DNA from: a virus | Lineage: Duplodnaviria; Caudoviricetes | Strand: one strand, 5' to 3' | Length of the DNA: 62,709 nt | Virus record (IMG/VR): IMGVR_UViG_3300010412_000012 | Coordinates: 1 to 62,709 of that record | Shown: one piece after another, positions 1 to 62,709 of the stretch | How positions within the stretch are numbered: position 1 is the stretch's first letter | Layout of the letters: the number at the start of each line of letters is the position of its first letter | Translations under genes and position numbers: made by a program | Notes under the pieces: generated by a model | What the model saw: only the letters and a program-made list of their open reading frames with translations | The model's database searches: none | What the model was told of the DNA's origin: nothing

Positions 1-4
1 CCCG

Positions 5-3000
5 ATGGTGCAGGACTTCGATGGCCGGGGCGGGGACATGATCTTCGCCGACGAGGAGACCGCTGACTACTGGATGGATCAGCTGGCACAGAGTGCGCCG
101 GAAGACCTGCAAGCTATCCTCGGTGAGATCACCGGGGCTGGTACCGGCAAGCCGATTGATGGCCGGTTGGCTGTCCAGAAGATCGGTGAGAATGGAGGCG
201 TCGAACAAGAGACGCTGGTCTCCACCCTCGAAGAAGCCCAACAGGTGCAGCAAGAGTGGGGTGGTGAGACACGTGTACTAACGGCTGAAGAAGCCATTGC
301 TCGTCGTGAGCAGATGGCGGCTGGCGACCTGTTCGCTGAGCCTGAACCGGAGCCGGAGGGTACCACTGGGGGTACGCCACGGACGACAACTGGCCGGATG
401 CGTGTCCGGTTCACAGACGACGCCGGGAATACCATCGAAGACCGTACGTTCAGCGACAGGAGGAGAGCCGAGCGATATGCAGATCAGTTGGCCGATGAGT
501 ACCAGCTGGCACAGCCTGATGCTGATGCCCGCATTACTGTCACCCCGATACGCACTATGCCTAAGCAGAAGACCAAGGCCACGCAGGATGAGCAGAAGGC
601 CGAGATCGCTGCACGAAAGAAAAAGGCTACGTATAAGACAGAAGGTGAGCAGGTAGCCGACGAGATTCGCAAGACCGTCCCGTTCGAGGAACGTCAGGAG
701 ATGGTCGAGGCTGTGTCCAAGGGCAAGACCCGAGAGGACGCGGCCAAGAACCTGCTCACGCTCGCTGCCGAGACGCTGGACAAGGAAGCCAAGGGTGCTG
801 TCGCCGGGCAGGTACATCCTGATGCGCTTGAGTTCAAGGATGAGGCCATCGCCAAGGAGTACGCCGAGGCGTGGCAAGAGCTGTACGCTGCCGACTTCAT
901 TGCCAAGAACAAGGACATCATCCCGCTTGAGCATCGTGGAACAGTTGTCTCAAAGGCTAACCGCGACAAGAAGAAAGCGTTGGCGAGAGTCAAGCGTGCT
1001 CGCCGGTCGGGTGCGCCGCGTCGTCGTGTCGAGAAGGTCTTTCGTCAGGCCCGTCTCACCAAGGACGCCGTTGTACAACAGCTGGGATATAACGCTGACA
1101 AGATTGCAGACCTCCTCGGTGTCGATCGCCGACAGCTGACGCCGGAGGAGAAGAAAGCCATCGAGCTGCTGGGCGAGACCCGTCAGATCGGTGAGGAGTT
1201 TGGAGCTGCCGAGCTGCCTGCTGGCACCGACGAGGTAATGCTCGAGACTGAGTTCTTCAACATGAAGACCACCGAGGCAGACCTGAAGGCGCTGTCTCCT
1301 GCGGAGTTGGAACAGGCGTTCGAGGAGTCACTGAACTACCGCATGAGCGTCAACAAACGTATTGACGACGATGCTCTGGCCGAGATCAAGGCGAAGGCAA
1401 CCAGCCCGTCGCTGAAGATCAAAGAGATTATGCGTGCCGTCGTCAGTATGCGTAACCAGTCACAGTCTGATTCACGTGTTAAGGGAGCACGTATCGTCAC
1501 CAATGTGACCAAGCGCGGGAAGGGTGGCTACAACAAGACGGTGCGTGAGACCAAGTCTCTGACATCTGTTACAGAGAAGCACGAAGAAGGCGTAGACACG
1601 AAGGCGGTTCGTGAAGGTGAGGCCAAGAAGATTTACGAACAGCTGGGTGAGCGGCTCCGTGGAGCCATCAAGCGCCTGCGTAACGTCACCCCGGAGGTAG
1701 ACGAGTACGGCGACCTTACCCCGACAGGCGTCGATCAGATCATGGGTATCTGGTGGGCGGAGTCAATGGTCGAACTCGGTAACGCCATCAACGAGCTGCG
1801 TCGTTTCGATGAAGGCGCTGTCAAGCTGGCGAAGTCTGTCAGTACGGCACTAAACCGTATCGCCAGCGGCAGCGACAACCTGTTCGGTAAAGAGTTCGCC
1901 TACGCCGCACGCGAGACGCTGCGTATCAACGCGAAGGGGATGGGGCGAGACCTCAAAGAGATCGCCCGTAAAGTAGAGGCACACAACAAGCGGATCGAGG
2001 CTGCTGCCAACCACCGCCGTAACAGTGCCAAGTGGCGCAAGAACTCTGACTACAAGCAGTTCGTTGCACCCATCGTTAAGAAGTTCGTTGACGCCTACTA
2101 CAACGGTGAGGGTTCGTACCGTCCGACACTGGCAGAGGCACAGAACTTGAGCTGGGCGCTTGAGACTTTCCGCGCACAGGGTCTCGAGGAAGACTTCTTC
2201 GTGCCGATCAAGCGTATGCTCACCGACTTCGGCTTCCGGTTCCGCAAGAACAAGATGGTCATTGACATCGACGAGAAGGGTGGCTTTGAGTTTACGCCAA
2301 AAGATGCTCACCTGATGAACAAGATTCGTCGTGGCGAGAGCATCATCACCACGAGGACCCTGAAGCGTGTCGAGACGGCCAAGCCCTACGAGCCGGTCAC
2401 GCTTACGTACAGGCGTCCGGAAGGTGAGCTGGATCAGCGCATCCGCGATCGTGACAAGCGTGCTGATCGACAGATAGCACAGGAGAAAGAGAAGCTCGAA
2501 GACGTCCGTCATGTACGGGCGACTCAGATTTTTGCTGCTTTCAGGAAGATTGTGGACAACAAGAAGTCCACCATCCGCAAGCTGGCTGTCGCCGAAGACA
2601 GGTTCCTAGCAGACCTGAAAGCGGAAGGGTTCATCACCCAGATGGGTTCGGAGTTCGCCACCATCAAGTTCCCGCACCAGTGGACAAAGACTGGCGGCTG
2701 GAAGTACCGGACTATTACATACCGTCGCTTTGGTGATGCGCTGTGGCAGGAGAGGATCAGGAAGGCTGATGCTCGTGGCCGGGCGTCTGCTATCCGTAAG
2801 GACTACACCCAGACCAAGGCGCGTGTTGCTGACCGCACAGACACGATGAGTGCGTACACCAACAAGAACCTCGAGCCGGGACTGTTCGTTGACTACATGC
2901 AGGAGAAGTACCAAGAACGTGCCTATGACAAGATCGGTGAGGAGATTCGTAACCACGGCCCGAAGGTTAAACAAGCTGCACGTGTGCTTGGCGACCTACT

Positions 3001-6000
3001 GATCGCGCCTACTGATGAGAAATTCAAGGGCGAAGAAGGACGAATTGTTCATGCCAGTATTGTCCTGAAGGCACTGAAAGATGTCCTGCCGGAGTCCAGC
3101 TTCTACGGTATGACTGTCCGGAAACTGCTTGACATAGAGTTTGCCAATGATGTGACCATCGCCTACAAATGGGGACCTTCAATGGCCCTTGGTAGGTTTT
3201 ATGGTCGCCGGAACCGTATCCATCTGTTCCCTGATAGAATCGCAAGATCGTCACAACCTGAAGGTGCGGCTGTCCATACCCTTCTGCACGAGTTGATGCA
3301 CGCGGCTACTGTGGCCTCGTTGGAGACGAAGCCTGCTCTCCGTAAATACGTAACTGAACTGGCGGATCAAGCACGACAGCATTGGGTTAAAACCAGACGA
3401 GGTAAATACACAAAGGAATGGAAAAACCTTGACCGTGATGATGCTGAGCTATATGTGTGGGAGATCAATCTTCAGGAGTATAATGGCGCAGCCTACTTCC
3501 AGAAAGAGGCAGACGGTACGTACACGGTAAGAATGAGGAACGTGCCTCATGCAACCAAGCCTTACGGTTTGTTTGACACCTACCTGTCTCCGGCAGAGTT
3601 TGTCGCCGAGGCGTTCTCGAACCCAGAGTTTCAAGCGTTCCTACAGTCTGCCCCGGTGGACAATGAGACCCTGTGGGACAAGTTCACAGCGTTTCTAAAA
3701 CGGCTGTTTGGTTTTAGTCAGGCACCTGAATACGACAACATCATGGAAGCGCTCATGGCTGTTGAGCCTACGCTGATGGAGAAGGCTGGTGTCTATACGA
3801 AGCGGCAGAACACCTACGGGCTAGGTGGCGAGGAAGTATGGAACAAGATCAACCAGACATTCGAGGTTGAAGACAATGCCCGCAAAGCTGCTACCGCCAT
3901 TAAGAGTAACGCTCTCCGAGGCAAGCTCAGTCATGCGTTCCACTCCATGCGTCAGCTGCGTGAGCGTTACGAGCAGTACTTCGGTGGCGAGAAAGGCCCG
4001 CTGGCGAAGTACATGGATGCGTTCAATGGCCGCAACGCTCGCAACAACAAGCTGATGCAGCTGCCAGAGTCCATGTCACGTACGTGGACGAAGCTGCGTG
4101 AGAAGCACGGCGTGGAGCAGGAGCTTGAGTTCAGTCGTCTGGCTACGGAGTCCACCCTCAAGGGCTTCGACCCCAGCAAGCTCAGCACACATGATCGGAA
4201 CAAGAAGTCGCACGCCGCCCAGCGTGGAGAGTACGCAGTGCTCCGCCGTCGTTGGCAGGCGCTTCCGCAGGATTACAAACAGCTGTGGCAGGACGTCACC
4301 ACGTACTACCAGAACTCTCTCGAGAACGAGGTAGACCTGTTGCTTCTGAATGCGATTCGTGGCGTCGTCACCAGCGGCCCGGATGGTATGGACATCGACG
4401 CCTTCAACCGCAAGTACAACAAGGACAACATCCGCAAGTTCGCCGACAGCAAGGACATGATCGCCGCAGAGTTCGGCGAGTACCTCGGCGATAAGGAAGA
4501 CGATCTGGCTGGCTTTATACAGTCGGTGGCGCAAGTACCTGCCATGAAACAGGGTGTCTATTTCCCGTTGATGCGATACGGGGACTTCGCCGTGTACGCG
4601 AGCCGGGTCATCGAGGAGCGCACCTTTGGTGACAGCCGTGAGGCACGCAAGTACGCCGCCGACAAGCGTGCAGCTGACCCCAGTCTCTCTGCCAGCGTGC
4701 GTGAGAAAGATGGCAAGTGGGCAGTCGAGATCAAGGAGTCGGAGTTCGTTGTCGGCGAGTCGATGTCCGAGGTGTTGGAAGCAAGGGAGCGACTGCTTGA
4801 GGAGTACGGCGAGGGTAATGTTGGAGAGGCTGGACGGAAGCTGGATTCCATGCAGGAGTCTGCAATCCAATCGAACGCCGCTCTCAATAGCATTATAGAA
4901 TCGTTGGGAAATAATGCAGCTGCGGCAAACGCGATCAAGCAGTTCTACCTCCGGAACCTGAGCGACCAGTCGTTCCGTAAGCGTGAGATCAAACGTCAGA
5001 ACAGGCGTGGTGTGAACTACGACTTGCAGCACCGCAACTTTGCGAACTACGCCTCGCAGTCTGCCTACTACCGGGCGCAGCTTGAGTACGGCTGGCAGAT
5101 GTCGAAGGGGCTGACCGATATGCGGGAGTACCTGAAGAACTATCAGCAGGGTGCATCTCCGATGTCGAAGGAGCAGCTGGACAACGTCTACAACACGCTT
5201 CTGAAACGTGATGAACTGACGACCAACCCGATCGAGATTCACAACCTCGCACGGAAGGGTATCGCCCTGACTCAGTTCTACATGCTGACGAGTGTGTCAT
5301 ATCACATGATTAACAGCACCCAACCGTGGATGGTGACGGCCCCGACGATGGCTGGCCGACACGGGTGGGGCAACGCCCTGTCTGCGATGAAGGCAGCACA
5401 GGGACTCATCAAGGCTCCGATCTTCAAGGGCGTAGGGAAGTCGAAGGGTGGCCTCGCTCTCCTACCGTGGTTGAAGGGTGCGGATGTCGCAGCCGAGGAA
5501 GCGTTCGGAATCTTCGACGACCTTACCTCACACCTGCAAGCAAACGACACCCGAGCCGAAGAACACATCGCCATGCTCGAGAAGCTGCGTGAGACCAGCG
5601 TGCTTGAGGTCTCCCCTTTGACAGAGCTGCGTGAAATCGCAGGGGGTAAGACCGACTGGAAGGCCAAGGTGCTCGACGCATCTCGTGCAATGGCGCACAT
5701 GGTTGAAGTAAACAACCGCGTCCTTACCGCCATCGCTGCTTATGATCTGGAATACGCTCGCCAGAAGAACAGCGGTGCCGGTGAGGAAGCGGCCCGAGAA
5801 GCTGCCACCTCCTACGCAGAGGACATGGTCTCGCAGACGCAGTTCGACTACTCGACGGCCAACAAGCCGCCTGCGTTTATGAAGCTGCCTATCGTTTTCC
5901 AGTTCATGCAGTGGTCACAGCACATCTACGCACATCTCATCCGCCACACGGTGCGTGCGTTCAAGGGCGACAAGGACTCTCGGAAGATCGTAGCGGGGCT

Positions 6001-6862
6001 GCTCGGTACGCACGCTGCCGTAGGCGGTCTCGTAGGCGTTACCTTGCAGCCGATCAAGATGGCGATGGGTATGGCGATGATGGCACTCGGAGATGACGAT
6101 GAGCCGTACACCTTGAAGAATGCCCTGTCTGGCGCGACCTACGACCGGCTTGTGACAAGTGCTACGAACGATCTGTTTGGAACAACTGTTTCAACAGCTC
6201 TTGGCCGTGGCCTCCCGGCGGCCTTCGGTGCAGACCTGTCCGTTCGCATGTCTTTGGGAACCCTGTTCTTCATCGACCTGCGAGGTGACACCCCTGAGTC
6301 GGTGGCTGGCTCACTGCTCTCGTCCTTCGGTGGTGCGAGCATCAACCAAGCCCTGACGTTTGGCAGGGGTCTACAGTATTTTGGTAGTGGCGACTACGTG
6401 AAAGGACTCGAAGCGCTGAGTCCGAAGTTCATGCGTGATATACTTCGTGCAGGTCGGTTCGCCTCTGAAGGGCTGGTCAATAGCTCTGGCGATACGGTGC
6501 TCGACACCTCCGACCTCAACGCATGGGAGGTGGCTTTGCAGGCAGTAGGATTTACCCCGACAGATGTCGGAAAGTTCTACGCAGGTCAGGCCGCCATCAA
6601 AGACAAGGAAGCCTTTGTACGGGACAGGAAGATCGACCTAATGAAACAGTTTCGTACCGCCGACATTGGGCAGCGAGCAGCGATCATGCAAAAGATCGTT
6701 GAGTTCAATCGTTCGTTCCCTCAAGAGGCAATCACCCGTTCTGCCATTCTGCGTAACATGAAGGGCAAACTCGAGCGAGAACTTCAATACGAGCGATATG
6801 GAGCAGCGATTGATGAGAAGAAAGCAGGGCTATACGCCGGGTACGGGGAACCGTACCGTTAA
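5..6862 (+). CDS. Giant internal virion/ejection protein of the large polyvalent protein type, with a zincin-like metallopeptidase and a PLxRFG domain; probably 5'-truncated
   Basis: 2285 aa; HTLLHELMHAAT followed by AEFVAEAFSNPEFQ (zincin); YFPLMRYGDF (PLxRFG-type motif); hydrophobic, Gly-rich C-terminal third. Frame is open to the window edge, and the gene continues the ejection cluster seen at the window end. Confidence 0.75.
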   Translation: MVQDFDGRGGDMIFADEETADYWMDQLAQSAPEDLQAILGEITGAGTGKPIDGRLAVQKIGENGGVEQETLVSTLEEAQQVQQEWGGETRVLTAEEAIARREQMAAGDLFAEPEPEPEGTTGGTPRTTTGRMRVRFTDDAGNTIEDRTFSDRRRAERYADQLADEYQLAQPDADARITVTPIRTMPKQKTKATQDEQKAEIAARKKKATYKTEGEQVADEIRKTVPFEERQEMVEAVSKGKTREDAAKNLLTLAAETLDKEAKGAVAGQVHPDALEFKDEAIAKEYAEAWQELYAADFIAKNKDIIPLEHRGTVVSKANRDKKKALARVKRARRSGAPRRRVEKVFRQARLTKDAVVQQLGYNADKIADLLGVDRRQLTPEEKKAIELLGETRQIGEEFGAAELPAGTDEVMLETEFFNMKTTEADLKALSPAELEQAFEESLNYRMSVNKRIDDDALAEIKAKATSPSLKIKEIMRAVVSMRNQSQSDSRVKGARIVTNVTKRGKGGYNKTVRETKSLTSVTEKHEEGVDTKAVREGEAKKIYEQLGERLRGAIKRLRNVTPEVDEYGDLTPTGVDQIMGIWWAESMVELGNAINELRRFDEGAVKLAKSVSTALNRIASGSDNLFGKEFAYAARETLRINAKGMGRDLKEIARKVEAHNKRIEAAANHRRNSAKWRKNSDYKQFVAPIVKKFVDAYYNGEGSYRPTLAEAQNLSWALETFRAQGLEEDFFVPIKRMLTDFGFRFRKNKMVIDIDEKGGFEFTPKDAHLMNKIRRGESIITTRTLKRVETAKPYEPVTLTYRRPEGELDQRIRDRDKRADRQIAQEKEKLEDVRHVRATQIFAAFRKIVDNKKSTIRKLAVAEDRFLADLKAEGFITQMGSEFATIKFPHQWTKTGGWKYRTITYRRFGDALWQERIRKADARGRASAIRKDYTQTKARVADRTDTMSAYTNKNLEPGLFVDYMQEKYQERAYDKIGEEIRNHGPKVKQAARVLGDLLIAPTDEKFKGEEGRIVHASIVLKALKDVLPESSFYGMTVRKLLDIEFANDVTIAYKWGPSMALGRFYGRRNRIHLFPDRIARSSQPEGAAVHTLLHELMHAATVASLETKPALRKYVTELADQARQHWVKTRRGKYTKEWKNLDRDDAELYVWEINLQEYNGAAYFQKEADGTYTVRMRNVPHATKPYGLFDTYLSPAEFVAEAFSNPEFQAFLQSAPVDNETLWDKFTAFLKRLFGFSQAPEYDNIMEALMAVEPTLMEKAGVYTKRQNTYGLGGEEVWNKINQTFEVEDNARKAATAIKSNALRGKLSHAFHSMRQLRERYEQYFGGEKGPLAKYMDAFNGRNARNNKLMQLPESMSRTWTKLREKHGVEQELEFSRLATESTLKGFDPSKLSTHDRNKKSHAAQRGEYAVLRRRWQALPQDYKQLWQDVTTYYQNSLENEVDLLLLNAIRGVVTSGPDGMDIDAFNRKYNKDNIRKFADSKDMIAAEFGEYLGDKEDDLAGFIQSVAQVPAMKQGVYFPLMRYGDFAVYASRVIEERTFGDSREARKYAADKRAADPSLSASVREKDGKWAVEIKESEFVVGESMSEVLEARERLLEEYGEGNVGEAGRKLDSMQESAIQSNAALNSIIESLGNNAAAANAIKQFYLRNLSDQSFRKREIKRQNRRGVNYDLQHRNFANYASQSAYYRAQLEYGWQMSKGLTDMREYLKNYQQGASPMSKEQLDNVYNTLLKRDELTTNPIEIHNLARKGIALTQFYMLTSVSYHMINSTQPWMVTAPTMAGRHGWGNALSAMKAAQGLIKAPIFKGVGKSKGGLALLPWLKGADVAAEEAFGIFDDLTSHLQANDTRAEEHIAMLEKLRETSVLEVSPLTELREIAGGKTDWKAKVLDASRAMAHMVEVNNRVLTAIAAYDLEYARQKNSGAGEEAAREAATSYAEDMVSQTQFDYSTANKPPAFMKLPIVFQFMQWSQHIYAHLIRHTVRAFKGDKDSRKIVAGLLGTHAAVGGLVGVTLQPIKMAMGMAMMALGDDDEPYTLKNALSGATYDRLVTSATNDLFGTTVSTALGRGLPAAFGADLSVRMSLGTLFFIDLRGDTPESVAGSLLSSFGGASINQALTFGRGLQYFGSGDYVKGLEALSPKFMRDILRAGRFASEGLVNSSGDTVLDTSDLNAWEVALQAVGFTPTDVGKFYAGQAAIKDKEAFVRDRKIDLMKQFRTADIGQRAAIMQKIVEFNRSFPQEAITRSAILRNMKGKLERELQYERYGAAIDEKKAGLYAGYGEPYR

Positions 6863-8453
6863 ACGAAAGGGGCCTACTGGTCGCACCCATGAGTACAAGA
6901 CCTGTCCGAAGTGTGGGCGGGATACTTTACGGCGCGGCCAGAAGGCTCAGAGTGGCAAGCAACGATGGGTGTGTGAGGATCAAAAAGCAGGCGAGCGCAT
7001 CTACTGTTACTCCACCACCGACCCCGACAAGCCGTACTCAGGCCGTAACAGTCGTAAGGAAGCTGACAAGAACCCACAGTTCAAACGTAAGCTGGGAGGT
7101 GTCAAGCGCTTCGTCATAACAGCTGCACAGAACGCCACCCCCATCCATCAACAGTTCTTCGAGGCACTGCGACGTTACTGCGAACACAATGAGGCTGAAC
7201 TGGTAGTCATACCACTTAGGTACAAGAACCCAACATCTAGGTGGACAGACTCGCAGGAGAATCTGGAACAGTGGGCCAATGAACTACACCCCTACCTCTA
7301 CAACCAGCGCAAGAAACTCAACGAGAACCTTGTGCTGCTCGGAGACATCAAGACGCAGCCCACCGCTGTCAACCCCCTACAGGGTTTCGAGAGCCTCACA
7401 CACGGCGAGTCAGGCATCCTCGGACACACCAAGCTGCAACTTGAGACTATCGCCACGCCCTCCCACCGCTACCCCAAGATACTCACGACCACAGGCGCAG
7501 TCACCCTGCCGAACTACACGGACAGCAAGGCTGGCAAGAAGGGCGAGTTCCATCACGCACTGGCCGCCGTCGTCGTGGAGATCATCGGTAAGAAGTTCAG
7601 TTTGAGACAGCTGAACGCAACCAAGGACGGTAGCTTCATAGATTTGGACATGGAATACACCCCGTCCAAGGTGTCCAAGGTGGCACGAGCTTCCGCACTG
7701 GTGTTTGGAGACACGCACCGGGCGGTCATGGACCCGACCGTGGAGAAAGTCACCTTCGGGCCGGGCGGCATGGTTGAGACCCTGAACCCGGAACATCTGG
7801 TGTTCCACGACCTCCACGATGGCATCAGCACCAACCATCACGTGAAGAAAGACCCATTCGCGCAGGTGGCTAAGCGTGTGGGCCTCCTGCACCTCGTTAA
7901 AGAGGAGGTGATACAAGACGTCATGTGGCTGGCGCGTGTCTGTGCGGGGCGCTCAGGCGTTCTGGTGGCCTCCAACCACGACGATTTCCTAGCCCGGTGG
8001 CTGCGAGAGCAGGACTGGCGGCACGACCCGGAGAACGCAGAGTTCTACTTGGAGACTGCCCTGTATATGGTGCAAGAAATTAAGCAAAATAATGCGGTCC
8101 CTCACCCCTTCACCTACTGGGTGGACCGCTTGAAGGGTAACGCTCCCATCACGTGTTTGAAACGAGACGAGAGCTTTGCGCTGAATGGCGTGGAACTTTC
8201 GCTGCACGGTGACAAAGGGCCAAACGGATCAAGGGGTTCGAGAAAGAACTTGCGTCGGATCGGAGTCAAGACGATCATAGGACACAGTCACTCCCCCGGC
8301 ATCGAGGAGGGGTGCTACCAGACCGGCACCAGCACCCCGCTGCGGCTGGACTACAACCAAGGCCCGAGCAGCTGGATGCACTGTCACTGTGTTCTGTACG
8401 CCAATGGCAAACGTAGCCTGCTGTTCATCATCGACGGAGAATGGCGACTGTGA
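6798..8453 (+). CDS. T5 A1-like metallophosphoesterase/nuclease with an N-terminal Zn ribbon
   Basis: FVITAAQNATP; calcineurin-like motifs GDTH, HDLHDG, SNHD, HGD, GHSH; CPKC...C...C at the N-terminus. Start codon uncertain. Confidence 0.7.
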   Translation: MEQRLMRRKQGYTPGTGNRTVKRKGPTGRTHEYKTCPKCGRDTLRRGQKAQSGKQRWVCEDQKAGERIYCYSTTDPDKPYSGRNSRKEADKNPQFKRKLGGVKRFVITAAQNATPIHQQFFEALRRYCEHNEAELVVIPLRYKNPTSRWTDSQENLEQWANELHPYLYNQRKKLNENLVLLGDIKTQPTAVNPLQGFESLTHGESGILGHTKLQLETIATPSHRYPKILTTTGAVTLPNYTDSKAGKKGEFHHALAAVVVEIIGKKFSLRQLNATKDGSFIDLDMEYTPSKVSKVARASALVFGDTHRAVMDPTVEKVTFGPGGMVETLNPEHLVFHDLHDGISTNHHVKKDPFAQVAKRVGLLHLVKEEVIQDVMWLARVCAGRSGVLVASNHDDFLARWLREQDWRHDPENAEFYLETALYMVQEIKQNNAVPHPFTYWVDRLKGNAPITCLKRDESFALNGVELSLHGDKGPNGSRGSRKNLRRIGVKTIIGHSHSPGIEEGCYQTGTSTPLRLDYNQGPSSWMHCHCVLYANGKRSLLFIIDGEWRL

Positions 8454-8680
8454 TGGTGGTAGAGATACGCTGGCTTGATGCCAGTATCGAGACCTCGGAT
8501 TTCAAAAGGAAGGAAGCGAAGAACACCAAGCCCGTAGACCGCTGGACTACAGGCTATCTGGTGGAGGAGAACGAGGATTGTGTGGTGCTGGCGACGGACT
8601 ATTACGTCAAGAAGAAGGACGGATTCGCCGCCAAGATGGTCATTCCTTGGGGGATGATTACCGAGTACTGGTACTACTAG
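8441..8680 (+). CDS. Small phage hypothetical protein
   Basis: Overlaps the upstream stop; VEIRWLDA...TTGYLV...IPWGMI pattern resembles a common small phage protein. Confidence 0.65.
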   Translation: MATVMVVEIRWLDASIETSDFKRKEAKNTKPVDRWTTGYLVEENEDCVVLATDYYVKKKDGFAAKMVIPWGMITEYWYY

Positions 8681-9156
8681 AAGGCGTACCCGATCACCAG
8701 CATGTCCTGCCCCAAGTTCGGGGTACCTGACCCTGCGTTGCTGAAGTGCCGCACCCTGATCGACCAGTGCTCACCGCCGAAGCCGAGGGACAGAGACCAC
8801 GTTAGCTTCTTGCCGAGGGCGCGGTTCGTATTCTGGAAGTAGGCTGGCCCGATACCAAGTTCCCAACGCTTGTACTCAAACACACGTTGGGCGTGGAAGA
8901 AAATGTTTTCGTCCAGCTCAGCCGGGTAACGGCAGTGACACACTTGTTTGGAAATGTAGCCACCGCCGACAGAGAACTTCCCGATACGATCCGACAGGAT
9001 CATGGCCCCACCTTCCGAGTACTCACCTGACAGGAGCGCTGGCCCGGCCTCAAGCTCGAGCGCGTTAGCCTCCTTGTAGGCGAAGAAGATGAGGATGAGC
9101 AGGAAGACGAGGATAATCCATATACCCTCGACCCCCAGCTTTGAATCCTTACCCAT
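8677..9156 (-). CDS. pagL: PagL-like lipid A 3-O-deacylase (outer-membrane beta-barrel)
   Basis: Signal peptide ending ANA; amphipathic beta strands; C-terminal RHFSNAG...PNLGQD (PagL H-x-S-N...N-x-G-x-E/D) and terminal Phe. Confidence 0.75.
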   Translation of the reverse strand: MGKDSKLGVEGIWIILVFLLILIFFAYKEANALELEAGPALLSGEYSEGGAMILSDRIGKFSVGGGYISKQVCHCRYPAELDENIFFHAQRVFEYKRWELGIGPAYFQNTNRALGKKLTWSLSLGFGGEHWSIRVRHFSNAGSGTPNLGQDMLVIGYAF

Positions 9157-9500
9157 CAGGGCTTTTCGTGTGCCGAGAAGGTGAACGTGAAGTTCGGGCT
9201 TGCCGTACCACCAAGCGTCCAGCTGACCCGAAGCAGATGACCGAACGGCGTCGTGTTACCGACGACAGTGCGGCGAACAGTGGCAACGCCAGTCTGCTGC
9301 GGGAACGTGTCGATGGTAGCGTAGCTGTCTGAAGCCTCGTCGTATTCCTCAACGATCACATCGAGCGTGGGCGTCGTGCCACCGGCAGCGGTGATGTCCA
9401 GTACGAACACGGCATTCTGTGCGCCGAAACCGAACAGCCCCGAGGCACCTGTGGCAGTGATGTTGCCGCTGTGGACAACGTGTTGGGCTGGCCTACTCAT
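9156..9500 (-). CDS. Hypothetical beta-rich protein
   Basis: ATG at 9500 overlaps the end of the upstream 45-aa ORF; Thr/Gly/Val-rich beta-sandwich-like composition. Confidence 0.6.
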   Translation of the reverse strand: MSRPAQHVVHSGNITATGASGLFGFGAQNAVFVLDITAAGGTTPTLDVIVEEYDEASDSYATIDTFPQQTGVATVRRTVVGNTTPFGHLLRVSWTLGGTASPNFTFTFSAHEKP

Positions 9501-9630
9501 CTTCGTCAACCTCTACGTCTTCGACGACTTCTTCCTCGAAGACTTCTTCCTCGACTACGGGTTCGGCAACCGGCTCAGCACGTGCAGCCTTCTTGCGTTC
9601 CCACTCTTTCCTCAGTGTGCGACTTGGCAT
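9493..9630 (-). CDS. 45-aa basic/acidic bipolar peptide (not in the ORF track)
   Basis: MPSRTLRKEWERKKAARAEPVAEPVVEEEVFEEEVVEDVEVDEDE; AGGAGA Shine-Dalgarno; fills the gap exactly. Confidence 0.65.
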   Translation of the reverse strand: MPSRTLRKEWERKKAARAEPVAEPVVEEEVFEEEVVEDVEVDEDE

Positions 9631-9640
9631 TTCCTGTCTC

Positions 9641-9898
9641 CTAAATTGGACGGTTCTTCGCGTCACGCTTGTAGCTGCGGTTCGTCTTGCGGCTCACAAC
9701 ACGTGTGTTAGACGTCGAACGGCTCCCTCCCTTCGACAGTGGAACTTTGTGGTCAAGCTCTTTGCCATCACCCTTCTTGACCCGGCCATCCTTCATGGCC
9801 TCACGGCGTGCCTTGTTACGGGCAGCACGATCCTTCTTCGCCTCGGGGGAAGCGTGGTACTTCTCGTAGTACGCCTTACTTCTTTCTCTTGCGCCCAT
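9641..9898 (-). CDS. Small HNH endonuclease-like protein
   Basis: ELDHKVPLSKGGS..SNTRVVSRKTN motif. Confidence 0.75.
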   Translation of the reverse strand: MGARERSKAYYEKYHASPEAKKDRAARNKARREAMKDGRVKKGDGKELDHKVPLSKGGSRSTSNTRVVSRKTNRSYKRDAKNRPI

Positions 9899-10136
9899 TT
9901 AACCGTCGCTTCTCTCGCTGTGCATACCAAATGATCTTGTCCAGATCATATTCCCTAGTGGTGTTGGCTTTGTGACCGTAACGATAGCACGCCTTGAAGA
10001 TATTTCCCATAGCGAAATTCATGTCCCGGTACTCGATCAAGTCCTGCATTTCCTTGGCACCGGGCGGCAGCTGGTAGTAGTCAGATGACCAACCTGTAAC
10101 GTCAGATCGCGTTTTCAATTTTGTATTTTTTGACAT
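9876..10136 (-). CDS. DUF3310-family protein
   Basis: DYY...DLIE..DMNFAMGNIFKACYRYGHK...DLDKIIWY pattern. Confidence 0.7.
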   Translation of the reverse strand: MSKNTKLKTRSDVTGWSSDYYQLPPGAKEMQDLIEYRDMNFAMGNIFKACYRYGHKANTTREYDLDKIIWYAQREKRRLNGRKRKK

Positions 10137-10160
10137 TTTAATAGTGGGCCTTTAATACAC

Positions 10161-12962
10161 CTATAACGTAACTTCAATGATGTTGCTTCGGGGCAGGTGG
10201 TAGGCCGTATCCTTGATTCCGAGGTATGCCTTGCTTTCCTTCGCATCCAGCGTTTCCTGCATTTGCGGCCAGAGCGCCGAAACATTCATATTTTGCGATT
10301 TTTGCAGCCACGCCGCGAAGTCCTTTCCACGGAAACGGTAGGTGTCGCCTGCTCGGACGATCATCATGCGATTCTTCGGTGGAGCCTTCACGGTGGGGTT
10401 TTTGGCGTGCTGGCCGGGCTGCGGGAACGCATCGAGGAGCAAAAGCCCGTCTTGGAACTGCTGTATGTAAGCAATGACGACTTCTCGAGCGCTGGTGTTG
10501 GTCATAGCGAGTCCAGTGCGAACACGCAGTACAGAAACCCTGTCACGAAGGTATTGCGACATCGTCTTTATGTCAAAATTGACGATTCCGGCTTTTTTCG
10601 CCAGTGACGCAGCCGCTAGAAGCGAAGCGATAGTTGCACACCAGAACCTCTCTCCTTCGGTGAATCCCCACTCAGTATAGATACGTTCATAGAACTTCCG
10701 AACATAATCCGCGATAGTAGGTTGCCGGGTGGCGATATATGCTGCAAACAGCTGCCCAGCGTGTCCGTGGTTCGAGTCCAGACGTCCAAACATGGCGTTC
10801 CGGGTAGCCCGAGTCGGGTCATCAAAAGGATCGACTTCGAGTTCAAGTGTTCTCGCCGTTGCCGCGTTACTACGCCCTCCGCGCTGTGCCATGTGATCGA
10901 AGATAGATTCATTACTCGCCCCTACGACGATGGTCTTCCAGTCCAGTACCTCACGCATTTCGGCATGGGCGTTCATTCGTGCCTTGCTCTTGCCCTGCGT
11001 GATCTGAAACGCGATCCGGTGGAAATTATCGAGGGCTTCGTCGCCCCTGATTTCGTCCCAATAGATCGGCAGGTTCTTCAGGAACGCGGTTTTGGCGATA
11101 ATCGAGTTTTCGGTGTCGCTGATCGAGTTCATACCCACCTTGGGATGCCCCCAGACAGCCTGTGCGGTCTGTAGGGCCGAGGACTTACCCAAACCCGACT
11201 CCCGGCTCACAATGGTTATCATGGCCCCAGACATCCCCGTATAGCCGAACAGGGGCGCAGCAAAAGCGCTGGCAAGGACACTGGTGAAGGCCGGATTGTT
11301 CTGGTCGGCCAAGAAGTCAGCCGCCTCCTTCCAGACCTCAAAGTCACCGTCAGGGATGAAGTGCCGCGCAACCTCCTTATGCTCGGCAGCGATACGCAGG
11401 TCGTTGTGGACAGTCCCGTCCTTCATGTAGCTCGTATCACCTGCTGTGAACCCGGTGGTGTGGACTTTGCCCTCACTCCGTTCCTCGATCCAGCCGTAGC
11501 GCGATACGCTCTTACCGACCTTTCGTTGTTTCTGTACCTGTCTCAACCACGTGTTCATAAGGTTTATCCAATGGTTCACTTCCTTCTGTTCGATAGCGCA
11601 GCCTTTCTCTGCCAGTTCCTTCTTCAGACCATACGTATCGCCAAGCAGTTTGTTCGGGAGGTCAATACTGACCGGGGTGCTGTCGGAGTACCGGGACACA
11701 ACTGTTATCATGTAATTACCAGTGACCATGTCGCGTGACGCACCCGACAGTTCCCAACTGCGGTTCAGAACCTTGACCCAGATGTACTCCTTGGTCTCCT
11801 TGTCAAAGTCCTTCTTCTCCATGCCCATGTTACCTTCAATCGGACGCCAGCCATACAGCGGGAACTCTTTTCCTTCAGCTGTTACGACTTCTTCCTCGCC
11901 GAGCATCAGCGGTGTCTTGATCTTCCCCCGGTGTGGGCAGGCACCGCATATTTCGGGCCGATAGGCAGCGAAGGTGTCGCAGAGTGTTGGCCCGGCTTCG
12001 TTCTCCAACCTTTGCTGCCACTTCTCGTTGGTATCCTCGGGTGTGTAATCCCGATGTCCTTTTGATAGGTCGTGGTAGTAGAGTTCACCATCCGCACAGT
12101 GTTTTGCAAGTTGGAGCGAAGCAGTCCACTCTGGCTCAGAGCAATCCTCTCCGTTAACTGTGAGGATATGTGCGAGCACGCCGCATTTCTTAGCGATGTT
12201 GGGGATGAAACTTTGAACAGTTCGTCCCACACCGTGTAGTAGATCGTCTGACTGTCCCAGACCCCGGAGGTAGTCTGGTACAGGTCCGCCAAGGTGTAAA
12301 CCGGACTCTCCCGAGACGCCGCCTCCGAGAAGGGTGACTTCAAGTTCTGCGGGATTAAATAGTTCACCTGTGGTAAGGGCGTCAGGGACAACTGGTTTAG
12401 GGTTTCGTTTATCCTTAACATTTCGTGTACCGATGGGCCGAAGTACTCGAGCCGCGTCAGTCGTGCATTTGACATCGGTAGGTAGGCCGTGACTGACCGC
12501 CAGAGCTTTGAGAGCTTCAGCAAGCGGTTGCCATCGAGAACGCGCAATAGGAACTTCAAAAGGCCAGTAGACATGACACCCATTCCCAGAGTGAACGAGG
12601 ATCGACGGTATGGGCATCCTCGTTGCGTTACAAAACTCACGGATAGCGGCGACTACTTCCGTGGGGTTCGATAGCCCATCTTTATAGTCAATATCGAACC
12701 ACAGCGCTTTGACCTGATGTACGTTGGCCTGTGTACGGAGTTGCTTTTTACCAGTTTTTTCGTTGGTGTACCAACCCTGTTGGTAACTGCTCATCGCGTA
12801 GAACACGTTGTGTCCCGACTGAGCAACTCTGATTGTCGCCTTTTGCAATTCTTCGTGGCTATTACATACCACGTGTTGCATACCCTTGTCTGTCAAGAAC
12901 GCGAGTATGCGTTTTCCCTCGTCCTTCGGGACGATGGCCTCGTAGAATTCTGATAGTTTCAT
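10161..12962 (-). CDS. Primase-helicase (RepB/AEP-like primase, Cys-rich linker, DUF927/SF3-like ATPase)
   Basis: WFDIDYK, HSGNGCHVYW, DAARVLRPIGT primase motifs; C..C..CPH cluster; Walker A SGLGKS and Walker B YWDE. Confidence 0.85.
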   Translation of the reverse strand: MKLSEFYEAIVPKDEGKRILAFLTDKGMQHVVCNSHEELQKATIRVAQSGHNVFYAMSSYQQGWYTNEKTGKKQLRTQANVHQVKALWFDIDYKDGLSNPTEVVAAIREFCNATRMPIPSILVHSGNGCHVYWPFEVPIARSRWQPLAEALKALAVSHGLPTDVKCTTDAARVLRPIGTRNVKDKRNPKPVVPDALTTGELFNPAELEVTLLGGGVSGESGLHLGGPVPDYLRGLGQSDDLLHGVGRTVQSFIPNIAKKCGVLAHILTVNGEDCSEPEWTASLQLAKHCADGELYYHDLSKGHRDYTPEDTNEKWQQRLENEAGPTLCDTFAAYRPEICGACPHRGKIKTPLMLGEEEVVTAEGKEFPLYGWRPIEGNMGMEKKDFDKETKEYIWVKVLNRSWELSGASRDMVTGNYMITVVSRYSDSTPVSIDLPNKLLGDTYGLKKELAEKGCAIEQKEVNHWINLMNTWLRQVQKQRKVGKSVSRYGWIEERSEGKVHTTGFTAGDTSYMKDGTVHNDLRIAAEHKEVARHFIPDGDFEVWKEAADFLADQNNPAFTSVLASAFAAPLFGYTGMSGAMITIVSRESGLGKSSALQTAQAVWGHPKVGMNSISDTENSIIAKTAFLKNLPIYWDEIRGDEALDNFHRIAFQITQGKSKARMNAHAEMREVLDWKTIVVGASNESIFDHMAQRGGRSNAATARTLELEVDPFDDPTRATRNAMFGRLDSNHGHAGQLFAAYIATRQPTIADYVRKFYERIYTEWGFTEGERFWCATIASLLAAASLAKKAGIVNFDIKTMSQYLRDRVSVLRVRTGLAMTNTSAREVVIAYIQQFQDGLLLLDAFPQPGQHAKNPTVKAPPKNRMMIVRAGDTYRFRGKDFAAWLQKSQNMNVSALWPQMQETLDAKESKAYLGIKDTAYHLPRSNIIEVTL

Positions 12963-12973
12963 AGCCGCCGCCT

Positions 12974-13038
12974 AAAAAGGGCCGGGGGGCGTCTGCTTCC
13001 TGCGGTACTCCACAGTGCTCAGCATACCCCTCCGGCCA
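12974..13038 (-). terminator. Long branched hairpin plus U-run (terminator/attenuator) upstream of the primase-helicase
   Basis: GGCCGGAGGGG...CCCCCCGGCC stem with inner CTGTGG-AGTA-CCGCAG stem, followed by CTTTTT. Confidence 0.6.
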
Positions 13039-13044
13039 AGCTAC

Positions 13045-14091
13045 TCAACCACCAAGAATGGAGTCGAGCATTGCGTCAAAGTCCTCACCGCCGCTAGAGG
13101 GGGATGCGGCGGCAGGCTGCGAGGGGGTCTCGTTACTCGCAGGGACTTCAGGTGGCGCAACTGGTGCGGGAGCAGGGGCAATCTCATCGACCGTCTCGGC
13201 CTTGGCTGCTGCCTGCTCTTGGGCGACTGCTGTTTCCTGTACCGGCGTAGCTTTTGCGGGAGCCGGGGCAGCTACTTCTGGCGCAGCGTGCGTGGGTGCT
13301 GCACCTGCCTCGCTTGCTGTCCCGGTTGTTCCCGCATCGGCATACTCCGCCGACTCATTGAGGACTCGTTTGGCTTCATCAGACTCACGCAGTTCTGCTG
13401 ACGCCTTGAACTCATCTTCATTGAGGAAACGAAGACCTTTGAAGGTAAACTTCGGATACGCTGCGTCAGCGTCGAAGCCTATCTTCGTTGCCAGCACGTA
13501 GTACGGAATACCTTTCGGCTTCAGTACACGTTCGGCGTAATCTTTGAGGGGGTTCAGTGACGCAGGCGGTACACGCAGCAACATCACATCGACGTCAGCC
13601 AGAGCACGTGTGCCAGCTGCGACTTCTTCCAGCTGATACAAAAAGGCTACGGCCACACGCCGGACGTCCTGACACGCCTTCGTCGGCTTGCCTTGATCCG
13701 TCTGTTTGGAACCCCAGACGTTCATCGGACAGTTGGCGCACATGTCATTGACTTTGACAGGCACCGTCGAGTCGGGGCGCACACCGTCGCTCGACCAGCA
13801 ATCAGGCTTGCTGTTATCACCTTCCGAGTACGAACCTTTGTAGTACGTCTTCGAGGGCAGGTTGTTCGAGCGAAGCATGACGACTTCGAGGCTCGGCATT
13901 GGGTCGCCATCGGCGTTCAGGTACGGTTGGGTTTCCCCACCGGCCCTCACCTTCCAGACCTTACCTTTGTAACTGATGACCGGAAAACCGGACGACACGC
14001 CACCGGACAGTTCCTCGAAAACTTCCTGACCGACGACCCCTTGCAAGTGTGCAGGCAGTTGTGCTGCCGTAGTTGTAAGATCATTACTCAC
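13045..14091 (-). CDS. Putative ssDNA-binding/annealing protein
   Basis: Lies in the replication module; CWS.DG..P, C..CP.N.WGS and KAC motifs; Ala/Pro linker and acidic C-terminal tail. Confidence 0.6.
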   Translation of the reverse strand: MSNDLTTTAAQLPAHLQGVVGQEVFEELSGGVSSGFPVISYKGKVWKVRAGGETQPYLNADGDPMPSLEVVMLRSNNLPSKTYYKGSYSEGDNSKPDCWSSDGVRPDSTVPVKVNDMCANCPMNVWGSKQTDQGKPTKACQDVRRVAVAFLYQLEEVAAGTRALADVDVMLLRVPPASLNPLKDYAERVLKPKGIPYYVLATKIGFDADAAYPKFTFKGLRFLNEDEFKASAELRESDEAKRVLNESAEYADAGTTGTASEAGAAPTHAAPEVAAPAPAKATPVQETAVAQEQAAAKAETVDEIAPAPAPVAPPEVPASNETPSQPAAASPSSGGEDFDAMLDSILGG

Positions 14092-14476
14092 TGTCTTTTC
14101 CTCTGCGGATACCGATTTGGGTTGATGCCGTGAACTTGACGCCCGGTACCTCTACGCCCTCGTCCAGCAATTCTTTGATGATCTTCTTGTTCGCACGAAT
14201 ATCCATCGCGTCGAGTTTGCGATTCTTGATAGCGAACTTGAAGAACTCGTCTCGATCTTTCACCGTTGCGCTGGTGCGTTCAATCTTGTAGATCGTGCCA
14301 GCGTCGGTGTTGGCAGAGTTACTACCAGAGTCGTTCAAGTGCGTGGCGAACTCCGACTCGAGTTTCGCCATAGCTGCCTTGACGCGATCCATACTGGTAT
14401 TGAACTCTTTTTTGGCTTCGTCCAGATAGTCACGAAGTTTGACGTACTGCATAATTTTTTGGTTTAGGTCTGTCAT
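14084..14476 (-). CDS. Phage hypothetical protein in the replication module
   Basis: N-terminal coiled coil; C-terminal EVPGV; overlaps both neighbours. Confidence 0.7.
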   Translation of the reverse strand: MTDLNQKIMQYVKLRDYLDEAKKEFNTSMDRVKAAMAKLESEFATHLNDSGSNSANTDAGTIYKIERTSATVKDRDEFFKFAIKNRKLDAMDIRANKKIIKELLDEGVEVPGVKFTASTQIGIRRGKDSE

Positions 14477-14886
14477 AGTTTCAACTCCACTTGTCGGCCA
14501 CTCGCGTCAACGATGGTTGACTTGCGGCCCTTTAGCGTTCGTGCTGCCTCTGTCTTCAGCACTTCCTTCGGCTTCTCACCAAGTACCTTTTCAGCGCTGG
14601 CTGTAAGGGTGGCGAGGCCGATTCGAGCGCGTATAAGTAGAGACAGTCGTGAGTCATGGAGTGTGGTCATGTAACGGATGAACTGATCCAGTTCTTCACG
14701 TTCGCATGTCATTACAACCTCGTCGTTCTTCTTGATGCCGCGAGTCATTATCTCGGTGGCTTCAAGCATCTTTGCGAACGCATAGACCCCATCTTTATCT
14801 TTGTCACGGACGGAAGTACGTATGGCTAGAGCAGCCACTACACGCTTCAGCTTCCACCGATAAAACCATTGCTTGATTCGGTTCAT
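14473..14886 (-). CDS. Hypothetical protein
   Basis: ATGA overlap with the downstream gene; in operon. Confidence 0.65.
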   Translation of the reverse strand: MNRIKQWFYRWKLKRVVAALAIRTSVRDKDKDGVYAFAKMLEATEIMTRGIKKNDEVVMTCEREELDQFIRYMTTLHDSRLSLLIRARIGLATLTASAEKVLGEKPKEVLKTEAARTLKGRKSTIVDASGRQVELKL

Positions 14887-14896
14887 TGTAGTCGCC

Positions 14897-16447
14897 TTAG
14901 TTGTCGTTAAACATGTCGAGGAGTGCTCCCTGAAGTCGGGACTTCTGCCTCAAACGGGAATACAGCTTACGCTCGATTGCGGTGCCAGTCAAATGAATAA
15001 TCAGGGCTTTTTGGGTCTGACCGGGGCGCGTGATTCGAGCGTTCGCTTGCTCATAAATTTCGAGTGAGGTTGTCGGGGTGAACCACACAATCGTGTTGGC
15101 AGAGGTCAGTGTCAGACCGTGCGCCATGCACTGCGGATGTGCGATCAACAACTGTTTCTCAGGGCTGTCCTGAAACGTGTTGAAGATGTCGTTGCGGTAC
15201 TTCATCGGAGTACCTCCGTGAACCAACGCACAGTTCGTCTTCTTCACTACACGTGCATACAACTCCTCAGTGGAGTGCTTGAAGTTGGTGAAGCAGATGA
15301 CCTTGCCAGCTGCCTGCTCGTAGATGTCGAGCAACTCTTGAACTCGGTTCTTGTTGTCGAGTCTAACCACGCCTTTATCCTGCGTGTAGACCCAACCACA
15401 ACTGATTTGCAACAGCTTTGAGAAAAGCACGCCTTCGTTCGCAGCGGTGACATTGCCCTCTTGAAAAGCCAGCTTCAATTTCTTAACCATGTTGTCATAG
15501 GTCTGAGCGACCTGCTTCGACGGTTTCACTTCGACGTCCTTGTATGTCGTCTCGGGCAGCTCCACGCAGTCGTCACGCTTGAACCTGACAGCTGGCTGCA
15601 ACATGGCATACACATGGTCGTTAGCGTCGTGCTTCGGCACCCATCGGAATTCACTTATCTGTATCATGGTTTTCCGAATGAACTCTTTTTTGTAGGGCGT
15701 TGCACGTGCGGGGGTTAGCAGCTTCGCCAGCCCCCATGCGTCCGGTGGTTCGTTCGGCATGGGCGACCCGGTCATTCCCCAGACGTAGGGAGTGTTGCGT
15801 ATCACGCTACGCGCAGCACGCCAGAGTTCGGTGCTTGGATTTCTGAATGTCGCTACTTCGTCAATGATGACGACATCGTACTTCTGGTCGATCAACTGCT
15901 GCCGCATGATCTTCAGACCATCGTGATTGATGATGTGGATTTGCTTGTCTTGGTTGGTCTCCAACAGGTGTAGCCGTTTCTTCCTTTGGGGGTGATGCAG
16001 CACCACGGTGCTCAGGTGCATGAAGTAACGGAATATCTCTTTGTCCCACACCTGTGTCAGAGTACTGAGGGGTGCGACAACAAGAACTTTCTTAATTTGG
16101 CCTTCGTTGAACATGTGGTCACAGGCGTACAGAGCCGCACGTGTTTTGCCTGTTCCCATTTCAGATAGGACGTAGGCACGAGGCTGCATGGTGAGCAGCC
16201 CTGCCGTGATCCTCTGCGTTTCAAAAGGTGGGGGGTCGGTGGGCCACTCATACTGCGACAGAACTGGCGCGGGTATTTTGTAGCCCATGTTGCGAGCGAG
16301 GCGTGTAGTCTCAGTCGTATGTGGATACGCCATCACGTGCTGACCACGGAAGTCTACCAGTCTTCCGGGTACGAGCGCAGTCAAACCCTCATCAGGCGGA
16401 ATGAGGAATTCCTTGCTTGCTTTGACGATTACAGGCTGAGTAGCCAC
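14897..16447 (-). CDS. SNF2/SF2-type DNA helicase
   Basis: EMGTGKT, IIDEV, MTGSP, HGLTLT and QANARITRPGQ motifs. Confidence 0.9.
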   Translation of the reverse strand: MATQPVIVKASKEFLIPPDEGLTALVPGRLVDFRGQHVMAYPHTTETTRLARNMGYKIPAPVLSQYEWPTDPPPFETQRITAGLLTMQPRAYVLSEMGTGKTRAALYACDHMFNEGQIKKVLVVAPLSTLTQVWDKEIFRYFMHLSTVVLHHPQRKKRLHLLETNQDKQIHIINHDGLKIMRQQLIDQKYDVVIIDEVATFRNPSTELWRAARSVIRNTPYVWGMTGSPMPNEPPDAWGLAKLLTPARATPYKKEFIRKTMIQISEFRWVPKHDANDHVYAMLQPAVRFKRDDCVELPETTYKDVEVKPSKQVAQTYDNMVKKLKLAFQEGNVTAANEGVLFSKLLQISCGWVYTQDKGVVRLDNKNRVQELLDIYEQAAGKVICFTNFKHSTEELYARVVKKTNCALVHGGTPMKYRNDIFNTFQDSPEKQLLIAHPQCMAHGLTLTSANTIVWFTPTTSLEIYEQANARITRPGQTQKALIIHLTGTAIERKLYSRLRQKSRLQGALLDMFNDN

Positions 16448-16755
16448 TCACGCAACTCCGACTCCCCCGAAAACGAATCATCTTCCGGGTAGTAAACTTC
16501 GCCGATGACGATGGTCTTACCACCGGCCTCTCTAATCTGTTCCAGCGTCAACTCCTGTCGGGGTGTCGGGTGCTTGCCCGGACGCTTGGTTTCAATGCCG
16601 AGGAACCTCCCGCCATGACAGGCATGGAAGTCCACCCCAGACGAGCCATGCCCACGTTGGACAGGCATGTGCCACCACGCACCGTGATTTCGTAACATGC
16701 GTTTCACACGGTCTTTCACAGTCTTCTCGAGGATGTCTTTCGGGTCTCGTCTCAT
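16429..16755 (-). CDS. VRR-NUC endonuclease
   Basis: EK.V...GVDF...GIETKRPGK.PT.RQ motif. Confidence 0.85.
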   Translation of the reverse strand: MRRDPKDILEKTVKDRVKRMLRNHGAWWHMPVQRGHGSSGVDFHACHGGRFLGIETKRPGKHPTPRQELTLEQIREAGGKTIVIGEVYYPEDDSFSGESELREWLLSL

Positions 16756-16758
16756 CGC

Positions 16759-17427
16759 TTAGTCTCTCTCGTACCATTCAGGACAGCTGCTCACAGGGCA
16801 GTATCCGCATAAAGGGGTGGCATTGGATGGAAAATCGGTGGTCTGCTCGGCTTTGTCTATCTCCGCCGCCCGAGGCATAAAGTCCAGCCACACCTGTTTC
16901 AGTCGATCCTTGTGGATGACCTCGCGGGTGAACTCGTTATCCTTGAGCCACGCATAGATCAGGATGAAGTTCTCTATCTCTGGCATGAAGCGTGACAGGA
17001 TCGCAGCGGCCAACTTCAGCTGGTCGAAGCCCGGCTTCTGCTTGCCTGTCTTCCAGTCAATCAGGAATGCCATTGTCGAGTTATCGGAAAGCAGTAACAG
17101 GTCGAGGACAGCGCGAACCCATGCGTCCTTGGCGAAGAAGTCTACTGGCTGCAACTTGTCGTTGAGGCACAGCTTCATTTCGCCATACTTCTCGTCGTGC
17201 GGCAGCGCCAGCGCCCGGTCAGCACTAGCCTGCATGTGACGCAGCTGTACCGGAAGTGGTACACCTTCCATGCAGTACTTGAACAGCGCGTCGTGGACGA
17301 ACTTACCGTCAGCCTGCCACTGGTTGTCAGGCTCCTTTACGTCCTTCTTCACCTTCAGGTGATAGAACTTCTTGCGGCACTTCTCGAACATATCGAGGGC
17401 GCTGTATGACCATGCTCGTTTCTTCAT
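16759..17427 (-). CDS. PD-(D/E)XK exonuclease (Cas4/RecB-like)
   Basis: WSYSAL..FEKC, H..L, LD...IDWKTGK, QL, C-terminal C..CP...C. Confidence 0.85.
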   Translation of the reverse strand: MKKRAWSYSALDMFEKCRKKFYHLKVKKDVKEPDNQWQADGKFVHDALFKYCMEGVPLPVQLRHMQASADRALALPHDEKYGEMKLCLNDKLQPVDFFAKDAWVRAVLDLLLLSDNSTMAFLIDWKTGKQKPGFDQLKLAAAILSRFMPEIENFILIYAWLKDNEFTREVIHKDRLKQVWLDFMPRAAEIDKAEQTTDFPSNATPLCGYCPVSSCPEWYERD

Positions 17428-17657
17428 ATCCTGTGTCTTCCGTCGATGATGACGTCGCCTTCAGCCTCAATCCATACATGTGCTCCACACGATAGTGGTT
17501 TGTCAGGTTGATACACGACTACTGAATCCCCTTCGATATAAACGTGGTTGGCGGTGTGCGTCTTCTTGTAAGTCTTCACGGACATAACCGGGCGACTGCC
17601 ACCGTCCTTTCTGTTGGCTTTGATGTTGTGCTGGTTTACGTGGATTCGTTTCTTCAT
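17424..17657 (-). CDS. Phage hypothetical protein
   Basis: IHVNQH...PDKPLSCGA.VWIE pattern; ATGA overlaps at both ends. Confidence 0.75.
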   Translation of the reverse strand: MKKRIHVNQHNIKANRKDGGSRPVMSVKTYKKTHTANHVYIEGDSVVVYQPDKPLSCGAHVWIEAEGDVIIDGRHRI

Positions 17658-17815
17658 CGTGGTTCACTTGTAAGGTGGTAAAGCCCCCGGCAATGGGGGC
17701 ATTTATAGAACCGTTTTACCCCTATGTCTCGTTGTTCACGCAGAGCCTCCCTCGCTCTGGTCGCGCTCTTGTATCCTACTTTCCTGCATGTCTTCTTTTG
17801 CCTTCTTGAACCCAT
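17654..17815 (-). CDS. Small Zn-binding protein
   Basis: C.KV.Y...YKCPHC..YHLTS; AAGGAG SD before ATG 17815. Confidence 0.65.
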   Translation of the reverse strand: MGSRRQKKTCRKVGYKSATRAREALREQRDIGVKRFYKCPHCRGLYHLTSEPR

Positions 17816-17894
17816 CACATTTCTCCTTGTGTTCGTTAATAGCGATTGCCTCGTAGTACTTCTTGCAATACGGGCAAGTCCAGATTTCCCACAC
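17736..17894 (-). CDS. 52-aa C2HC zinc-finger protein (not in the ORF track)
   Basis: GTG start with GGAG SD just after the upstream stop; WTCPYCKKYYEAIAINEHKEKC. Confidence 0.5.
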   Translation of the reverse strand: MWEIWTCPYCKKYYEAIAINEHKEKCDGFKKAKEDMQESRIQERDQSEGGSA

Positions 17895-17895
17895 T

Positions 17896-18177
17896 TCACT
17901 CTCCACCAAGGGTCATCATCCTGAACCATTCGTAGGCCACAGCTTCATACCACCTGAAGTACATCGTACTGTTCTGCTCATCGCCTTGGCGCTGGAACAG
18001 CATTTCCTCGGTGTCGGGGTCATTGGTGCTGGTCGTCCAGCCCATGTCCTGAAGCCACTTGGGTATGCCTTGCGGCACGTACTGGTAGGTGGCGCTGTAC
18101 TTGTACTCAACGGTGTTCGCCACGGAATGTGTAGTGATCTGGGAGCCGAGACCGCCGGGCCATTGGTTGTATGCCAT
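17896..18177 (-). CDS. Hypothetical protein
   Basis: TAATG coupling to the polymerase stop. Confidence 0.6.
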   Translation of the reverse strand: MAYNQWPGGLGSQITTHSVANTVEYKYSATYQYVPQGIPKWLQDMGWTTSTNDPDTEEMLFQRQGDEQNSTMYFRWYEAVAYEWFRMMTLGGE

Positions 18178-20030
18178 TATTTTGCATCCCCGTATGTAGG
18201 GCCATGACCGGCCTCTGCGTCAATAGGTAAATTACGCGACCACTTCGGTTGCGTCTTCATAATGCCAAGCAAGCCTTGCTCCAACTGAGGAAGCATGGCC
18301 GTAGGGACAACATACACCAATTCGTCGTGCGCTTGAAGGGCTGGGCGCAGACCGAACTGCTGATAGGCTTCACGCATGTGTCCCATAATGATGATGCGTG
18401 CGAGGGCTTGGATCAGGTTCTCCACGAACTTGCCGCCCCACATGGTTCGGCCCTGTCCTGCGAAGTTGTATGACCAGCCCTGATACTTACTGTCTTCGAC
18501 CCACCGGAGGTTCGGGTAGTCGAGCGTCATCCCATTGGGAAGAAGAATCTGGTTGCCCTTGACGGTGGCCGGGCCGATCTGCCGGGACGCACCTTGAGCC
18601 ATCATGCCGATGGTCTCGTCACACAGCCGCCAGAGCGCCGGGATTTCGGGGTACGACATTCTATACACATCTACGTAACGCTGAACCTGTGCGTCCGTTT
18701 CTTTGACGCCCTGAGCACGCAGCGTGGCCTTCAGCTTCTTCCAGCCCATGCCGTAACCGAGGCCGAGGATGCAGGTCTTGCCGATGAAGCGTTCGTGCTG
18801 GTCGGCCTTGGTAATGGTGCGCCCCCAGACCTTCGATGCAAATGCACAGTATGGATCACCACCTGTACGGAACACGTGTAGCAAATCCTGACAGTTGGAG
18901 AGCCATGCGTTCAGTCGGGCTTCGATCTGGGACAGGTCACAGGCAAGGACGGAGTGGCCGGGCGGGGCGCACAGCGCGTAGCGTAGGTGGTACCTGTCTG
19001 TGGCGTTCTGGGGGATGCGTGGGAGGTTCTGACAGTTGATCCTCTCCATCCCCCCGTAACGGCCTGTGTGGGCCGCATAGTACCGTAGAGGGATTCTGAG
19101 GCGCTTGTAGCGCTCGCCTATGGCAAGGAACCTCTCGGCTCGGGTCTCGGCAATCGTGGATTTCACGCCCAATCGTGCAGCCATGATGGGCGCTATGAGG
19201 GGGTCATCGCCGTAGGTGTCTTCGAGTTCCTTCCAGCCTGTGTCGTTCTTGGCGAACGCCCAAGTCGCCTTGCCGGTGGTGGGGCTGATCTTGTACGGAA
19301 CTTCTACCCCCAGACTTTCCAACAGCTGTGCGAATTGTGGGTTAGACGAAAGCTGGGACTTTTTGATATGTGAGGGTAGGGCATCCATGAGCGCCTGTTT
19401 TCGCTCACGAGTCGAGTCTAACACGTGTTGCAGAATGTTGGTATCGAGGACGAACTGTGGCTCGAGGTACATACGCAGCGTGAGGTCGATAATGTCCAGT
19501 TCCTCACGCGGGAACTCGGGGAGCAGATTCCTGAATAGCCAATAGGTACCTTCCACATCCGTTTTGCAATACTCGCCATACTCCACCATTTCTTGCGTCG
19601 AGAGCGATGAACGCCTCCGGCCAGTCATCAAGTGGACAGTTCCCATCTTCGCCCACGGCGAGCCTCTGTGCTTCAGACATGAAGCGAGCGAGATACTCCT
19701 GTGGTACGGTTTTAGGAGGGCTTGAGCCATGCCAAGTGTGTCCAGCAAGCGTGCTGGCATGTGGGTCGGAAAGTAGCATGAGAAGATCAGACCATCGAAT
19801 GCAGTATTGTGACTCAACATAGCCGAGTCGCGTAGTCCAAGGCGACTGAAAAGGGCCGAGTACTCGTCCATTGTGTCGTAGCTGTACCATTGGGCGGGTT
19901 CCTCGTTGACCTTCACGCCGACCATGATGATTTCAAAGCGCGGGTCGTTTACGTAGTCCTGAGTAGACATCTTCGACAGGCTGTAATCCTTGTCGTAATA
20001 CGTCTCCCAATCAAGGGTGATGAGGTTCAT
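18177..20030 (-). CDS. Family A DNA polymerase with 3'-5' exonuclease
   Basis: LDWET and HNTAFD (exonuclease); HTGR; DLSQIEAR (motif A); RFIGKTCILGLGYG (motif B); HDE (motif C). Start at ATG 20030 by ATGA overlap. Confidence 0.95.
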   Translation of the reverse strand: MNLITLDWETYYDKDYSLSKMSTQDYVNDPRFEIIMVGVKVNEEPAQWYSYDTMDEYSALFSRLGLRDSAMLSHNTAFDGLIFSCYFPTHMPARLLDTLGMAQALLKPYHRSISLASCLKHRGSPWAKMGTVHLMTGRRRSSLSTQEMVEYGEYCKTDVEGTYWLFRNLLPEFPREELDIIDLTLRMYLEPQFVLDTNILQHVLDSTRERKQALMDALPSHIKKSQLSSNPQFAQLLESLGVEVPYKISPTTGKATWAFAKNDTGWKELEDTYGDDPLIAPIMAARLGVKSTIAETRAERFLAIGERYKRLRIPLRYYAAHTGRYGGMERINCQNLPRIPQNATDRYHLRYALCAPPGHSVLACDLSQIEARLNAWLSNCQDLLHVFRTGGDPYCAFASKVWGRTITKADQHERFIGKTCILGLGYGMGWKKLKATLRAQGVKETDAQVQRYVDVYRMSYPEIPALWRLCDETIGMMAQGASRQIGPATVKGNQILLPNGMTLDYPNLRWVEDSKYQGWSYNFAGQGRTMWGGKFVENLIQALARIIIMGHMREAYQQFGLRPALQAHDELVYVVPTAMLPQLEQGLLGIMKTQPKWSRNLPIDAEAGHGPTYGDAK

Positions 20031-20101
20031 CCTAGCAACCATATTAGAAGCAGGAAGAACACGAGCACAATTAGTGTTGTCCATCTGCGTAGGAAGTTCA
20101 T
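20027..20101 (-). CDS. 24-aa single-TM micropeptide
   Basis: MNFLRRWTTLIVLVFFLLLIWLLG; ATGA overlaps at both ends. Confidence 0.5.
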   Translation of the reverse strand: MNFLRRWTTLIVLVFFLLLIWLLG

Positions 20102-20739
20102 TTGAGGTATTTGTCTATCAGCTGTTGGTAGAGTGAGGGTTTCGGGGGTGGCGCAGCGGGTGTACCTTGGATGCTGGAAGTACTTGCTGATGATAACGCC
20201 TGCCCCTGAGCCGCCGCTGCCGCCTGACCAGTGAACGTGATGGTCGGGCTTGTCACACCTGTGTGAGTCGGGTACGTGACAGTCCCGGTGTTGGTAATCC
20301 ACTGTGGAGTGTTCATCAGCTGGTTGTATTGACTGTGCTGGTACTTCTTCATCAGTTCTTCCAGCTGTTCACGGTGTATCTCGGCAGCTGACTTGGGTGC
20401 TTCTGGTCGTGGTGTTACCAAGTCGAAGTCACAGTCAGGGTTCTGGCATTGGAGAGACACCCACTCGCCGGGCTTGTTCTCCAACCCGTTGTCGGTTTCT
20501 TCGATCCACAACTGGTGTACCAAGAGCAAACCTTTCTTCTCGTCCTTGGTGAGACACTGGCGGCAGAAGATGGTCTGGTGCTGACGCTCGTAACGTGCCA
20601 GCGAGTTTAGATCACGTGCTCTGAAAGGGGTGAGGTAATGCGAGCGAAAGGCATCAGGATTGAATACGCCTTCCTGCATTTCGGGGTGGACTTTGGCAAC
20701 AAGTTCGATGACCTCTTGCCGAACTTCATCAAGTTCCAT
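20098..20739 (-). CDS. Hypothetical protein with two Cys pairs and a Gln/Thr/Ala-rich tail
   Basis: CRQC and CQNPDC; first gene after the promoter at 20772-20800. Confidence 0.65.
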   Translation of the reverse strand: MELDEVRQEVIELVAKVHPEMQEGVFNPDAFRSHYLTPFRARDLNSLARYERQHQTIFCRQCLTKDEKKGLLLVHQLWIEETDNGLENKPGEWVSLQCQNPDCDFDLVTPRPEAPKSAAEIHREQLEELMKKYQHSQYNQLMNTPQWITNTGTVTYPTHTGVTSPTITFTGQAAAAAQGQALSSASTSSIQGTPAAPPPKPSLYQQLIDKYLK

Positions 20740-20771
20740 TTCATCGCCTTAATTAGTTTGGTAGATGACCG

Positions 20772-20800
20772 AAACTATCAGATGACAAGTTGCTCGTCAA
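20772..20800 (-). promoter_or_regulatory. Sigma70-like promoter for the replication genes
   Basis: TTGACG-17 nt-TAGTTT immediately after the terminator. Confidence 0.6.
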
Positions 20801-20803
20801 GAC

Positions 20804-20834
20804 AAAAAAAGGGGCCAGCCCGAAGGCCAGCCCC
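20804..20834 (-). terminator. Rho-independent terminator
   Basis: GGGGCTGGCC-TTCG-GGCTGGCCCC followed by T7. Confidence 0.85.
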
Positions 20835-20855
20835 ATGTCACACAGTGTGTGAGTT

Positions 20856-21575
20856 TTAATGATCGGGATACAGTCTGTCGTTCTCCAAGTTGTCCATGAC
20901 TGCAATAGTTAAAAGGACTTGGTTGATTTCTTCCATGTCAGGCAGATGCTTAAACTGCTCTAAGGTTTCCTCACTCCAACCAGTAGGCATTGCAGAGCGT
21001 AACTTCTGTGCCGCCATTCGGTCGGTGTATTTCTTTTCAACCAAGGACGCGAACTCGGGCCACGCACGATACAACTGACCGGGAGTGTTCACTGAGTTGA
21101 TGGTCAGGTATTCCCCATCAGCCTTCTTGAGTCTCCCGCTACCCCACACTAACGCATGTGCGTAGCTGTCGAACCGAGACTGCCAAGCGCAAAGCTGACG
21201 GTCTCTGACAACCCACGCGAGTAACTTTGTGCGTAGTTCAGGGTCGGTGATCTGCGTGTCCTCAATCTCCACTTCGGGGTACGGGAAAGAATCGTACCGT
21301 GATCCGAAGTGAAGTTTGATTCTCGGGTTCCTCGGCAAGTACTCACGCTTCTCTGATAGCGACGGACACTTGATGGACATGCTGTTGCAATGGTTGAGCG
21401 CCTTCCTTGGCGCAATCAACTCCATTGCCTCACGTTCCTCACGTGACCATGCAAACCAGTAGTAGTCCTTGGGGTCAAGAGTGTTCGCGTGCATCGTGTG
21501 ACGATACCTTGTGAACATCTGTCGCCCTTTGTTCAGCATGAACGACCTGCCGGATTGTGACAGCCGGTTACTCAT
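20856..21575 (-). CDS. Hypothetical protein, possibly Nmad5-like
   Basis: SVNTPGQLYRAWPEF resembles the T..qL...WPE motif. Confidence 0.5.
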   Translation of the reverse strand: MSNRLSQSGRSFMLNKGRQMFTRYRHTMHANTLDPKDYYWFAWSREEREAMELIAPRKALNHCNSMSIKCPSLSEKREYLPRNPRIKLHFGSRYDSFPYPEVEIEDTQITDPELRTKLLAWVVRDRQLCAWQSRFDSYAHALVWGSGRLKKADGEYLTINSVNTPGQLYRAWPEFASLVEKKYTDRMAAQKLRSAMPTGWSEETLEQFKHLPDMEEINQVLLTIAVMDNLENDRLYPDH

Positions 21576-22758
21576 CGTCCAGTTCTACGAAGATGGTCTC
21601 ACCAATAGGTGACTCCATCCCCTCACTGGTCGAACACCAGATGGTGTGATAGCCGGGGTCTTCGGGGAAGTCGCCATACATGTCTGTGAAGTAAACCACA
21701 CAGTCAGGACGAATCCCCTGTTCCTCAATCCACTCGAAAGGCGGCACAAAACTCGTCCCTCCTCCCCCGCCTAACGGTGGCGGGTTGTCCTTGAGTGAAT
21801 CACCGGCATACAACTCGTGAACCGAATTGATACGAGCATCGCAGCCTATCAGGGTTACGGCTTTCGGGGTGCAGTCGAGCAAGATGTTGTCGCACTCTCC
21901 GAGACCCTGTGCCATTTCCTTCTGCGACATAGAGCCTGAAGTGTCCACGACGAACACGATGTGACCAGCAGCGAAGCCGGTGTAGCTAGGCATGACGACG
22001 CCTTGTGATAACAACCGACGACGATGGGGTCGAGTCCACGTAGTAGCCTCTCGCCCTGCCACCTTCTGCATAGACTTACGCAACTTCTCAGTCCATGCGA
22101 CCTTCGGTTCAAGTACCTCATCCACGAACCGTTGCAGGTCAGCAGGTAACTTACCCTGCGCCTTGGCAGCATCAGCAGCACTTGCAATCACACGTTTCAT
22201 TTCGGCCTCGGTCACTTGAGCACTAGCGGGGATATGCTCGTCAAGCGTACCACCTGTGCCATGCCCCGGCCCATCCCCATCATCGGGATCGTCACGTAGC
22301 TTGCGGTAAACATCGTCTGCCATATCCTGCGAAGTGAACCGGGACGGATCATGCAGGACATTGGAAGGCATCTTGCCGATGTTACAGTTGTGCAGCATAT
22401 CGTTGATGATGTAGTCACCGGCTCGGTTCCATCTACCGTGGTCAAACGGTTCACCGTCGAAGCCCGTGTCCTGATACTGCTTGGCACGAGGCATGTGCAT
22501 CCAGATCGCATGACCAATCTCGTGACACATGACGAAGACACGTTCGGGTAGCGTCAGCTTCTCAAAGAAGTCAACGTCGAACCAGATGTTCTTCCCATCG
22601 GTTGCTGCGGTTTCGTTTCCCTTCATGTGCGGGGGAAACACATTGTCGAACTTGCCGACCTTGATACGCATGTGGTCAAGCATGATCGACGCGAAGAACG
22701 GTACATGCAAAAGCATCGCCGTTTTGACTTCCGTCAGTTTCGTGTTTTCTTCACTCAC
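21568..22758 (-). CDS. DUF2201-type metallopeptidase plus vWA domain protein
   Basis: TAATDG, HEIGH, N.AGD..IN; MIDAS motif DTSGS, GGGGTSF, YFTD. Confidence 0.85.
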   Translation of the reverse strand: MSEENTKLTEVKTAMLLHVPFFASIMLDHMRIKVGKFDNVFPPHMKGNETAATDGKNIWFDVDFFEKLTLPERVFVMCHEIGHAIWMHMPRAKQYQDTGFDGEPFDHGRWNRAGDYIINDMLHNCNIGKMPSNVLHDPSRFTSQDMADDVYRKLRDDPDDGDGPGHGTGGTLDEHIPASAQVTEAEMKRVIASAADAAKAQGKLPADLQRFVDEVLEPKVAWTEKLRKSMQKVAGREATTWTRPHRRRLLSQGVVMPSYTGFAAGHIVFVVDTSGSMSQKEMAQGLGECDNILLDCTPKAVTLIGCDARINSVHELYAGDSLKDNPPPLGGGGGTSFVPPFEWIEEQGIRPDCVVYFTDMYGDFPEDPGYHTIWCSTSEGMESPIGETIFVELDDE

Positions 22759-23353
22759 GATGATATTTCTCCTTCATTGAGTCGTATGGAACACGGACTA
22801 CGGCATTGTCCGGTAGCAGTTTATCTGCTAGACGGGCGCGAGCCTTAGCCCACGGTTCCATGTGTTCGTCAATCACCTGTCGTAATTCTGTCAGGTGTGA
22901 CTTCATCGGGTTCCAACGGGAATCGACTGCGATACGCACTACGTTCGCACCATAGGTACTCAGGTCACGTGCGTTGAACTTCTCAGTCATTACCAGCTGG
23001 GCTTCCATGTGCTTCATCAGTTCATCCCGAGCGTTCTCGTCAGGTGTCCAGATTGAACCACGTGTCTTGCCCAGATAGCCCAGCTGAAAATCCACGGTAC
23101 GCAGGATGAGTTGCAGACAGGTGTACCATCGTGAGGACTTGGAGAGCGTGTAGCCTCGACGAATTGCTGTGTCGATAGCCTTACGTTCCTTGTCACTCAG
23201 GTCGCCCATCGTCAACTCGGAATACCCACGTAGCCTGATTGGAACTTCACTGTCACTGTACTTGCCAGAGGGCTGCCTCTTGTACGTGTTCACCCATCTG
23301 TTCCATGCAGGTGTCAGCGCTTCTATTCCATGACTAGGTTTCATCAGTCGCAA
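22751..23353 (-). CDS. Hypothetical protein
   Basis: Overlaps both neighbours in the operon. Confidence 0.6.
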   Translation of the reverse strand: MRLMKPSHGIEALTPAWNRWVNTYKRQPSGKYSDSEVPIRLRGYSELTMGDLSDKERKAIDTAIRRGYTLSKSSRWYTCLQLILRTVDFQLGYLGKTRGSIWTPDENARDELMKHMEAQLVMTEKFNARDLSTYGANVVRIAVDSRWNPMKSHLTELRQVIDEHMEPWAKARARLADKLLPDNAVVRVPYDSMKEKYHRE

Positions 23354-24593
23354 ACTCCTTCATCAGATCGAAGATCACTTCCGCGTCAGCCGCCATCTGC
23401 TTGCGAAGGGCATCGTCTTTCCTAATGTCCTTCACATCGTACATAGTCAGCTTGCGCTCGACCCGGTCGCGTATGTCTTCGATCCGACCATCCTTGGTTA
23501 CATTCAGGTGTTTCAACATCGACGCCTGATCCTTCAGCTTCTCAATCATGGTGTAATGAAAGAGGGCGTCGGGGTTCGAGAGACGCTCGTAGGCGTGCTG
23601 CACAGTTTCGTACAGCCGTTGCCAAGCATCCTGCATCGCGTTCTCGAGCATCGTGCGCGTCCGTTTGTTGAGTGACTCTGCCAACTTCTGCGCTTGCTGT
23701 CCCTGAATACCATCGAAGTCCTGCCCCTTGGGGATAGGCTGGAAGTCGAAGTCCAGACCGAAGTGCTGTCGGATCACAGCAGCGTCAGGATAGTCAGCAG
23801 CGTTGTACGCGCTACCGAGTTTCCTTTGTGCTGCAACAAGATCGCTGCCGTACCCTTGAACGAACTCGTTGAGCGCCGCATCAGTCTCAGCCTTGGCGTT
23901 TGCCACCGCTGTCGTGTACTCCATGAACAGCGTATTAGGCAGCAGCCTCGGGCCTGCGCGCTTCCCGGTTTCGTTGATCCCAACTACCGACCAAGGCAAG
24001 GTCATTGCGTAGTGGGCAGTACGTGCAGCGTCAATGCACTTGTGAACCTTCTTGAGCCTTTCGTCAGCACCGGCAAGCAGGAACTTGTGAGTCTCGAAAG
24101 CAGCAGCGTCGGCACCAGCCGCAGTCGCCGCATCCTTACTCGCTTTACGATCCTTGATCTTACCGTGCCACCGAGCAGTCCGAAGTGTAACAAGTGTACC
24201 GAACTGACGAATGTCGATCTGATCCATAATGTCCTCATCCGTGAAGGTTGGAATGGGCACCGTATCGGCACCCGTTCCCTTTGAGAACATCTGTGTGGAA
24301 GGCTCTGGACTCACACACTGTGTGACATCCTCGACCTCCGGCTCAGGCTCGGGTTCGGGTTCCTCCACTTCCTCCCCCGCAGCACTAGCAATCAGTGCTT
24401 CAATGTCGTCAACAACTGGTTCGTTCACCAAGTCGTCGGCGGTGATAACGGCCTCGTCTTCCTCGGGTTCCGGGGTTGACACAGCCTCCAATGCCTCGTT
24501 GATTTGCTCGTCGGCAATCTCGTTAGGCGTTTGCTCCTCGTCTGCCAGCACGCTGTCCAGTAAGGAACTAATGTCGTCAAATGATGTTCCCAT
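23334..24593 (-). CDS. Helical protein (DUF3150-like) with a long acidic N-terminal extension
   Basis: About 120 Asp/Glu/Pro-rich residues, then a helical domain with TLPW..G.R.LPN and YP motifs. Confidence 0.6.
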   Translation of the reverse strand: MGTSFDDISSLLDSVLADEEQTPNEIADEQINEALEAVSTPEPEEDEAVITADDLVNEPVVDDIEALIASAAGEEVEEPEPEPEPEVEDVTQCVSPEPSTQMFSKGTGADTVPIPTFTDEDIMDQIDIRQFGTLVTLRTARWHGKIKDRKASKDAATAAGADAAAFETHKFLLAGADERLKKVHKCIDAARTAHYAMTLPWSVVGINETGKRAGPRLLPNTLFMEYTTAVANAKAETDAALNEFVQGYGSDLVAAQRKLGSAYNAADYPDAAVIRQHFGLDFDFQPIPKGQDFDGIQGQQAQKLAESLNKRTRTMLENAMQDAWQRLYETVQHAYERLSNPDALFHYTMIEKLKDQASMLKHLNVTKDGRIEDIRDRVERKLTMYDVKDIRKDDALRKQMAADAEVIFDLMKEFATDET

Positions 24594-24594
24594 C

Positions 24595-25674
24595 TTACAT
24601 ACCTCGCTTCGGGTCGATCAGGTTCGCCGCTACCAAAAGGTCTTGATTCTGGCGCAACCAACCGGCGAACTTCTTTGATTGCACAAGTGATGGGCCGGTC
24701 TTACGCATGGCCGCTTTGATTCCCGACACCTGAAACTCACGTGGCATACGCTTCAGGTAATCGAACGCAGGCTCAGCAGTATCTCCGTCCACACGATGAG
24801 CAATCATCTGCGTGGCAGCATACTGTGCGTCAGGCCGATCTTTGTCAGGCAGTTTGCACTTCATCGGATTGTTCACAATGTCCATGAAGTCAGGCAGCTG
24901 CTCCACTACCCGCATGAACGATACGAACTGTGCCGTAGTACCTTCACCGATTGCACCCGCGCAGAGTTCGATGAACTGGGACTCATCGAAGTAGTCTCCA
25001 ATCAGGTGTGACACCTTGCAGAACGAGCGTGGCGTGCAGAACGGCCCCGGCTTCTCAGGCACCTTGTCCTGAAAGATCAGTCCCGGCTGGCTCTTGGCGA
25101 ACGCAATCGCAGCCCAATGGATGTTGCCCTCTTGCTCCGCCCATTCGACCCACGAGTCCAAGTGCGGCTCGACCTTGAGTTCGATACGCCTGTTCTCAAT
25201 GAACGCCAGTGAGCGTTGGACACCAGACCGATCCGATTCCCGGTTCGATGCAGCTACCACCATGTACTCAATCGGTAGCTTCGAGTCACCGACCTGTCCT
25301 GCGTTGAGCAGTTCGGCAGATGGTTTCTGTACATCGTGACCAGACTGACGGTACTCATCCAAGAAGATGAATCCCGCCGCAGCATCACCCTCCCTTGGCA
25401 TCCACGGTGCCTTGGTGAACCACATTTCACGTGCTTCAAGGTCAGGACACCCATAGCCTCTTACGTCAGGTGCTTCAACGGTAGACAGGAAGAACTTCTT
25501 AACTGTGAAGTCGTCCAGACTCCATTGCTTCTGGATCATGCGTCCTGCTTGCTCGACGCACATGGACTTGCCAAGGCCCGGCCCGGATACCAACTCGACA
25601 GAGAACCTTTCACCTGTCTCAACTTGACGCTTCCACAGTTGGCTCAGCGTCGGGATTACTTGATTCAAAAACAT
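24595..25674 (-). CDS. MoxR-like AAA+ ATPase
   Basis: GPGLGKS, IFLDEY, AASNR..D, NR, TPRS motifs. Confidence 0.85.
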   Translation of the reverse strand: MFLNQVIPTLSQLWKRQVETGERFSVELVSGPGLGKSMCVEQAGRMIQKQWSLDDFTVKKFFLSTVEAPDVRGYGCPDLEAREMWFTKAPWMPREGDAAAGFIFLDEYRQSGHDVQKPSAELLNAGQVGDSKLPIEYMVVAASNRESDRSGVQRSLAFIENRRIELKVEPHLDSWVEWAEQEGNIHWAAIAFAKSQPGLIFQDKVPEKPGPFCTPRSFCKVSHLIGDYFDESQFIELCAGAIGEGTTAQFVSFMRVVEQLPDFMDIVNNPMKCKLPDKDRPDAQYAATQMIAHRVDGDTAEPAFDYLKRMPREFQVSGIKAAMRKTGPSLVQSKKFAGWLRQNQDLLVAANLIDPKRGM

Positions 25675-25677
25675 GAT

Positions 25678-26190
25678 TCATACCTCTATGTGTCGTACTT
25701 GAAAGAAAGGCACGCCCGAAGTACGTGCTATGATGTTAGCCATTGGTGTTGCCGTAAGTGTTGGCCGGTCACTGTACGGTAGTGCATAAATCATTCCGGT
25801 GAATTCGCGCACCATACGAATCCACGCAGCTGTCGTGAGACACTCATCGTCCGTGTCATACCGATCACGTAAGACGATACAGATTTGCTCCTCGTCACTC
25901 GTCTTGTAACAGAATGGTAGATAGCCTTCGGGGTGACTGGCCTCGGCTTTCAGTTTGTTCCACTCTGGTAGGGTGCAGGGGTCAGCAAAGCAGAACTCCT
26001 GCGCTTCGTGTTGCTCTCGGGTCATGTCAGGAAACAAAAGCATCGTGTTCTCCATCATGTGTTTGAGACCATCGAGTTGCCAGTAGACATCACGCAGAAT
26101 GTTCTCCATGGCTTTCTTGGAATAGTGGCTCCAATTTTTGCCAATCCTGCTCTGCATTCTGTGTACCTTGTCGATGTAGTCAGGGAACAC
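25678..26190 (-). CDS. Hypothetical early protein
   Basis: 170-aa ORF tiled in the operon. Confidence 0.6.
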   Translation of the reverse strand: MFPDYIDKVHRMQSRIGKNWSHYSKKAMENILRDVYWQLDGLKHMMENTMLLFPDMTREQHEAQEFCFADPCTLPEWNKLKAEASHPEGYLPFCYKTSDEEQICIVLRDRYDTDDECLTTAAWIRMVREFTGMIYALPYSDRPTLTATPMANIIARTSGVPFFQVRHIEV

Positions 26191-26383
26191 GGCGTTTTAT
26201 TTCAGCGAGTACGTCACGCATTGATTCATATTCAACCTTGCCCCAATGCTCGTTCTCGCCCCTCTCACACATTTCCAGATCACCGTCTAGCAACTCAAAC
26301 AGTTCCTCTGTTGGTAACTTGCTAAGAGACACGATGTGGTTTCCTCCCTTTGCTGCTACGTCCCGATGCGCCACGCTTCTCAT
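26180..26383 (-). CDS. Hypothetical early protein (true start probably near 26330)
   Basis: Tiled ORF. Confidence 0.45.
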   Translation of the reverse strand: MRSVAHRDVAAKGGNHIVSLSKLPTEELFELLDGDLEMCERGENEHWGKVEYESMRDVLAEIKRRVP

Positions 26384-26546
26384 GCTTGCGGCGTGCGGGG
26401 GCGCTGATAACGGCTTGCCTCTTTGCCAGTTCAGCCCTACGCATCTTACGGTTAGGCGCGACGGGCAAGTGTGCCTCGCTCATCGCATGTGACGACCCCA
26501 AGAAGAAGTCGGTGAATGTCTTTACTGCGCTACGGAATCGAGCCAT
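26322..26546 (-). CDS. Basic hypothetical protein
   Basis: TAATG coupling; PNRKMRR motif. Confidence 0.55.
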   Translation of the reverse strand: MARFRSAVKTFTDFFLGSSHAMSEAHLPVAPNRKMRRAELAKRQAVISAPARRKHEKRGASGRSSKGRKPHRVS

Positions 26547-26905
26547 TAGTAAATCTCCCTTGCATCTGTTACACAGTCCCACCTGTCCCCGCCGATACGA
26601 CGTTCGACAACTGCGACACCTTCCTCACACATGTGTGAGTCCTCATCCTGATTCAGCGGGTAGCGATCAAAGTTGTCGCTACTGTCACACCACAGAATCC
26701 CACGCTTGTCGCGTGCCTTCCAATACCCATCAGCACACTGATAGGCAGCTATCCTCTCCGGGTTTCCATCACTGTGTGCAGTAATGGTGGGTACCTTGTA
26801 CCTCTCTGCCGTAATCGAACAGCCTTGCAGCATGGCAGTTACCGCGAGACCGATAATCATAAAGATCAGGAACAGGAGTTCCGCTACCTTGTCATTCCGT
26901 TTCAT
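26546..26905 (-). CDS. Putative lipoprotein
   Basis: MKRNDK, hydrophobic stretch, LQG-C lipobox; four further Cys; GGAGG SD. Confidence 0.6.
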   Translation of the reverse strand: MKRNDKVAELLFLIFMIIGLAVTAMLQGCSITAERYKVPTITAHSDGNPERIAAYQCADGYWKARDKRGILWCDSSDNFDRYPLNQDEDSHMCEEGVAVVERRIGGDRWDCVTDAREIY

Positions 26906-27128
26906 CTTCAACCTCCACATGCCTGATACAGTCCCATAGTTCACGTGTCTCGTCAGGCGCGAAACAGTGGGATATGTCGGGGCCATGTCGGTATGTCACA
27001 CTTGTGTGAGTCTCAGCCTTTGCCTCCTGCCAGAACAGAATCGCTCCGACCATGTAGGCAGCAGCCAGAGACACAAGCGCGATGATAACGAGCACGACTA
27101 TGAAGTCAGGTGATGGACGGTACCTCAT
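26892..27128 (-). CDS. Small membrane or exported protein
   Basis: N-terminal hydrophobic helix ending AKA. Confidence 0.55.
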   Translation of the reverse strand: MRYRPSPDFIVVLVIIALVSLAAAYMVGAILFWQEAKAETHTSVTYRHGPDISHCFAPDETRELWDCIRHVEVEDETE

Positions 27129-27307
27129 GCCGCACCTGCCTCGCGCAGTCGCTCAACCATACGGTCAACCTCCATGCGCTTGCCAATGTACTGTCTATAC
27201 AGGCGTTCGTATCTCTGACAAATGTCCTCGTAGTGACGGACGCGCACGAACCCGAGACGATACATCAACATATCGAACAGGCTCTCTCTAAACTCTCGCT
27301 TGCTCAT
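27125..27307 (-). CDS. Hypothetical protein
   Basis: ATGA overlaps at both ends; GAGGAGG SD. Confidence 0.6.
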   Translation of the reverse strand: MSKREFRESLFDMLMYRLGFVRVRHYEDICQRYERLYRQYIGKRMEVDRMVERLREAGAA

Positions 27308-27801
27308 CTTATCTTCACCTCCTCGCCAAGCAGGATTGCTTGACGTTCGTTAATACCCATCTTCTGTGGATAGAACCTAGCGACGAATGATGGGTAGTAG
27401 TCGTCGCTATAGTCTGTGCCGAATTCCAACACCGGCTTTGCTGTTGCAGTTGAGATCAGCTGTACTATTTCACACCTGTCCTCTTGGTAACGGTCGTCGA
27501 ACTGGTAGTCAATCAGTTCCGATTGCTTTTGTGCGTGGTGTCCTATTACCTCCTCTGCCGGTTGCCATACGTGCAACGGCATTTGATTTACCACAATGAT
27601 GTCCTCCATCATTGAACGGTAGCCATCGTTCGGGTCTTCCTGCACACGATAGATCACACCGTCCAACATGAAGTACATGTAGTCCACAGGCTGATCCTTC
27701 CATATCTTATCGGGTGGGTCTGCTTCCGCTTCGGTGAACCATACACCTGAAAGCAAACCCATCCGATTGTGGAAGTGTTCGAGCCTTAGTTGTCTTTCCA
27801 T
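27304..27801 (-). CDS. Phage hypothetical protein
   Basis: EDPNDGYRS and GTDYSDDYYP motifs. Confidence 0.7.
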   Translation of the reverse strand: MERQLRLEHFHNRMGLLSGVWFTEAEADPPDKIWKDQPVDYMYFMLDGVIYRVQEDPNDGYRSMMEDIIVVNQMPLHVWQPAEEVIGHHAQKQSELIDYQFDDRYQEDRCEIVQLISTATAKPVLEFGTDYSDDYYPSFVARFYPQKMGINERQAILLGEEVKIR

Positions 27802-28127
27802 TTGATTTCCCCCACTTCGAGAGACGCATCCTTCGTTGCCTTGACGCTGAATGATGCTTGCCTGTGTCCCATGTCGCTGTCGATCTTCGACATGAGCGCG
27901 GCCATGAATGGATCGTCAGCCAATTCATTAACCGTGTTCACAATGCTAAGTACGTCCTGCATGAGATCGTACTGTTCTTGGGTGAGCAGGGGTTCACCGC
28001 AGTCGGGGCAGAGCGCCCCTATCCATGCTCCGTAGTCCTGCATGGCAATGTCTTGTTTCTCGTAGTCGCAGTTGGGATTGTCGCATACGAGTCCGTTTGC
28101 TTGTACTTGGATGGGTTTCTGTTCCAT
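27786..28127 (-). CDS. Zn-ribbon hypothetical protein
   Basis: CDNPNCD...CPDCGE.LLT; AAGGA SD. Confidence 0.7.
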   Translation of the reverse strand: MEQKPIQVQANGLVCDNPNCDYEKQDIAMQDYGAWIGALCPDCGEPLLTQEQYDLMQDVLSIVNTVNELADDPFMAALMSKIDSDMGHRQASFSVKATKDASLEVGEIKWKDN

Positions 28128-28217
28128 TGTAGTTCCTTAATTGATTGCAGTAATACTACCACAAGGGTAGGGTCTCGATCGAGCACTGTTTGTAGGAAGT
28201 CCCTTTCCATACACCTG

Positions 28218-28562
28218 TTACTCCTTGTCTATGTTCCTCTGGACGTCCGGCCACTGAAGCTGGTCGCACAGTTCACACATACCTTCCAATTCAATGAAGG
28301 TATCCTCGTCCACATCCCGGTGGCACTCAGTACAGCAGCACTTGGAGATATGGGGTTTCGGGGTCGCGTTGTACCGTGACGCTTCAGCGAACCTGTCCCA
28401 ATCGAACTTGTTGCTGTCGCGCCTGAAGTACCCCGCTATCTTGTTCGTGAGTATCGTCAGGATCAAGGCAGGGTCACGCTGTTGCTGTATGCCCTCAATG
28501 ATCTTCTGATCCTCACGCCGCAGGATCGAAGCTATCGCTTCATAGTCTTTCTTACTTGCCAT
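28218..28562 (-). CDS. Hypothetical protein with a C-terminal Zn finger
   Basis: KKDYEAIA...FDWDRF; CTEC and CELC; AAGGAG SD before ATG 28562. Confidence 0.65.
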   Translation of the reverse strand: MASKKDYEAIASILRREDQKIIEGIQQQRDPALILTILTNKIAGYFRRDSNKFDWDRFAEASRYNATPKPHISKCCCTECHRDVDEDTFIELEGMCELCDQLQWPDVQRNIDKE

Positions 28563-28833
28563 GCTCTCTCCTTTCACACACGTGTGTGACTTGTTCGTTG
28601 TACCAAGACTCGTACCCCTCACAGAAGTGCGTGAGGAATGAGCCATGCTCTGCTATTGACCCGAACCTCTGAACCAAGAAACAAAGACACACTGTACGCC
28701 ACAGCACACGTGCCTCAATCGCGTCCAAGTCAACCTGTTCAGGGGTAGAGCCACGCCGCCGATGATAACGAGGAGTGGGCGCACCGATCATCAGCAGCGC
28801 GGCTCTATAGTCGTCGTGAGTGAAACGGCTCAC
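28552..28833 (-). CDS. Hypothetical protein
   Basis: GTGA overlap; tiled. Confidence 0.5.
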   Translation of the reverse strand: MSRFTHDDYRAALLMIGAPTPRYHRRRGSTPEQVDLDAIEARVLWRTVCLCFLVQRFGSIAEHGSFLTHFCEGYESWYNEQVTHVCERREHGK

Positions 28834-29165
28834 AGCAGCACGCCGCCTTTCTTCAGCTGCCGCATGAACAGTTGGTACGGTGCCGCATCGTCACCAGCTG
28901 TACGCAACGCACGCGAGACCACCGGCCACTCGTCGTGCCAGATCATCACCCACATTGGGAAACGCCTGTCACCAGTGAACTCACGGTGCAGGACTGACCT
29001 AAGTAACCGCTGGTCTGCCCACTTCATGTCGTCCTGCCTGCAAGCTGACCGCAGCGCCGATTCAATCTTGGCATGATTGCTCCTGCATAGCGCGATGCCT
29101 TTGGATGCCATAGGCACCTGCATACAGTCCCAATCACCTGCCAGTTCCGTCTTCATGTTTCTCAT
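28830..29165 (-). CDS. Hypothetical protein
   Basis: TAATG coupling. Confidence 0.6.
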   Translation of the reverse strand: MRNMKTELAGDWDCMQVPMASKGIALCRSNHAKIESALRSACRQDDMKWADQRLLRSVLHREFTGDRRFPMWVMIWHDEWPVVSRALRTAGDDAAPYQLFMRQLKKGGVLL

Positions 29166-29476
29166 TATTCACACTCCAAACACGTGAACAGAACAGCATC
29201 ACGCCCTTCCAACTCAGGCACGATCCAAACATAGTGTGCCTCGACAGGCGTACCATCCTGACACCAGCACATCTCACATTCCGGGGTGCCGACCATCAGT
29301 TCGCCGAACATCTCAAAGTCACAACCGAATGTGGCGATCAGATCATCCATCGTGTATGCAACACGTGGCTCAAATGTACCGATACCTTCCATCGCACAGC
29401 TTGCGCGTGGCCCATCTTCCAGTACGTCGCGCTCCATGTTCTGAAGCATAATGTCTAGTTGTTTCATGTTACCCAT
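29165..29476 (-). CDS. Acidic Zn-binding hypothetical protein
   Basis: GAGGAG SD before ATG 29476; CEMC and CLEC. Confidence 0.6.
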   Translation of the reverse strand: MGNMKQLDIMLQNMERDVLEDGPRASCAMEGIGTFEPRVAYTMDDLIATFGCDFEMFGELMVGTPECEMCWCQDGTPVEAHYVWIVPELEGRDAVLFTCLECE

Positions 29477-29509
29477 GTCTATCTCCTCGTCATTCACACA
29501 GTGTGTGAG

Positions 29510-29990
29510 TTGTTATGTTTGTAACAGATGTATTTGAAAACATCTGTGTCAAACGTAAATCCATTAAGTCCATCATCGCGTCCTCATTAAGTCCAAGTTA
29601 TTTTCTCACTTGGTCACGCGAGTGTCCAGTGTAATCAGTCGCTTATCCATTAGGTATAATTAGTCCACGATTTTCAGAGAACAAACATATATAGAATTAG
29701 AGGGTGAAGGGGTTTTGGTCGCCCCGTTACCCCGGCTGTTGCTCTCGCTATGGGGGGTTGTCCTCCGAAATCTATGGACTAATTATACTTAATAGATAAG
29801 TTATTGTATTGTATAGGCGACACACACACCTATCGCGTCCATCGCGTCCATTAAGTCCAAACTCGCTGCCGAAAGTCACGGCTGATGATAACGCCCGCAC
29901 CCCTGAACCCCTAGGTTTGAAAACATCTGTTATTGAAACGTATGTCACACACCTGTGTGAAAGGGTGTTAGGGTCACGTGTCCAAAACTG
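29510..29990. repeat. Non-coding repeat-rich region, candidate replication origin
   Basis: 26-bp inverted repeat at 29642-29667/29775-29800 (2 mismatches); direct repeats TTTGAAAACATCTGT x2, CATTAAGTCCA x3, ATCGCGTCC x3; AT-rich. Confidence 0.6.
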
Positions 29991-30001
29991 CTCACGCGGG
30001 C

Positions 30002-30030
30002 AAAAAAAGGGGCGGGCCGTAGCCCACCCC
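30002..30030 (-). terminator. Rho-independent terminator
   Basis: GGGGTGGGC-TACG-GCCCGCCCC followed by T7. Confidence 0.8.
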
Positions 30031-30065
30031 CGCGCCGGTTCCCAAGCCCGGCTGTCCTCGATAGG

Positions 30066-30602
30066 TTACGAAAGCTCGTAACCGTGTTCGGCACAAACAG
30101 CTTGCAACGCCTGTATGAAAGCAGACTTGCTAGTGCTGTTGAGAATGTCCGTTGCGATCTTGTCGAGCGGATCGACCTGCGCGGCCTTGTTCTTCTTGAA
30201 GAATTCGGCTTTGATTTGTTTCACGCTCGGCGTACCCTTTTTCGACAGGCGCACGAAAATGCGCGCTACCTTGATTGCGTCATGCCATACGAAACGCTCG
30301 CAACGCTTGTCGGATTCGACCGCTTCACACAGCGTTTGCAATTCGTGATGCGACCGCAATACTGCGCGACACTCGGACATGCGGGAATCGCGGCTGCGAC
30401 CTTTCCAGCCCATTTCATCCGCAACGGCTGTCACGATTTCTTTAATGTCCGTAGCGGGTACGGCGGCGTCGTAATCTTCGCCGATGATTTCACACATGTG
30501 TGAAACGAGATTGGTCTGCGATGTTACCTTGCGATAGGTGTCTGCAAACCCCGAAACGATTTTGCTAAGTACGGACTTAGCCACCTTGTTTGTTTTACTC
30601 AC
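30066..30602 (-). CDS. First early gene, hypothetical helical protein
   Basis: GTG at 30602 with AGAGGT SD; has its own terminator. Confidence 0.65.
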   Translation of the reverse strand: MSKTNKVAKSVLSKIVSGFADTYRKVTSQTNLVSHMCEIIGEDYDAAVPATDIKEIVTAVADEMGWKGRSRDSRMSECRAVLRSHHELQTLCEAVESDKRCERFVWHDAIKVARIFVRLSKKGTPSVKQIKAEFFKKNKAAQVDPLDKIATDILNSTSKSAFIQALQAVCAEHGYELS

Positions 30603-30690
30603 GATGAATACCTCTTTCGTGGGGTGCGCCCTTCGCTCCCCTTCACTATACAAGTGATTGGAAAGGACAGGACTCACACATGTGTGAAAA

Positions 30691-30734
30691 GGGGACACCG
30701 GGGTACCGGGCCAAGGGGGGGCCGGGGTTGGGGG
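30691..30734 (+). other. G-run tract with G-quadruplex potential at the strand switch
   Basis: Six runs of 3-7 G separated by 2-5 nt. Confidence 0.6.
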
Positions 30735-30846
30735 ATCGTTTACCTCCCTCAAACATGTAACCCCCAAAAATGAAAAGTGGGCTATATACACACACTCAAT
30801 TTTTATGGTACGCTATGACTTCGTCCACGAGACGAGGAGAGCTGAA

Positions 30847-31050
30847 ATGCCCAACAACTGTTACAACTGCGAACACTTCGAGTACAAGCTCGAGAACCCC
30901 TTCGTGGGTGAATGCCACAGGTACCCCCCGACGCAGACCCCACAGCACTTTCCTCTGGCCGGTCAGCCCGAGCACTGGGGATACCCGAAAATCGAAGTGC
31001 CTTCCTACTGCTCTGAGTGGAAAGAGGCCGGACAAGGAGACTTCCCGTAA
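30847..31050 (+). CDS. Small four-Cys protein
   Basis: GAGGAG SD; CYNC...GECHRYPP...YCSEW. Confidence 0.7.
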   Translation: MPNNCYNCEHFEYKLENPFVGECHRYPPTQTPQHFPLAGQPEHWGYPKIEVPSYCSEWKEAGQGDFP

Positions 31051-31322
31051 TGGAAAAAATCTGGATTGTAGTGTGGGTCTTAATGACACCACCACAGGGT
31101 GACGGGGTCGCATACCAGAAGGACTACGGTATGGCGGGTCCGATCGACGAGCACACCTGCGAACTGATGCGCGATGAAATCATTGACTTAGCTGCCCGCC
31201 GCTCTGAAGCGCACGCGCTCGTAGCAACGTGCCGGAAAATGAGACCGGAAGATGCTAAGCTGCTCGAGAAGAACACCCCTTTACCAAGGATTGAACGTGA
31301 CCGGAAAAATACGACCACTTGA
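31050..31322 (+). CDS. Hypothetical protein with a hydrophobic N-terminus
   Basis: TAATG coupling; AAGGAG SD. Confidence 0.6.
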   Translation: MEKIWIVVWVLMTPPQGDGVAYQKDYGMAGPIDEHTCELMRDEIIDLAARRSEAHALVATCRKMRPEDAKLLEKNTPLPRIERDRKNTTT

Positions 31323-31500
31323 AGACGACCTCTACCCGATGAATCAGGATCGAGTCAATTTCGATGCTTTGATGTACGCGAACTCGATTGATTACATCGC
31401 CGGGTACGTGCGCCGGAACAAGATCGGTATAGAGGAGGCCGTAGCGATGATTGAAAAAGACGTTCGGATGATGCTTGACCAGCGGCATCGGACTCAGTAG
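31297..31500 (+). CDS. Hypothetical protein
   Basis: GTG start after AAGGA; tiled. Confidence 0.5.
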   Translation: MTGKIRPLEDDLYPMNQDRVNFDALMYANSIDYIAGYVRRNKIGIEEAVAMIEKDVRMMLDQRHRTQ

Positions 31501-31540
31501 CATCGTGGATGTTTCCAACCAATGTAAGGAACCACAAGAG

Positions 31541-31783
31541 ATGTTTACTATCCGATTCGTTCAGCATCACGACAAAGATCGCTACAAATCATACTCCTGT
31601 CGAGCATACGACGTCCGTCACGATGGCACAGGAGAAGCCACCGTCCGAATGCACTTTCCCGATGGGGAGATGTACGAAGAACAGGTCGGCGCGAAGACCC
31701 CCTACGATGTCGCCTACGTCACCAACGTGGAGTCGCGCACTATCGACGTCGTCAAAGAACTAATGTGTCTGAGAGAGGACTGA
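31541..31783 (+). CDS. Hypothetical protein
   Basis: TAAGGA SD before ATG 31541. Confidence 0.6.
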   Translation: MFTIRFVQHHDKDRYKSYSCRAYDVRHDGTGEATVRMHFPDGEMYEEQVGAKTPYDVAYVTNVESRTIDVVKELMCLRED

Positions 31784-31786
31784 GCC

Positions 31787-31903
31787 ATGTACAGTATTGC
31801 ATGTTTTGTAGTCGTCGCATTGATCGTTGCAAGTGGTGTTTACATCTACCACGACCAGATCGACGCGCTCGTGCAGAAAGTCAGGGCGCGGTTTAAGAAG
31901 TAA
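31787..31903 (+). CDS. 38-aa single-TM protein (not in the ORF track)
   Basis: MYSIACFVVVALIVASGVYIYHDQIDALVQKVRARFKK; GAGGA SD; TAATG coupling to the RHH gene. Confidence 0.55.
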   Translation: MYSIACFVVVALIVASGVYIYHDQIDALVQKVRARFKK

Positions 31904-32085
31904 TGCCGCGTCGGAGCATGAACGGGGTCAGGGTTCACCTGATCGTGACCAAACCCCAGCATACCCGGTTGGACGCCCTCGCGCAGAAGACCGGGTTGCC
32001 CATGTCTGAGTTACTTAGGCGTGCGATTGACACTTATCTGGGACAAGATGGACAAGCAAAAACTGAAACAGCAAATCAAGGCTGA
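31903..32085 (+). CDS. Ribbon-helix-helix (CopG/Arc-like) DNA-binding protein
   Basis: RVHLIV strand, LDALAQKTG helix, MSELLRRAIDTYL helix. Confidence 0.8.
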   Translation: MPRRSMNGVRVHLIVTKPQHTRLDALAQKTGLPMSELLRRAIDTYLGQDGQAKTETANQG

Positions 32086-32224
32086 CGCGAACCCCGACAA
32101 GCTCGTGGCCGCGATCAAGCGCGGAGATAAGAGCTACATCCGGGGAGCGTTGCAATGGTACGAGAGGAAAGCTGGCGCGAAAGAGCTTACGGCATTCCTG
32201 CGAGACTGCTACTCGGGTGGTTAG
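32048..32224 (+). CDS. Hypothetical protein
   Basis: Tiled small ORF. Confidence 0.45.
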   Translation: MDKQKLKQQIKADANPDKLVAAIKRGDKSYIRGALQWYERKAGAKELTAFLRDCYSGG

Positions 32225-32275
32225 CTCTTGCGGTTGTATTCACGTGGGTGATTTTATGGCCTGTGAGGAAATTTT

Positions 32276-33715
32276 ATGAGTTCCGGAGACGCGAACCCGA
32301 ATGCACTGAACTTTGTGACGCCTCCCACCATTGGGAAGTTCATGCTGGACGGATCGTTTGTGCGCCTCATCATGGGGCCGGTTGGATCGGGCAAATCTGC
32401 CGGATGCTTTATGGAACTCCTGCGTCGTGCGCGTCTTCAGGAGCCGAATGCCCAAGGTGTACGCCAGACGCGCATGGCGATTATCCGAAATACGCTCCAA
32501 CAGCTGAAGCAAACCTGTCTTGCAGACATTCTGCTGTGGTTGGCTCCAATATGTACGTACAAGGTGAGCGACTCCACCATCTATATACGTTTTCCCCTAC
32601 CGGATGGTACCAGAGTGGAATCGGACTGGATGCTCATTCCCTTGGACACGAAACAGGATCAGCAAAGGCTCTTGTCCCTCAACCTGACGGGCGCTTGGGT
32701 GTCGGAGTTCCGAGAAATCGAACCTTCCTTGATCGACGCGCTCTCTGGCCGTCTGGGAAGGTTCCCGTCGAAGGCTATTGCGAAACCGACATGGCACGGC
32801 ATCGTCGCGGAGACGAACCCGCCGGATGAAGACAGTGAATGGTACACGAAACTCGAGGTGGAACGTCCGCCCGGATGGGCCTTCTACCGACAGCCGGGAG
32901 GTATGGACCCTGATGCAGAAAATCTCGAAAATCTGCCCTCACTTCCAGACGGTACCACTTACTACGAAAATCTCATCAACAATAACAACTCAGATTGGTG
33001 CGACATTCACGTACATGCCAATTATGGCAAGTCGCTCTCTGGTCAGGCCGTTTTCAGAGCATCGTTCAAACCTGACTTTCATATTGTAAAGGCCGAAGAC
33101 CTCGAAGAACCGTCCAGCATGGTGCCGTTGATGATCGGAGTGGACTTTGGTCGCACCCCGTGCGCCCTGATCGGTCAAATCGACTCAAGAGGGCGTCTCA
33201 TCATCTATGATGAAATTACATCGGAGGATATGGGCATTGAACAGTTTGCGACGACGCTTCTTAGACCCCTGCTCTACGAAAAGTATTCAGGCTTCAGCAT
33301 GTTTATGGTCGGAGACCCGAAGGGACGAGATAAATCGCAAGTCAATGAGGATTCTCCATTCGATGTTCTCAAGCGCCTCGGTTTCGACATCCACCCGGCC
33401 CCAACAAACAATATCGACTCAAGACTTCGAGCAGTGGAGCAACTCTTGCTTCATCAATACGATGGTGGACCCCAGTTGATGATTTCCAACGCCTGTACGA
33501 CGCTGACGCAGGCAATGAAGTTCTGGTACAGGTATAAGAGAAAAACGACCGGAATGTTGGAAGACAAACCCGAAAAAACGCATCCGTGGTCGGATGTGGC
33601 CGACTGTTTGCAATATATGTCGCTTTCGACGAACGCGAACTACCTCGGCAAGATTATGGCCCGCCGAGAGCACCGTGTGCCGAAACCAGCGCCGTCAGTC
33701 CGGGCTTGGACTTGA
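32276..33715 (+). CDS. terL: Terminase large subunit
   Basis: GPVGSGKS, IIRNT, WVSE, ETNPP; nuclease motifs GVDFGRTP, GDP, SDVADCLQY. Confidence 0.95.
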   Translation: MSSGDANPNALNFVTPPTIGKFMLDGSFVRLIMGPVGSGKSAGCFMELLRRARLQEPNAQGVRQTRMAIIRNTLQQLKQTCLADILLWLAPICTYKVSDSTIYIRFPLPDGTRVESDWMLIPLDTKQDQQRLLSLNLTGAWVSEFREIEPSLIDALSGRLGRFPSKAIAKPTWHGIVAETNPPDEDSEWYTKLEVERPPGWAFYRQPGGMDPDAENLENLPSLPDGTTYYENLINNNNSDWCDIHVHANYGKSLSGQAVFRASFKPDFHIVKAEDLEEPSSMVPLMIGVDFGRTPCALIGQIDSRGRLIIYDEITSEDMGIEQFATTLLRPLLYEKYSGFSMFMVGDPKGRDKSQVNEDSPFDVLKRLGFDIHPAPTNNIDSRLRAVEQLLLHQYDGGPQLMISNACTTLTQAMKFWYRYKRKTTGMLEDKPEKTHPWSDVADCLQYMSLSTNANYLGKIMARREHRVPKPAPSVRAWT

Positions 33716-34171
33716 TTCGATGATGACCGGGGCCGATTTTACGTCGTCGCCGGTATTTATGTGAATTGCGACGTTGAATCCGGCTCCGGCAGCGCCACCT
33801 TCGGCTGCGCGTTGCGTTCGACCTGCCAAAACCGCCAGTTGCTTCACAGAGTCGATCTTGGACTGCGTCGAGCCTTCGGAATTGTGAATAATCCCGTCCA
33901 GAACCGGCAGAGCCTCCTCGAGCAGCATTTCCGACTTCAAGGTGATGCGTCGGCTCGCCCCGAGGTCCCCGGAGAACTTTTCCCCGGCGTCTTTCAACAT
34001 CTGGACGAAAAACTTGCTTGCTCGGAGCCTGTCCCATTGCGCGGGGGTCAGGTTGTACTTGATAGGGACATCGGAGGGCTTAACCAGCCCAGCGGCCAGT
34101 TCCACGCAAATCGTCGGGCTGAGATGCGTATAATCGAGGCTGTCGTCTTGTTCAGTGATTTCAGTAGACAT
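33695..34171 (-). CDS. Putative terminase small subunit, inverted orientation
   Basis: HTH-like N-terminus, helical core, C-terminal FNVAIHIN strand; fills the terL-portal gap. Confidence 0.55.
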   Translation of the reverse strand: MSTEITEQDDSLDYTHLSPTICVELAAGLVKPSDVPIKYNLTPAQWDRLRASKFFVQMLKDAGEKFSGDLGASRRITLKSEMLLEEALPVLDGIIHNSEGSTQSKIDSVKQLAVLAGRTQRAAEGGAAGAGFNVAIHINTGDDVKSAPVIIESSPSPD

Positions 34172-34227
34172 GGGGGGTCGATTCCAGTACATTTGTGACA
34201 CGCTCACTATACCTGCACCCTAACGAA

Positions 34228-36324
34228 ATGGCTACAGCGATTGGACAAGCTATTCCCGTATCCACAGGTCGGAGCCTATTGAGAGTCGTTTCAAGCCAAG
34301 AACTGAAGGCTCGGGACGATGCAGTAGAAGCCGAACTGGAAGCGGAATACGATCAGCAAGACGAGGTCACTGATTCCCTCGCCGCACACATACGCGCACG
34401 TATGACAGACATGAGGAACTTCCGAAACTCGGAAGGCATCTCAGAGAGACTTCTCCACGCCCTTCGCACCTACAAGGGCATGTACAGCACTTCACAGCTT
34501 CAGTCGATCCAAGGATTCGGCGGTAGCGACATCTACGCCCGCGTGACGGCCACCAAGTGCCGTGCCGCTACTGCACTCCTCCGAGACGTCTATCTCGGTC
34601 AGGAGCGCTCATGGGACGTTGAACCAACCCCAGAACCCAAGACTCCGATGGACGTTGACGCAATGATTCAGCAGCTCGTCAACGTGGAGATACAGACACT
34701 CCAACAGGCCGGTCAGCCAGTTGACCAGCAAATGATCGCAGATCGCGTCGAACTTCTACGTAAGGCCGCTGAGCGTGCAGCCAAGAAGGTAGCCTTCGAC
34801 GAAGCGGTCAAAGCTGGCAAGAAACTCGATGACATTCTGACAGAGGGCGGATTCTACGACGCCTTCGCCGAGTTCCTGATCGACCTGCCTATATTCCCGT
34901 ACGCATGTATGAAAGGCCCAGAAGTGCGGCGGGTGAATCAGACCAAGTGGGTGAACGGTCAGGCGGTGCAGGAGTCCGTTCCCAAGATGTTCTGGCGGCG
35001 CGTGTCGCCGTTCGACATCTATTGGTCCCCCGGCGCGGCTCACCCGAAGCAGGCGGAATTCATTGAGCGTATCCGTCTGACTCGGGCCGAGCTTGCGTCT
35101 TGCAAAGGACTACCCGGATACAATGACAAAGCGATCGACCGAGTCCTCGAAGTTGCGTACCTCGACGGCATCCACGAGTGGTGGGACACCATCGACACCG
35201 CACGGGCAGAACTCGAAGACAGGGAGCGCTGGTCACGAACGGCTACCTCCCTCATCGACACTGCTGAGTTTACCGGGCATATCAGCGGAAGACTTCTTAA
35301 CGAGTGGGGAATGGAAGTCGATGACCTCACCCGAGAGTATTTCGTAACAGCATGGATGGTTGACCGCTGGGTCATCAAAGTTCAGATCAACCCGAGTACG
35401 CAGCAACGCGCTCCGTACTACCTCTCGAACTTCGAGAAGGTCCCCGGTGCGATGGTTGGATACGGTCTGGTAGACCTGTTGGAAGACGTACAGACTGTGT
35501 GCAACGCTTCCGCACGAGCGCTTGTAAACAACGCATCTATTTCGTCTGGCCCGCAGGTCGTCATCAACGATTCTGTCCTGATGCCCGGTGAGAATGATGA
35601 CCTGTACCCGTGGAAGCGGTGGCATGTCGATTACGACCCCTCGCTTGTATCCAGCGGTACCAAACCCCTAGAGTTCTACCAGCCGAACATCAATGCGGCT
35701 GAACTCATGGGCATCTTCAAGGAATGGTCGATCCTCGGTGACGAGATCAGCTCCATTCCGCGTTACATGACCGGAAACGAGAAAGTCGGCGGTGCGGGCC
35801 GGACGGCTTCCGGTTTGGCAATGCTGATGGGAAATGCCTCGAAGACGCTGCAAAACGTAGCGGCCTCGATCGACAGGGACATTGTACGTCCCATGCTCCA
35901 TCAGCTGTATGATATGATTATGCTGACCGAGCCGGGTGCGTTCCGAGGCGATGAACAGATCGTCGTCAAGGGCGTCAACCATGCGGTCAAGCGCGAACAG
36001 GATCGGATGCGCCAGCTCGAGTTCTTGCAGCTGACGGCGAACCCGATCGACATGGCGATTGTTGGACCGGACGGACGAGCGAATGTCCTGCGGAGCGTGG
36101 CCCAGAATCTCGGCCTTGAGCATGAGAAGACGGTGCCGGATGACGACGAGCTGCAAGCCCGTATGATGGCTCAGCAACAGGCAGCGGCTCAACAGGGAGG
36201 AGGTGATCCTAACCAGCAGCCCGGACCTAGGGAGGGTCGTGCCGGGCCTGAAGCCGCACGCGAGGAAGTGGAAGGTGATTTTCAAGGCCCCACCGGGCGA
36301 CCCGGTATGAGGGCAGGAGGCTAA
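34228..36324 (+). CDS. Portal protein
   Basis: About 700 aa after terminase; VSPFDIY, GYGL..L..VQ, RTASGLAMLM; Gln-rich tail. Confidence 0.9.
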   Translation: MATAIGQAIPVSTGRSLLRVVSSQELKARDDAVEAELEAEYDQQDEVTDSLAAHIRARMTDMRNFRNSEGISERLLHALRTYKGMYSTSQLQSIQGFGGSDIYARVTATKCRAATALLRDVYLGQERSWDVEPTPEPKTPMDVDAMIQQLVNVEIQTLQQAGQPVDQQMIADRVELLRKAAERAAKKVAFDEAVKAGKKLDDILTEGGFYDAFAEFLIDLPIFPYACMKGPEVRRVNQTKWVNGQAVQESVPKMFWRRVSPFDIYWSPGAAHPKQAEFIERIRLTRAELASCKGLPGYNDKAIDRVLEVAYLDGIHEWWDTIDTARAELEDRERWSRTATSLIDTAEFTGHISGRLLNEWGMEVDDLTREYFVTAWMVDRWVIKVQINPSTQQRAPYYLSNFEKVPGAMVGYGLVDLLEDVQTVCNASARALVNNASISSGPQVVINDSVLMPGENDDLYPWKRWHVDYDPSLVSSGTKPLEFYQPNINAAELMGIFKEWSILGDEISSIPRYMTGNEKVGGAGRTASGLAMLMGNASKTLQNVAASIDRDIVRPMLHQLYDMIMLTEPGAFRGDEQIVVKGVNHAVKREQDRMRQLEFLQLTANPIDMAIVGPDGRANVLRSVAQNLGLEHEKTVPDDDELQARMMAQQQAAAQQGGGDPNQQPGPREGRAGPEAAREEVEGDFQGPTGRPGMRAGG

Positions 36325-36328
36325 TACG

Positions 36329-36667
36329 ATGCCCTGTGGTATGAAACATAAGTACGGAAACGGTGGACAGGTAAAGGTTCACTACGCCGATGGTGGTAAG
36401 GTTGCCAAGAAGAAAAAGAAGAAAGTAGCCACCCCTGAGATGCTTGGGACTGGTATGGCGGCCAAGGCCGGTAAGACACTTCGTGACAGGCGTGCGGAAC
36501 AGATGAAGGATATGGGTCTCGCTGACGGCGGCAAGCCTAAGATGAAGCCCCACAAGCCTGCCAAGGTGAAGTCTCCGATCCTTGAGGCTTCCAAGAAGAA
36601 AGGTTATGGTCCCGGTGGTCCGATGACACCCGGTGCTCGTGGAACTTACCCTCGCAAGAAAAAGTGA
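36329..36667 (+). CDS. Lys-rich small protein with ADGG motifs, putative internal head protein
   Basis: YGNGG, YADGG, LADGG; poly-Lys. Confidence 0.65.
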   Translation: MPCGMKHKYGNGGQVKVHYADGGKVAKKKKKKVATPEMLGTGMAAKAGKTLRDRRAEQMKDMGLADGGKPKMKPHKPAKVKSPILEASKKKGYGPGGPMTPGARGTYPRKKK

Positions 36668-36677
36668 GATTTAGGCG

Positions 36678-39092
36678 ATGACGACATACATTACAGTTGA
36701 CTATGACGGTCAATCAGGCGGCGAATTTGTCGAGGAAGGAGCGCTTGTCACGTGGACAGTGCCGAGTTCTTCGTCCGGTTTCATCGTCACTGACATCCCG
36801 AACGGTACGGCTGGCACGCTCAAGATGGCGCTTGTCAGCGGCGTTCTACCGTCTAACAACGCAACTCTGACTCAGGGCGGCGTAACTGCGCTCGCCAACA
36901 ACGAGTCCGGTGCCAAGATTGAGAATATGCTGTACCCGGCATACGCTCGTGAGGACATGGCTGTCGCCTCCTCTGGTGCGATCACGTGGACAGGCCCGGC
37001 ACTCGGTACCACCCACAGTTTCTTCTTCGACGGCCAGACGTCAAACGTCGTGGCTGGCGAGATTCTTACCTTCTCCGGCGGCCAGACCTGCGAAGTCATC
37101 ACGGTTGAGTCGGACGCTGGTGCCACTGGTGAGCTGTCAGTCCGGATCATCGGCGACATCGACATCAACGACCTCCCGGCAGACAACGAGACCTTCACTG
37201 GCGACATCGCTGGTGACGGTACAGTAAACGGTGCGTTCCACCCCCGAGGCTACACCCCGGAAGAACTGCACAGACTGCTCTCTGACCTCAACGACGACGA
37301 GACGATCTTCGGTGACGATGACCTCTCGATGGTTGACCCGACCGCGTCGGAACGTCAGACCGGCGTGCAGGTCAAACTGCTCGGCACCATCAATATCAAC
37401 GACACCGTCGCACAGCACATGTACGGCGGTTCTATCGAGCAGGGCAGCGGTACCACGCAGGAGGTCTACTCCGGCCTTGGCGTCAACGTAACGTCGCCTC
37501 TCACTACTACGATTCCGGTTCTGATCCAAGAAGACACGATCATCACCGAGTACTGGGATAATGCGTACTTCCCGAACTCCGTATCTGGTAAAGTACGTAT
37601 TCTCGTCAAGACCATTGAGAATGGCGTCAAGATCGACGGCCAGCGAGTGCGCGGTGCGCTGCTCGAGTTCGGTGAGACGTACTTCTTCGCCGGTACGACC
37701 ATCGGCTTTGGTGAGGTGTCCCTCGCCCTCGTATCCGCCGCAGACGGTAACAACAACACCGCTGTCGGCACGGTTGCAGGTGCGCCGTACAACACGATTG
37801 TACTGACTGAGGGCTACCACACCCTCGACTTCAACGAAGGCTCAGGTGCCACCCCGTTCGGGCTGGACATCGACTTCGGTTCGGCCAACAGCCTTCAGAC
37901 CTACGAGCGCACGAAGTACATCCAGCGGCGCGGTACCTCTGAGACCCTGTTCGGACGCAACGCCCAGCTGTTCACCGGCATCAACACCAACTTCGCTTAC
38001 AACAACGAGTCAGGTGCGATTGCCGAGGATGACATCCTTCAGTGGGGTACCGAGATTCCCTTCACGGGCGGTACCGGCACACTGGTAACAGTCGGTGAGG
38101 CAGTCCAAGGCACAACGTCTCTGGCACGTGGCCGGGTCATCTTCGTAGATAACGCGGCTGGCAGCGGCACCATCATCGTCGCCGACCCGACCGGCAGCTT
38201 CAACAACACTGAAGGTCTGACCACCCTGCGCGGCGCGTCTGAGTGGACGGCCACCTCCGGTACGGTTGTGAACAACACGGCTTCTGGTCAGATGCTTCTC
38301 GTCGCCAAGAACGATGCTGGTGCGACGGGTAACGTCTACGGCCAGCTGCTCACGGGTACGGTTCCGGCCAACGGTCAGACCTTGTTCGGTGCGACGGACG
38401 GCGACATTCTGGACGTCAACGGTGCAGTTAGCACTCGGACGGTTAACAGCCAGTTCGTCGGCTCCTACACCGGCTCGAACTACAACCCGCTGAACTTCGG
38501 TATCGCAATCTCGGTGGCTGACGCCATCGCTGGTGACTCGTTCACCAACCTGCTCGAAGCTACCATCGCACCGCCTGACAATCGCTCTGGCTCGGTTACG
38601 AACCTCTCGATTGGCGACTACGTCACGGTCTACCCGTGGGATGGTGTGGCTACCGACGTCAACGGCGATGCAGAGCCGGACTTCAACGAGATGGTGGCTA
38701 CGACCACGATCACGGGCGGCGTCAGCACCTCGGTGGTTGTCGGTGCGGCTAACATCCCTGCCAACACCCCGGCAGCCGGTTACATCCGCGTCGAGCGTGA
38801 CTCGGACGGTAACTACGACCTGCTCGAGTACAGCTCGTGGACAAACACGACTGGTACGTTCACTCTGGTCGGTACGGCTACGAACACCTGTACGACACCA
38901 TTCAACGTGTTCAGAGCACTGATCGACCAAGTAGCGACAGCGACGTCGCACTCCTACACAGCGACCTACACCACTCCGAACGATGTAGCGGTGACGGTGC
39001 GGCGTGGCGGTGTGACACCAATCAAAACCTTTAAGACGACGGCGCAGTTCGGAGCATTTAGCATCTCGACGATTAGAACGCCAGACTCGTAA
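36678..39092 (+). CDS. Large beta-rich virion structural/appendage protein
   Basis: 804 aa, Thr/Gly/Asn-rich and acidic, in the late operon. Confidence 0.65.
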   Translation: MTTYITVDYDGQSGGEFVEEGALVTWTVPSSSSGFIVTDIPNGTAGTLKMALVSGVLPSNNATLTQGGVTALANNESGAKIENMLYPAYAREDMAVASSGAITWTGPALGTTHSFFFDGQTSNVVAGEILTFSGGQTCEVITVESDAGATGELSVRIIGDIDINDLPADNETFTGDIAGDGTVNGAFHPRGYTPEELHRLLSDLNDDETIFGDDDLSMVDPTASERQTGVQVKLLGTININDTVAQHMYGGSIEQGSGTTQEVYSGLGVNVTSPLTTTIPVLIQEDTIITEYWDNAYFPNSVSGKVRILVKTIENGVKIDGQRVRGALLEFGETYFFAGTTIGFGEVSLALVSAADGNNNTAVGTVAGAPYNTIVLTEGYHTLDFNEGSGATPFGLDIDFGSANSLQTYERTKYIQRRGTSETLFGRNAQLFTGINTNFAYNNESGAIAEDDILQWGTEIPFTGGTGTLVTVGEAVQGTTSLARGRVIFVDNAAGSGTIIVADPTGSFNNTEGLTTLRGASEWTATSGTVVNNTASGQMLLVAKNDAGATGNVYGQLLTGTVPANGQTLFGATDGDILDVNGAVSTRTVNSQFVGSYTGSNYNPLNFGIAISVADAIAGDSFTNLLEATIAPPDNRSGSVTNLSIGDYVTVYPWDGVATDVNGDAEPDFNEMVATTTITGGVSTSVVVGAANIPANTPAAGYIRVERDSDGNYDLLEYSSWTNTTGTFTLVGTATNTCTTPFNVFRALIDQVATATSHSYTATYTTPNDVAVTVRRGGVTPIKTFKTTAQFGAFSISTIRTPDS

Positions 39093-39107
39093 GCATGAGG
39101 AGACGGA

Positions 39108-40781
39108 ATGGCTACTGTTTCCGTTTCATTTGACGGCTCGAGACTCAATGACTCGGACTCCAATACGAACTGGGGCAACTTCGTCGTCGGTGGCGGTGCT
39201 CCCGCTTCGGAGTTCCCCCTTGCGTATCAGGTAACGTCCGGTACGACTACTGGTGCTGTCAATAAGAAAATCACCTCCTCCACTGCCAGACAGGGCGTAG
39301 ACTACAACCACGGTACCGGGCAGGATATGACTGCTGCGGCCACAAAGCTGTGGTTCGCCAAGTGCTACGTCTCTGACTCGTTCGACCTGAACACTACGTG
39401 GGGCGTGGAACTAGCCATTGGATCAGGCGACACCGCCAACGACCACCGCTACAACGTCGCTGGCTCTGGTGCCAACCTGACGGCTTACAGCCAGTACCCG
39501 GCGCAGGGCGGCTACCTGATTACATCCATCGACCCCGAAATCACCGCATGGCGAGAGGCGGTCAACGGTACGCCCAACTGGGCCTCTGTCGTCTGGTTCG
39601 CTGTCGGCGCACAGTTCGTAAACGGTACGGCCAAGGCCGAGAACGTCGCACTGGACTCCATCGACATCGGTCGCGGGCTGGTACTGACTGGCGGTGACGG
39701 AGGTGATACGGACGGAACTTTCCTCAGTTTCGTCACCACAGATCAGGACATCAAGGCGAACCGCTGGGGTGTCGTAACCGGCTCCGGCAACAACGTGCGT
39801 TCGCACGGAATGCTCGCAATCGGTGAAAATACATCACAGACAGCGGTGGCTACCGGCTTCACTGACACGACCTCGGTTGTGGCTTTCCCTGATGGCTACC
39901 ACTCTCGCGGCACGGTAGGTGTCCGGATCAACCTCGGCTCCGCCTCCACTGCTGTCACCATCAACTCCCTACTCATCGGAGAGGGGACGCGGAACGGCGT
40001 AGACGCCAACGATACGCGGCCTGACTTCCTCGTTGTCGGTACAGCTGGATCGCTGGCAATCGGTGCTCAGATGCGTAACTTCCGCGATGTTACCCTGACT
40101 TCGGTTGTGGCCTGCGACGGCGCAGACATTGAGTGTCACCTGCTGACACAGGCCAGTGCAGACATCGAGAACTGCATCATCCGCACGAACGCACTGGCAA
40201 GTACGGCCTGCTTGCAAGACCCGACATTCGGCGTGTCCACCGACCTGAACAACACGGAGTTCCGTCAGACAGGCGCAGGCCACGCCATCGAACTCGACAC
40301 GGCTACCACGTACAACTTCCAAGACATCACGTTCACTGGCTACGGCGGTACCCCCGGCACGAACAGTACTCCCAATTCGGGAGCAACTGATGCCGCAATC
40401 GTCAACTCATCGGGCGGTGCAGTCACCATCAACGTCAACGGAGCGGGCAACCAGCCTAGCGTGCGGAACACAGCAGGCTCGACGACAACCGTCAACCAAA
40501 CCGTCACTGTGACGATCACCGTGGTGGATACGGCGGGTTCACCGATTCAGGATGCCAAGGTCTTCCTCGAGACGACCCCCGGCGGTGTGGACATCATCAC
40601 CTACGGAAACACGAACGCCAGCGGTCAGGTCTCTACCAGCTACGGAGGCAGCACCCCGCAGAACGTGGTAGGGTACGTGCGGAAGGGATCGGTTTCGCCG
40701 GTCTACAAAGCAAGCCCGATTACGGCCACCATCACCAGTAGCGGGCTGGCGCAGACAGTAACCCTAGTGGCGGATGAATAA
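39108..40781 (+). CDS. Virion structural protein, possible beta-helix plus C-terminal Ig-like domain
   Basis: GAGGAG SD; VTVTITVVDTAGSPIQDAKV..TNASGQ Ig/carboxypeptidase-regulatory-like pattern. Confidence 0.65.
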   Translation: MATVSVSFDGSRLNDSDSNTNWGNFVVGGGAPASEFPLAYQVTSGTTTGAVNKKITSSTARQGVDYNHGTGQDMTAAATKLWFAKCYVSDSFDLNTTWGVELAIGSGDTANDHRYNVAGSGANLTAYSQYPAQGGYLITSIDPEITAWREAVNGTPNWASVVWFAVGAQFVNGTAKAENVALDSIDIGRGLVLTGGDGGDTDGTFLSFVTTDQDIKANRWGVVTGSGNNVRSHGMLAIGENTSQTAVATGFTDTTSVVAFPDGYHSRGTVGVRINLGSASTAVTINSLLIGEGTRNGVDANDTRPDFLVVGTAGSLAIGAQMRNFRDVTLTSVVACDGADIECHLLTQASADIENCIIRTNALASTACLQDPTFGVSTDLNNTEFRQTGAGHAIELDTATTYNFQDITFTGYGGTPGTNSTPNSGATDAAIVNSSGGAVTINVNGAGNQPSVRNTAGSTTTVNQTVTVTITVVDTAGSPIQDAKVFLETTPGGVDIITYGNTNASGQVSTSYGGSTPQNVVGYVRKGSVSPVYKASPITATITSSGLAQTVTLVADE

Positions 40782-41374
40782 TGGCAGTCTCAGTGGATTG
40801 GATCACAGGAGTCATCACGGTACCCCGAGCCGATATGACCCTGATTCAAGCATCGCCAGAGGTGCGAGAGCTTGACACGACTGCGTTCTTCGACGAGCTG
40901 AAGGCTCTTGAGGCGTCGGCAGAGGGTATGCCTTGGCCGGACACCCAGCGCCACAACCTGAGTTATACCATTTCCGGTATAACCTACGCCGAGTCTCTCG
41001 AGATCATTCCGCCGTACACAGTGACGTTCGAGGACGCCCAGTACGCCGTATCTCTGAAGGGAACGAACAACAACATCATTGACCGGGCCAACACCAACCA
41101 AGTCCGTATTCTTGCCAACAACTCTGCTGGCCTGATCGACGTACCGATCACGCAGGCCGACAAAGATGCGATTGTGGCACAGGTGTTTGCACAGATCATG
41201 GAGGGGACGGAGACGTTCGCCCAACAGATCAAGCTCATCAGAGCCGAGGCTGCGGGTTCCATCACTGTGACTGGAACCGAGAACCGCATCAAGTCGGCAG
41301 ACGGCAACAAGGATCGCATTGTGGCGAATGCTGACGAAACCGGGCGAACTGTGACCTCCACGGACGGCACGTAA
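40781..41374 (+). CDS. Virion-associated hypothetical protein
   Basis: TAATG coupling at both ends; C-terminal ET....RI.A..D..G. Confidence 0.65.
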   Translation: MAVSVDWITGVITVPRADMTLIQASPEVRELDTTAFFDELKALEASAEGMPWPDTQRHNLSYTISGITYAESLEIIPPYTVTFEDAQYAVSLKGTNNNIIDRANTNQVRILANNSAGLIDVPITQADKDAIVAQVFAQIMEGTETFAQQIKLIRAEAAGSITVTGTENRIKSADGNKDRIVANADETGRTVTSTDGT

Positions 41375-41835
41375 TGTACGGCACAGGCTATTACGCGGTC
41401 AGCTACTATGGCCCATCCTACTATGTAGGTAGGACTGGCCTAGTTACTGGTATAGGTCTGTTCACCTATGAGACCCTGATTGCCGAGTCTCGTAGCCGCC
41501 TGAAAGACCGGGATGCGTCAAACTACCGATATTCTGACACCATGCTCATCTCGATCCTGAACCGTGGCCTCAACGACCTTAACAGGATCAGGCCGGATGC
41601 GTGGTATTCCTTCTATGGAATATACCCCAATGGGGTACCTGAGATCACTGACAACTTCATCACCCTGCCGGGGCAGGTGAACTGGGAGGCTGATTTCCAG
41701 CCAGACACCCGGTTCTACCCAGCTATGGTAGACTACGTATGCGGCTTCACAGACATGATGGAAGATGCCTACGTCGATGAAGGCCGCGCACAAGCGTTCC
41801 TATCTGAATTCAGAAAGAAGGTACTAATCACATGA
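41374..41835 (+). CDS. Second head-tail adaptor paralogue with a Tyr/Gly-rich N-terminus
   Basis: TYETLIAESRSRLKD...RYSDTMLISILNRGLNDLNRIRPD aligns by eye with 45168-45545. Confidence 0.7.
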   Translation: MYGTGYYAVSYYGPSYYVGRTGLVTGIGLFTYETLIAESRSRLKDRDASNYRYSDTMLISILNRGLNDLNRIRPDAWYSFYGIYPNGVPEITDNFITLPGQVNWEADFQPDTRFYPAMVDYVCGFTDMMEDAYVDEGRAQAFLSEFRKKVLIT

Positions 41836-42284
41836 ATAGACTCGTCGTATCCGTTCCCCATACGGGAACACGGTTCATCAAAGAACGAATGGGCTTGCCC
41901 CGCCATGTCCACACCATTTCCGCCTACCCGCATATAATTACCCAGATAGAGGAGCACGATAGAAAGCTCGTCATACCTATGCGGCATCCGCAGGATGTAC
42001 TGCGGTCGTGGGTGCAGCGAGACAAGCACAAGCAGCAGGACTGGATTGTCAGGTTTGCTATGGGCTGGGCGCTTTTGCAAGAACTGTCCCAAACATGCGA
42101 TTGCGATTTCGTCTATCTCGAGGAGCAGAACCACCCCGAAATCACTGACTGGACACCTGTAGGGAGCAAAGACAAGAAGTGGAATGACGGTGCGGAAGCT
42201 GAAAATATCTCCATTTTTTCGGTGTTTCGCCTGCCCATAGTGTCCGAGCACTACAGACCCAGACCCTTGAAAGATCAACCCTAA
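41832..42284 (+). CDS. Sulfotransferase-like protein
   Basis: SVPHTGTRF (5'-PSB loop) and MRHPQDVLRSW (3'-PB). Confidence 0.6.
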   Translation: MNRLVVSVPHTGTRFIKERMGLPRHVHTISAYPHIITQIEEHDRKLVIPMRHPQDVLRSWVQRDKHKQQDWIVRFAMGWALLQELSQTCDCDFVYLEEQNHPEITDWTPVGSKDKKWNDGAEAENISIFSVFRLPIVSEHYRPRPLKDQP

Positions 42285-42287
42285 CAC

Positions 42288-42316
42288 TTGTTCTATATTC
42301 TAGAATCAAGTACGAT
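42288..42316 (+). promoter_or_regulatory. Sigma70-like promoter for the capsid operon
   Basis: TTGTTC-17 nt-TACGAT in an AT-rich gap. Confidence 0.5.
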
Positions 42317-42353
42317 CGGCGTGAACTCTCTCACATAGCTATGGAGAATTAGG

Positions 42354-42587
42354 ATGAAAGGCAAACATTGGGGCAGCTTGACTGCTTCTGTAGAACCGGG
42401 ATACCGCACGAACGTGCATGGTTCCCACGGTGGCTCGCCGAGCGGCAAGTTCGTTGCTGTTAAGCGGTCCAAAGAATATGCGACGAACGTCGTGGGCAGT
42501 CATGGCGGCACCCCCAGCGGCAAGTTCCTCGGCCAGACGAAGGGTAAGATTCGGCACGGTTCGGACTTCCCGGCGAAGGCATCGTAA
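42354..42587 (+). CDS. Small basic protein with an internal duplication
   Basis: TNVHGSHGGSPSGKF / TNVVGSHGGTPSGKF. Confidence 0.65.
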   Translation: MKGKHWGSLTASVEPGYRTNVHGSHGGSPSGKFVAVKRSKEYATNVVGSHGGTPSGKFLGQTKGKIRHGSDFPAKAS

Positions 42588-42808
42588 TGGCGAAGGTCGT
42601 TAAATCGCTCAACCTGTCCTCGTTGGACGGGGTATATGACGTCGAAATCAACAAGGCAGCCCCCAGCGCACGACGTCAGCGGGACGCATCGAAGAATGGC
42701 TCGGCATCCGCCAAGGCCGACAGCCAGCAGTACGACGATGCACGCGCACGAGCGATTCACTACGGGTTTGACCCGAATGCGAAGCTGCCTATCGGCTTTT
42801 TCGAGTGA
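42587..42808 (+). CDS. Hypothetical protein
   Basis: TAATG coupling. Confidence 0.6.
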   Translation: MAKVVKSLNLSSLDGVYDVEINKAAPSARRQRDASKNGSASAKADSQQYDDARARAIHYGFDPNAKLPIGFFE

Positions 42809-43044
42809 ATCTGAAACTAGACAAACAAACAGCGCAGTCATTAACTAATCTCCGGGCAAGCCCCGACTTCAAGCAAGTACTAACTTGGCTCGAGGGACAC
42901 CGGAACAAGTTTTTCGAGGAGTGCTCCATTGCCGAAGGCCGTCCCCTGTATCGAGCGCAGGGGAAGGTCTTTGTCGTGAATGGCATCTTCGAGGCATTTG
43001 GTTCGGCCCCCGACGTAACGGAAAAATTCAAACAGGAGAGGTAA
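42805..43044 (+). CDS. Small pre-scaffold protein
   Basis: F..VL.WL...YRAQG pattern typical of the gene preceding podovirus scaffolds. Confidence 0.65.
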   Translation: MNLKLDKQTAQSLTNLRASPDFKQVLTWLEGHRNKFFEECSIAEGRPLYRAQGKVFVVNGIFEAFGSAPDVTEKFKQER

Positions 43045-43050
43045 TACGCC

Positions 43051-44091
43051 ATGAGTGCGCTACCAGAAGCAGTACGCAAGCAAGTTGAACAAGCCAACAA
43101 GATCGTCAAGGAAGTCTATGGCGAGGATGGCAAACTGAAAGCCGAGGCACTTGCCGCAGGGCAGGCTGCACCCGCCGAACCACAGTCTCCCCCGGAGCCG
43201 AAGCCAGAGGCCAAACCAGAGGCCAAACCAGAGGCCAAACCAGAGGCAAAGCCGGAGCCGGTTGACTGGGAGCACAAATTCAAGGTGCTTCAGGGTAAAT
43301 ACAATGCTGAAGTCCCCCGCCTTCAGAAGCAGCTCAACCAGAGTGAGGATGACCGCCGAGAGATGAAGCAGCGTATGCTGAACCTCGAAGGTATGGTCGC
43401 TTCCATACAGGCTGTGAAGGACAAGCCAGCGGAGAAGCCCAAGGCACCAACCATTTCCGACGCGGAACGCGAGCAGTTTGGTGATGATCTGATTGATCTG
43501 ATCCAGCGTGTATCGCTTAACGCTACACTGCCGGAAATCGAATCCCACCTGAAGCCGCTTGAAGGGCGTGTGAAACAGGTGGATGAAAAGGTTGCATCTA
43601 GTCAGAAGACTATGGCAGAATCCAAACGTCAACAGGTATTCGACCGCCTTGCGGCAGCTGTACCAGACTGGGAGACCCAGAACGAGGACGACAACTTCCT
43701 CGCATGGCTCGACCAACCTGAAGGGCTAACCGGAAGACCGAGAGCGTACTTTTTGACAGAAGCGATGAAGAACAACGATGCCGAAACGGTGATCGCGTAC
43801 TTCACGAGCTTTCAAGGCGAAAACGCTGCTGCTATACCAGCGGAACCTGCTCCGGAACCAACCCCGGAACCACAGGTCAAGTTGGACGAATTGACGGCCC
43901 CCGGAACGCCTCAAACCGGGACAGCAAGCGCTCCGAACGAAAGCGGTAAGCGGGTATGGTCCCGCGCAGACATAGCCCGGTTTTATCAGGATCGGAACGA
44001 GTTTGTAAAAAAGGGCAGACCGATTCCGAAAGAGATGCAGAAACTCGAAAGAGACATCTTTGCAGCTCAAGCCGAAGGCCGGGTTCGTTGA
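43051..44091 (+). CDS. Capsid scaffolding protein
   Basis: PEAK repeats; WEHKFKVLQGKYNAEVPRL coiled coil; C-terminal AQAEGRV; directly precedes the capsid gene. Confidence 0.8.
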   Translation: MSALPEAVRKQVEQANKIVKEVYGEDGKLKAEALAAGQAAPAEPQSPPEPKPEAKPEAKPEAKPEAKPEPVDWEHKFKVLQGKYNAEVPRLQKQLNQSEDDRREMKQRMLNLEGMVASIQAVKDKPAEKPKAPTISDAEREQFGDDLIDLIQRVSLNATLPEIESHLKPLEGRVKQVDEKVASSQKTMAESKRQQVFDRLAAAVPDWETQNEDDNFLAWLDQPEGLTGRPRAYFLTEAMKNNDAETVIAYFTSFQGENAAAIPAEPAPEPTPEPQVKLDELTAPGTPQTGTASAPNESGKRVWSRADIARFYQDRNEFVKKGRPIPKEMQKLERDIFAAQAEGRVR

Positions 44092-44117
44092 AACCGACTC
44101 TAAGGAGTGATTGAGAA

Positions 44118-45095
44118 ATGGCATATCCACTAGGCACACCGTGGTCAGGTGCAGCACCCACCACGCCGTATGCAGGCAACTTCATCCCTGAAGTATGGTC
44201 TGGCAAACTCGTAGAGAAGTTCTACGAAGCCACCGTACTCGGGGCCATCGCCAACACGGACTACGAAGGCGAGATCAAGAATCAGGGCGATACGGTAAAC
44301 ATCCGTACCCGTCCCGATGTTGCGATCGCTGACTACACGGCCAATATGGACCTCGTAGTTACTCGTCCGTCGAGCGCCAAAATCCAGCTGACCATCGACC
44401 AAGGCAAGTACTTCAACGTCGCACTTGACGACGTCATGGAGCTTCAGTCTGACATCGACATGCTGAGTATCTGGGCAGAAGACGCCGCAGAGCAGATGAA
44501 GATTAAGGTCGATCAGGATGTCCTCGGATACCTGACGACTGTAGCTGGCACGAACGGCTACGACGACATCGTCGCTGCTAACAAGGGCAACACCGCAGGT
44601 GCTATCTCTGGCGACATCCAGCTGGGCTTTAACACGCTTCAGACCAACGCAATTCTGGTGGACAACGGCGGCACGAACACCTCGCCGATTGACTACATCC
44701 TGCGTTGTGGTCAGGTACTTGACGAGCAGAACGTCCCCGAGTCGGGCCGCTTCATGGTCATCCCGGCATGGTTTGCCGCGCTGGTCAAGCAGTCTGACCT
44801 GAAGGACGCCTCTCTCGCAGGTGACGGCACCTCGATCCTGCGTAATGGCCGCCTCGGTATGATCGACAGGTTCACGCTGTACGTCAGCAACCTGCTGCTC
44901 GACACCGAGACGACTGGTGCGTTCCCGGTCCTGTTCGGTACGTCGTCTGGACTGACGTTCGCTGCACAGTTCACGAAGATGGAAACGATCCGCTCCGAGC
45001 GTTCGTTCTCCAACCTGCTCCGTGGCTTGCAGGTCTACGGCCGTAAGGTCGTGAAGGGCGAAGCCCTCGGCGTCGGCTTCATCCGCAAGTCTTAA
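44118..45095 (+). CDS. Major capsid protein (P22-coat-like)
   Basis: FIPEVWSGKL, NTDYEGEIK.QGDTV.I, LTIDQ.KYF, RGLQVYG.KVV; TAAGGAG SD. Confidence 0.9.
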   Translation: MAYPLGTPWSGAAPTTPYAGNFIPEVWSGKLVEKFYEATVLGAIANTDYEGEIKNQGDTVNIRTRPDVAIADYTANMDLVVTRPSSAKIQLTIDQGKYFNVALDDVMELQSDIDMLSIWAEDAAEQMKIKVDQDVLGYLTTVAGTNGYDDIVAANKGNTAGAISGDIQLGFNTLQTNAILVDNGGTNTSPIDYILRCGQVLDEQNVPESGRFMVIPAWFAALVKQSDLKDASLAGDGTSILRNGRLGMIDRFTLYVSNLLLDTETTGAFPVLFGTSSGLTFAAQFTKMETIRSERSFSNLLRGLQVYGRKVVKGEALGVGFIRKS

Positions 45096-45109
45096 TCGGA
45101 CGCTGATTT

Positions 45110-45146
45110 GGACCCCGGTCTCATCTTCATGGTGGGGCTGGGGTCC
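45110..45146 (+). terminator. Long hairpin after the capsid gene (terminator or mRNA stabiliser)
   Basis: 16-bp stem with 4 G-U pairs and TTCAT loop; weak U-tract. Confidence 0.55.
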
Positions 45147-45167
45147 TCCCCTTAACCGGAGGGTCCG

Positions 45168-45545
45168 ATGGCTAAGACTTACCAGACACTCGTTTACGAG
45201 GCTCGAGAGCTTCTTCAAGACACGGATACCGACCAAGAACGGTATGCCGACTCTACCCTCCTCAACATCCTGAATCGTGGCCTTCACGATCTGTCGAAGA
45301 TCAGGCCCGACCTCACGTACACCGTGTACGCGAACAACTCCCTCGAAGTCCCCGAGATCGTTGAGTCAGCCCCCGGCACCGGACAGGTGGCGTGGACAGA
45401 CACGTGGCCGTGGGAGATGTGGTTTTACAACAGGATGGTGGAATACGTTGTCGCTCTGGCGGAAGTCACCGATGACGAGTACACTGTGGACGGCAGAGCT
45501 GCACTTCTCCTACAGCAGTTCCGTAACGGAGCAATAGGACTGTAA
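45168..45545 (+). CDS. Head-tail adaptor-like protein (DUF6682-like)
   Basis: A..LLQD...RY.D..LL..LN.G.....RPD; position after the capsid gene. Confidence 0.7.
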   Translation: MAKTYQTLVYEARELLQDTDTDQERYADSTLLNILNRGLHDLSKIRPDLTYTVYANNSLEVPEIVESAPGTGQVAWTDTWPWEMWFYNRMVEYVVALAEVTDDEYTVDGRAALLLQQFRNGAIGL

Positions 45546-46198
45546 TGGCTACCGAGTACACAGAATCTCTGGATACCCTGCTTCAAGACACGATCCCTGA
45601 ACTACCGGGTGTAGTCCGGGCTGTTGCGGAGAGGGAACTCAGGCTGACCTTTCGAGAGTTTTTCGAGAGGTCTTTTGCGTGGAGGTCTGTCCTGACGGTT
45701 GACGCCCCTGCTGGCGACACCGCCATCTGGCTACAGGACGCGAACGACCTTGACGCCAACTCGGATGTCATTGGCATCCTACACATCAACTTCAATGGTA
45801 CGCCGCTGAACAAGCTGGCGGCGAAACCTGACAGGGGAGAGGATCAGGCCAACGACCTGCCGGGCGGGTACTGGATGACCTCCAACCCCGACGAGTTCAA
45901 GCTCTATCCCCAGCTGGCAAATGCACAGGCTGGCGCTCTTGAAATCCACGTGGCTCTGATGCCGAAGCTGGACGCTACTACGTTCCCGCGTCAGATCACC
46001 ATGAAGTACTACGATGCACTACGTGAAGGCTTCCTTGCCCGCATGTATGGGCATCCGAACAAACCCTATTCGGCTCCCATCGTTGCCCAACAGATGCGGC
46101 ACAACTTCAGACGCCGTATCGGGTACTACAATGCACAGGCCAAGCAGGGCTATAATGACGCTCAAGCATGGTCGTACCCGGTGGGGTGGAGGAAGTAA
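45545..46198 (+). CDS. Tail adaptor/tubular protein
   Basis: F.ERS.AWR; G.LARM...PNKPYS; position. Confidence 0.7.
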   Translation: MATEYTESLDTLLQDTIPELPGVVRAVAERELRLTFREFFERSFAWRSVLTVDAPAGDTAIWLQDANDLDANSDVIGILHINFNGTPLNKLAAKPDRGEDQANDLPGGYWMTSNPDEFKLYPQLANAQAGALEIHVALMPKLDATTFPRQITMKYYDALREGFLARMYGHPNKPYSAPIVAQQMRHNFRRRIGYYNAQAKQGYNDAQAWSYPVGWRK

Positions 46199-46201
46199 GA
46201 C

Positions 46202-47299
46202 ATGGCAATCCTGTTTGCAAACAACTGTAGCACCACCCTTTCTGTCGGTATTACCGCTGGCTCAACCTCTATTCAGGTAGCTGACTCGAGCGCTTTCCCG
46301 CAGCCTACGGGCGGTGACGTCATCTACATCACGCTCGAAGACCCGGCAGGTGACATCGAGATTATTCGGTGCAGCGCCAACGACGCCATCAACACCTTTA
46401 CGGTGGACACAGGCGGTCGTGGCATTGACGGCACTACGGCCCAAGCGTTCAACGCCACTGAGACTCGTGTCGAACTGCGGCTCGTCAAGACCATCATGGA
46501 GGCGTACCTTCAGAAGACAGGCGGCACGCTGACTGGCGACCTCAACATGAGCAGCAATAATGTCGCTGATGCGAAACTGACTGGTGCCAGCACGCAGATG
46601 CTCGCCGGAGAGATCGTGGCTGTCCCGCTTCGTGGTCTGGCTGGCGCATCGGGCAATGAGATTGCTGTCCCGGTAAACGGTACCAGTCGAGCCACAGCTG
46701 GCGGCTCAGCCATACTGTGTACTGGCGACGACATCATGGCCGAGCTGGACGTCAGCGGCACCATCACATTCAACAGCGCCACGGTAGCGGTAATCGTGCC
46801 GGGCGGCATCCCGTTCCAAGTGAACGACGGTGATGACTCACATAACGTGCAGATCATCCATGACGGTACGAACCCGCAGCTCAGCTGCACGAACAACGAA
46901 GATTTCATCTTTGCGAATTCGTCGATCGACCTGAGTTTGAACCAGCTGAAACAAGCCGAGTTCATTGACCAGTCGGTGACAGAGCAGACGGTATCCAGCT
47001 CCCTCGGTGTACTGACGATTGACTACTCGCTCGGTTCATACGTGAACGTCACGTTGTCTGAGAACATCACAAGTATCGTGATTAACAACCCTCCGGCCAA
47101 CGGCGCGGTCGGTTCGCTGCGTATCAAGTTCACGCAGGACCCTGTCACCCCTCGGACGATTAGCTGGACTGGATACAAGTTTGCCAAAACGCCTTCACAC
47201 AGCACCACCGTGAACGCAATCGACTTTGTCGATCTCTGGACTGATGACGGCGGTACCACGTGGTACTGCGCTATGGACGATAACTGGGTAACTCAGTAA
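46202..47299 (+). CDS. Tail fibre/appendage protein
   Basis: FANN..TTL...I; RGIDGTTAQAF...VELR; C-terminal DGGTTWY domain. Confidence 0.7.
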   Translation: MAILFANNCSTTLSVGITAGSTSIQVADSSAFPQPTGGDVIYITLEDPAGDIEIIRCSANDAINTFTVDTGGRGIDGTTAQAFNATETRVELRLVKTIMEAYLQKTGGTLTGDLNMSSNNVADAKLTGASTQMLAGEIVAVPLRGLAGASGNEIAVPVNGTSRATAGGSAILCTGDDIMAELDVSGTITFNSATVAVIVPGGIPFQVNDGDDSHNVQIIHDGTNPQLSCTNNEDFIFANSSIDLSLNQLKQAEFIDQSVTEQTVSSSLGVLTIDYSLGSYVNVTLSENITSIVINNPPANGAVGSLRIKFTQDPVTPRTISWTGYKFAKTPSHSTTVNAIDFVDLWTDDGGTTWYCAMDDNWVTQ

Positions 47300-47309
47300 A
47301 GGAGGCCCG

Positions 47310-49199
47310 ATGGCTGGCATAAAGCTAGAAGGTTTCCAAGGAGTAATCCCACGAGTATCTGAACGTCTCCTGCCGCCGATGTCGGCGTCTGACGCCAAGA
47401 ACACGAAACTGCTCCAAGGTGAACTCCGTGGCTACCGCGTACTGGTGGAGGAGGCTGACTTCTCCGGCGGTGGCGTTACACCTGTTCGCCGTGCCTACAG
47501 AGTTCCCAACACGCCTAGCGATGCGTACCTCACGTTCGATACACGTGATGTAGACATTGTACGTTCCCCACTCGTGAATGATACGTGGGACCGATACTTC
47601 TGGGCCGGAGACGGTGTCCCCCAGATGAACTCTGGTGCCAACATCAAGGCAGGGCAGGTGAACGGTCCATACTGGCTCGGTGTACCCGGCCCGGCTAATG
47701 CGCCTTCCGTGTCGCCCCCAGCTGGCTCAGACGAGACGCGAGCGTACGTGTACACGTTCGTATCGGAGTTTGGTGAGGAGAGCCAGCCTTCCCCCGCTAC
47801 GGTCGTTGCAGGGGCTTCTGCGGGCACGTGGGCGCTCTCAGGCATGGATGCGACCATCTCCGGGGAAGCGAACCGTGCGTTCCAAGGCCACCAAGGTCAG
47901 GCAGTGGTCAAGATTTACCGTACTGTGCCGGGCAACGCCTCGACCAACTTCTATTACGTGGATGAGGTCAACTACGGCACGACTACGTACAACGACACTA
48001 TCGCCAACGACGTTGTTGCGTCGAATAACCTACTAGAGTCAACGACTTGGGCACCTCCCATCTCTACGATGGAGGGCTTCATCGCCATGCCGAACGGCTA
48101 CCTCGTTGGCTGGGCTGGCCGCCGCCTGTTGTTCAGTGAGCCGTACCGCCCGCACGCATGGCCTGCGGAGTACGAACTGTCCACTGAGTTCGACATCGTG
48201 GCACTCGGAGTTGTCGGCTCAACCTTGGTTATCGGCACTGAAAGTCAACCTTATTTCGGTCAGGGCGTCAGCCCCGCCTCGTTCACCACCCAGAAGATCG
48301 ACGCTGTCGAGCCATGCCTGTCCCGCCGAGGGATGGTCAGCACTACAGCAGGTGTTCTGTATCCGTCGATCAACGGGCTGGTGCTCGCTAACAGCTCCGG
48401 CGTGCAGGTGATTACCAAAGACCTGTTCACAAAGGAGGAGTGGTCAGACTGGCTCCCCAACCAGTTGTATGCAGCACAACTAGGCTTGCAGTACATCGCC
48501 TTCAATGGCCCAAGCACCGGGTTCGTCCTCGACCCGCAGGAGCCTGCCGCACGGTTCGTGCCGCTGGATGGCTTCACCAACGTCGAGGGTATCGAGACCG
48601 ACCGCTACACCGGCAACGTGTCGCTCCTGTCCAACGACCGCATCTGGGAGTGGGATGGCGAGAACACCCAGCAGCGGATGCAGTGGACATGGAAAAGCAA
48701 GATGTACCAGACCCCGAAACCGATTAACTTCGGCGCGGCCCGGCTGCACTTCATTACAGGTTCGGTGGACTTCAGTGACGAGATCACGGCCAAGTATTCA
48801 CCGTACAACACTTCGCTGATGACGGCCATCGGTACTCAACCCGGAGCACTGTCCCGATTGAACACGCTTAACGGACAGGTGTTGGGAGGTTCTCCGGCCA
48901 ATAACACAGGGCTTGTGGCCGGATGGGATGAGGCGGAGACCCGTCAACCCCTTGGTGGTTCACTGCTGTTCCCTGTAGGTGTACTGAGTTCCCAGACCAA
49001 TACGGTCAGGGTCATCATCTACGTGGACTACCAGAACGGTCAGAAGAAGGTTGTCTTCGATCGCAACATCTCGAGCGAGGACATCTTCAGGTTGCCTACA
49101 GGCTTCAAGAGTGACCTGTGGCAGATTGAACTTCGTGGTAACACCACGGTGTACTCCATGCAGATCGCGGAGACGCCGAAGCAGCTGGCTATGGTCTAA
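47310..49199 (+). CDS. Tail nozzle/stabilisation protein
   Basis: F.G.IPR...RLLP, RAYVYTFVS.FGEES.PSP, FSEPY.PHAWP, WKSK. Confidence 0.8.
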   Translation: MAGIKLEGFQGVIPRVSERLLPPMSASDAKNTKLLQGELRGYRVLVEEADFSGGGVTPVRRAYRVPNTPSDAYLTFDTRDVDIVRSPLVNDTWDRYFWAGDGVPQMNSGANIKAGQVNGPYWLGVPGPANAPSVSPPAGSDETRAYVYTFVSEFGEESQPSPATVVAGASAGTWALSGMDATISGEANRAFQGHQGQAVVKIYRTVPGNASTNFYYVDEVNYGTTTYNDTIANDVVASNNLLESTTWAPPISTMEGFIAMPNGYLVGWAGRRLLFSEPYRPHAWPAEYELSTEFDIVALGVVGSTLVIGTESQPYFGQGVSPASFTTQKIDAVEPCLSRRGMVSTTAGVLYPSINGLVLANSSGVQVITKDLFTKEEWSDWLPNQLYAAQLGLQYIAFNGPSTGFVLDPQEPAARFVPLDGFTNVEGIETDRYTGNVSLLSNDRIWEWDGENTQQRMQWTWKSKMYQTPKPINFGAARLHFITGSVDFSDEITAKYSPYNTSLMTAIGTQPGALSRLNTLNGQVLGGSPANNTGLVAGWDEAETRQPLGGSLLFPVGVLSSQTNTVRVIIYVDYQNGQKKVVFDRNISSEDIFRLPTGFKSDLWQIELRGNTTVYSMQIAETPKQLAMV

Positions 49200-50254
49200 T
49201 GGCTCTCTCGACCAAACCAAACAGGTTCTACCCGGCGGTACCTGCCCCGACGCAAGACCTACCATCTCTCCAAAACACCGTGGAGCAGATGCGTACGGCC
49301 ATGCTCACTTACCAGCGGAGCGACAACAACTATAACAAGTCGTTCGTCCGGTTCGAGGAGCTGGTTGATCTCGGCATCATTGACGCGGAGGGCAACAACA
49401 CCCTGACCACAGGTACCGGCGGCGGGGAGAACCAGACCCCGTGGCTGAGCAACATTGACGGTGCCGGATACTCCCTGAGTAACGCTCTGACGATAGAGAT
49501 TCAGTCTGCCGATACCAACTACTTTACTACGTTGGGATTCAACGGCACCGATTTTGAAATCCTGATGGATGCTACGGTCTCGCCGCAGAACATGAGGGTT
49601 ACTGGTTTTGTAGGCGGCGACTTCATCGTTGAGGGTACCGCAGGCGGTGGCCGTATCCGACAGGAGAACTCGGCTGATCCGTCAGAGTACATTGAGTTTT
49701 ACCATGACACGAGCAGTACGGCGAGGATCGTATCTTCCGGTGCGATTCGTTTGCAGTCTACCCATGTCTCCCTGCCATACGTCGAGGTGGCTGACACCAA
49801 CGAGTTCAGGAAACTGGGCAGCGTAGCCAAGGCCACCTCGTTCGACTACAGCGGCGCAGACTTCATCATCGACGCCAATGCTGGTGCTGGTGCAGCTGCA
49901 TCAAACTTCAGGATCGAGAACTTCTCCGGCAACTTCAGGATGGCGACGTACATATTCGCCGCGAACCAGACTCCTACCAGTGCCGAGGACAACTACGTCC
50001 TGACCTACGATTTTGCTGGTAATACTATCCAGCTGGAACCGGGCGGCGGTGGCGGCCCAACAAGCGACCACCCCCACACAGGTGAGGTCACAGGCACGAC
50101 AGCATTGACGGTGCAGGTGTCTTCGATCACAAACCGTACAGCTGTAACAGAAGTATCTGACAGCGGTATCGACGATTTGGCGCTCCATGATGCAAGTGAT
50201 GGAAGTTTCAAGAAAACCCCAGTAAACTTGGTAACAGATGGTGGGTACTTTTAA
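49199..50254 (+). CDS. Tail/fibre adaptor protein
   Basis: TAATG coupling; N-terminal helical region; C-terminal DGGYF. Confidence 0.65.
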   Translation: MALSTKPNRFYPAVPAPTQDLPSLQNTVEQMRTAMLTYQRSDNNYNKSFVRFEELVDLGIIDAEGNNTLTTGTGGGENQTPWLSNIDGAGYSLSNALTIEIQSADTNYFTTLGFNGTDFEILMDATVSPQNMRVTGFVGGDFIVEGTAGGGRIRQENSADPSEYIEFYHDTSSTARIVSSGAIRLQSTHVSLPYVEVADTNEFRKLGSVAKATSFDYSGADFIIDANAGAGAAASNFRIENFSGNFRMATYIFAANQTPTSAEDNYVLTYDFAGNTIQLEPGGGGGPTSDHPHTGEVTGTTALTVQVSSITNRTAVTEVSDSGIDDLALHDASDGSFKKTPVNLVTDGGYF

Positions 50255-50272
50255 CCCGACCGAGGAATAGTA

Positions 50273-51946
50273 ATGGCGAATACAATCCGTATTAAACGGT
50301 CAGTCACCACAAACACCCCTACCGGGTTGGCGCAAGGCGAGCTGGCATTTTCTGAATCCGGCTCCCCTAACGGTATTGGTGAGCTGTTCATCGGTGTAGC
50401 AGGGCCGGGCATCCAGAAGATCGCCACCCTGACAGGTGCTAATCCCGCTGAGCCGAACGATCCGGCGCAGGACAACCAGACGATCACGACTGGTCTCGGT
50501 ATCGACGGCGCGGATGCTGGCTCCACTGGCAACGTCACCCTGTCGCTGGCTACGACGGAGCTGACCAATACCGCTCCTGACGCTACCGACCAGATTGTTT
50601 TCAACGACGCCACGGATGAGCTACCGAAGAAGCAGGTAATTTCAAGTGTGCCGATCAGCCTGTGGGGAGCGGCGACTGGTCAGGTCAGTATGGCCGATCA
50701 GGACATTAACCGTCCGATCCTCGAAGACTACGGCATCAAGCACCACACGCTGTCGATCAGTACTGCGCCGTCGCCGGACACCGCTACGTTCGACATCACG
50801 TTGGGTAACTCGGCGGTCATCGACCTCGAGAATGCCACCGAGTCTGTCACCCTGACGTTCAGCAACCCGTCGCCTACAGGCAACTACTGCGAGATCAGTC
50901 TCATAGTCATCCAAGGCACCACGGCCCGGACGATCAACTGGCCGGGATCGGTGGACTGGAAGGGCGGCGCTCCCACCCTGAGCACCACCAACGATGCTGT
51001 AGACCTGTTCCACTTCTTTACGGTGAACGGTGGTACCACGTGGTATGGCACGTATGCGCTGGAAGCTGCGGTAGGTGGCGGTACGGTAACGAGTGTCAAC
51101 GCTGGCATCTTGACGGACATCAGTGGTACGGCCTCCGATCCGGTCGTTGATGTTGACCTGTCCGAAGCGACAGAAGCGGTCTATGCACCTGCAACAGACT
51201 ACCTGCTGTTCCTTGACGGCGGTGCTCTGGGTACGGCAGCGAAAGAGTCTGGCGCTGACTTCGCTACTGCGCTTGCTGGTGTCGGTCTGGCCGCCACTGG
51301 CGGTGTTCTGGCACTGGACTTCAACGAGCTGACCGACCTTGCCGGTGCCTCGGTAGTTGGTACGGACGAACTGATCCTTCAGGACGGTGGTACGACTGAG
51401 AGCCGTGTAGCCATCAACGAGATCGAGGTCGGCCTGTTCGCCAACGCAACTACGGAATACGTGTCTGAAAACGACACGATGGTAGTCGCCGACTGGAACT
51501 GGGTCCTCGACGAAGACAATATGGCGTCGAACTCAGCCGTTCACGTACCGACACAGCAGTCGGTCAAGGCATACGTCGATGCTGTCTCCGCCAGTGAGAT
51601 GACCTACAAGGGGCTGTACAACGCCTCGACCAACACCCCGGCGCTGGACACTGGTTCGCCTGTAATCTCCATCGGTGACGTCTACTACGTCTCGGTGGCA
51701 GGTACGTTCTTCACCACCCCGGTGAACCCCGGTGACATCCTGATCGCCAACAACACTTCTTCCGATGCTGCTCTCGAGTCTGACTGGGACATCGTAGTAG
51801 GTACTGAACACCCCACCGCATCTGAGACCGTAGCCGGTATTATCGAGATCGCTACACAGGCCGAGGTGGACGCCGGAGCGTCTGCCGTACTTGCCGTAGT
51901 CCCCAGCTATCTGCATAATACGACCTTCGACGGCGGCACGTTCTAA
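50273..51946 (+). CDS. Tail fibre protein
   Basis: MANTIRIKRS..P..L.QGELA N-domain; GGTTWYG domain; VPTQQSVKAYVD; ASETVAGIIEIATQAEV; C-terminal DGGTF. Confidence 0.8.
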   Translation: MANTIRIKRSVTTNTPTGLAQGELAFSESGSPNGIGELFIGVAGPGIQKIATLTGANPAEPNDPAQDNQTITTGLGIDGADAGSTGNVTLSLATTELTNTAPDATDQIVFNDATDELPKKQVISSVPISLWGAATGQVSMADQDINRPILEDYGIKHHTLSISTAPSPDTATFDITLGNSAVIDLENATESVTLTFSNPSPTGNYCEISLIVIQGTTARTINWPGSVDWKGGAPTLSTTNDAVDLFHFFTVNGGTTWYGTYALEAAVGGGTVTSVNAGILTDISGTASDPVVDVDLSEATEAVYAPATDYLLFLDGGALGTAAKESGADFATALAGVGLAATGGVLALDFNELTDLAGASVVGTDELILQDGGTTESRVAINEIEVGLFANATTEYVSENDTMVVADWNWVLDEDNMASNSAVHVPTQQSVKAYVDAVSASEMTYKGLYNASTNTPALDTGSPVISIGDVYYVSVAGTFFTTPVNPGDILIANNTSSDAALESDWDIVVGTEHPTASETVAGIIEIATQAEVDAGASAVLAVVPSYLHNTTFDGGTF

Positions 51947-51955
51947 GGTGCAGGC

Positions 51956-54898
51956 GTGGCAAACACAATAATCCTCAAACGAAGAAGTACTACAGGTGCT
52001 CCAACAGCAGGTCAGCTCCAACAGGGCGAGCTGGCTATCAATACGCTGGACGAGAAGCTGTACTCGAAGAACTCGTCCAACGCCATCTTCGAGATCACTG
52101 ACCACAACAACCTGACCAACTATGTTGCCAACGAGCACATAGACTGGACGAACGCCACCCAGAACCTCGTCACTACCGGCACATTATCGGCTTCCGGTAA
52201 TACGATAATCAACTCGAAGATCAATGGGCAGACGATCCTAACCATTGGCGAGAGTTCGACCCTTCGAGGTGATGCTCAGGATGGGGTACTCAGGATTTAT
52301 TCTGAGAATGCTGGCGCAATCAATCTGGCGTCGTTTGCCAACACTGGCAGTAATCTACAGCTCACCGGCAATGTGAATTTTCAGGTCAATATGGGGCTTG
52401 ACATTCTTGCAGGTGAGTTCTATCGACAAAGGAATTCCGCAAACACGGCATGGGTCAACCATGTTGTATCTACTACGCCGGACCTCAACACGACGTTCAA
52501 TGGCGGTTCAGTAGACATCGTTGACTGGAACATCTCTGGCCTGACAGGTGTAGTAAACCTGTCGAACCCATTGGTGATGGGCGACAACGACATCCGCACT
52601 CCGGTTCTTGAAGATTACGGTATTACCCACCAGACAGCCACGGTTAGCGCCAACGCCGTCACGGTCAACTGCACGCTGGGTAACTCGGTCTATATTGACA
52701 TGGACCCAGCCACCGCTGCCGTCACCCTGACACTGAGCAACCCCCCGGCGTCCGGTACCTACGGCGAGGTGAACCTCCTCATCCAGATGGGTACTCCGGC
52801 CTATGACATTACGTGGCCGGTATCGGTCGTGTGGATGGGCGGTGGTGCTCCCAGCCTGACGACGACCAACGACGACTACGATCTGGTACACCTGTTCACA
52901 GTCAACGGTGGTACTACGTGGTTTGGGACCTATGCTACTTCGACGGCTACCGGCGGCGGTAATGTCAGCAATACTGGCACGCCACTCAACGATCAGATCG
53001 CTGTATGGACATCTTCAGCAGTCATCGAGGGTACGTCAGGACTGACATACAACGGTACGACGCTCGCTGTAACTGGCAGCATCACCGCCACTGGTAACGT
53101 CTCATCGTCAGGCGTAACAATAAACGGCAACAGCGTTGAGCGCGACTCGACCACAGATGGTCTGCGGATATACGGCGGTACAGCTGCTACCGGCGGAAAC
53201 ATAGAGATATACGGCGGGTCACACGCCACGCAGCCCAACACCATCTATTACGATGCCGCGACTCACTACTTCCGCGATGTAGATGCCTCTCCGAGCTACA
53301 TGACAATCGGGTCAACTACGACCACGATAAACGGAAACCTTGATGCGCTGAACGGGGTGGATGTTACGAACGGTATTACGTGCGGCTCTACCGTGGCTGC
53401 GAGCGTTACCGATCTGTCGAAACATCTTGCCCTGTACAGTACGACTTACGGCCTCTGCGTCACGGGCAGCACTCTGAACCTCGTTGCTAACGGCTCGAAT
53501 ACTTTTTCGACTACAAGCACCGCCATAACGTCAAAGATCAACCACGACTTCAGCGCGGGCATCGACGTCACTGGTAACATAACTGTTACCGGCACGGTGG
53601 ATGGTATCGACGTTGCCAACCTGCATCCGACTGGTATGTACAGCAGCACTGTCAAACGTAACATGGTGCAGTACAACCGTTTCGCTGCCGTGCAGGAGAT
53701 GGCTGGTTCGTCCAACTGGAACGAAGGTGTCTACGGTGCCTTTGGTAATATGACCAACGGGCCGTCAGGGATGACCTATGACCCTATTCTCGTCATGGGA
53801 TCGGCTTCAGATGTTCGGTCTTTCCTCGTCGTGCCACGTACTGCTTCTCGCGGGCTTGCATTCAAAGGCAGCACCGGCACAGCACCGCCAGTACATACGG
53901 CTTGGCACTACACCCCGTGGTCAACAACTGCGACGACGGTTGATTGGAGAACTCGTTTTGAGACTAACGAAGTTCGTGGGGACACTAGCCAGTATGTAGG
54001 CATACGAAGCGGAGTATCCGGCGCTGGTGGTATGCGTGTCTATAACAGCGCTGGCACTATTCAGGGATATGTCTATCACAATGATGCACAAGATTTTGGG
54101 CTTCTGCATAGTGGCGGTGGCTGGGGAGTACGCCTGTTTGCTGGTGGTACCGCTGTAGGTATTACTCCTAACTGTGACTTCTCGAACGGCATCGACGTAA
54201 CTGGTAACATAACTGTTACCGGCACGGTGGACGGTGTTGACATCGCCGCCTTGGACGGAGCTGTAGCCAAGACAGCCGACAACGAAACGATCACCGGCAA
54301 CTGGACACTTCAGTGCGATACTGTTGGCGACTTTGTAGTCCGTCGCAACGGTACTACTGGCGCTGCTGGTATTGGGTTTCGTAACGACGACGCTACCCTC
54401 AAGGGGTACCTCGGATTCTCAGACACCTCGGAGTTCGTAATCTGGAAGGGGACAGATACATCTGTCCTGTTCAAAATTGACGACACTGGTGCCATCACCC
54501 AAGTTGGAAACATCACGATGGGCGATAGCACACTCACGACGCCCAAGATTAACGATTACTCCATTACCTCGGGCAGTGCCACGATCAGCGCCAACGCTGC
54601 CACCCTGACGTACAGCACCGCTCAGGCGTGGGAACTGGACTTGGAGGCAGCCACAGGTAATGTTACAGTGACCCTCTCGGGTGGGCCGCCAGCGAGCACC
54701 TACGGCGAGATGATCGTCAAGGTACAGCAGGATACTACGGCAGCACGAACGATCACGTGGGCTGGTGGTACCTTCGAGTGGCCGGGCGGTACGGCACCTA
54801 CGATGACCGCCACGGCTGACGCCATCGACATCTACCACTTCAGTACGTGGAATGGCGGCACGACTTGGTGGGGATCAGTCATACAGGATTGCAAATAA
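51956..54898 (+). CDS. Long tail fibre protein
   Basis: MANTIILKRR..QGELAIN; two GGTTW domains; repeated GNITVTGTVDG. Confidence 0.8.
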   Translation: MANTIILKRRSTTGAPTAGQLQQGELAINTLDEKLYSKNSSNAIFEITDHNNLTNYVANEHIDWTNATQNLVTTGTLSASGNTIINSKINGQTILTIGESSTLRGDAQDGVLRIYSENAGAINLASFANTGSNLQLTGNVNFQVNMGLDILAGEFYRQRNSANTAWVNHVVSTTPDLNTTFNGGSVDIVDWNISGLTGVVNLSNPLVMGDNDIRTPVLEDYGITHQTATVSANAVTVNCTLGNSVYIDMDPATAAVTLTLSNPPASGTYGEVNLLIQMGTPAYDITWPVSVVWMGGGAPSLTTTNDDYDLVHLFTVNGGTTWFGTYATSTATGGGNVSNTGTPLNDQIAVWTSSAVIEGTSGLTYNGTTLAVTGSITATGNVSSSGVTINGNSVERDSTTDGLRIYGGTAATGGNIEIYGGSHATQPNTIYYDAATHYFRDVDASPSYMTIGSTTTTINGNLDALNGVDVTNGITCGSTVAASVTDLSKHLALYSTTYGLCVTGSTLNLVANGSNTFSTTSTAITSKINHDFSAGIDVTGNITVTGTVDGIDVANLHPTGMYSSTVKRNMVQYNRFAAVQEMAGSSNWNEGVYGAFGNMTNGPSGMTYDPILVMGSASDVRSFLVVPRTASRGLAFKGSTGTAPPVHTAWHYTPWSTTATTVDWRTRFETNEVRGDTSQYVGIRSGVSGAGGMRVYNSAGTIQGYVYHNDAQDFGLLHSGGGWGVRLFAGGTAVGITPNCDFSNGIDVTGNITVTGTVDGVDIAALDGAVAKTADNETITGNWTLQCDTVGDFVVRRNGTTGAAGIGFRNDDATLKGYLGFSDTSEFVIWKGTDTSVLFKIDDTGAITQVGNITMGDSTLTTPKINDYSITSGSATISANAATLTYSTAQAWELDLEAATGNVTVTLSGGPPASTYGEMIVKVQQDTTAARTITWAGGTFEWPGGTAPTMTATADAIDIYHFSTWNGGTTWWGSVIQDCK

Positions 54899-55413
54899 TG
54901 TTTAGTGGAATGTTCAAAGTCTGCACCTCTCCGTCGCTCCGCTCGGATTATGCGGATGAGATTACCCTCGGCGATCTCGGCGGTGCTGGTGATGTCTACT
55001 CACAGGTAGACCCTTACAACGGCTCTGCTGTTATTCGTGTGTACGGTACACTCGGCGGCGCGAGGAAGGGCGAGATATGGGCCAACAACAACCTTGGCAA
55101 CCTCGTCCAGTTCGCCCCCGCCGACAACTGGATTAGACCTGTTGAACTTGCTGACGCAGAAGACTGGTGGGTGCGGTTCGCCAACATCACTGGTGACACA
55201 GCTCAGCTCGGCGGCAACGCGAACGAGACATGGGTGCAGCTGTCTGCAACCCCATACGCGAACCTGATCTTGAACGATCCCACTGGGCCTTCAATCCAGT
55301 ATTCAGTTTTTGGGCAGTTGGAACTACGCACCGGGTCGTCTGGCCCGGCAGAGTATTCAACTAACTTTGACATGTCTGCTGAAACAGACGAGAAGAAAGC
55401 AGTAGGTAAATAA
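54898..55413 (+). CDS. Fibre-tip/adhesin-like protein, paralogue 1
   Basis: TAATG coupling; shares a domain with the next gene. Confidence 0.6.
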   Translation: MFSGMFKVCTSPSLRSDYADEITLGDLGGAGDVYSQVDPYNGSAVIRVYGTLGGARKGEIWANNNLGNLVQFAPADNWIRPVELADAEDWWVRFANITGDTAQLGGNANETWVQLSATPYANLILNDPTGPSIQYSVFGQLELRTGSSGPAEYSTNFDMSAETDEKKAVGK

Positions 55414-55415
55414 TC

Positions 55416-56048
55416 ATGGCTAACATCATTACGAAATCACGACTTCTTACGGCTCCGGTTGACATCTGGACGCCGCATAAATACAGCGGCATCAAGATTG
55501 CCGACTGGCTAAATTGGCGCTGGTACCTTCAGAAGATGGGTATGCTCGCTGGCGGGTTCTACTCACAGGGCGGTGGCGGCGGCTCCGGCTATACGCTAGA
55601 CCTTGGTGTCGGTACGCCGCGAGAAATTCAGGCGGGTGGCAACCAAGACATCGGTAGTGTGTCTATCCGTATTTATGGCGGCGGTCACGCTACCCGCGAA
55701 GGTGAGGTCTGGTACCATAACTCTGCTGGCACTCTGGTGCAGCTGTCAGACTCTACGAACTGGATCGTGCCACATACCGACGCTGACGCAGAGAGCTGGC
55801 AGGCTCGGTACACGAACCTCACTGGCGACACAGGCCAGCTGTCAGGTAACGCGGTGAATACGTGGTTCAACATGACCAGTACTTCTCCCTACTACGCCGA
55901 CATTACACTCGCCGAGTCAGCATCACCGTCTACTGCGTACAACGTAACAGGTGACGCGCAGATCAGGATTGGTACTGGTACGGTTGAAGTATCTTGTACT
56001 ATCTGGCTGGATACTGAAACCAGTTCTGGTAAGGCTACCGGCAAATGA
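55416..56048 (+). CDS. Fibre-tip/adhesin-like protein, paralogue 2
   Basis: IR.YG...R.GE.W, LVQ, NWI.P, ADAE.W..R..N.TGDT.QL.GNA..TW shared with 54898-55413. Confidence 0.6.
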   Translation: MANIITKSRLLTAPVDIWTPHKYSGIKIADWLNWRWYLQKMGMLAGGFYSQGGGGGSGYTLDLGVGTPREIQAGGNQDIGSVSIRIYGGGHATREGEVWYHNSAGTLVQLSDSTNWIVPHTDADAESWQARYTNLTGDTGQLSGNAVNTWFNMTSTSPYYADITLAESASPSTAYNVTGDAQIRIGTGTVEVSCTIWLDTETSSGKATGK

Positions 56049-56902
56049 TCGTCTCTCACAGCAGGAAGTTCGTCTTCCTCCGAGTGACGAAAACAGGATC
56101 GACGACAGCGCAGATTCTTCTTCGGCTCGGAGTTCACTGGGACTACGAACAAGATCACCTGAGCAGTGCGCCGGGTTGGGATATGGCGGGTGTCAACCTG
56201 CCACCTGACCCGGACCCACTCTCGATCACATGGCGTCACGCCGACCTCGAGAGTCTGGTCGATAAAGGTGTGCTGACCGAAGAACAGGTGTACGAGTACG
56301 ATGTCTATGCGTTCATCAGAAGCCCCTACGAACGGTTCGTCAGTGGATACTTCCATACGAACATACGTGGAGACTGGGGGCCAGCTGGTCTGACCGCCGA
56401 GCAGTTCCTTCAGCGCAAGAGACAGTACCCCGGCAAGTCTGAATACTTCACCCACCAGATTGTAGGCCGCCCTCAACACCTGTGGTTCCAGTACAAGGGC
56501 GACTACATCGTCAAGCCCCTGTGCTTCGACAACTACGATGAGGAGCTGCGGTTCTTGCTCGACCGATGCGGGGGGTATCAGTTCCCAGAGATACCCCTCA
56601 TCAACAGGTCAAAGGCAGACTATCGCGGCAAGGGGAGATCGAGAGCGCACACCCGAGAGTGGGGTGCTGAAGCCATGCTCGACCCCCAAATCCAAAAGGA
56701 AATAGAGGAGATATACGGTGACGACTTCAAAATCTACACGATGGCCCGAGATGACGCCCGGCTTCGCCACGGAGAAGGAAATCCAAACTATTGTGGACTG
56801 GGTCCTAAGCCCAGAAATCTATCAAAAGATGCAGATACGTTCATGGACTATGCCCAACCGGAAGGGCGTACTGCGAACTACCCTTTTGACAAGGCGGTGT
56901 AA
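56045..56902 (+). CDS. Sulfotransferase family 2 protein
   Basis: KFVFLRVTKTGSTT, FIRSPYERFVSGY, IY.DDF. Confidence 0.85.
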   Translation: MIVSHSRKFVFLRVTKTGSTTAQILLRLGVHWDYEQDHLSSAPGWDMAGVNLPPDPDPLSITWRHADLESLVDKGVLTEEQVYEYDVYAFIRSPYERFVSGYFHTNIRGDWGPAGLTAEQFLQRKRQYPGKSEYFTHQIVGRPQHLWFQYKGDYIVKPLCFDNYDEELRFLLDRCGGYQFPEIPLINRSKADYRGKGRSRAHTREWGAEAMLDPQIQKEIEEIYGDDFKIYTMARDDARLRHGEGNPNYCGLGPKPRNLSKDADTFMDYAQPEGRTANYPFDKAV

Positions 56903-57356
56903 GGGCGTCCGTCGTTCGTTCTGGGTACACCTGCGAGACAATGTGCCGCAGGCTATCTACGACATCGAGAAGCGGATCATGGATAAGTACGACCTCCATG
57001 ACTGCCCGCGTCCGGCATCGAACGTAAAGATCACCCTGCACAGCGCAGACAGTGACACCCGGAACCATACCGACGCCCACTTCGGCCCCGCCCACTTCCG
57101 TGCCAACTTGCTTTTGATCGAGCCAGAGGAAGGCGGGATGTGGAAGGTGGACGATAAGGACTGCCCGATGCACCTCGGCGAGCTGATGGCCTTTGACTCA
57201 GCTGTCCCGCACGCAGTAGAATGTGTCGAGAAAGGCCAGCGTATGTGTATTACGTATGGCTGGATTAAAGCGTACCACCTACCGGACATGCTTACTGATT
57301 GGCCGGAAGGTAAGGAAATACCACCCCTCCCTGAACGAAAGGAAAAAGCAGCATGA
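56718..57356 (+). CDS. 2OG-Fe(II) oxygenase
   Basis: HTD...GG...FDS..PHAV..V.KG.R; GAGGAG SD before GTG 56718. Confidence 0.75.
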   Translation: MTTSKSTRWPEMTPGFATEKEIQTIVDWVLSPEIYQKMQIRSWTMPNRKGVLRTTLLTRRCKGVRRSFWVHLRDNVPQAIYDIEKRIMDKYDLHDCPRPASNVKITLHSADSDTRNHTDAHFGPAHFRANLLLIEPEEGGMWKVDDKDCPMHLGELMAFDSAVPHAVECVEKGQRMCITYGWIKAYHLPDMLTDWPEGKEIPPLPERKEKAA

Positions 57357-57598
57357 ATCTCACGACTGAACACCTCGCCGCAGCAATGAAGGCGGCAATG
57401 GCACTGACTAACCGTGACGACGATCGCATCATGGTACCCATGAAGCACGTTGACGGCGCAATGATCCTCAACAACATCGCCGCCGCGATCCTGAACGGTG
57501 ACTTCGCACTCGTCCCACGACAGGTGATGGAAGAATCGCAGAAAGCCGAAGAAGGCAGGCTTTCGCCGCCACCGGAACCCGAGGAAGACGATGATTGA
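57353..57598 (+). CDS. Hypothetical protein
   Basis: ATGA overlap; acidic tail. Confidence 0.6.
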   Translation: MNLTTEHLAAAMKAAMALTNRDDDRIMVPMKHVDGAMILNNIAAAILNGDFALVPRQVMEESQKAEEGRLSPPPEPEEDDD

Positions 57599-58130
57599 CC
57601 AGATCATCACGGACATAATGAAGGCGGAAGGTTGGGATACATACACCAACGATCCGGTTGACCGGGGTGGCCCTACGAAGTGGGGCATCACCCTGAAAGC
57701 GTGGCAGGACTACCGTGGCGACTGGACGAGTGTCACGGCTGACGACATCAAGGCTATTACCGAGCAGGAGGCGCGGGCCTTCTACGAGGAGATGTACGTT
57801 AAAGCCCCACGTTTCGACCAGCTTCCGCCTCTCCTTATGCCGATGGTCGTTGACTGTGGAGTCAATCATGGCGTGAAAGCCGCCTCGAAATGGGTACAAC
57901 GAGCCGTGGGAGCCAAGCAGGACGGCGTCATAGGCCCCAAGACCCTAGATCAAGTCACTTCCGTAAACCTGTTGGCAATCTACCAGCGAGTAGCTGCGTA
58001 TCGTCTTCAGCTGTACGGAAAGATTGTATCTCGAGACCATTCTCAGGCAAAATACGCACATGGATGGAACAACCGTGGGGCCAAGTGGCTCCTACGACTA
58101 GCAGACTACCTAGCAGGCGACGACACATGA
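57591..58130 (+). CDS. Endolysin, glycoside hydrolase family 108 with peptidoglycan-binding domain
   Basis: EG...NDP.DRGG.TKWGIT, D.GVNHG, DGVIGPKT, GW.NR. Confidence 0.9.
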   Translation: MIDQIITDIMKAEGWDTYTNDPVDRGGPTKWGITLKAWQDYRGDWTSVTADDIKAITEQEARAFYEEMYVKAPRFDQLPPLLMPMVVDCGVNHGVKAASKWVQRAVGAKQDGVIGPKTLDQVTSVNLLAIYQRVAAYRLQLYGKIVSRDHSQAKYAHGWNNRGAKWLLRLADYLAGDDT

Positions 58131-58582
58131 ACTGGTTGAAATCACTTTTCGGGCTTGGCGAGATCGCTGGCGAGTACTTCAAGGAACGTCAGAAGCTCAA
58201 GCAAGAGCTGAAGATGGCCCAACTCAAAGGCAAGATCGACCTCGCCAACGCGAAGGTGCAGGCCGCTATCGCCCAGCAACAGCACGTGCAGACATGGGAA
58301 CAGACCTACGTCAACATGCAGCGTGAGTCGCTGAAGGATGAGGTCGTTCTGGCCGTCGTCCTCCTGCCGTACGTGGGCGCGTTCATACCACGTGTACAAG
58401 ATCACATTCTGATCGGCTTCGAGTATCTGGCGAAGATGCCATACTGGGCAGTCGGTCTGACTGTAACCATCTTCCTCGCAATCTACGGCATCCGCCACAA
58501 GAACGCGGCGAAGATTCAAGCACCCGGTCTACGGGATCAAGACGTTAAAGGAAACGGAAATGAAAACACACCAAGCGGTTAA
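58127..58582 (+). CDS. Holin-like membrane protein
   Basis: ATGA overlap with the endolysin; SLKDE followed by two TM segments. Confidence 0.65.
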   Translation: MNWLKSLFGLGEIAGEYFKERQKLKQELKMAQLKGKIDLANAKVQAAIAQQQHVQTWEQTYVNMQRESLKDEVVLAVVLLPYVGAFIPRVQDHILIGFEYLAKMPYWAVGLTVTIFLAIYGIRHKNAAKIQAPGLRDQDVKGNGNENTPSG

Positions 58583-58961
58583 TCAGCTTCTCACAGCTGT
58601 AGCAGCAGTAGTCAGACAGCGTCACCTGCCCGAGCTGGCAGACACCATCAAGCAGGCAGGCGTGCTGGTCAACTCTGTCCACACAACGTCACTCGAAGTG
58701 ATCGACGAGAAGCTCGCAAAACTCGTCAAGGACTTCGAGGCCAAGATCGTTGGAGGCGGTGACGTCTCAGCGCAAGACCTCATCATGGAGGTAGCTGAAC
58801 CAGCTGTCTCCGAAGATGAAGACTTCACCCCTCTGCCCGATGAGGTAGAGGAAGCCACGTTGGACGTATTCGACCCCACCAAGAAGGTAGAGGTTGAGGA
58901 TTACGAAGCCGACGCTGACCTCCTCGACGAACTCGATGCCGAGCTGGATGAAGTGATATGA
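58560..58961 (+). CDS. Hypothetical protein with an acidic C-terminal half
   Basis: Tiled ORF. Confidence 0.55.
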
Positions 58962-59800
58962 GGTGGCTTCTCCTAACAGCTGCTCTGCTTACGGCCCCTG
59001 CTTTCGCCACCGGGAACGGTGATGGTGAGTGTGACCATCCCGTATTTGTGGAAGTAGGGTGCGGTGAACCCGGCCCAGCTGGTCCTCCGGGGCCAGCCGG
59101 TCCTCCGGGGCCAGCCGGTCCTCCGGGTGAGCAAGGCCCGCCGGGTGAGCAAGGCCCGCCGGGACCACAAGGCCCACCGGGGCCGCAAGGTGAGCCGGGC
59201 GTCGTCGATTACAACCGCGTCAATGAGATCATCGAGACCTACCGCTTTGGTAGGTTCACTGATTACATGGCCGCTGTTTCTGCTCTCGACATTGATCTGC
59301 CGCAAGACCGTGGACATCGAATCACGGCTACTGGCTCACGAGTCCACGGAACCTCTGGTGTCGGCCTCGGCTACGCCTACATGAACGAAGATGGTGTGGC
59401 GCTGAAGGCCGGATTCGCCCGTGCCGGTGGCGAGAGTGTCGTGAAGGTCGGTGTAAGTTTCGAGTTCGGCAATGAGCGCAAGCAAGTTGCGGTATATGAA
59501 GCGCCGAAAAACGACAACTACGACAGACTGCTCGCCCGTGTAAACGAGTTGGAGCAACGCCTCGCAGCTATCCCGCAGGTTGACGAAACTGCGGTATATG
59601 CACAGCAACAAATCCAGCATCACGAACTGGTCTCCGCCGAAGAACACGGCGCTATGGCCTCCCGCCTCCAAGAGCTTGAAGAACAGCGTAAGCGCGATGC
59701 CGCACGCGCCAATCAGATTGCTCAAGAGCAGGCACAGTACGAGGCTGAGCAGCGTCAGTTCGCGCAAGAAGCCCTTATATCATTGGAGAAATATAAGTGA
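58958..59800 (+). CDS. Exported collagen-repeat protein with a YadA-like anchor and C-terminal coiled coil
   Basis: Signal peptide ending AFA; 15 Gly-X-Y triplets (59063-59197); MAAVSAL..LPQ plus four beta strands ending VGVSFEF; about 110-aa helical tail. Confidence 0.7.
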
Positions 59801-60069
59801 TCCCAGAGTCTACCAAGTCCCTTGCCAAAAAGATTGGTGAGTATCTAGCCTTCCTAGCTGTGTTTGGGACGGTAGGCTCGTACTGGATCAACACGGAAGT
59901 TGAGAGGCGTATGGGAGAGCTTGCACCAGATGCAGGTGTTCACCCTACGGTTGTTGCCAACTCGACTAAACTTGAAACCCTAGAGGCAGGTCAAGAACGG
60001 ATCGAGGAAAAGGTTGATGCGTTCTCGGGCAAGTTCCTCGAGTATCTTGAACGGCAGGCGGGACAGTGA
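59797..60069 (+). CDS. Membrane protein, N-terminal TM plus coiled coil
   Basis: [16 protein letters not shown] followed by heptads. Confidence 0.6.
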
Positions 60070-60311
60070 TCCATGAAACAGATGTCGAACTCCATGAGAG
60101 AGTCGCAAAAATTGAGGCAAAGGTTGAGCACATCGACCAGATCGCGTCAGAGCGGAAGGGTCGGATGCAGAGGATCGAGGACAAACTCGATGCAATGGAG
60201 AAAGACCTTGAGCGGTATCGAGGGACCGTTGGTGCTATATTGCTTGTCCTTACTGCTGTTACTACATTCCTGAAACTGTTCTGGAACGACCTGACGAAAA
60301 TGTTCAAATGA
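60066..60311 (+). CDS. Coiled-coil plus C-terminal TM protein (XhlA/holin-like)
   Basis: ERVAKIE...RIEDKLD then GAILLVLTAVTTFL. Confidence 0.6.
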   Translation: MIHETDVELHERVAKIEAKVEHIDQIASERKGRMQRIEDKLDAMEKDLERYRGTVGAILLVLTAVTTFLKLFWNDLTKMFK

Positions 60312-60808
60312 AATATAGAGCTATCCAGCCGTTCATTGACGGCGACGTCAGCATCGGCATCGAGCGGATGTCTGAGTGCCTTGACGAGATTGCCCCCCTT
60401 CACCAAGCGCATTATGCAGAGACCGAGGAAGAATACCTCGACGATCCCTACGACCCTGACTACGCTAGACTGTTCCAGCTTGAAGAAACTGGGAACTATG
60501 TTGTATTCACTGTACGCAAAGCTATGGAATTGGTGGGTTATATCCAGTACCATGTCTTTCGGGACCTCCATACCCAACGTGTGTACACAGCCCGTGAGGA
60601 CTGCCTATACATAAAACCGGAGGCTCGGGGACTAGGACTGGCCCCGAAGTTGTTGAATTTCGCGGAATATGGCCTGCGCCAGCTGAACTGCTCATACGTA
60701 GGCATGACCAGTAAGTCCCCAGTGGGCGGCCCGGACATCCGCCCGTTTTTGGAGAAGCGCGGCTACCGGATGGTGGCGGAGTACTTCTCAAAGAAGTTAG
60801 AGGATTGA
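60308..60808 (+). CDS. GNAT-fold acetyltransferase
   Basis: YIKPEARGLGLAPKLL motif A; FLEKRGY; precedes the ejection genes as in many podoviruses. Confidence 0.85.
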   Translation: MKYRAIQPFIDGDVSIGIERMSECLDEIAPLHQAHYAETEEEYLDDPYDPDYARLFQLEETGNYVVFTVRKAMELVGYIQYHVFRDLHTQRVYTAREDCLYIKPEARGLGLAPKLLNFAEYGLRQLNCSYVGMTSKSPVGGPDIRPFLEKRGYRMVAEYFSKKLED

Positions 60809-60811
60809 GAC

Positions 60812-61849
60812 ATGTGTTGCAGCTCGCCCCCGGCACCGCCTGACCTTGGACCGACAGCCGAAGCGTCAGAAGCGGTAGCGCGAATGAACCAGCAGACTGC
60901 CCGAGAGCAGCTTGACTGGGCCAGAGAACAAGATGCACTGAACCGAGACCTGCTACAGCAGGTTCTTGACGTTCAGCTCCCAGCGATGCGCGAGCAGTTC
61001 ACGACTGCACAGGCTGACCGCCAGCGTTACGAAGAAATGTTCCGCCCCTTCGAGAACCAGTGGGCAGAAGAAGCCAAGAACTACGACACGCCAGAGCGCC
61101 GCGCACAGGAACGCGCCCGCGCCCTTGCCGATGTCAATACCCAGTTCGACGCACAGCGCCGCAACGCACTTCAGCGGCTCGAGTCCTACGGTGTCGATCC
61201 TTCGCAGACCCGCAACGCTGCGCTGGACGTTGGCGTACGTACCGCACAGGCTGCTGCAATGGCCGGTGCTGCTACGCAGGCTGACCGCCGTGTCGAAGAC
61301 GTAGGCCGCGCCTTGCAGTCTGACGTCATCAACCTTGGCCGTGGCGCACTGTCCAACGCCGCTGGCTTCTACGGTCAAGCCGTCAACGCTGGCTCCGCTG
61401 CACAGGGTAACGCCCTGAACACGACCGCCAGTGGCGCGAACGCTGTCCAGTCCAGCCTTGGCTTCTCGAACGCAGCTCTGTCGGGCTACGGTCAGAGCGC
61501 CAACATTCAGAACATGGGCTTCCAGAACCAGATGGCAAACTGGAACGCGCAACAGCAGCAGACAGCCGGTATGCTCCAAGGCATCGGCGGTATCGCTGGC
61601 ATGTTCATGGCAGACGGCGGTAACGTCGAGAACCCTGTCGGTGGTCCGGCAGCGCCGTACACGGCTGATGGGCCGGTCGCTGGGCCGGGCGATGGTTCGG
61701 GCGTGGATGACCGTGTCCCGGCCATGCTGTCACAAGACGAGTATGTCATCCCGGCAGACGTTGTACGGGCGAAGGGCGAGGAGTTCTTCGATAAGCTGCT
61801 CGAGAAGTACCACACACCTGCGTCACAACAGCGCAGAGGAGCGATCTAA
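60812..61849 (+). CDS. Internal virion/ejection (pilot-like) protein
   Basis: MC.S.P.PPD start; Ala/Gln/Asn-rich; MADGG; GPGDG..DD.VPAMLS..EYVIPADVV. Confidence 0.75.
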   Translation: MCCSSPPAPPDLGPTAEASEAVARMNQQTAREQLDWAREQDALNRDLLQQVLDVQLPAMREQFTTAQADRQRYEEMFRPFENQWAEEAKNYDTPERRAQERARALADVNTQFDAQRRNALQRLESYGVDPSQTRNAALDVGVRTAQAAAMAGAATQADRRVEDVGRALQSDVINLGRGALSNAAGFYGQAVNAGSAAQGNALNTTASGANAVQSSLGFSNAALSGYGQSANIQNMGFQNQMANWNAQQQQTAGMLQGIGGIAGMFMADGGNVENPVGGPAAPYTADGPVAGPGDGSGVDDRVPAMLSQDEYVIPADVVRAKGEEFFDKLLEKYHTPASQQRRGAI

Positions 61850-62709
61850 TGGCGGGCAATTCAGCACTGGGCGGATTCGTTGAGGGACTGCAAGGGGGTA
61901 TTTCCCACCGTCGTCAGACGCTCCGCGACAAGAAGATTGATCGAGCACTCGACCAGCAGAACAAGCTGGGTGCGATGGCGATTGAAGGCAAGCAAATGGA
62001 CATCAACAGGGTCCGTGCGGAGAAGGGACTGTCTCCTCGAGACTTCACCCAGTTCGAGGCGAACCAAGACCCCTACGGGTTCAAGCTCGGTGACTTCTTC
62101 AAGCCGAAGAAACTGTGGCAGAACTTCAAGGACAATGCTGGCTTCGGCGGTGGGTCGATGGACAGCCCTGCCTCCCCAGTACAGGCCAACGAAGCGGCCA
62201 TTGAGGACATGACCCAAGGAGCACAAGCCTCCTCGATGGGTATGCAGGGCAACACCGATAACATGAACCTGATGTACTCCGCTGATGGTGGGCCAGTCAG
62301 GAAGATGGCTAACGGCGGCGCTGTCCGTCCCGACTACATCCGTTCCTCTCAACGTATCGCAGGCGGAGGACGTACCGCAGCTAACGCTCCCGGCCTCCGT
62401 GGTGCTATCCCCAGATATGTTGCCCAGCAGGGCGGCGCACGTAACCTGCTCAACCGCAGCAAGGTGGTGAAAGGCGGCGGCGCTCTGGCTGCCGGTATGT
62501 CCATCGCTGACCAGACGGCTGACGACTACGATGAGCGCGTGCTCGGTGAACGCTTCGGAGACTTCGAGGGTACACCCCTCTACATCCCTGAAGATGAGCG
62601 TGGCGAAGGTGGCATCGGTAACTTCCTGAAGTACGCTGGACAGCGTGCCATCGGCTTCGCCAGTGACCTCGGCGATAACCTGACGATGGGTATTGCCGGG
62701 CGTGCCTAC
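61849..62709 (+). CDS. Internal virion/ejection protein, 3'-truncated (not in the ORF track)
   Basis: TAATG coupling; MAGNSALGGFVEGLQGG... open to the window end; SADGG and MANGG motifs. Confidence 0.7.
   Translation, partial: MAGNSALGGFVEGLQGGISHRRQTLRDKKIDRALDQQNKLGAMAIEGKQMDINRVRAEKGLSPRDFTQFEANQDPYGFKLGDFFKPKKLWQNFKDNAGFGGGSMDSPASPVQANEAAIEDMTQGAQASSMGMQGNTDNMNLMYSADGGPVRKMANGGAVRPDYIRSSQRIAGGGRTAANAPGLRGAIPRYVAQQGGARNLLNRSKVVKGGGALAAGMSIADQTADDYDERVLGERFGDFEGTPLYIPEDERGEGGIGNFLKYAGQRAIGFASDLGDNLTMGIAGRAY

Follow-up and report, generated by a model that had tools for sequence, protein, structure and literature searches.

The window analysed here (the whole stretch of 62,709 bp that makes up virus record IMGVR_UViG_3300010412_000012) carries, at the end of its replication block, an intact gene for a protein that is, by every feature testable in this analysis, a member of the PagL family. 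The product is likely to be an active outer-membrane serine esterase which in mid-infection strips lipid A of its 3-O-acyl chain and alters the surface of the host. With PagL of Pseudomonas aeruginosa (structure 2ERV) it shares the family PF09411, an eight-stranded barrel, the H-x-S-N...N...acid stretch, a leader and a C-terminal Phe. PagL has also been studied in Salmonella and Bordetella. The features of the window that are referred to below are collected in Table 1.

Table 1. Location of the PagL-family gene, its parts and other phage genes in the window
Feature	Position	Strand	Remarks
Convergent ORF, 79 aa	8441..8680	+	its TAG and the TAG of the PagL gene share the palindrome CTAG, 8677-8680
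PagL-family gene	8677..9156	-	159 aa; ATG 9156-9154, stop TAG 8679-8677 (ORF list and translation)
Mature predicted eight-stranded beta-barrel	8680..9060	-	residues 33-159, ending ...GYAF
Active-site stretch His137-x-Ser139-Asn140...Asn147...Asp151	8704..8748	-	strands 7 and 8
Predicted Sec signal peptide	9061..9156	-	residues 1-32, MGKDSK..., hydrophobic core, A-N-A at 30-32
TGATG junction	9154..9158	-	TGA of the upstream ORF and ATG of the PagL gene overlap by one base (read from the sequence)
Upstream ORF, 117 aa	9156..9509	-	without hydrophobic leader; no PHROGs or Pfam match
Replication (early/middle) block	9156..31113	-	PHROGs names; the PagL gene is the end of the block
Primase/helicase	10161-12962	-	PHROGs
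SNF2 helicase	14897-16447	-	PHROGs
DNA polymerase	18177-20084	-	PHROGs
Endonuclease and PD-(D/E)XK exonuclease	within the replication block	-	PHROGs
Holin-like gene	60066-60308		about 51 kb from the PagL gene, not adjoining

The assignment to the family was evident at the level of sequence profiles. The Pfam profile for PagL (PF09411) matched the protein with 35.5 bits against a gathering cut-off of 23 (E 1.2e-8), residues 98-158 being aligned with positions 63-134 of the 136 in the profile, so that the match covers the C-terminal half only; a six-frame search of the DNA of the record recovered the same match at 34.5 bits. PHROGs and NCBIfam held no family for the protein. Of 156 candidates from a word-indexed search, 115 were relatives at E <= 0.001, and PF09411 is present in 107 of these. 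An exhaustive search of 1.84 billion representatives gave 174 relatives at E <= 0.001, 69 of them at E <= 1e-10. From these two lists 74 relatives were chosen for their near-full-length matches, and the resulting family alignment underlies all column counts given below. When the single protein was compared with the PDB by phmmer only chance-level matches were obtained (E about 1) and a profile was needed to reach 2ERV: the 74-sequence profile matched this structure at E 1.2e-6, the sole other match having an E value of 0.31. The nearest clusters in the ESM Atlas are named acyloxyacyl hydrolase or lipid A 3-O-deacylase.

An AlphaFold2 model built on the 74 sequences (pLDDT 93.9) consisted of a helix at residues 11-28 followed by eight strands (33-42, 45-58, 61-73, 79-95, 98-107, 118-127, 131-139 and 150-158). 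The top match found by Foldseek was 2ERV (E 3.6e-4). In VIA-align, residues 31-159 of the model were superimposed on residues 1-148 of 2erv_A with a Z score of 17.5 and an rmsd of 1.3 A over 117 residues, at 26% identity. The runner-up chain was OmpA (Z 14.8, rmsd 2.8 A), and OmpA, OmpX and Ail together gave Z scores of 9.5-14.8 at rmsd values of at least 2.8 A and identities of at most 13%. The training of AlphaFold included the PDB and with it 2ERV, which means that the fit of the model to this structure is not fully independent; the evidence from sequence profiles is unaffected by this. A fold search of BFVD returned many generic phage outer-membrane barrels and nothing else, all of them at 16% identity or less.

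Two other identities did not fit. LpxR (PF09982) was not among the three Pfam families that matched the protein at E <= 1, and the model has eight strands rather than the 12 of LpxR. Plain barrels of the OmpA/OmpX/OmpW type gave no Pfam match and their fold matches lay clearly below that of PagL.

The active-site stretch lies in the motifs HFSNAG (residues 137-142) and PNLGQD (146-151). As read from the sequence, the codons of the three presumptive triad residues are at 8746-8748 (His137), 8740-8742 (Ser139) and 8704-8706 (Asp151). In the profile alignment, in which the residues of 2ERV are numbered by counting along the chain, His137 corresponds to H126, Ser139 to S128, Asn140 to N129, Asn147 to N136 and Asp151 to E140. 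Gly142, Pro146 and Gly149 likewise match the active-site stretch of 2ERV, and Asp151 sits 12 residues past the Ser, the same spacing as in 2ERV. His137 and Ser139 are found in all 74 relatives, and these two together with Gly103 and Gly149 are the invariant positions of the alignment. Asn140 is present in 64 of the 74 and Asn147 in 72. By the usual topology of such barrels, and as in PagL itself, strands 7 and 8 carry the active-site residues at their extracellular ends. A review describes the triad of PagL and, beside the Ser, the Asn of the oxyanion hole (PMC4402001), and the His and the Ser are reported to be essential in Salmonella PagL (PMC4958258), in a paper which also states that E. 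coli K-12 has no pagL. The third residue of the triad is Asp instead of the Glu of P. aeruginosa PagL, a conservative change and not an identical residue; this column of the alignment holds Asp in 67, Asn in six and Glu in one of the 74 sequences.

Judged by sequence rules, the protein has both an export signal and a C-terminal aromatic signal for insertion into the outer membrane. Residues 4-22 have a mean hydropathy of 1.83 and are one of six strongly hydrophobic 19-residue stretches among the 81 ORFs that were picked for annotation. The N-region of the leader has no net side-chain charge (two Lys, one Asp, one Glu). Small residues are kept at positions -3 and -1 of the predicted cleavage site, the latter being Ala in 60 and Ser in seven of the 74 relatives, and cleavage would be expected after Ala32. 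The C-terminal residue, Phe159, is Phe in 70/74. From these signals we infer that the protein is exported.

The initial annotation had taken the protein for a PagL-like lipid A deacylase, naming a signal peptide, the motifs HFSNAG...PNLGQD, a terminal Phe and a triad of His-x-Ser and an acidic residue with an Asn after the Ser. Every one of these features is present in the 159-aa protein, and the triad could be aligned with that of 2ERV, its His and Ser without exception among the relatives. The identity itself is borne out by the Pfam score, by the match of the 74-sequence profile to 2ERV and by the fit of the model; the comparison of an AlphaFold model with PagL, which the same annotation had proposed, gave the eight-stranded barrel and 2ERV as its best structural match.

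The phage was annotated on the basis of 81 ORFs of the 62,709-bp record, picked by strand block. On the plus strand the PHROGs names comprise a large terminase, a T7-type head-tail adaptor/portal, a major head protein, an internal virion protein and tail fibres. The minus-strand genes carry names such as DNA polymerase, SNF2 helicase, nucleases and primase/helicase. CheckV estimated the whole virus record to be 98% complete, and a search of it for tyrosine or serine recombinases/integrases found none. This uncultured sediment phage is probably virulent. Its closest cultured relatives are four Rhizobium phages of about 61 kb (48% identity in the portal, 37% in the DNA polymerase). Eighteen of the 81 picked ORFs match the first 50 kb of Rhizobium phage RHph_TM3_14A and the replication block is syntenic. 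According to tblastn the PagL gene is absent from RHph_TM3_14A and the closest cultured phages, in which other small genes occupy the junction of the convergent blocks. Nor did any of the 50,697 deposited phage genomes give a match in tblastn searches with the 159-aa protein or with a chromosomal relative, P0115, or in a megablast search with positions 6800-13000.

Within the genome the gene is tightly fitted between its neighbours, the overlap with the upstream ORF being one base and that with the convergent ORF a shared stop palindrome. The convergent 79-aa ORF is the final one of a plus-strand block that includes a 2285-aa DarB-like protein and the phrog_1745 'DNA transfer protein'. The base composition of the PagL gene (GC 0.572, GC3 0.748) is close to that of seven other phage genes (GC 0.53-0.60, GC3 0.61-0.73), its GC3 slightly exceeding the highest of them. 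Searches for transcription signals were of little help: in positions 8000-13200 there was no sigma-70-like promoter against 2.5 expected by chance, which adds little, and there were seven terminator-like sites against 5.2 expected by chance. Inverted repeats were uninformative as well.

Relatives of the gene were sought in viral collections, both with the single protein and with a 28-sequence alignment. They were found in five other viral contigs at 38-72% identity, and in four of these phage hallmark genes are nearby. The loci are L002 (63% identity), L006 (on the same contig as L003; 72%), L007 (63%), L008 (on the same contig as L004; 42%) and L009 (38%). The PagL gene stands directly before the large terminase gene in L002 and is separated from that of the terminase by one small ORF in L009. 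In L008 a 776-aa ORF, a tail protein and the terminase come after it. The copy in L006 comes after a tail-fibre-like gene where a structural block ends, and that in L007 has no named neighbour. A gap of 188 or 272 nt lies upstream of the PagL gene in L002 and L003. We compared 20 proteins of the window (encoded between 5 and 20739) with the five loci by tblastn; no other gene was common to them except for the 79-aa ORF, which has a homologue in L006 (46% over 70 residues) about 700 bp downstream of the PagL gene. A scan of viral contigs with the 79-aa ORF found nothing. None of the five other loci contains a homologue of the upstream 117-aa ORF, which is therefore not a conserved partner. Neither these loci nor the scan of viral contigs thus revealed a conserved partner gene of PagL. 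A tyrosine integrase was not found in the five other PagL-carrying records, each of which is only 20-85% complete.

The initial annotation had placed the gene in a phage genome without a visible integrase, as the translationally coupled close of the replication operon. This is borne out: genes for a portal, a capsid protein, a terminase, a tail fibre and a DNA polymerase are present in the 98%-complete record, no integrase was found in it, and the gene is the last ORF of the minus-strand block, coupled through the TGATG overlap of stop and start. It had further been described as coupled rather than a self-contained moron. This holds locally, where the gene is built into the operon, but not across phages: relatives of 38-72% identity occur in five viral contigs with flanks that are unshared apart from the 79-aa ORF in one, and in two with upstream gaps, so that the gene behaves as a mobile accessory gene.

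None of the 103 relatives found at E <= 1.1e-17 is on a contig of more than 66,471 bp and seven are on contigs of 20-67 kb, whereas three of the 12 weaker relatives are on contigs of 126 kb to 3.6 Mb; most contigs of relatives are short and the size pattern is only suggestive. The clade has loop motifs of its own, namely FQNTNRALG in loop 3 and, in 20-25 of the 74 relatives, C-x-C in loop 2. Two clade motifs were searched for in 185,579 species genomes (one per species), where the only match was a partial one, 39 residues long, from a Chloroflexia MAG; this was a pattern scan, which diverged cellular relatives could escape. The five unrelated phage contexts, the contig sizes of the relatives and the near-absence of the motifs from cellular genomes are suggestive of an old, mainly viral PagL clade that moves between phage backbones, and not of a recent capture from a host.

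The stretch from 7000 to 11000 was recovered, in whole or in part, in 20 sequencing runs from nine studies. In 16 DNA runs it was present almost whole (86-98% of sampled words), two of these runs being a possible source of the sequence. The 16 are labelled as marine, estuary, mangrove or other sediment, apart from one plain 'metagenome' and three coded organism names. Four RNA libraries contain small parts of the stretch, with some contigs on neighbouring genes; such runs yield short contigs only, and the parts that they leave uncovered are uninformative. A 159-nt contig from the RNA library of run X17 maps with one mismatch to 8887-9045, inside the PagL gene. This is a weak hint of transcription, since carried-over DNA is a possible explanation. 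Run X18 gave a 37-nt match with loose ends on both sides, probably from a relative.

The following course of events may be envisaged. The gene would be expressed as the final cistron of the replication (middle) operon of the phage. The host Sec system would export the protein, the leader being cut after Ala32, and the host BAM complex would read the C-terminal ...GYAF and insert the eight-stranded barrel into the outer membrane. There His137, Ser139 and Asp151, with Asn140 as the residue of the oxyanion hole, would be placed where strands 7 and 8 reach the outer leaflet and could hydrolyse the ester-linked 3-O-acyl chain of lipid A. Such 3-O-deacylation presupposes that the lipid A of the host has an ester-linked 3-O chain. 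The outer leaflet of the infected cell would become under-acylated, a change that drives vesiculation in Salmonella, and with the surface changed or shed there would be less adsorption by other phages and by the phage's own progeny. [quoted passage not shown]

What might a phage gain from this? As no lysogeny genes were found, the gain must fall within the infection cycle. A surface that is changed or shed and thus lowers further adsorption is the most likely benefit, with a weakening of the outer membrane ahead of lysis in second place. The location of the gene in the middle operon is the reason why a change of the surface fits better. Superinfection exclusion, destabilisation of the outer membrane, vesiculation and altered recognition had all been put forward as consequences in the initial annotation; the present results do not distinguish between them.

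The second of these possibilities deserves some attention. If the acyl layer in the outer leaflet were thinned ahead of holin triggering, the outer membrane would be weakened and the cell could burst without spanins or with weaker ones. Under-acylated lipid A does perturb the shape of the outer membrane (PMC4958258), and a simple lipobox scan gave no candidate for a lipoprotein-type spanin on the coding strands of the phage (candidates were confined to non-coding strands); because of this second result a role in lysis keeps some probability. The apparent lack of spanins carries little weight, however, because the scan was crude and no endolysin was identified among the annotated ORFs. Moreover the gene is in the replication block, far from the holin-like gene, and in L002 and L009 it sits before the terminase gene and not in a lysis cassette. 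The rise in vesiculation caused by Salmonella PagL without an envelope stress response (PMC4958258) also speaks against a damaged membrane as the purpose. On balance we regard a principal role in lysis as unlikely.

It is rather improbable that the protein is an active esterase of PagL fold with a different substrate, such as another acyl position, a phospholipid of the outer leaflet or some other acylated envelope lipid. In favour of it, the structural alignment puts the phage clade at only 26% identity with 2ERV, and the conserved loops of the clade (the FQNTNRALG of loop 3 and, in a minority of members, the C-x-C of loop 2) are its own. On the other hand, the resemblance to the active-site stretch of 2ERV goes beyond the triad to Asn140, Gly142, Pro146, Asn147 and Gly149, and we know of no member of the PagL family with another proven substrate.

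A barrel without catalytic activity, which would mask or replace a receptor as other phage-encoded outer-membrane proteins do, is very improbable. Plain outer-membrane barrels do occur in phage genomes, as the BFVD search illustrates, but here His137 and Ser139 are invariant among relatives down to about 27% identity while Asp151, Asn140 and Asn147 are nearly so, and such conservation would not be expected without catalysis. Least credible of all is an artefact, either host DNA joined to a phage contig or a decaying remnant, for although the record is a metagenome assembly, the ORF overlaps phage genes on both sides (TGATG, CTAG), resembles other phage genes in GC and GC3 (the latter slightly above the highest), lies in a stretch of which at least 86% of the sampled words recur in each of 16 DNA runs, and has intact relatives in five other viral contigs. 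Of the readings considered, the active lipid A 3-O-deacylase is the one that we prefer.

How does such an enzyme compare with known systems? From PagL of P. aeruginosa it differs in being phage-borne, in its sequence, in the Asp that takes the place of the triad Glu and in its clade-specific loops. Salmonella PagL is described as being under the control of PhoP-PhoQ (PMC4402001), whereas the phage copy would follow the timetable of the phage. The closest precedent that we found is LpxR, which in pathogenic E. coli is linked to lambdoid prophages: more than 98% of the genes for the prophage-encoded sRNAs PasD1 and PasD2 have LpxR within 10 kb of them, and likewise the antiterminator Q (bioRxiv 10.64898/2026.05.13.724894). 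Here too the gene for a lipid A deacylase is in a phage-derived setting, and its product trims acyl chains from the lipid A of the outer membrane. LpxR is, however, a lipid A 3'-O-deacylase of an unrelated family (PF09982) that acts at another acyl position than PagL. It is a 12-stranded barrel with a Ca2+-dependent chemistry (PMC6863877). Furthermore, LpxR is prophage-borne and serves the dealings of the bacterium with its animal host, while in the present phage no integrase was found.

Other phage products directed at the outer membrane show a more limited likeness. Lom of phage lambda is a phage-encoded plain outer-membrane barrel and, like the OmpA/OmpX-like proteins in BFVD, resembles the present protein in being a small outer-membrane beta-barrel made by a phage, but these proteins have no known catalytic triad. 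Spanins and disruptin, encoded in lysis cassettes, disrupt the outer membrane when the cell lyses, through membrane fusion or by acting as cationic peptides. They would be comparable only if the PagL protein assisted lysis, as phage products aimed at the outer membrane; they are non-enzymatic and share neither sequence nor fold with it.

The family of enzymes is a familiar one, and the present case contributes a further phage lineage and genomic setting, not a new principle. We found no report of a phage-encoded PagL in the literature searched, which covers few subscription journals. One might go further and suppose that virulent phages of several lineages use an old PagL clade of their own against the outer membrane of the host, stripping acyl chains from lipid A either so that the infected cell sheds its receptor-bearing surface in vesicles, an enzymatic kind of superinfection exclusion that would also protect the progeny, or for lysis without spanins. 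This broader proposal we put forward tentatively, as a doubtful one for the present.

It is known that phages modify the sugar moiety of LPS. Since the present phage carries an intact PagL gene, it probably edits the outer membrane of its host during infection. A lipid A-editing enzyme in a virulent phage would, if true, amount to a different kind of host takeover, as the membrane anchor itself would be touched, and a phage strategy aimed at lipid A itself has not been described in the literature that we searched. It could also be relevant to the formation of vesicles in the course of infection and to the way in which phages that lack recognisable spanins get through the outer membrane.

The second predicted extracellular loop of the PagL protein, the putative outer-membrane lipid A deacylase, contained a C-x-C pair (see the table below). 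Cysteine occupied the two corresponding columns in 20 and 25 of 74 aligned relatives; among the 28 closer relatives the counts were 16 and 15. The two residues could represent a clade-specific disulfide or metal site.

Features of the phage genome discussed in the text
Feature	Window position	Strand	Remarks
2285-aa ORF	5-6862	+	open at the first bases of the record
79-aa ORF	8441-8680	+	convergent with the PagL gene
C-x-C pair of PagL	8932-8940	-	residues 73-75, predicted extracellular loop 2
DUF2201 putative metallopeptidase with VWA-like domain	21568-22758	-	early block
ATPase (phrog_1297)	24595-25674	-	early block
Sulfotransfer_2 family protein	56045-56902	+	E 1.1e-10; downstream of tail-fibre genes
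GNAT acetyltransferase	60308-60808	+	E 1.9e-9; adjoins holin-like ORF 60066-60308

The 79-aa ORF facing the PagL gene had no family match. A homologue with 46% identity was present on L006, a viral contig that also carries a PagL relative, at positions 9101-9409, where approximately 700 bp separate it from the PagL gene upstream. There the two genes lie on one strand, whereas in the window they are convergent. A pattern scan of viral contigs revealed no relatives of this ORF beyond L006.

Rhizobium phage RHph_TM3_14A is among the closest cultured phages and lacks PagL. It retained both the DUF2201 protein and the phrog_1297 ATPase of the minus-strand early (replication) block, at 33% identity. 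The product of its gene at 42239-45322 is annotated as a 'putative integrase protein' and was 34% identical over 383 residues to the DUF927 primase/helicase of the window phage. Because of this homology, the integrase label is probably a mis-annotation. A 2307-aa protein of RHph_TM3_14A was the counterpart of the 2285-aa ORF (26% identity). A match to a DarB-like antirestriction PHROG, at E 8.8e-45, covered the C-terminal 1000 residues of that ORF. The ORF also contained an HExxH stretch (HELMH). Its product is probably an internal virion protein that is ejected.

The Sulfotransfer_2 protein and the GNAT acetyltransferase are possibly two further surface- or virion-modifying enzymes of this PagL-carrying phage. 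As to its habitat, window positions 7000-11000 were found, whole or in part, in 20 runs. These belong to 9 studies, most of which sampled coastal and marine sediment; 16 DNA runs each contained nearly all of the segment. The phage seems to be widespread in that habitat.

Follow-up and report, generated by a model that had tools for sequence, protein, structure and literature searches.

Ten palindromes in the early arm

What could ten near-identical palindromes be doing in a single arm of a phage genome, and what reads them? The window, i.e., the entire stretch of DNA analyzed here, spans a full IMG/VR virus record (62,709 bp, estimated completeness 98%). A pattern scan of the window for TCACAC-N2-4-GTGTGA returned exactly 10 matches, starting at 20253, 20838, 24311, 26625, 26996, 28574, 29494, 29945, 30490, and 30674. 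All ten copies listed in a first-pass annotation, which had been made from the sequence alone, were thus recovered with their coordinates and spacers. Its chance expectation of about 0.01 agrees with 100 dinucleotide-preserving shuffles of the window (mean 0.01, maximum 1, none with 10 or more), and its claim that the motif is absent from the rest of the genome holds for the full record, where no exact match occurs outside the early arm. Read backwards, the pattern has 0 matches in the window. A relaxed scan (at most 2 mismatches, spacers of 0-6) gave outside the arm only weak 2-mismatch hits, in four places (7396, 9694, 16044/16046, and 34938), and added within it only 2-mismatch hits at 21632, 22188, 28619, and 30325. 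The copies are strikingly perfect and restricted to 20.25-30.69 kb. The half-sites also cluster in the arm, which holds 18 of the 24 TCACAC and 14 of the 19 GTGTGA. The motif is more tidily stated as TCACACA-N0-2-TGTGTGA, and four copies are perfect palindromes up to the center (7+0+7, 7+1+7, or 7+2+7, the middle figure being the number of bp between the 7-mers). The sites and surrounding elements are as follows:

30603..30846, no strand: divergent control region from g1 to the first plus-arm gene, with palindrome 1 and a family-wide conserved non-coding block
30674..30687, no strand: palindrome 1, 7+0+7, between the divergent genes, followed after 23 nt by a -10-like hexamer (30645-30650, minus strand) that precedes g1; orthologous copy in L007
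30066..30602, minus strand: g1, the first early gene, 178 aa, basic, all-helical, no known fold
30490..30503, no strand: palindrome 2, within g1, about 100 nt into the CDS
30008..30031, minus strand: intrinsic terminator T1, directly after g1; 10 pairs (8 G-C), then a T-run
29945..29960, no strand: palindrome 3, 7+2+7, 47 nt downstream of T1, opening a non-coding stretch of about 0.5 kb; ortholog in L007
29509..29944, minus strand: non-coding stretch flanked by palindromes 3 and 4, with its own repeats and promoter-like boxes
29494..29508, no strand: palindrome 4, 7+1+7, adjoining the Shine-Dalgarno that serves the ATG at 29476, with 17 nt between palindrome and ATG; counterpart in L007 shifted, within the same non-coding stretch
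28574..28589, no strand: palindrome 5, a perfect 16-mer at the 3' end of ORF 28552-28833, 11 nt 5' of the ATG at 28562 and immediately ahead of its Shine-Dalgarno; same place in L007
26996..27009, no strand: palindrome 6, inside ORF 26892-27128; ortholog in L007
26625..26638, no strand: palindrome 7, inside ORF 26546-26986; no L007 ortholog
24311..24325, no strand: palindrome 8, in the indel-rich linker of a conserved 419-aa gene (23334-24593)
20838..20852, no strand: palindrome 9, past the stop of ORF 20856-21575 and 3 nt 5' (minus strand) of T2, a strong terminator
20811..20834, minus strand: intrinsic terminator T2, closing the palindrome-bearing part of the arm; conserved in relatives
20253..20266, no strand: palindrome 10, the last copy, inside ORF 20098-20739 and directly ahead of the DNA polymerase gene; no L007 ortholog

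By the gene model, the copies said to lie inside ORFs are indeed six (30490, 28574, 26996, 26625, 24311, and 20253). The neighbors reported for other copies are also in place: T2 for 20838, a Shine-Dalgarno and start codon for 29494 and 28574, and the divergent intergenic region for 30674. Comparison of the flanks shows that the 24311 copy is the reverse complement of the 20838 copy over 20 bp, as had been noticed, and inspection against the CRP consensus agrees that these are not CRP sites.

Relatives carry their own palindromes at homologous places

The window belongs to a family of environmental podophages of ~60-65 kb. The syntenic relative G001/L007, with ~77% DNA identity to the window, has 8 distinct ACACACA-N1-2-TGTGTGT sites, all in the homologous arm, at 43.3-52.6 kb of a 63.9-kb record. 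Seven of these are homologous in position to copies of the window, and at all 7 the outer base pair differs between the two phages; the 40-nt flanks are 70% identical (392/560). Across the family, 26 of the 29 non-redundant loci have at least 4 copies of their own lineage-specific early-arm palindrome, with half-sites such as ACACACA, TTACACA, TTACAAC, TTAACAG, and TTGCTAG, whereas shuffled relatives have 0-0.6 palindromes per locus. Motif classes shift stepwise along the ATPase and DNA-polymerase trees, and within each genome all copies change sequence in concert.

The positions are conserved down to lineages with only ~50% protein identity. The places that recur are beside the first early gene, within it, within the 419-aa gene (23 of 28 family loci have a copy in the corresponding part), and immediately ahead of the arm terminator (25 of 27 loci before T2, with a terminator-like hairpin and T-run within 15 nt after the copy in 18 of the 27). 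Inside conserved genes, the protein sequence is bent to suit the local motif. For instance, palindrome 2 has orthologous copies in the coding sequence in L007, L009, L023, L028, and others, and the encoded peptide shifts with the local palindrome. Rhizobium phage RHph_TM3_14A has 34 sites spread over all arms of its genome, their two halves parted by 5-6 variable bases; they often directly follow stop codons, including that of the major capsid gene.

The first-pass annotation had proposed a cis-acting marking of the early arm, read by the phage, and a scan of the genome and relatives as a check. The scan, arm-confined in the window and positive for palindromes of the same build in relatives, strongly supports this idea, since relatives keep the architecture, the arm, and often the positions as the sequence changes. 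Concerted lineage-specific sequence at conserved positions implies a co-evolving reader encoded by the phage. The palindromes thus appear to belong to a phage-specific recognition system not described before, which probably controls early gene expression.

Duplex DNA or RNA hairpin

About a third of the sites (60/189) are adjacent to a ribosome-binding site, compared with 576 of 4,800 random positions, with a modal distance of 13 nt between palindrome end and start codon. This adjacency and the conserved site before the terminator are compatible with a role in RNA no less than with one in DNA, which weighs against operators.

The 7+1+7 layout was found in 137 of 201 sites, where the seventh pair is complementary beside a single central base. 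This base is C in 78 sites and G in 59, never A or T, and it is oriented at random with respect to transcription (26 C and 16 G beside ribosome-binding sites, 49 C and 40 G elsewhere; Fisher p = 0.57). The two-fold symmetry is therefore retained where a hairpin has no use for it. No asymmetric element, of the -10 or -35 kind for example, is conserved beside the sites. As judged by eye, a conserved -10-like box closely follows the first site in the window, L007, L009, L012, L022, L030, and for the first L028 copy, and closely precedes it in L011, L017, L018, L019, L020, L026, L029, L031, and for the second L028 copy. With the promoter assigned by eye, both placements are classical operator positions. 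Because the symmetry extends to the center, the C:G center occurs either way, and copies are found on both sides of the putative promoter, we infer that DNA rather than RNA is read. We thus tentatively favor the palindromes as duplex-DNA operators of a phage-encoded, sequence-specific factor that is two-fold symmetric and co-evolves with its sites.

The distance between the 7-mers varies in the window (0, 1, or 2 bp), in L025/L030, and in L040, and a rigid dimer should not tolerate such variation, which weighs against operators. It had been taken earlier as a sign of hairpins or of independent half-site binding; this agrees with the window but not with most relatives, whose genomes have a single fixed spacing. 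In L104, all 7 copies share an asymmetric center in one orientation, which has a ~1.6% chance if orientation is random, so that reading is strand-specific in that lineage. L029 has 3 symmetric variant copies and one G.T hybrid on the sense strand, resembling a compensatory change in a helix. These two cases, together with the hairpin-like pattern of RHph_TM3_14A, also count against operators.

If the sites are operators, early regulation could proceed as follows. Starting in the divergent control region (~30.6-30.8 kb), the host RNA polymerase would transcribe leftwards through the early arm, and the factor, once made, would fill all ten sites. Sites 1 and 2 (~180 bp apart) would bracket the g1 promoter region, sites 3 and 4 (~450 bp apart) a second non-coding, putatively promoter-bearing region, and sites 9 and 10 (~590 bp apart) terminator T2 with the promoter-like sequence that follows, the other sites lying at or near cistron junctions. 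We infer repression as the effect: occupied sites would occlude promoters or form loops and would block elongation, thereby shutting off or re-timing early transcription. A phage that appears to be virulent would here use the logic of dispersed operators, or "stoperators", for which the L5-type and KorB sites discussed below are precedents. As the most likely reader, g1 would also regulate itself.

Other readings of the palindromes

The palindromes could instead act as RNA, in the form of hairpins that punctuate the early polycistronic transcripts and are read by a phage RNA-binding protein, possibly g1. They could then cause anti-termination at T1 and T2, endonucleolytic cleavage between cistrons, or translational repression at the ribosome-binding sites they abut. 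We regard this as a serious rival, though less likely than operators, and several observations fit it: the enrichment at ribosome-binding sites with its modal distance, the copy 0-15 nt 5' of the arm terminator in 18/27 loci, the basic character of g1, and the order site-g1-terminator-site, which resembles the lambda pL-nutL-N-tL1 layout. The variable spacer, or loop, in the window, L025, and L040, the uniform centers of L104, the symmetric variant and G.T intermediate of L029, and the stem of RHph_TM3_14A with its variable loop, often just past stop codons, fit as well. Yet the seventh pair is kept complementary, which is useless to a 1-nt "loop", and with either C or G at the center without transcriptional bias, two loops would have to be read equally well. 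What is conserved is the stem sequence, rarely read by RNA-binding proteins. The RNA stems of the ten window sites are also weak (-3.5 to -7.2 kcal/mol), making a passive structural role unlikely, and non-Watson-Crick pairs on the sense strand show no excess of G.U (8 G.U-compatible against 13 A.C/C.A). Finally, in about half of the lineages the putative -10 box, assigned by eye, comes after site 1, which may thus be untranscribed.

Three further explanations appear improbable to differing degrees. Selfish or recombinogenic repeats lacking a regulatory reader, either REP-/MITE-like insertions or "linker" cassettes for module shuffling, would account for copies that are identical within a genome (including the asymmetric center common to all L104 copies), for the tandem copies of L025 with their 20-bp period, and for the preference for cistron junctions in a region of fast-turnover orphan genes; the PeSL promoter/stem-loop cassettes of T4-type phages are a reported precedent (PMC2839356, PMC4122927). 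This is improbable, as positions are kept at ~50% protein identity while the sequence is swapped in concert, even inside conserved genes, the elements measure merely 14-18 bp, and searches with Pfam and PHROGs found no transposase, RAYT, or homing enzyme. It is quite improbable that the palindromes are extruded DNA hairpin promoters, as in N4, for an unrecognised phage RNA polymerase residing, e.g., inside the giant virion protein. The family does share an N4 gp24-like ATPase and a neighboring VWA protein with N4-like phages, which are also the more distant ATPase matches; a 5-7 bp stem with a 3-4 nt loop has the size of N4 and LUZ7 hairpins (PMC9163698); copies stand ahead of early genes; and the giant protein (>2,500 aa) has an unannotated N-terminal half. 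However, neither an RNA polymerase in the 60 ORFs scanned (PHROGs, Pfam, and PDB sequence search) nor a DxDGD motif in the giant protein was found, a LUZ7-like start 13-14 nt from the hairpin center would fall inside or after the next gene's Shine-Dalgarno, a perfect palindrome would fire both ways, given the random orientation of the center, and 6 of the 10 copies are intragenic. Least probable of all are signals for DNA entry or protection, in which the early arm would enter first and the sites would mark a pause or hand-over in stepwise ejection, or bind a co-injected protective protein. The sites lie within ~10 kb adjoining the strongly conserved non-coding block, a possible genome end or packaging site, and genes for co-injected giant and "DNA transfer" proteins are present. 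But the break in the window record falls within the giant gene, G001 has its terminal repeat elsewhere, RHph_TM3_14A has its sites genome-wide, and nothing ties the sites to ejection.

The product of the first early gene as candidate reader

The best candidate reader of the palindromes, judged from sequence, is g1, which is hypervariable. In each of the 18 loci extending to the start of the arm, the first gene past site 1 is g1. It comes in two subfamilies that are homologous to each other (hhalign probability 95.9%, E 6e-9), and all 128 aligned members are basic (pI >8.8, median 9.9). Between the window and L007, g1 is the most diverged orthologue, with 32% identity compared with 53-95% for other early proteins. 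Motif distance correlates with g1 distance (Mantel r = 0.63; partial r = 0.59 when controlling for the ATPase, p = 2e-4), a signal that partly reflects shared phylogeny; the ATPase leaves no residual signal (r = -0.14). One of the palindromes is carried by g1 itself. The g1 model matched no DNA-binding fold among known folds, and no g1 homologue was detected in RHph_TM3_14A.

Earlier, the RHH protein at 31903 had been put forward as candidate reader beside the 30066-30602 product. Its conservation extends to 15 distinct loci, but it is a poor candidate: its beta-strand pattern R-x-H-x-(I/M) is invariant in 13 of 14 aligned relatives (L040 differs) despite their different palindromes. The suggestion of RHH is thus unsupported, and g1 is the better choice by position, divergence, basicity, and the Mantel analysis.

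Likeness to known systems

Our literature search found no printed description of this palindrome system. A close likeness may be drawn with the operators and stoperators of the immunity repressor of mycobacteriophage L5 (Cluster A), located in promoters and short intergenic spaces (PMC9283540). In both cases many copies of one short site extend over kilobases, at promoters and in short gene gaps, the site varies by lineage together with the phage's own reader, and a block of both initiation and elongation is proposed (PMC9283540, PMC6550527). L5 sites differ in being asymmetric 13-mers, bound by a monomer, oriented with transcription, and found genome-wide in a temperate phage whose reader is an HTH repressor, whereas those of the window's family are perfect palindromes with random center orientation (except in L104), in the early arm only. 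Neither an integrase nor a repressor was found, and the candidate reader has no recognisable HTH.

The OB operators of KorB (plasmid RK2; a global regulator of the ParB family) occur in many copies, some at promoters and others far off or intragenic, and serve a whole regulon. They are likewise short palindromes with a central G/C (PMC11790492). KorB belongs to a plasmid rather than a phage, the sites of the window are limited to one arm, and the ORFs scanned yielded no ParB/KorB-like domain.

The hairpin promoters of N4-like phages (vRNAP; LUZ7 RNAPII) share element size, early location, and lineage specificity with our sites (PMC9163698), and the gp24-like ATPase indicates a distant kinship. 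Here, in contrast, searches found no phage RNA polymerase, the loop shows neither conservation nor orientation, and a leader would not fit between the site and the next gene.

In lambdoid phages, a lineage-specific boxB/nut hairpin co-evolves with N, a small basic protein whose gene comes first among the early genes and has a terminator behind it. There, one or two sites serve each operon, N reads the loop, and boxA accompanies boxB, whereas here there are ten copies with variable loops and no conserved flank. The conserved inverted repeats (CIRs) bound by the phiC31 repressor are palindromic operators of high conservation that recur between genes of the early region, including one copy at the gene of the repressor itself; phiC31 differs from the present phage in being a temperate Streptomyces phage whose repressor is known.

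Palindromes in the early arm

The palindromes of the window form a real, strongly non-random and evolutionarily conserved system of cis-elements. Our search recovered exactly ten copies of TCACAC-N2-4-GTGTGA, where dinucleotide-preserving shuffles of the window give a mean of 0.01. Number, coordinates and spacers agree with the first-pass annotation, and its claim that the element is confined to the early arm also holds: since a search allowing two mismatches and spacers of 0-6 yielded no convincing extra copy anywhere in the window, all copies are perfect and lie within 20.25-30.69 kb. The pattern read backwards has no match in the window. Judging from the flanks, the preferred form of the element is TCACACA-N0-2-TGTGTGA. 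The consensus of CRP is TGTGA-N6-TCACA; here the half-sites are arranged the other way round and only 2-4 nt separate the hexamers, and the earlier statement that these are not CRP sites is thus correct. When folded as RNA, the ten copies give weak hairpins (-3.5 to -7.2 kcal/mol, stems of 5-8 bp, loops of 3-4 nt). Rfam and tRNA scans of the window gave no match, and no near-identical sequence to the 11-kb arm was present among 50,697 phage records. In the literature searched, we found no description of such palindromes in phage early regions.

The record looks complete (62,709 bp, estimated completeness of 98%). The following layout was derived from ORF lists, start-codon contexts and family scans:

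From 30847, plus strand: late arm, with a ribbon-helix-helix (RHH) protein, terminase, portal, capsid, tail fibres, lysis genes and a giant virion protein
Between the two arms, 244 bp: divergent control region
30602 down to 8677, minus strand: early/replication arm, the palindrome-bearing half of which is ordered as follows
30066-30602, minus strand: g1, the first early gene (178 aa)
30031-30008, minus strand: T1, a strong intrinsic terminator after g1
Next: a 0.5-kb non-coding stretch
Next: about 15 orphan genes
Next: a MoxR-type ATPase, a 419-aa protein (23334-24593) and a DUF2201 metallopeptidase/VWA protein
20834-20811, minus strand: T2, a second strong terminator, at the end of the palindrome-bearing half

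The palindromes are limited to this promoter-proximal half of the minus arm, and the replication genes beyond T2 (DNA polymerase, exonuclease, helicase, primase) are without copies.

Conserved positions and changing motifs in related phages

A scan with the ATPase identified a relative, G001/L007 (63.9 kb), which is syntenic with the window at around 66-86% DNA identity. TCACAC..GTGTGA is entirely absent from this genome. It carries eight ACACACA-N1-2-TGTGTGT sites, which within its record are confined to the homologous arm, and seven of them are positionally homologous to window copies, including those inside g1, before the ribosome-binding site (RBS) at 28562, inside the 419-aa gene and before T2. 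The flanks of these sites are 70% identical between the two genomes (392/560), yet both outer bases have changed together at every site.

Using an alignment of the ATPase, we collected a family set of 43 viral and 80 metagenomic loci and called the motifs of each lineage by counting inverted repeats de novo. The perfect palindrome differs from lineage to lineage and occurs in 5-14 copies per genome compared with 0-0.6 in shuffles. The half-sites include TTACACA, TTACAAC, TTACAAG, TTACACC, TTACTCA, TTAACAG, TTAACTG, TTGCTAG, TCACACG, CCACACA and TTACATG, among others, and on the ATPase and polymerase trees the motif classes change gradually, one mirrored step at a time. Conservation in related phages, which a functional role had implied, is borne out: leaving out near-duplicates (L006, L021, L027, L030, L088, L092, L105, L113, L124) and loci under ~8 kb, at least four copies occur in 26 of 29 non-redundant loci, while most of the arm is missing from the other three. 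The N-terminal part of the 419-aa gene contains a copy in 23 of 28 loci. In 25 of 27 loci a copy marks the end of the arm, and in 18 of the 27 a terminator-like hairpin and T-run come at most 15 nt after it. On the sequences compared, such fixed stations and concerted rewriting bear the signature of sites co-evolving with a trans-acting reader, and are not what chance palindromes, passive structure or recent insertions would leave.

Some lineages depart from the common arrangement. In the non-coding stretch after g1, L025 carries five head-to-tail copies of its palindrome with a 20-bp period (L025:6214-6307), and L030 carries two of the same kind (L030:6269-6301); the L025 array looks like a local operator array. 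In L029 (sites 5053, 6352, 8733, 12253), the word TTAACAG coexists with its mirrored variant TTAGCAG and with one hybrid, which may represent a specificity change in progress.

Among the more distant KPP25-like relatives (ATPase identity of 24-39%), nine of 11 loci have no repeated palindrome, and L034 and L038 are ambiguous. The cultured relative RHph_TM3_14A (MN988472.1, comprising L049, L048 and L050) has 34 TTACC-N5-6-GGTAA sites, for 0.38 expected. They are spread over all its arms, and 14 of the 34 are within or at the edge of the 9.8% of the DNA that is non-coding. Many directly follow stop codons, for instance behind the major capsid gene and between convergent genes. These repeats appear to be undescribed so far.

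Candidate reader proteins

The first-pass annotation had proposed the RHH protein as the binder of the palindromes and had also named the product of 30066-30602, i.e., g1. The RHH protein (Pfam RHH_3, E = 2.9e-7) is conserved in 15 distinct loci. We reject it as the reader, since 13 of 14 aligned relatives share the R-x-H-x-(I/M) pattern of its DNA-facing strand unchanged in spite of differing words (L040 being the one that differs), and changes at the variable position between R and H are not correlated with the motif. A conserved function beside the terminase is more probable for this protein. The small Cys-rich first gene of the plus arm (30847-31050), also considered, has no relatives among the loci.

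Of the two named proteins, g1 makes the stronger candidate. In all 18 loci that reach the start of the arm, its gene immediately follows the first site. Its coding sequence contains a copy of the palindrome, with a peptide that adapts to the local word, and no other orthologue has diverged nearly as much between the window and G001 (32% vs 53-95%). The family comprises two homologous subfamilies (hhalign probability of 95.9%) and at least 209 clusters without annotation, and is basic in all 128 aligned members. Motif distance tracks g1 better than the ATPase (partial Mantel r = 0.59, p = 2e-4, 17 loci), a signal much of which the trees show to be shared descent. The model of g1 is confident (pLDDT of 92.7) and has eight helices. 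It matched none of the known DNA- or RNA-binding folds, Foldseek returned nothing at E <= 0.001, and the best match of a wide VIA search, at Z = 6.5, was to generic helical bundles. No homologue of g1 was detectable in RHph_TM3_14A, though sites are present there.

Recognition as DNA or RNA

That the palindromes are operators on double-stranded DNA is the reading we tentatively adopt, at just short of an even chance. The 7+1+7 form accounts for 137 of 201 sites (22 loci), and its seventh pair is complementary even though a one-base loop forbids pairing there. The central base of these 137 sites is C in 78 and G in 59, never A or T (in L103, a small lineage outside the 22-locus count, it is A in 3/3 sites), and the orientation of the centre (C 75 / G 56) is unrelated to transcription or context (Fisher p = 0.57). 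Most genomes use a single fixed spacing, and mismatched pairs show no G.U-compatible excess on the sense strand (8 vs 13). Together, these properties argue for double-stranded DNA bound by a two-fold symmetric protein. So do the weakness of the RNA hairpins, the lack of any conserved asymmetric flank or promoter element around the sites, and the location of the first site on either side of the conserved -10-like box (window 30645-30650, minus strand), upstream in seven cases and downstream in nine as counted by eye.

A role of the palindromes as RNA signals is the main rival reading, which we consider less likely. Several observations point to a hairpin, most simply one in RNA. Spacing is variable in the window, in L025/L030 and in L040; all seven copies in L104 have an asymmetric centre in one orientation, a state found only in this locus; and L029 combines its symmetric variant word with a G.T hybrid. 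Moreover, 60 of 189 family sites adjoin the RBS of the next gene, compared with 576 of 4,800 random positions, the station directly before the terminator is conserved, and the sites of RHph_TM3_14A lie in all arms, often straight after stop codons. One may read these data jointly with those on g1 as a private "address code" of a widespread group of uncultured podophages: a palindrome of 14-18 bp, present in 5-14 copies at set places in the early arm and changed in concert in each lineage, would be read in hairpin form (RNA or extruded DNA) by the fast-evolving, basic, new-fold g1, the product of the earliest expressed gene. The early operon would thereby be punctuated through anti-termination, processing or translational gating. 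We regard this combination as unlikely; if true, it would extend N/nut-like or Cas6-like logic over the whole arm and be distinct from every described phage regulatory system. Readings other than DNA operators and RNA signals share the rest of the weight.

Comparison with known systems

The palindrome system behaves as a dispersed operator network, yet is a member of none of the families with which we compared it. The closest described systems are L5-type stoperators, KorB OB operators, the conserved inverted repeats of phiC31, the boxB/N pairs of lambdoid phages and, in form, the hairpin promoters of N4-like phages; each has at least one defining feature that is not found in the window's system. 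For the phiC31 repeats, our literature search found nothing relevant. In lambda-type nut sites, N reads a conserved loop, boxB is partnered by boxA, and an operon has only one or two copies, whereas in the window's family loops vary, there is no conserved flank, and the window has ten copies. REP/RAYT palindromes occupy non-homologous places and depend on a Y1 transposase; the positions of the family are instead conserved, and no transposase was matched in the ORFs scanned.

According to PMC9283540, the stoperators of L5-type phages are many copies of one site, placed in promoters and short intergenic spaces. They are asymmetric and oriented with transcription, and a cognate HTH immunity repressor of the temperate phage binds them and halts the elongating RNA polymerase. 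The window resembles them in having many copies of one site (10), and its family in the enrichment of sites at the RBS. Unlike stoperators, the family's sites are palindromic with a context-free orientation of the centre, L104 alone being asymmetric and co-oriented. No HTH, repressor or integrase was matched in the ORFs scanned, the small ones being partly covered. KorB OB operators (PMC11790492) are short palindromes centred on G/C, and their many copies lie close to promoters as well as far from them; the family sites are likewise short palindromes, with a central C/G in all 137 sites that have a 1-bp centre, near and far from promoters. The reader of the KorB system is a ParB-family CTPase encoded by the element, and a ParB-like domain had no Pfam or PHROG match in the 60 ORFs scanned (small ORFs partly covered). 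The palindromes also resemble in form the hairpin promoters of N4-like phages (PMC9163698), with a short stem, a loop of about 3 nt and a place in the early region. However, no phage-encoded (virion or early) RNA polymerase was detected for the window phage. N4-type transcription starts 13-14 nt from the hairpin centre and has a conserved oriented loop, whereas the centre orientation of the family is random; the modal distance from the palindrome end to the start codon is 13 nt, so that an N4-type start would fall inside or after the Shine-Dalgarno sequence.

Proposed mechanism

The ATPase of the window is of the N4 gp24 kind, and among named phages the nearest by DNA polymerase are RHph_TM3_14A of Rhizobium (37%) and KPP25 of Pseudomonas (32%). 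When the large proteins without annotation were searched against PHROGs, Pfam and PDB sequences, no phage RNA polymerase emerged, a very divergent enzyme being possible, and the DxDGD motif is absent from the giant protein. A split polymerase made of the conserved 419-aa and 239-aa early proteins was also considered and rejected: the former matches only DUF3150 phage proteins and the latter nothing. Since no phage RNA polymerase was detected, we assume that the host enzyme transcribes the arm, in which a sigma70 scan gave three matches for 8.8 expected. Two RNA runs contain related sequence, in the form of contigs from relatives that display no transcript ends.

Host polymerase would start at the divergent region and produce g1 first, as a unit closed by T1; the reader would then occupy the palindromes. 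Pairs of sites bracket the promoter region of g1 (~180 bp apart), the second non-coding region (~450 bp) and T2 with the sequence that follows it (~590 bp), and the remaining sites are at cistron junctions. From this anatomy we infer repression and looping: the geometry of the pairs would suit repression by occlusion or looping, plus roadblocks, and the early arm would be switched off or re-timed as the replication genes take over.

If true, this would be a natural experiment on the co-evolution of a regulator with its whole set of sites, with at least 12 specificities, single mirrored base changes and conserved stations in otherwise collinear genomes. It would also reveal the timing of early genes in a large group of environmental phages, which come from marine sediment, soil and mangrove samples, in which we detected no phage polymerase, and whose core family is without a cultured member. 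Practical outcomes would be orthogonal site/reader pairs for synthetic biology, a simple sequence signature delimiting the early arm in metagenomic phage contigs, and a testable role for the g1 family.

Control regions and other features

Approximately 200 bp upstream of g1 (window 30690-30800, minus strand) are conserved family-wide, though the proteins are only ~50% identical. The block, which has a C-rich part, is also present in L007, L009, L011, L012, L015, L017-L020, L022, L023, L026 and L028-L031; further upstream, a hexamer can be read in many relatives as a perfect -35 on the opposite strand. The conserved region could correspond to the divergent promoters, to a structured leader, or to a site for packaging or a genome end. 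When the block was used as a DNA-pattern scan, 12 of 37 matches were true family loci, only three of them new.

Several repeats are found in the non-coding stretch between two palindromes at 29509-29944. A 15-nt sequence is directly repeated (29533-29547 and 29916-29930), another of 12 nt occurs three times (29562, 29585, 29849), and an imperfect inverted repeat of 43 nt (29642-29684 / 29758-29800) has a -10-like box in each arm. Rfam gave no match in this stretch, whose function may be that of a second promoter region, an origin or a small RNA gene.

In the 419-aa protein, the C-terminal half matches DUF3150 proteins of cyanophages, and the indel-rich N-terminal linker houses the conserved intragenic palindrome. 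The giant virion protein (~2,570 aa) has no Pfam or PDB sequence match, and its matches to PHROG families, which carry the label "DarB-like antirestriction", are limited to the C-terminal 1,000 aa. Its gene runs from 61849-62709 into 2-6862 and is thus cut by the record ends, hence the record is probably circularly permuted. Finally, 8677-9156 (minus strand) and 56045-56902 (plus strand) are possible host-surface modifying genes, of which one contains a lipid A deacylase domain of PagL type (E = 1.2e-8) and the other is a sulfotransferase (E = 1.1e-10).
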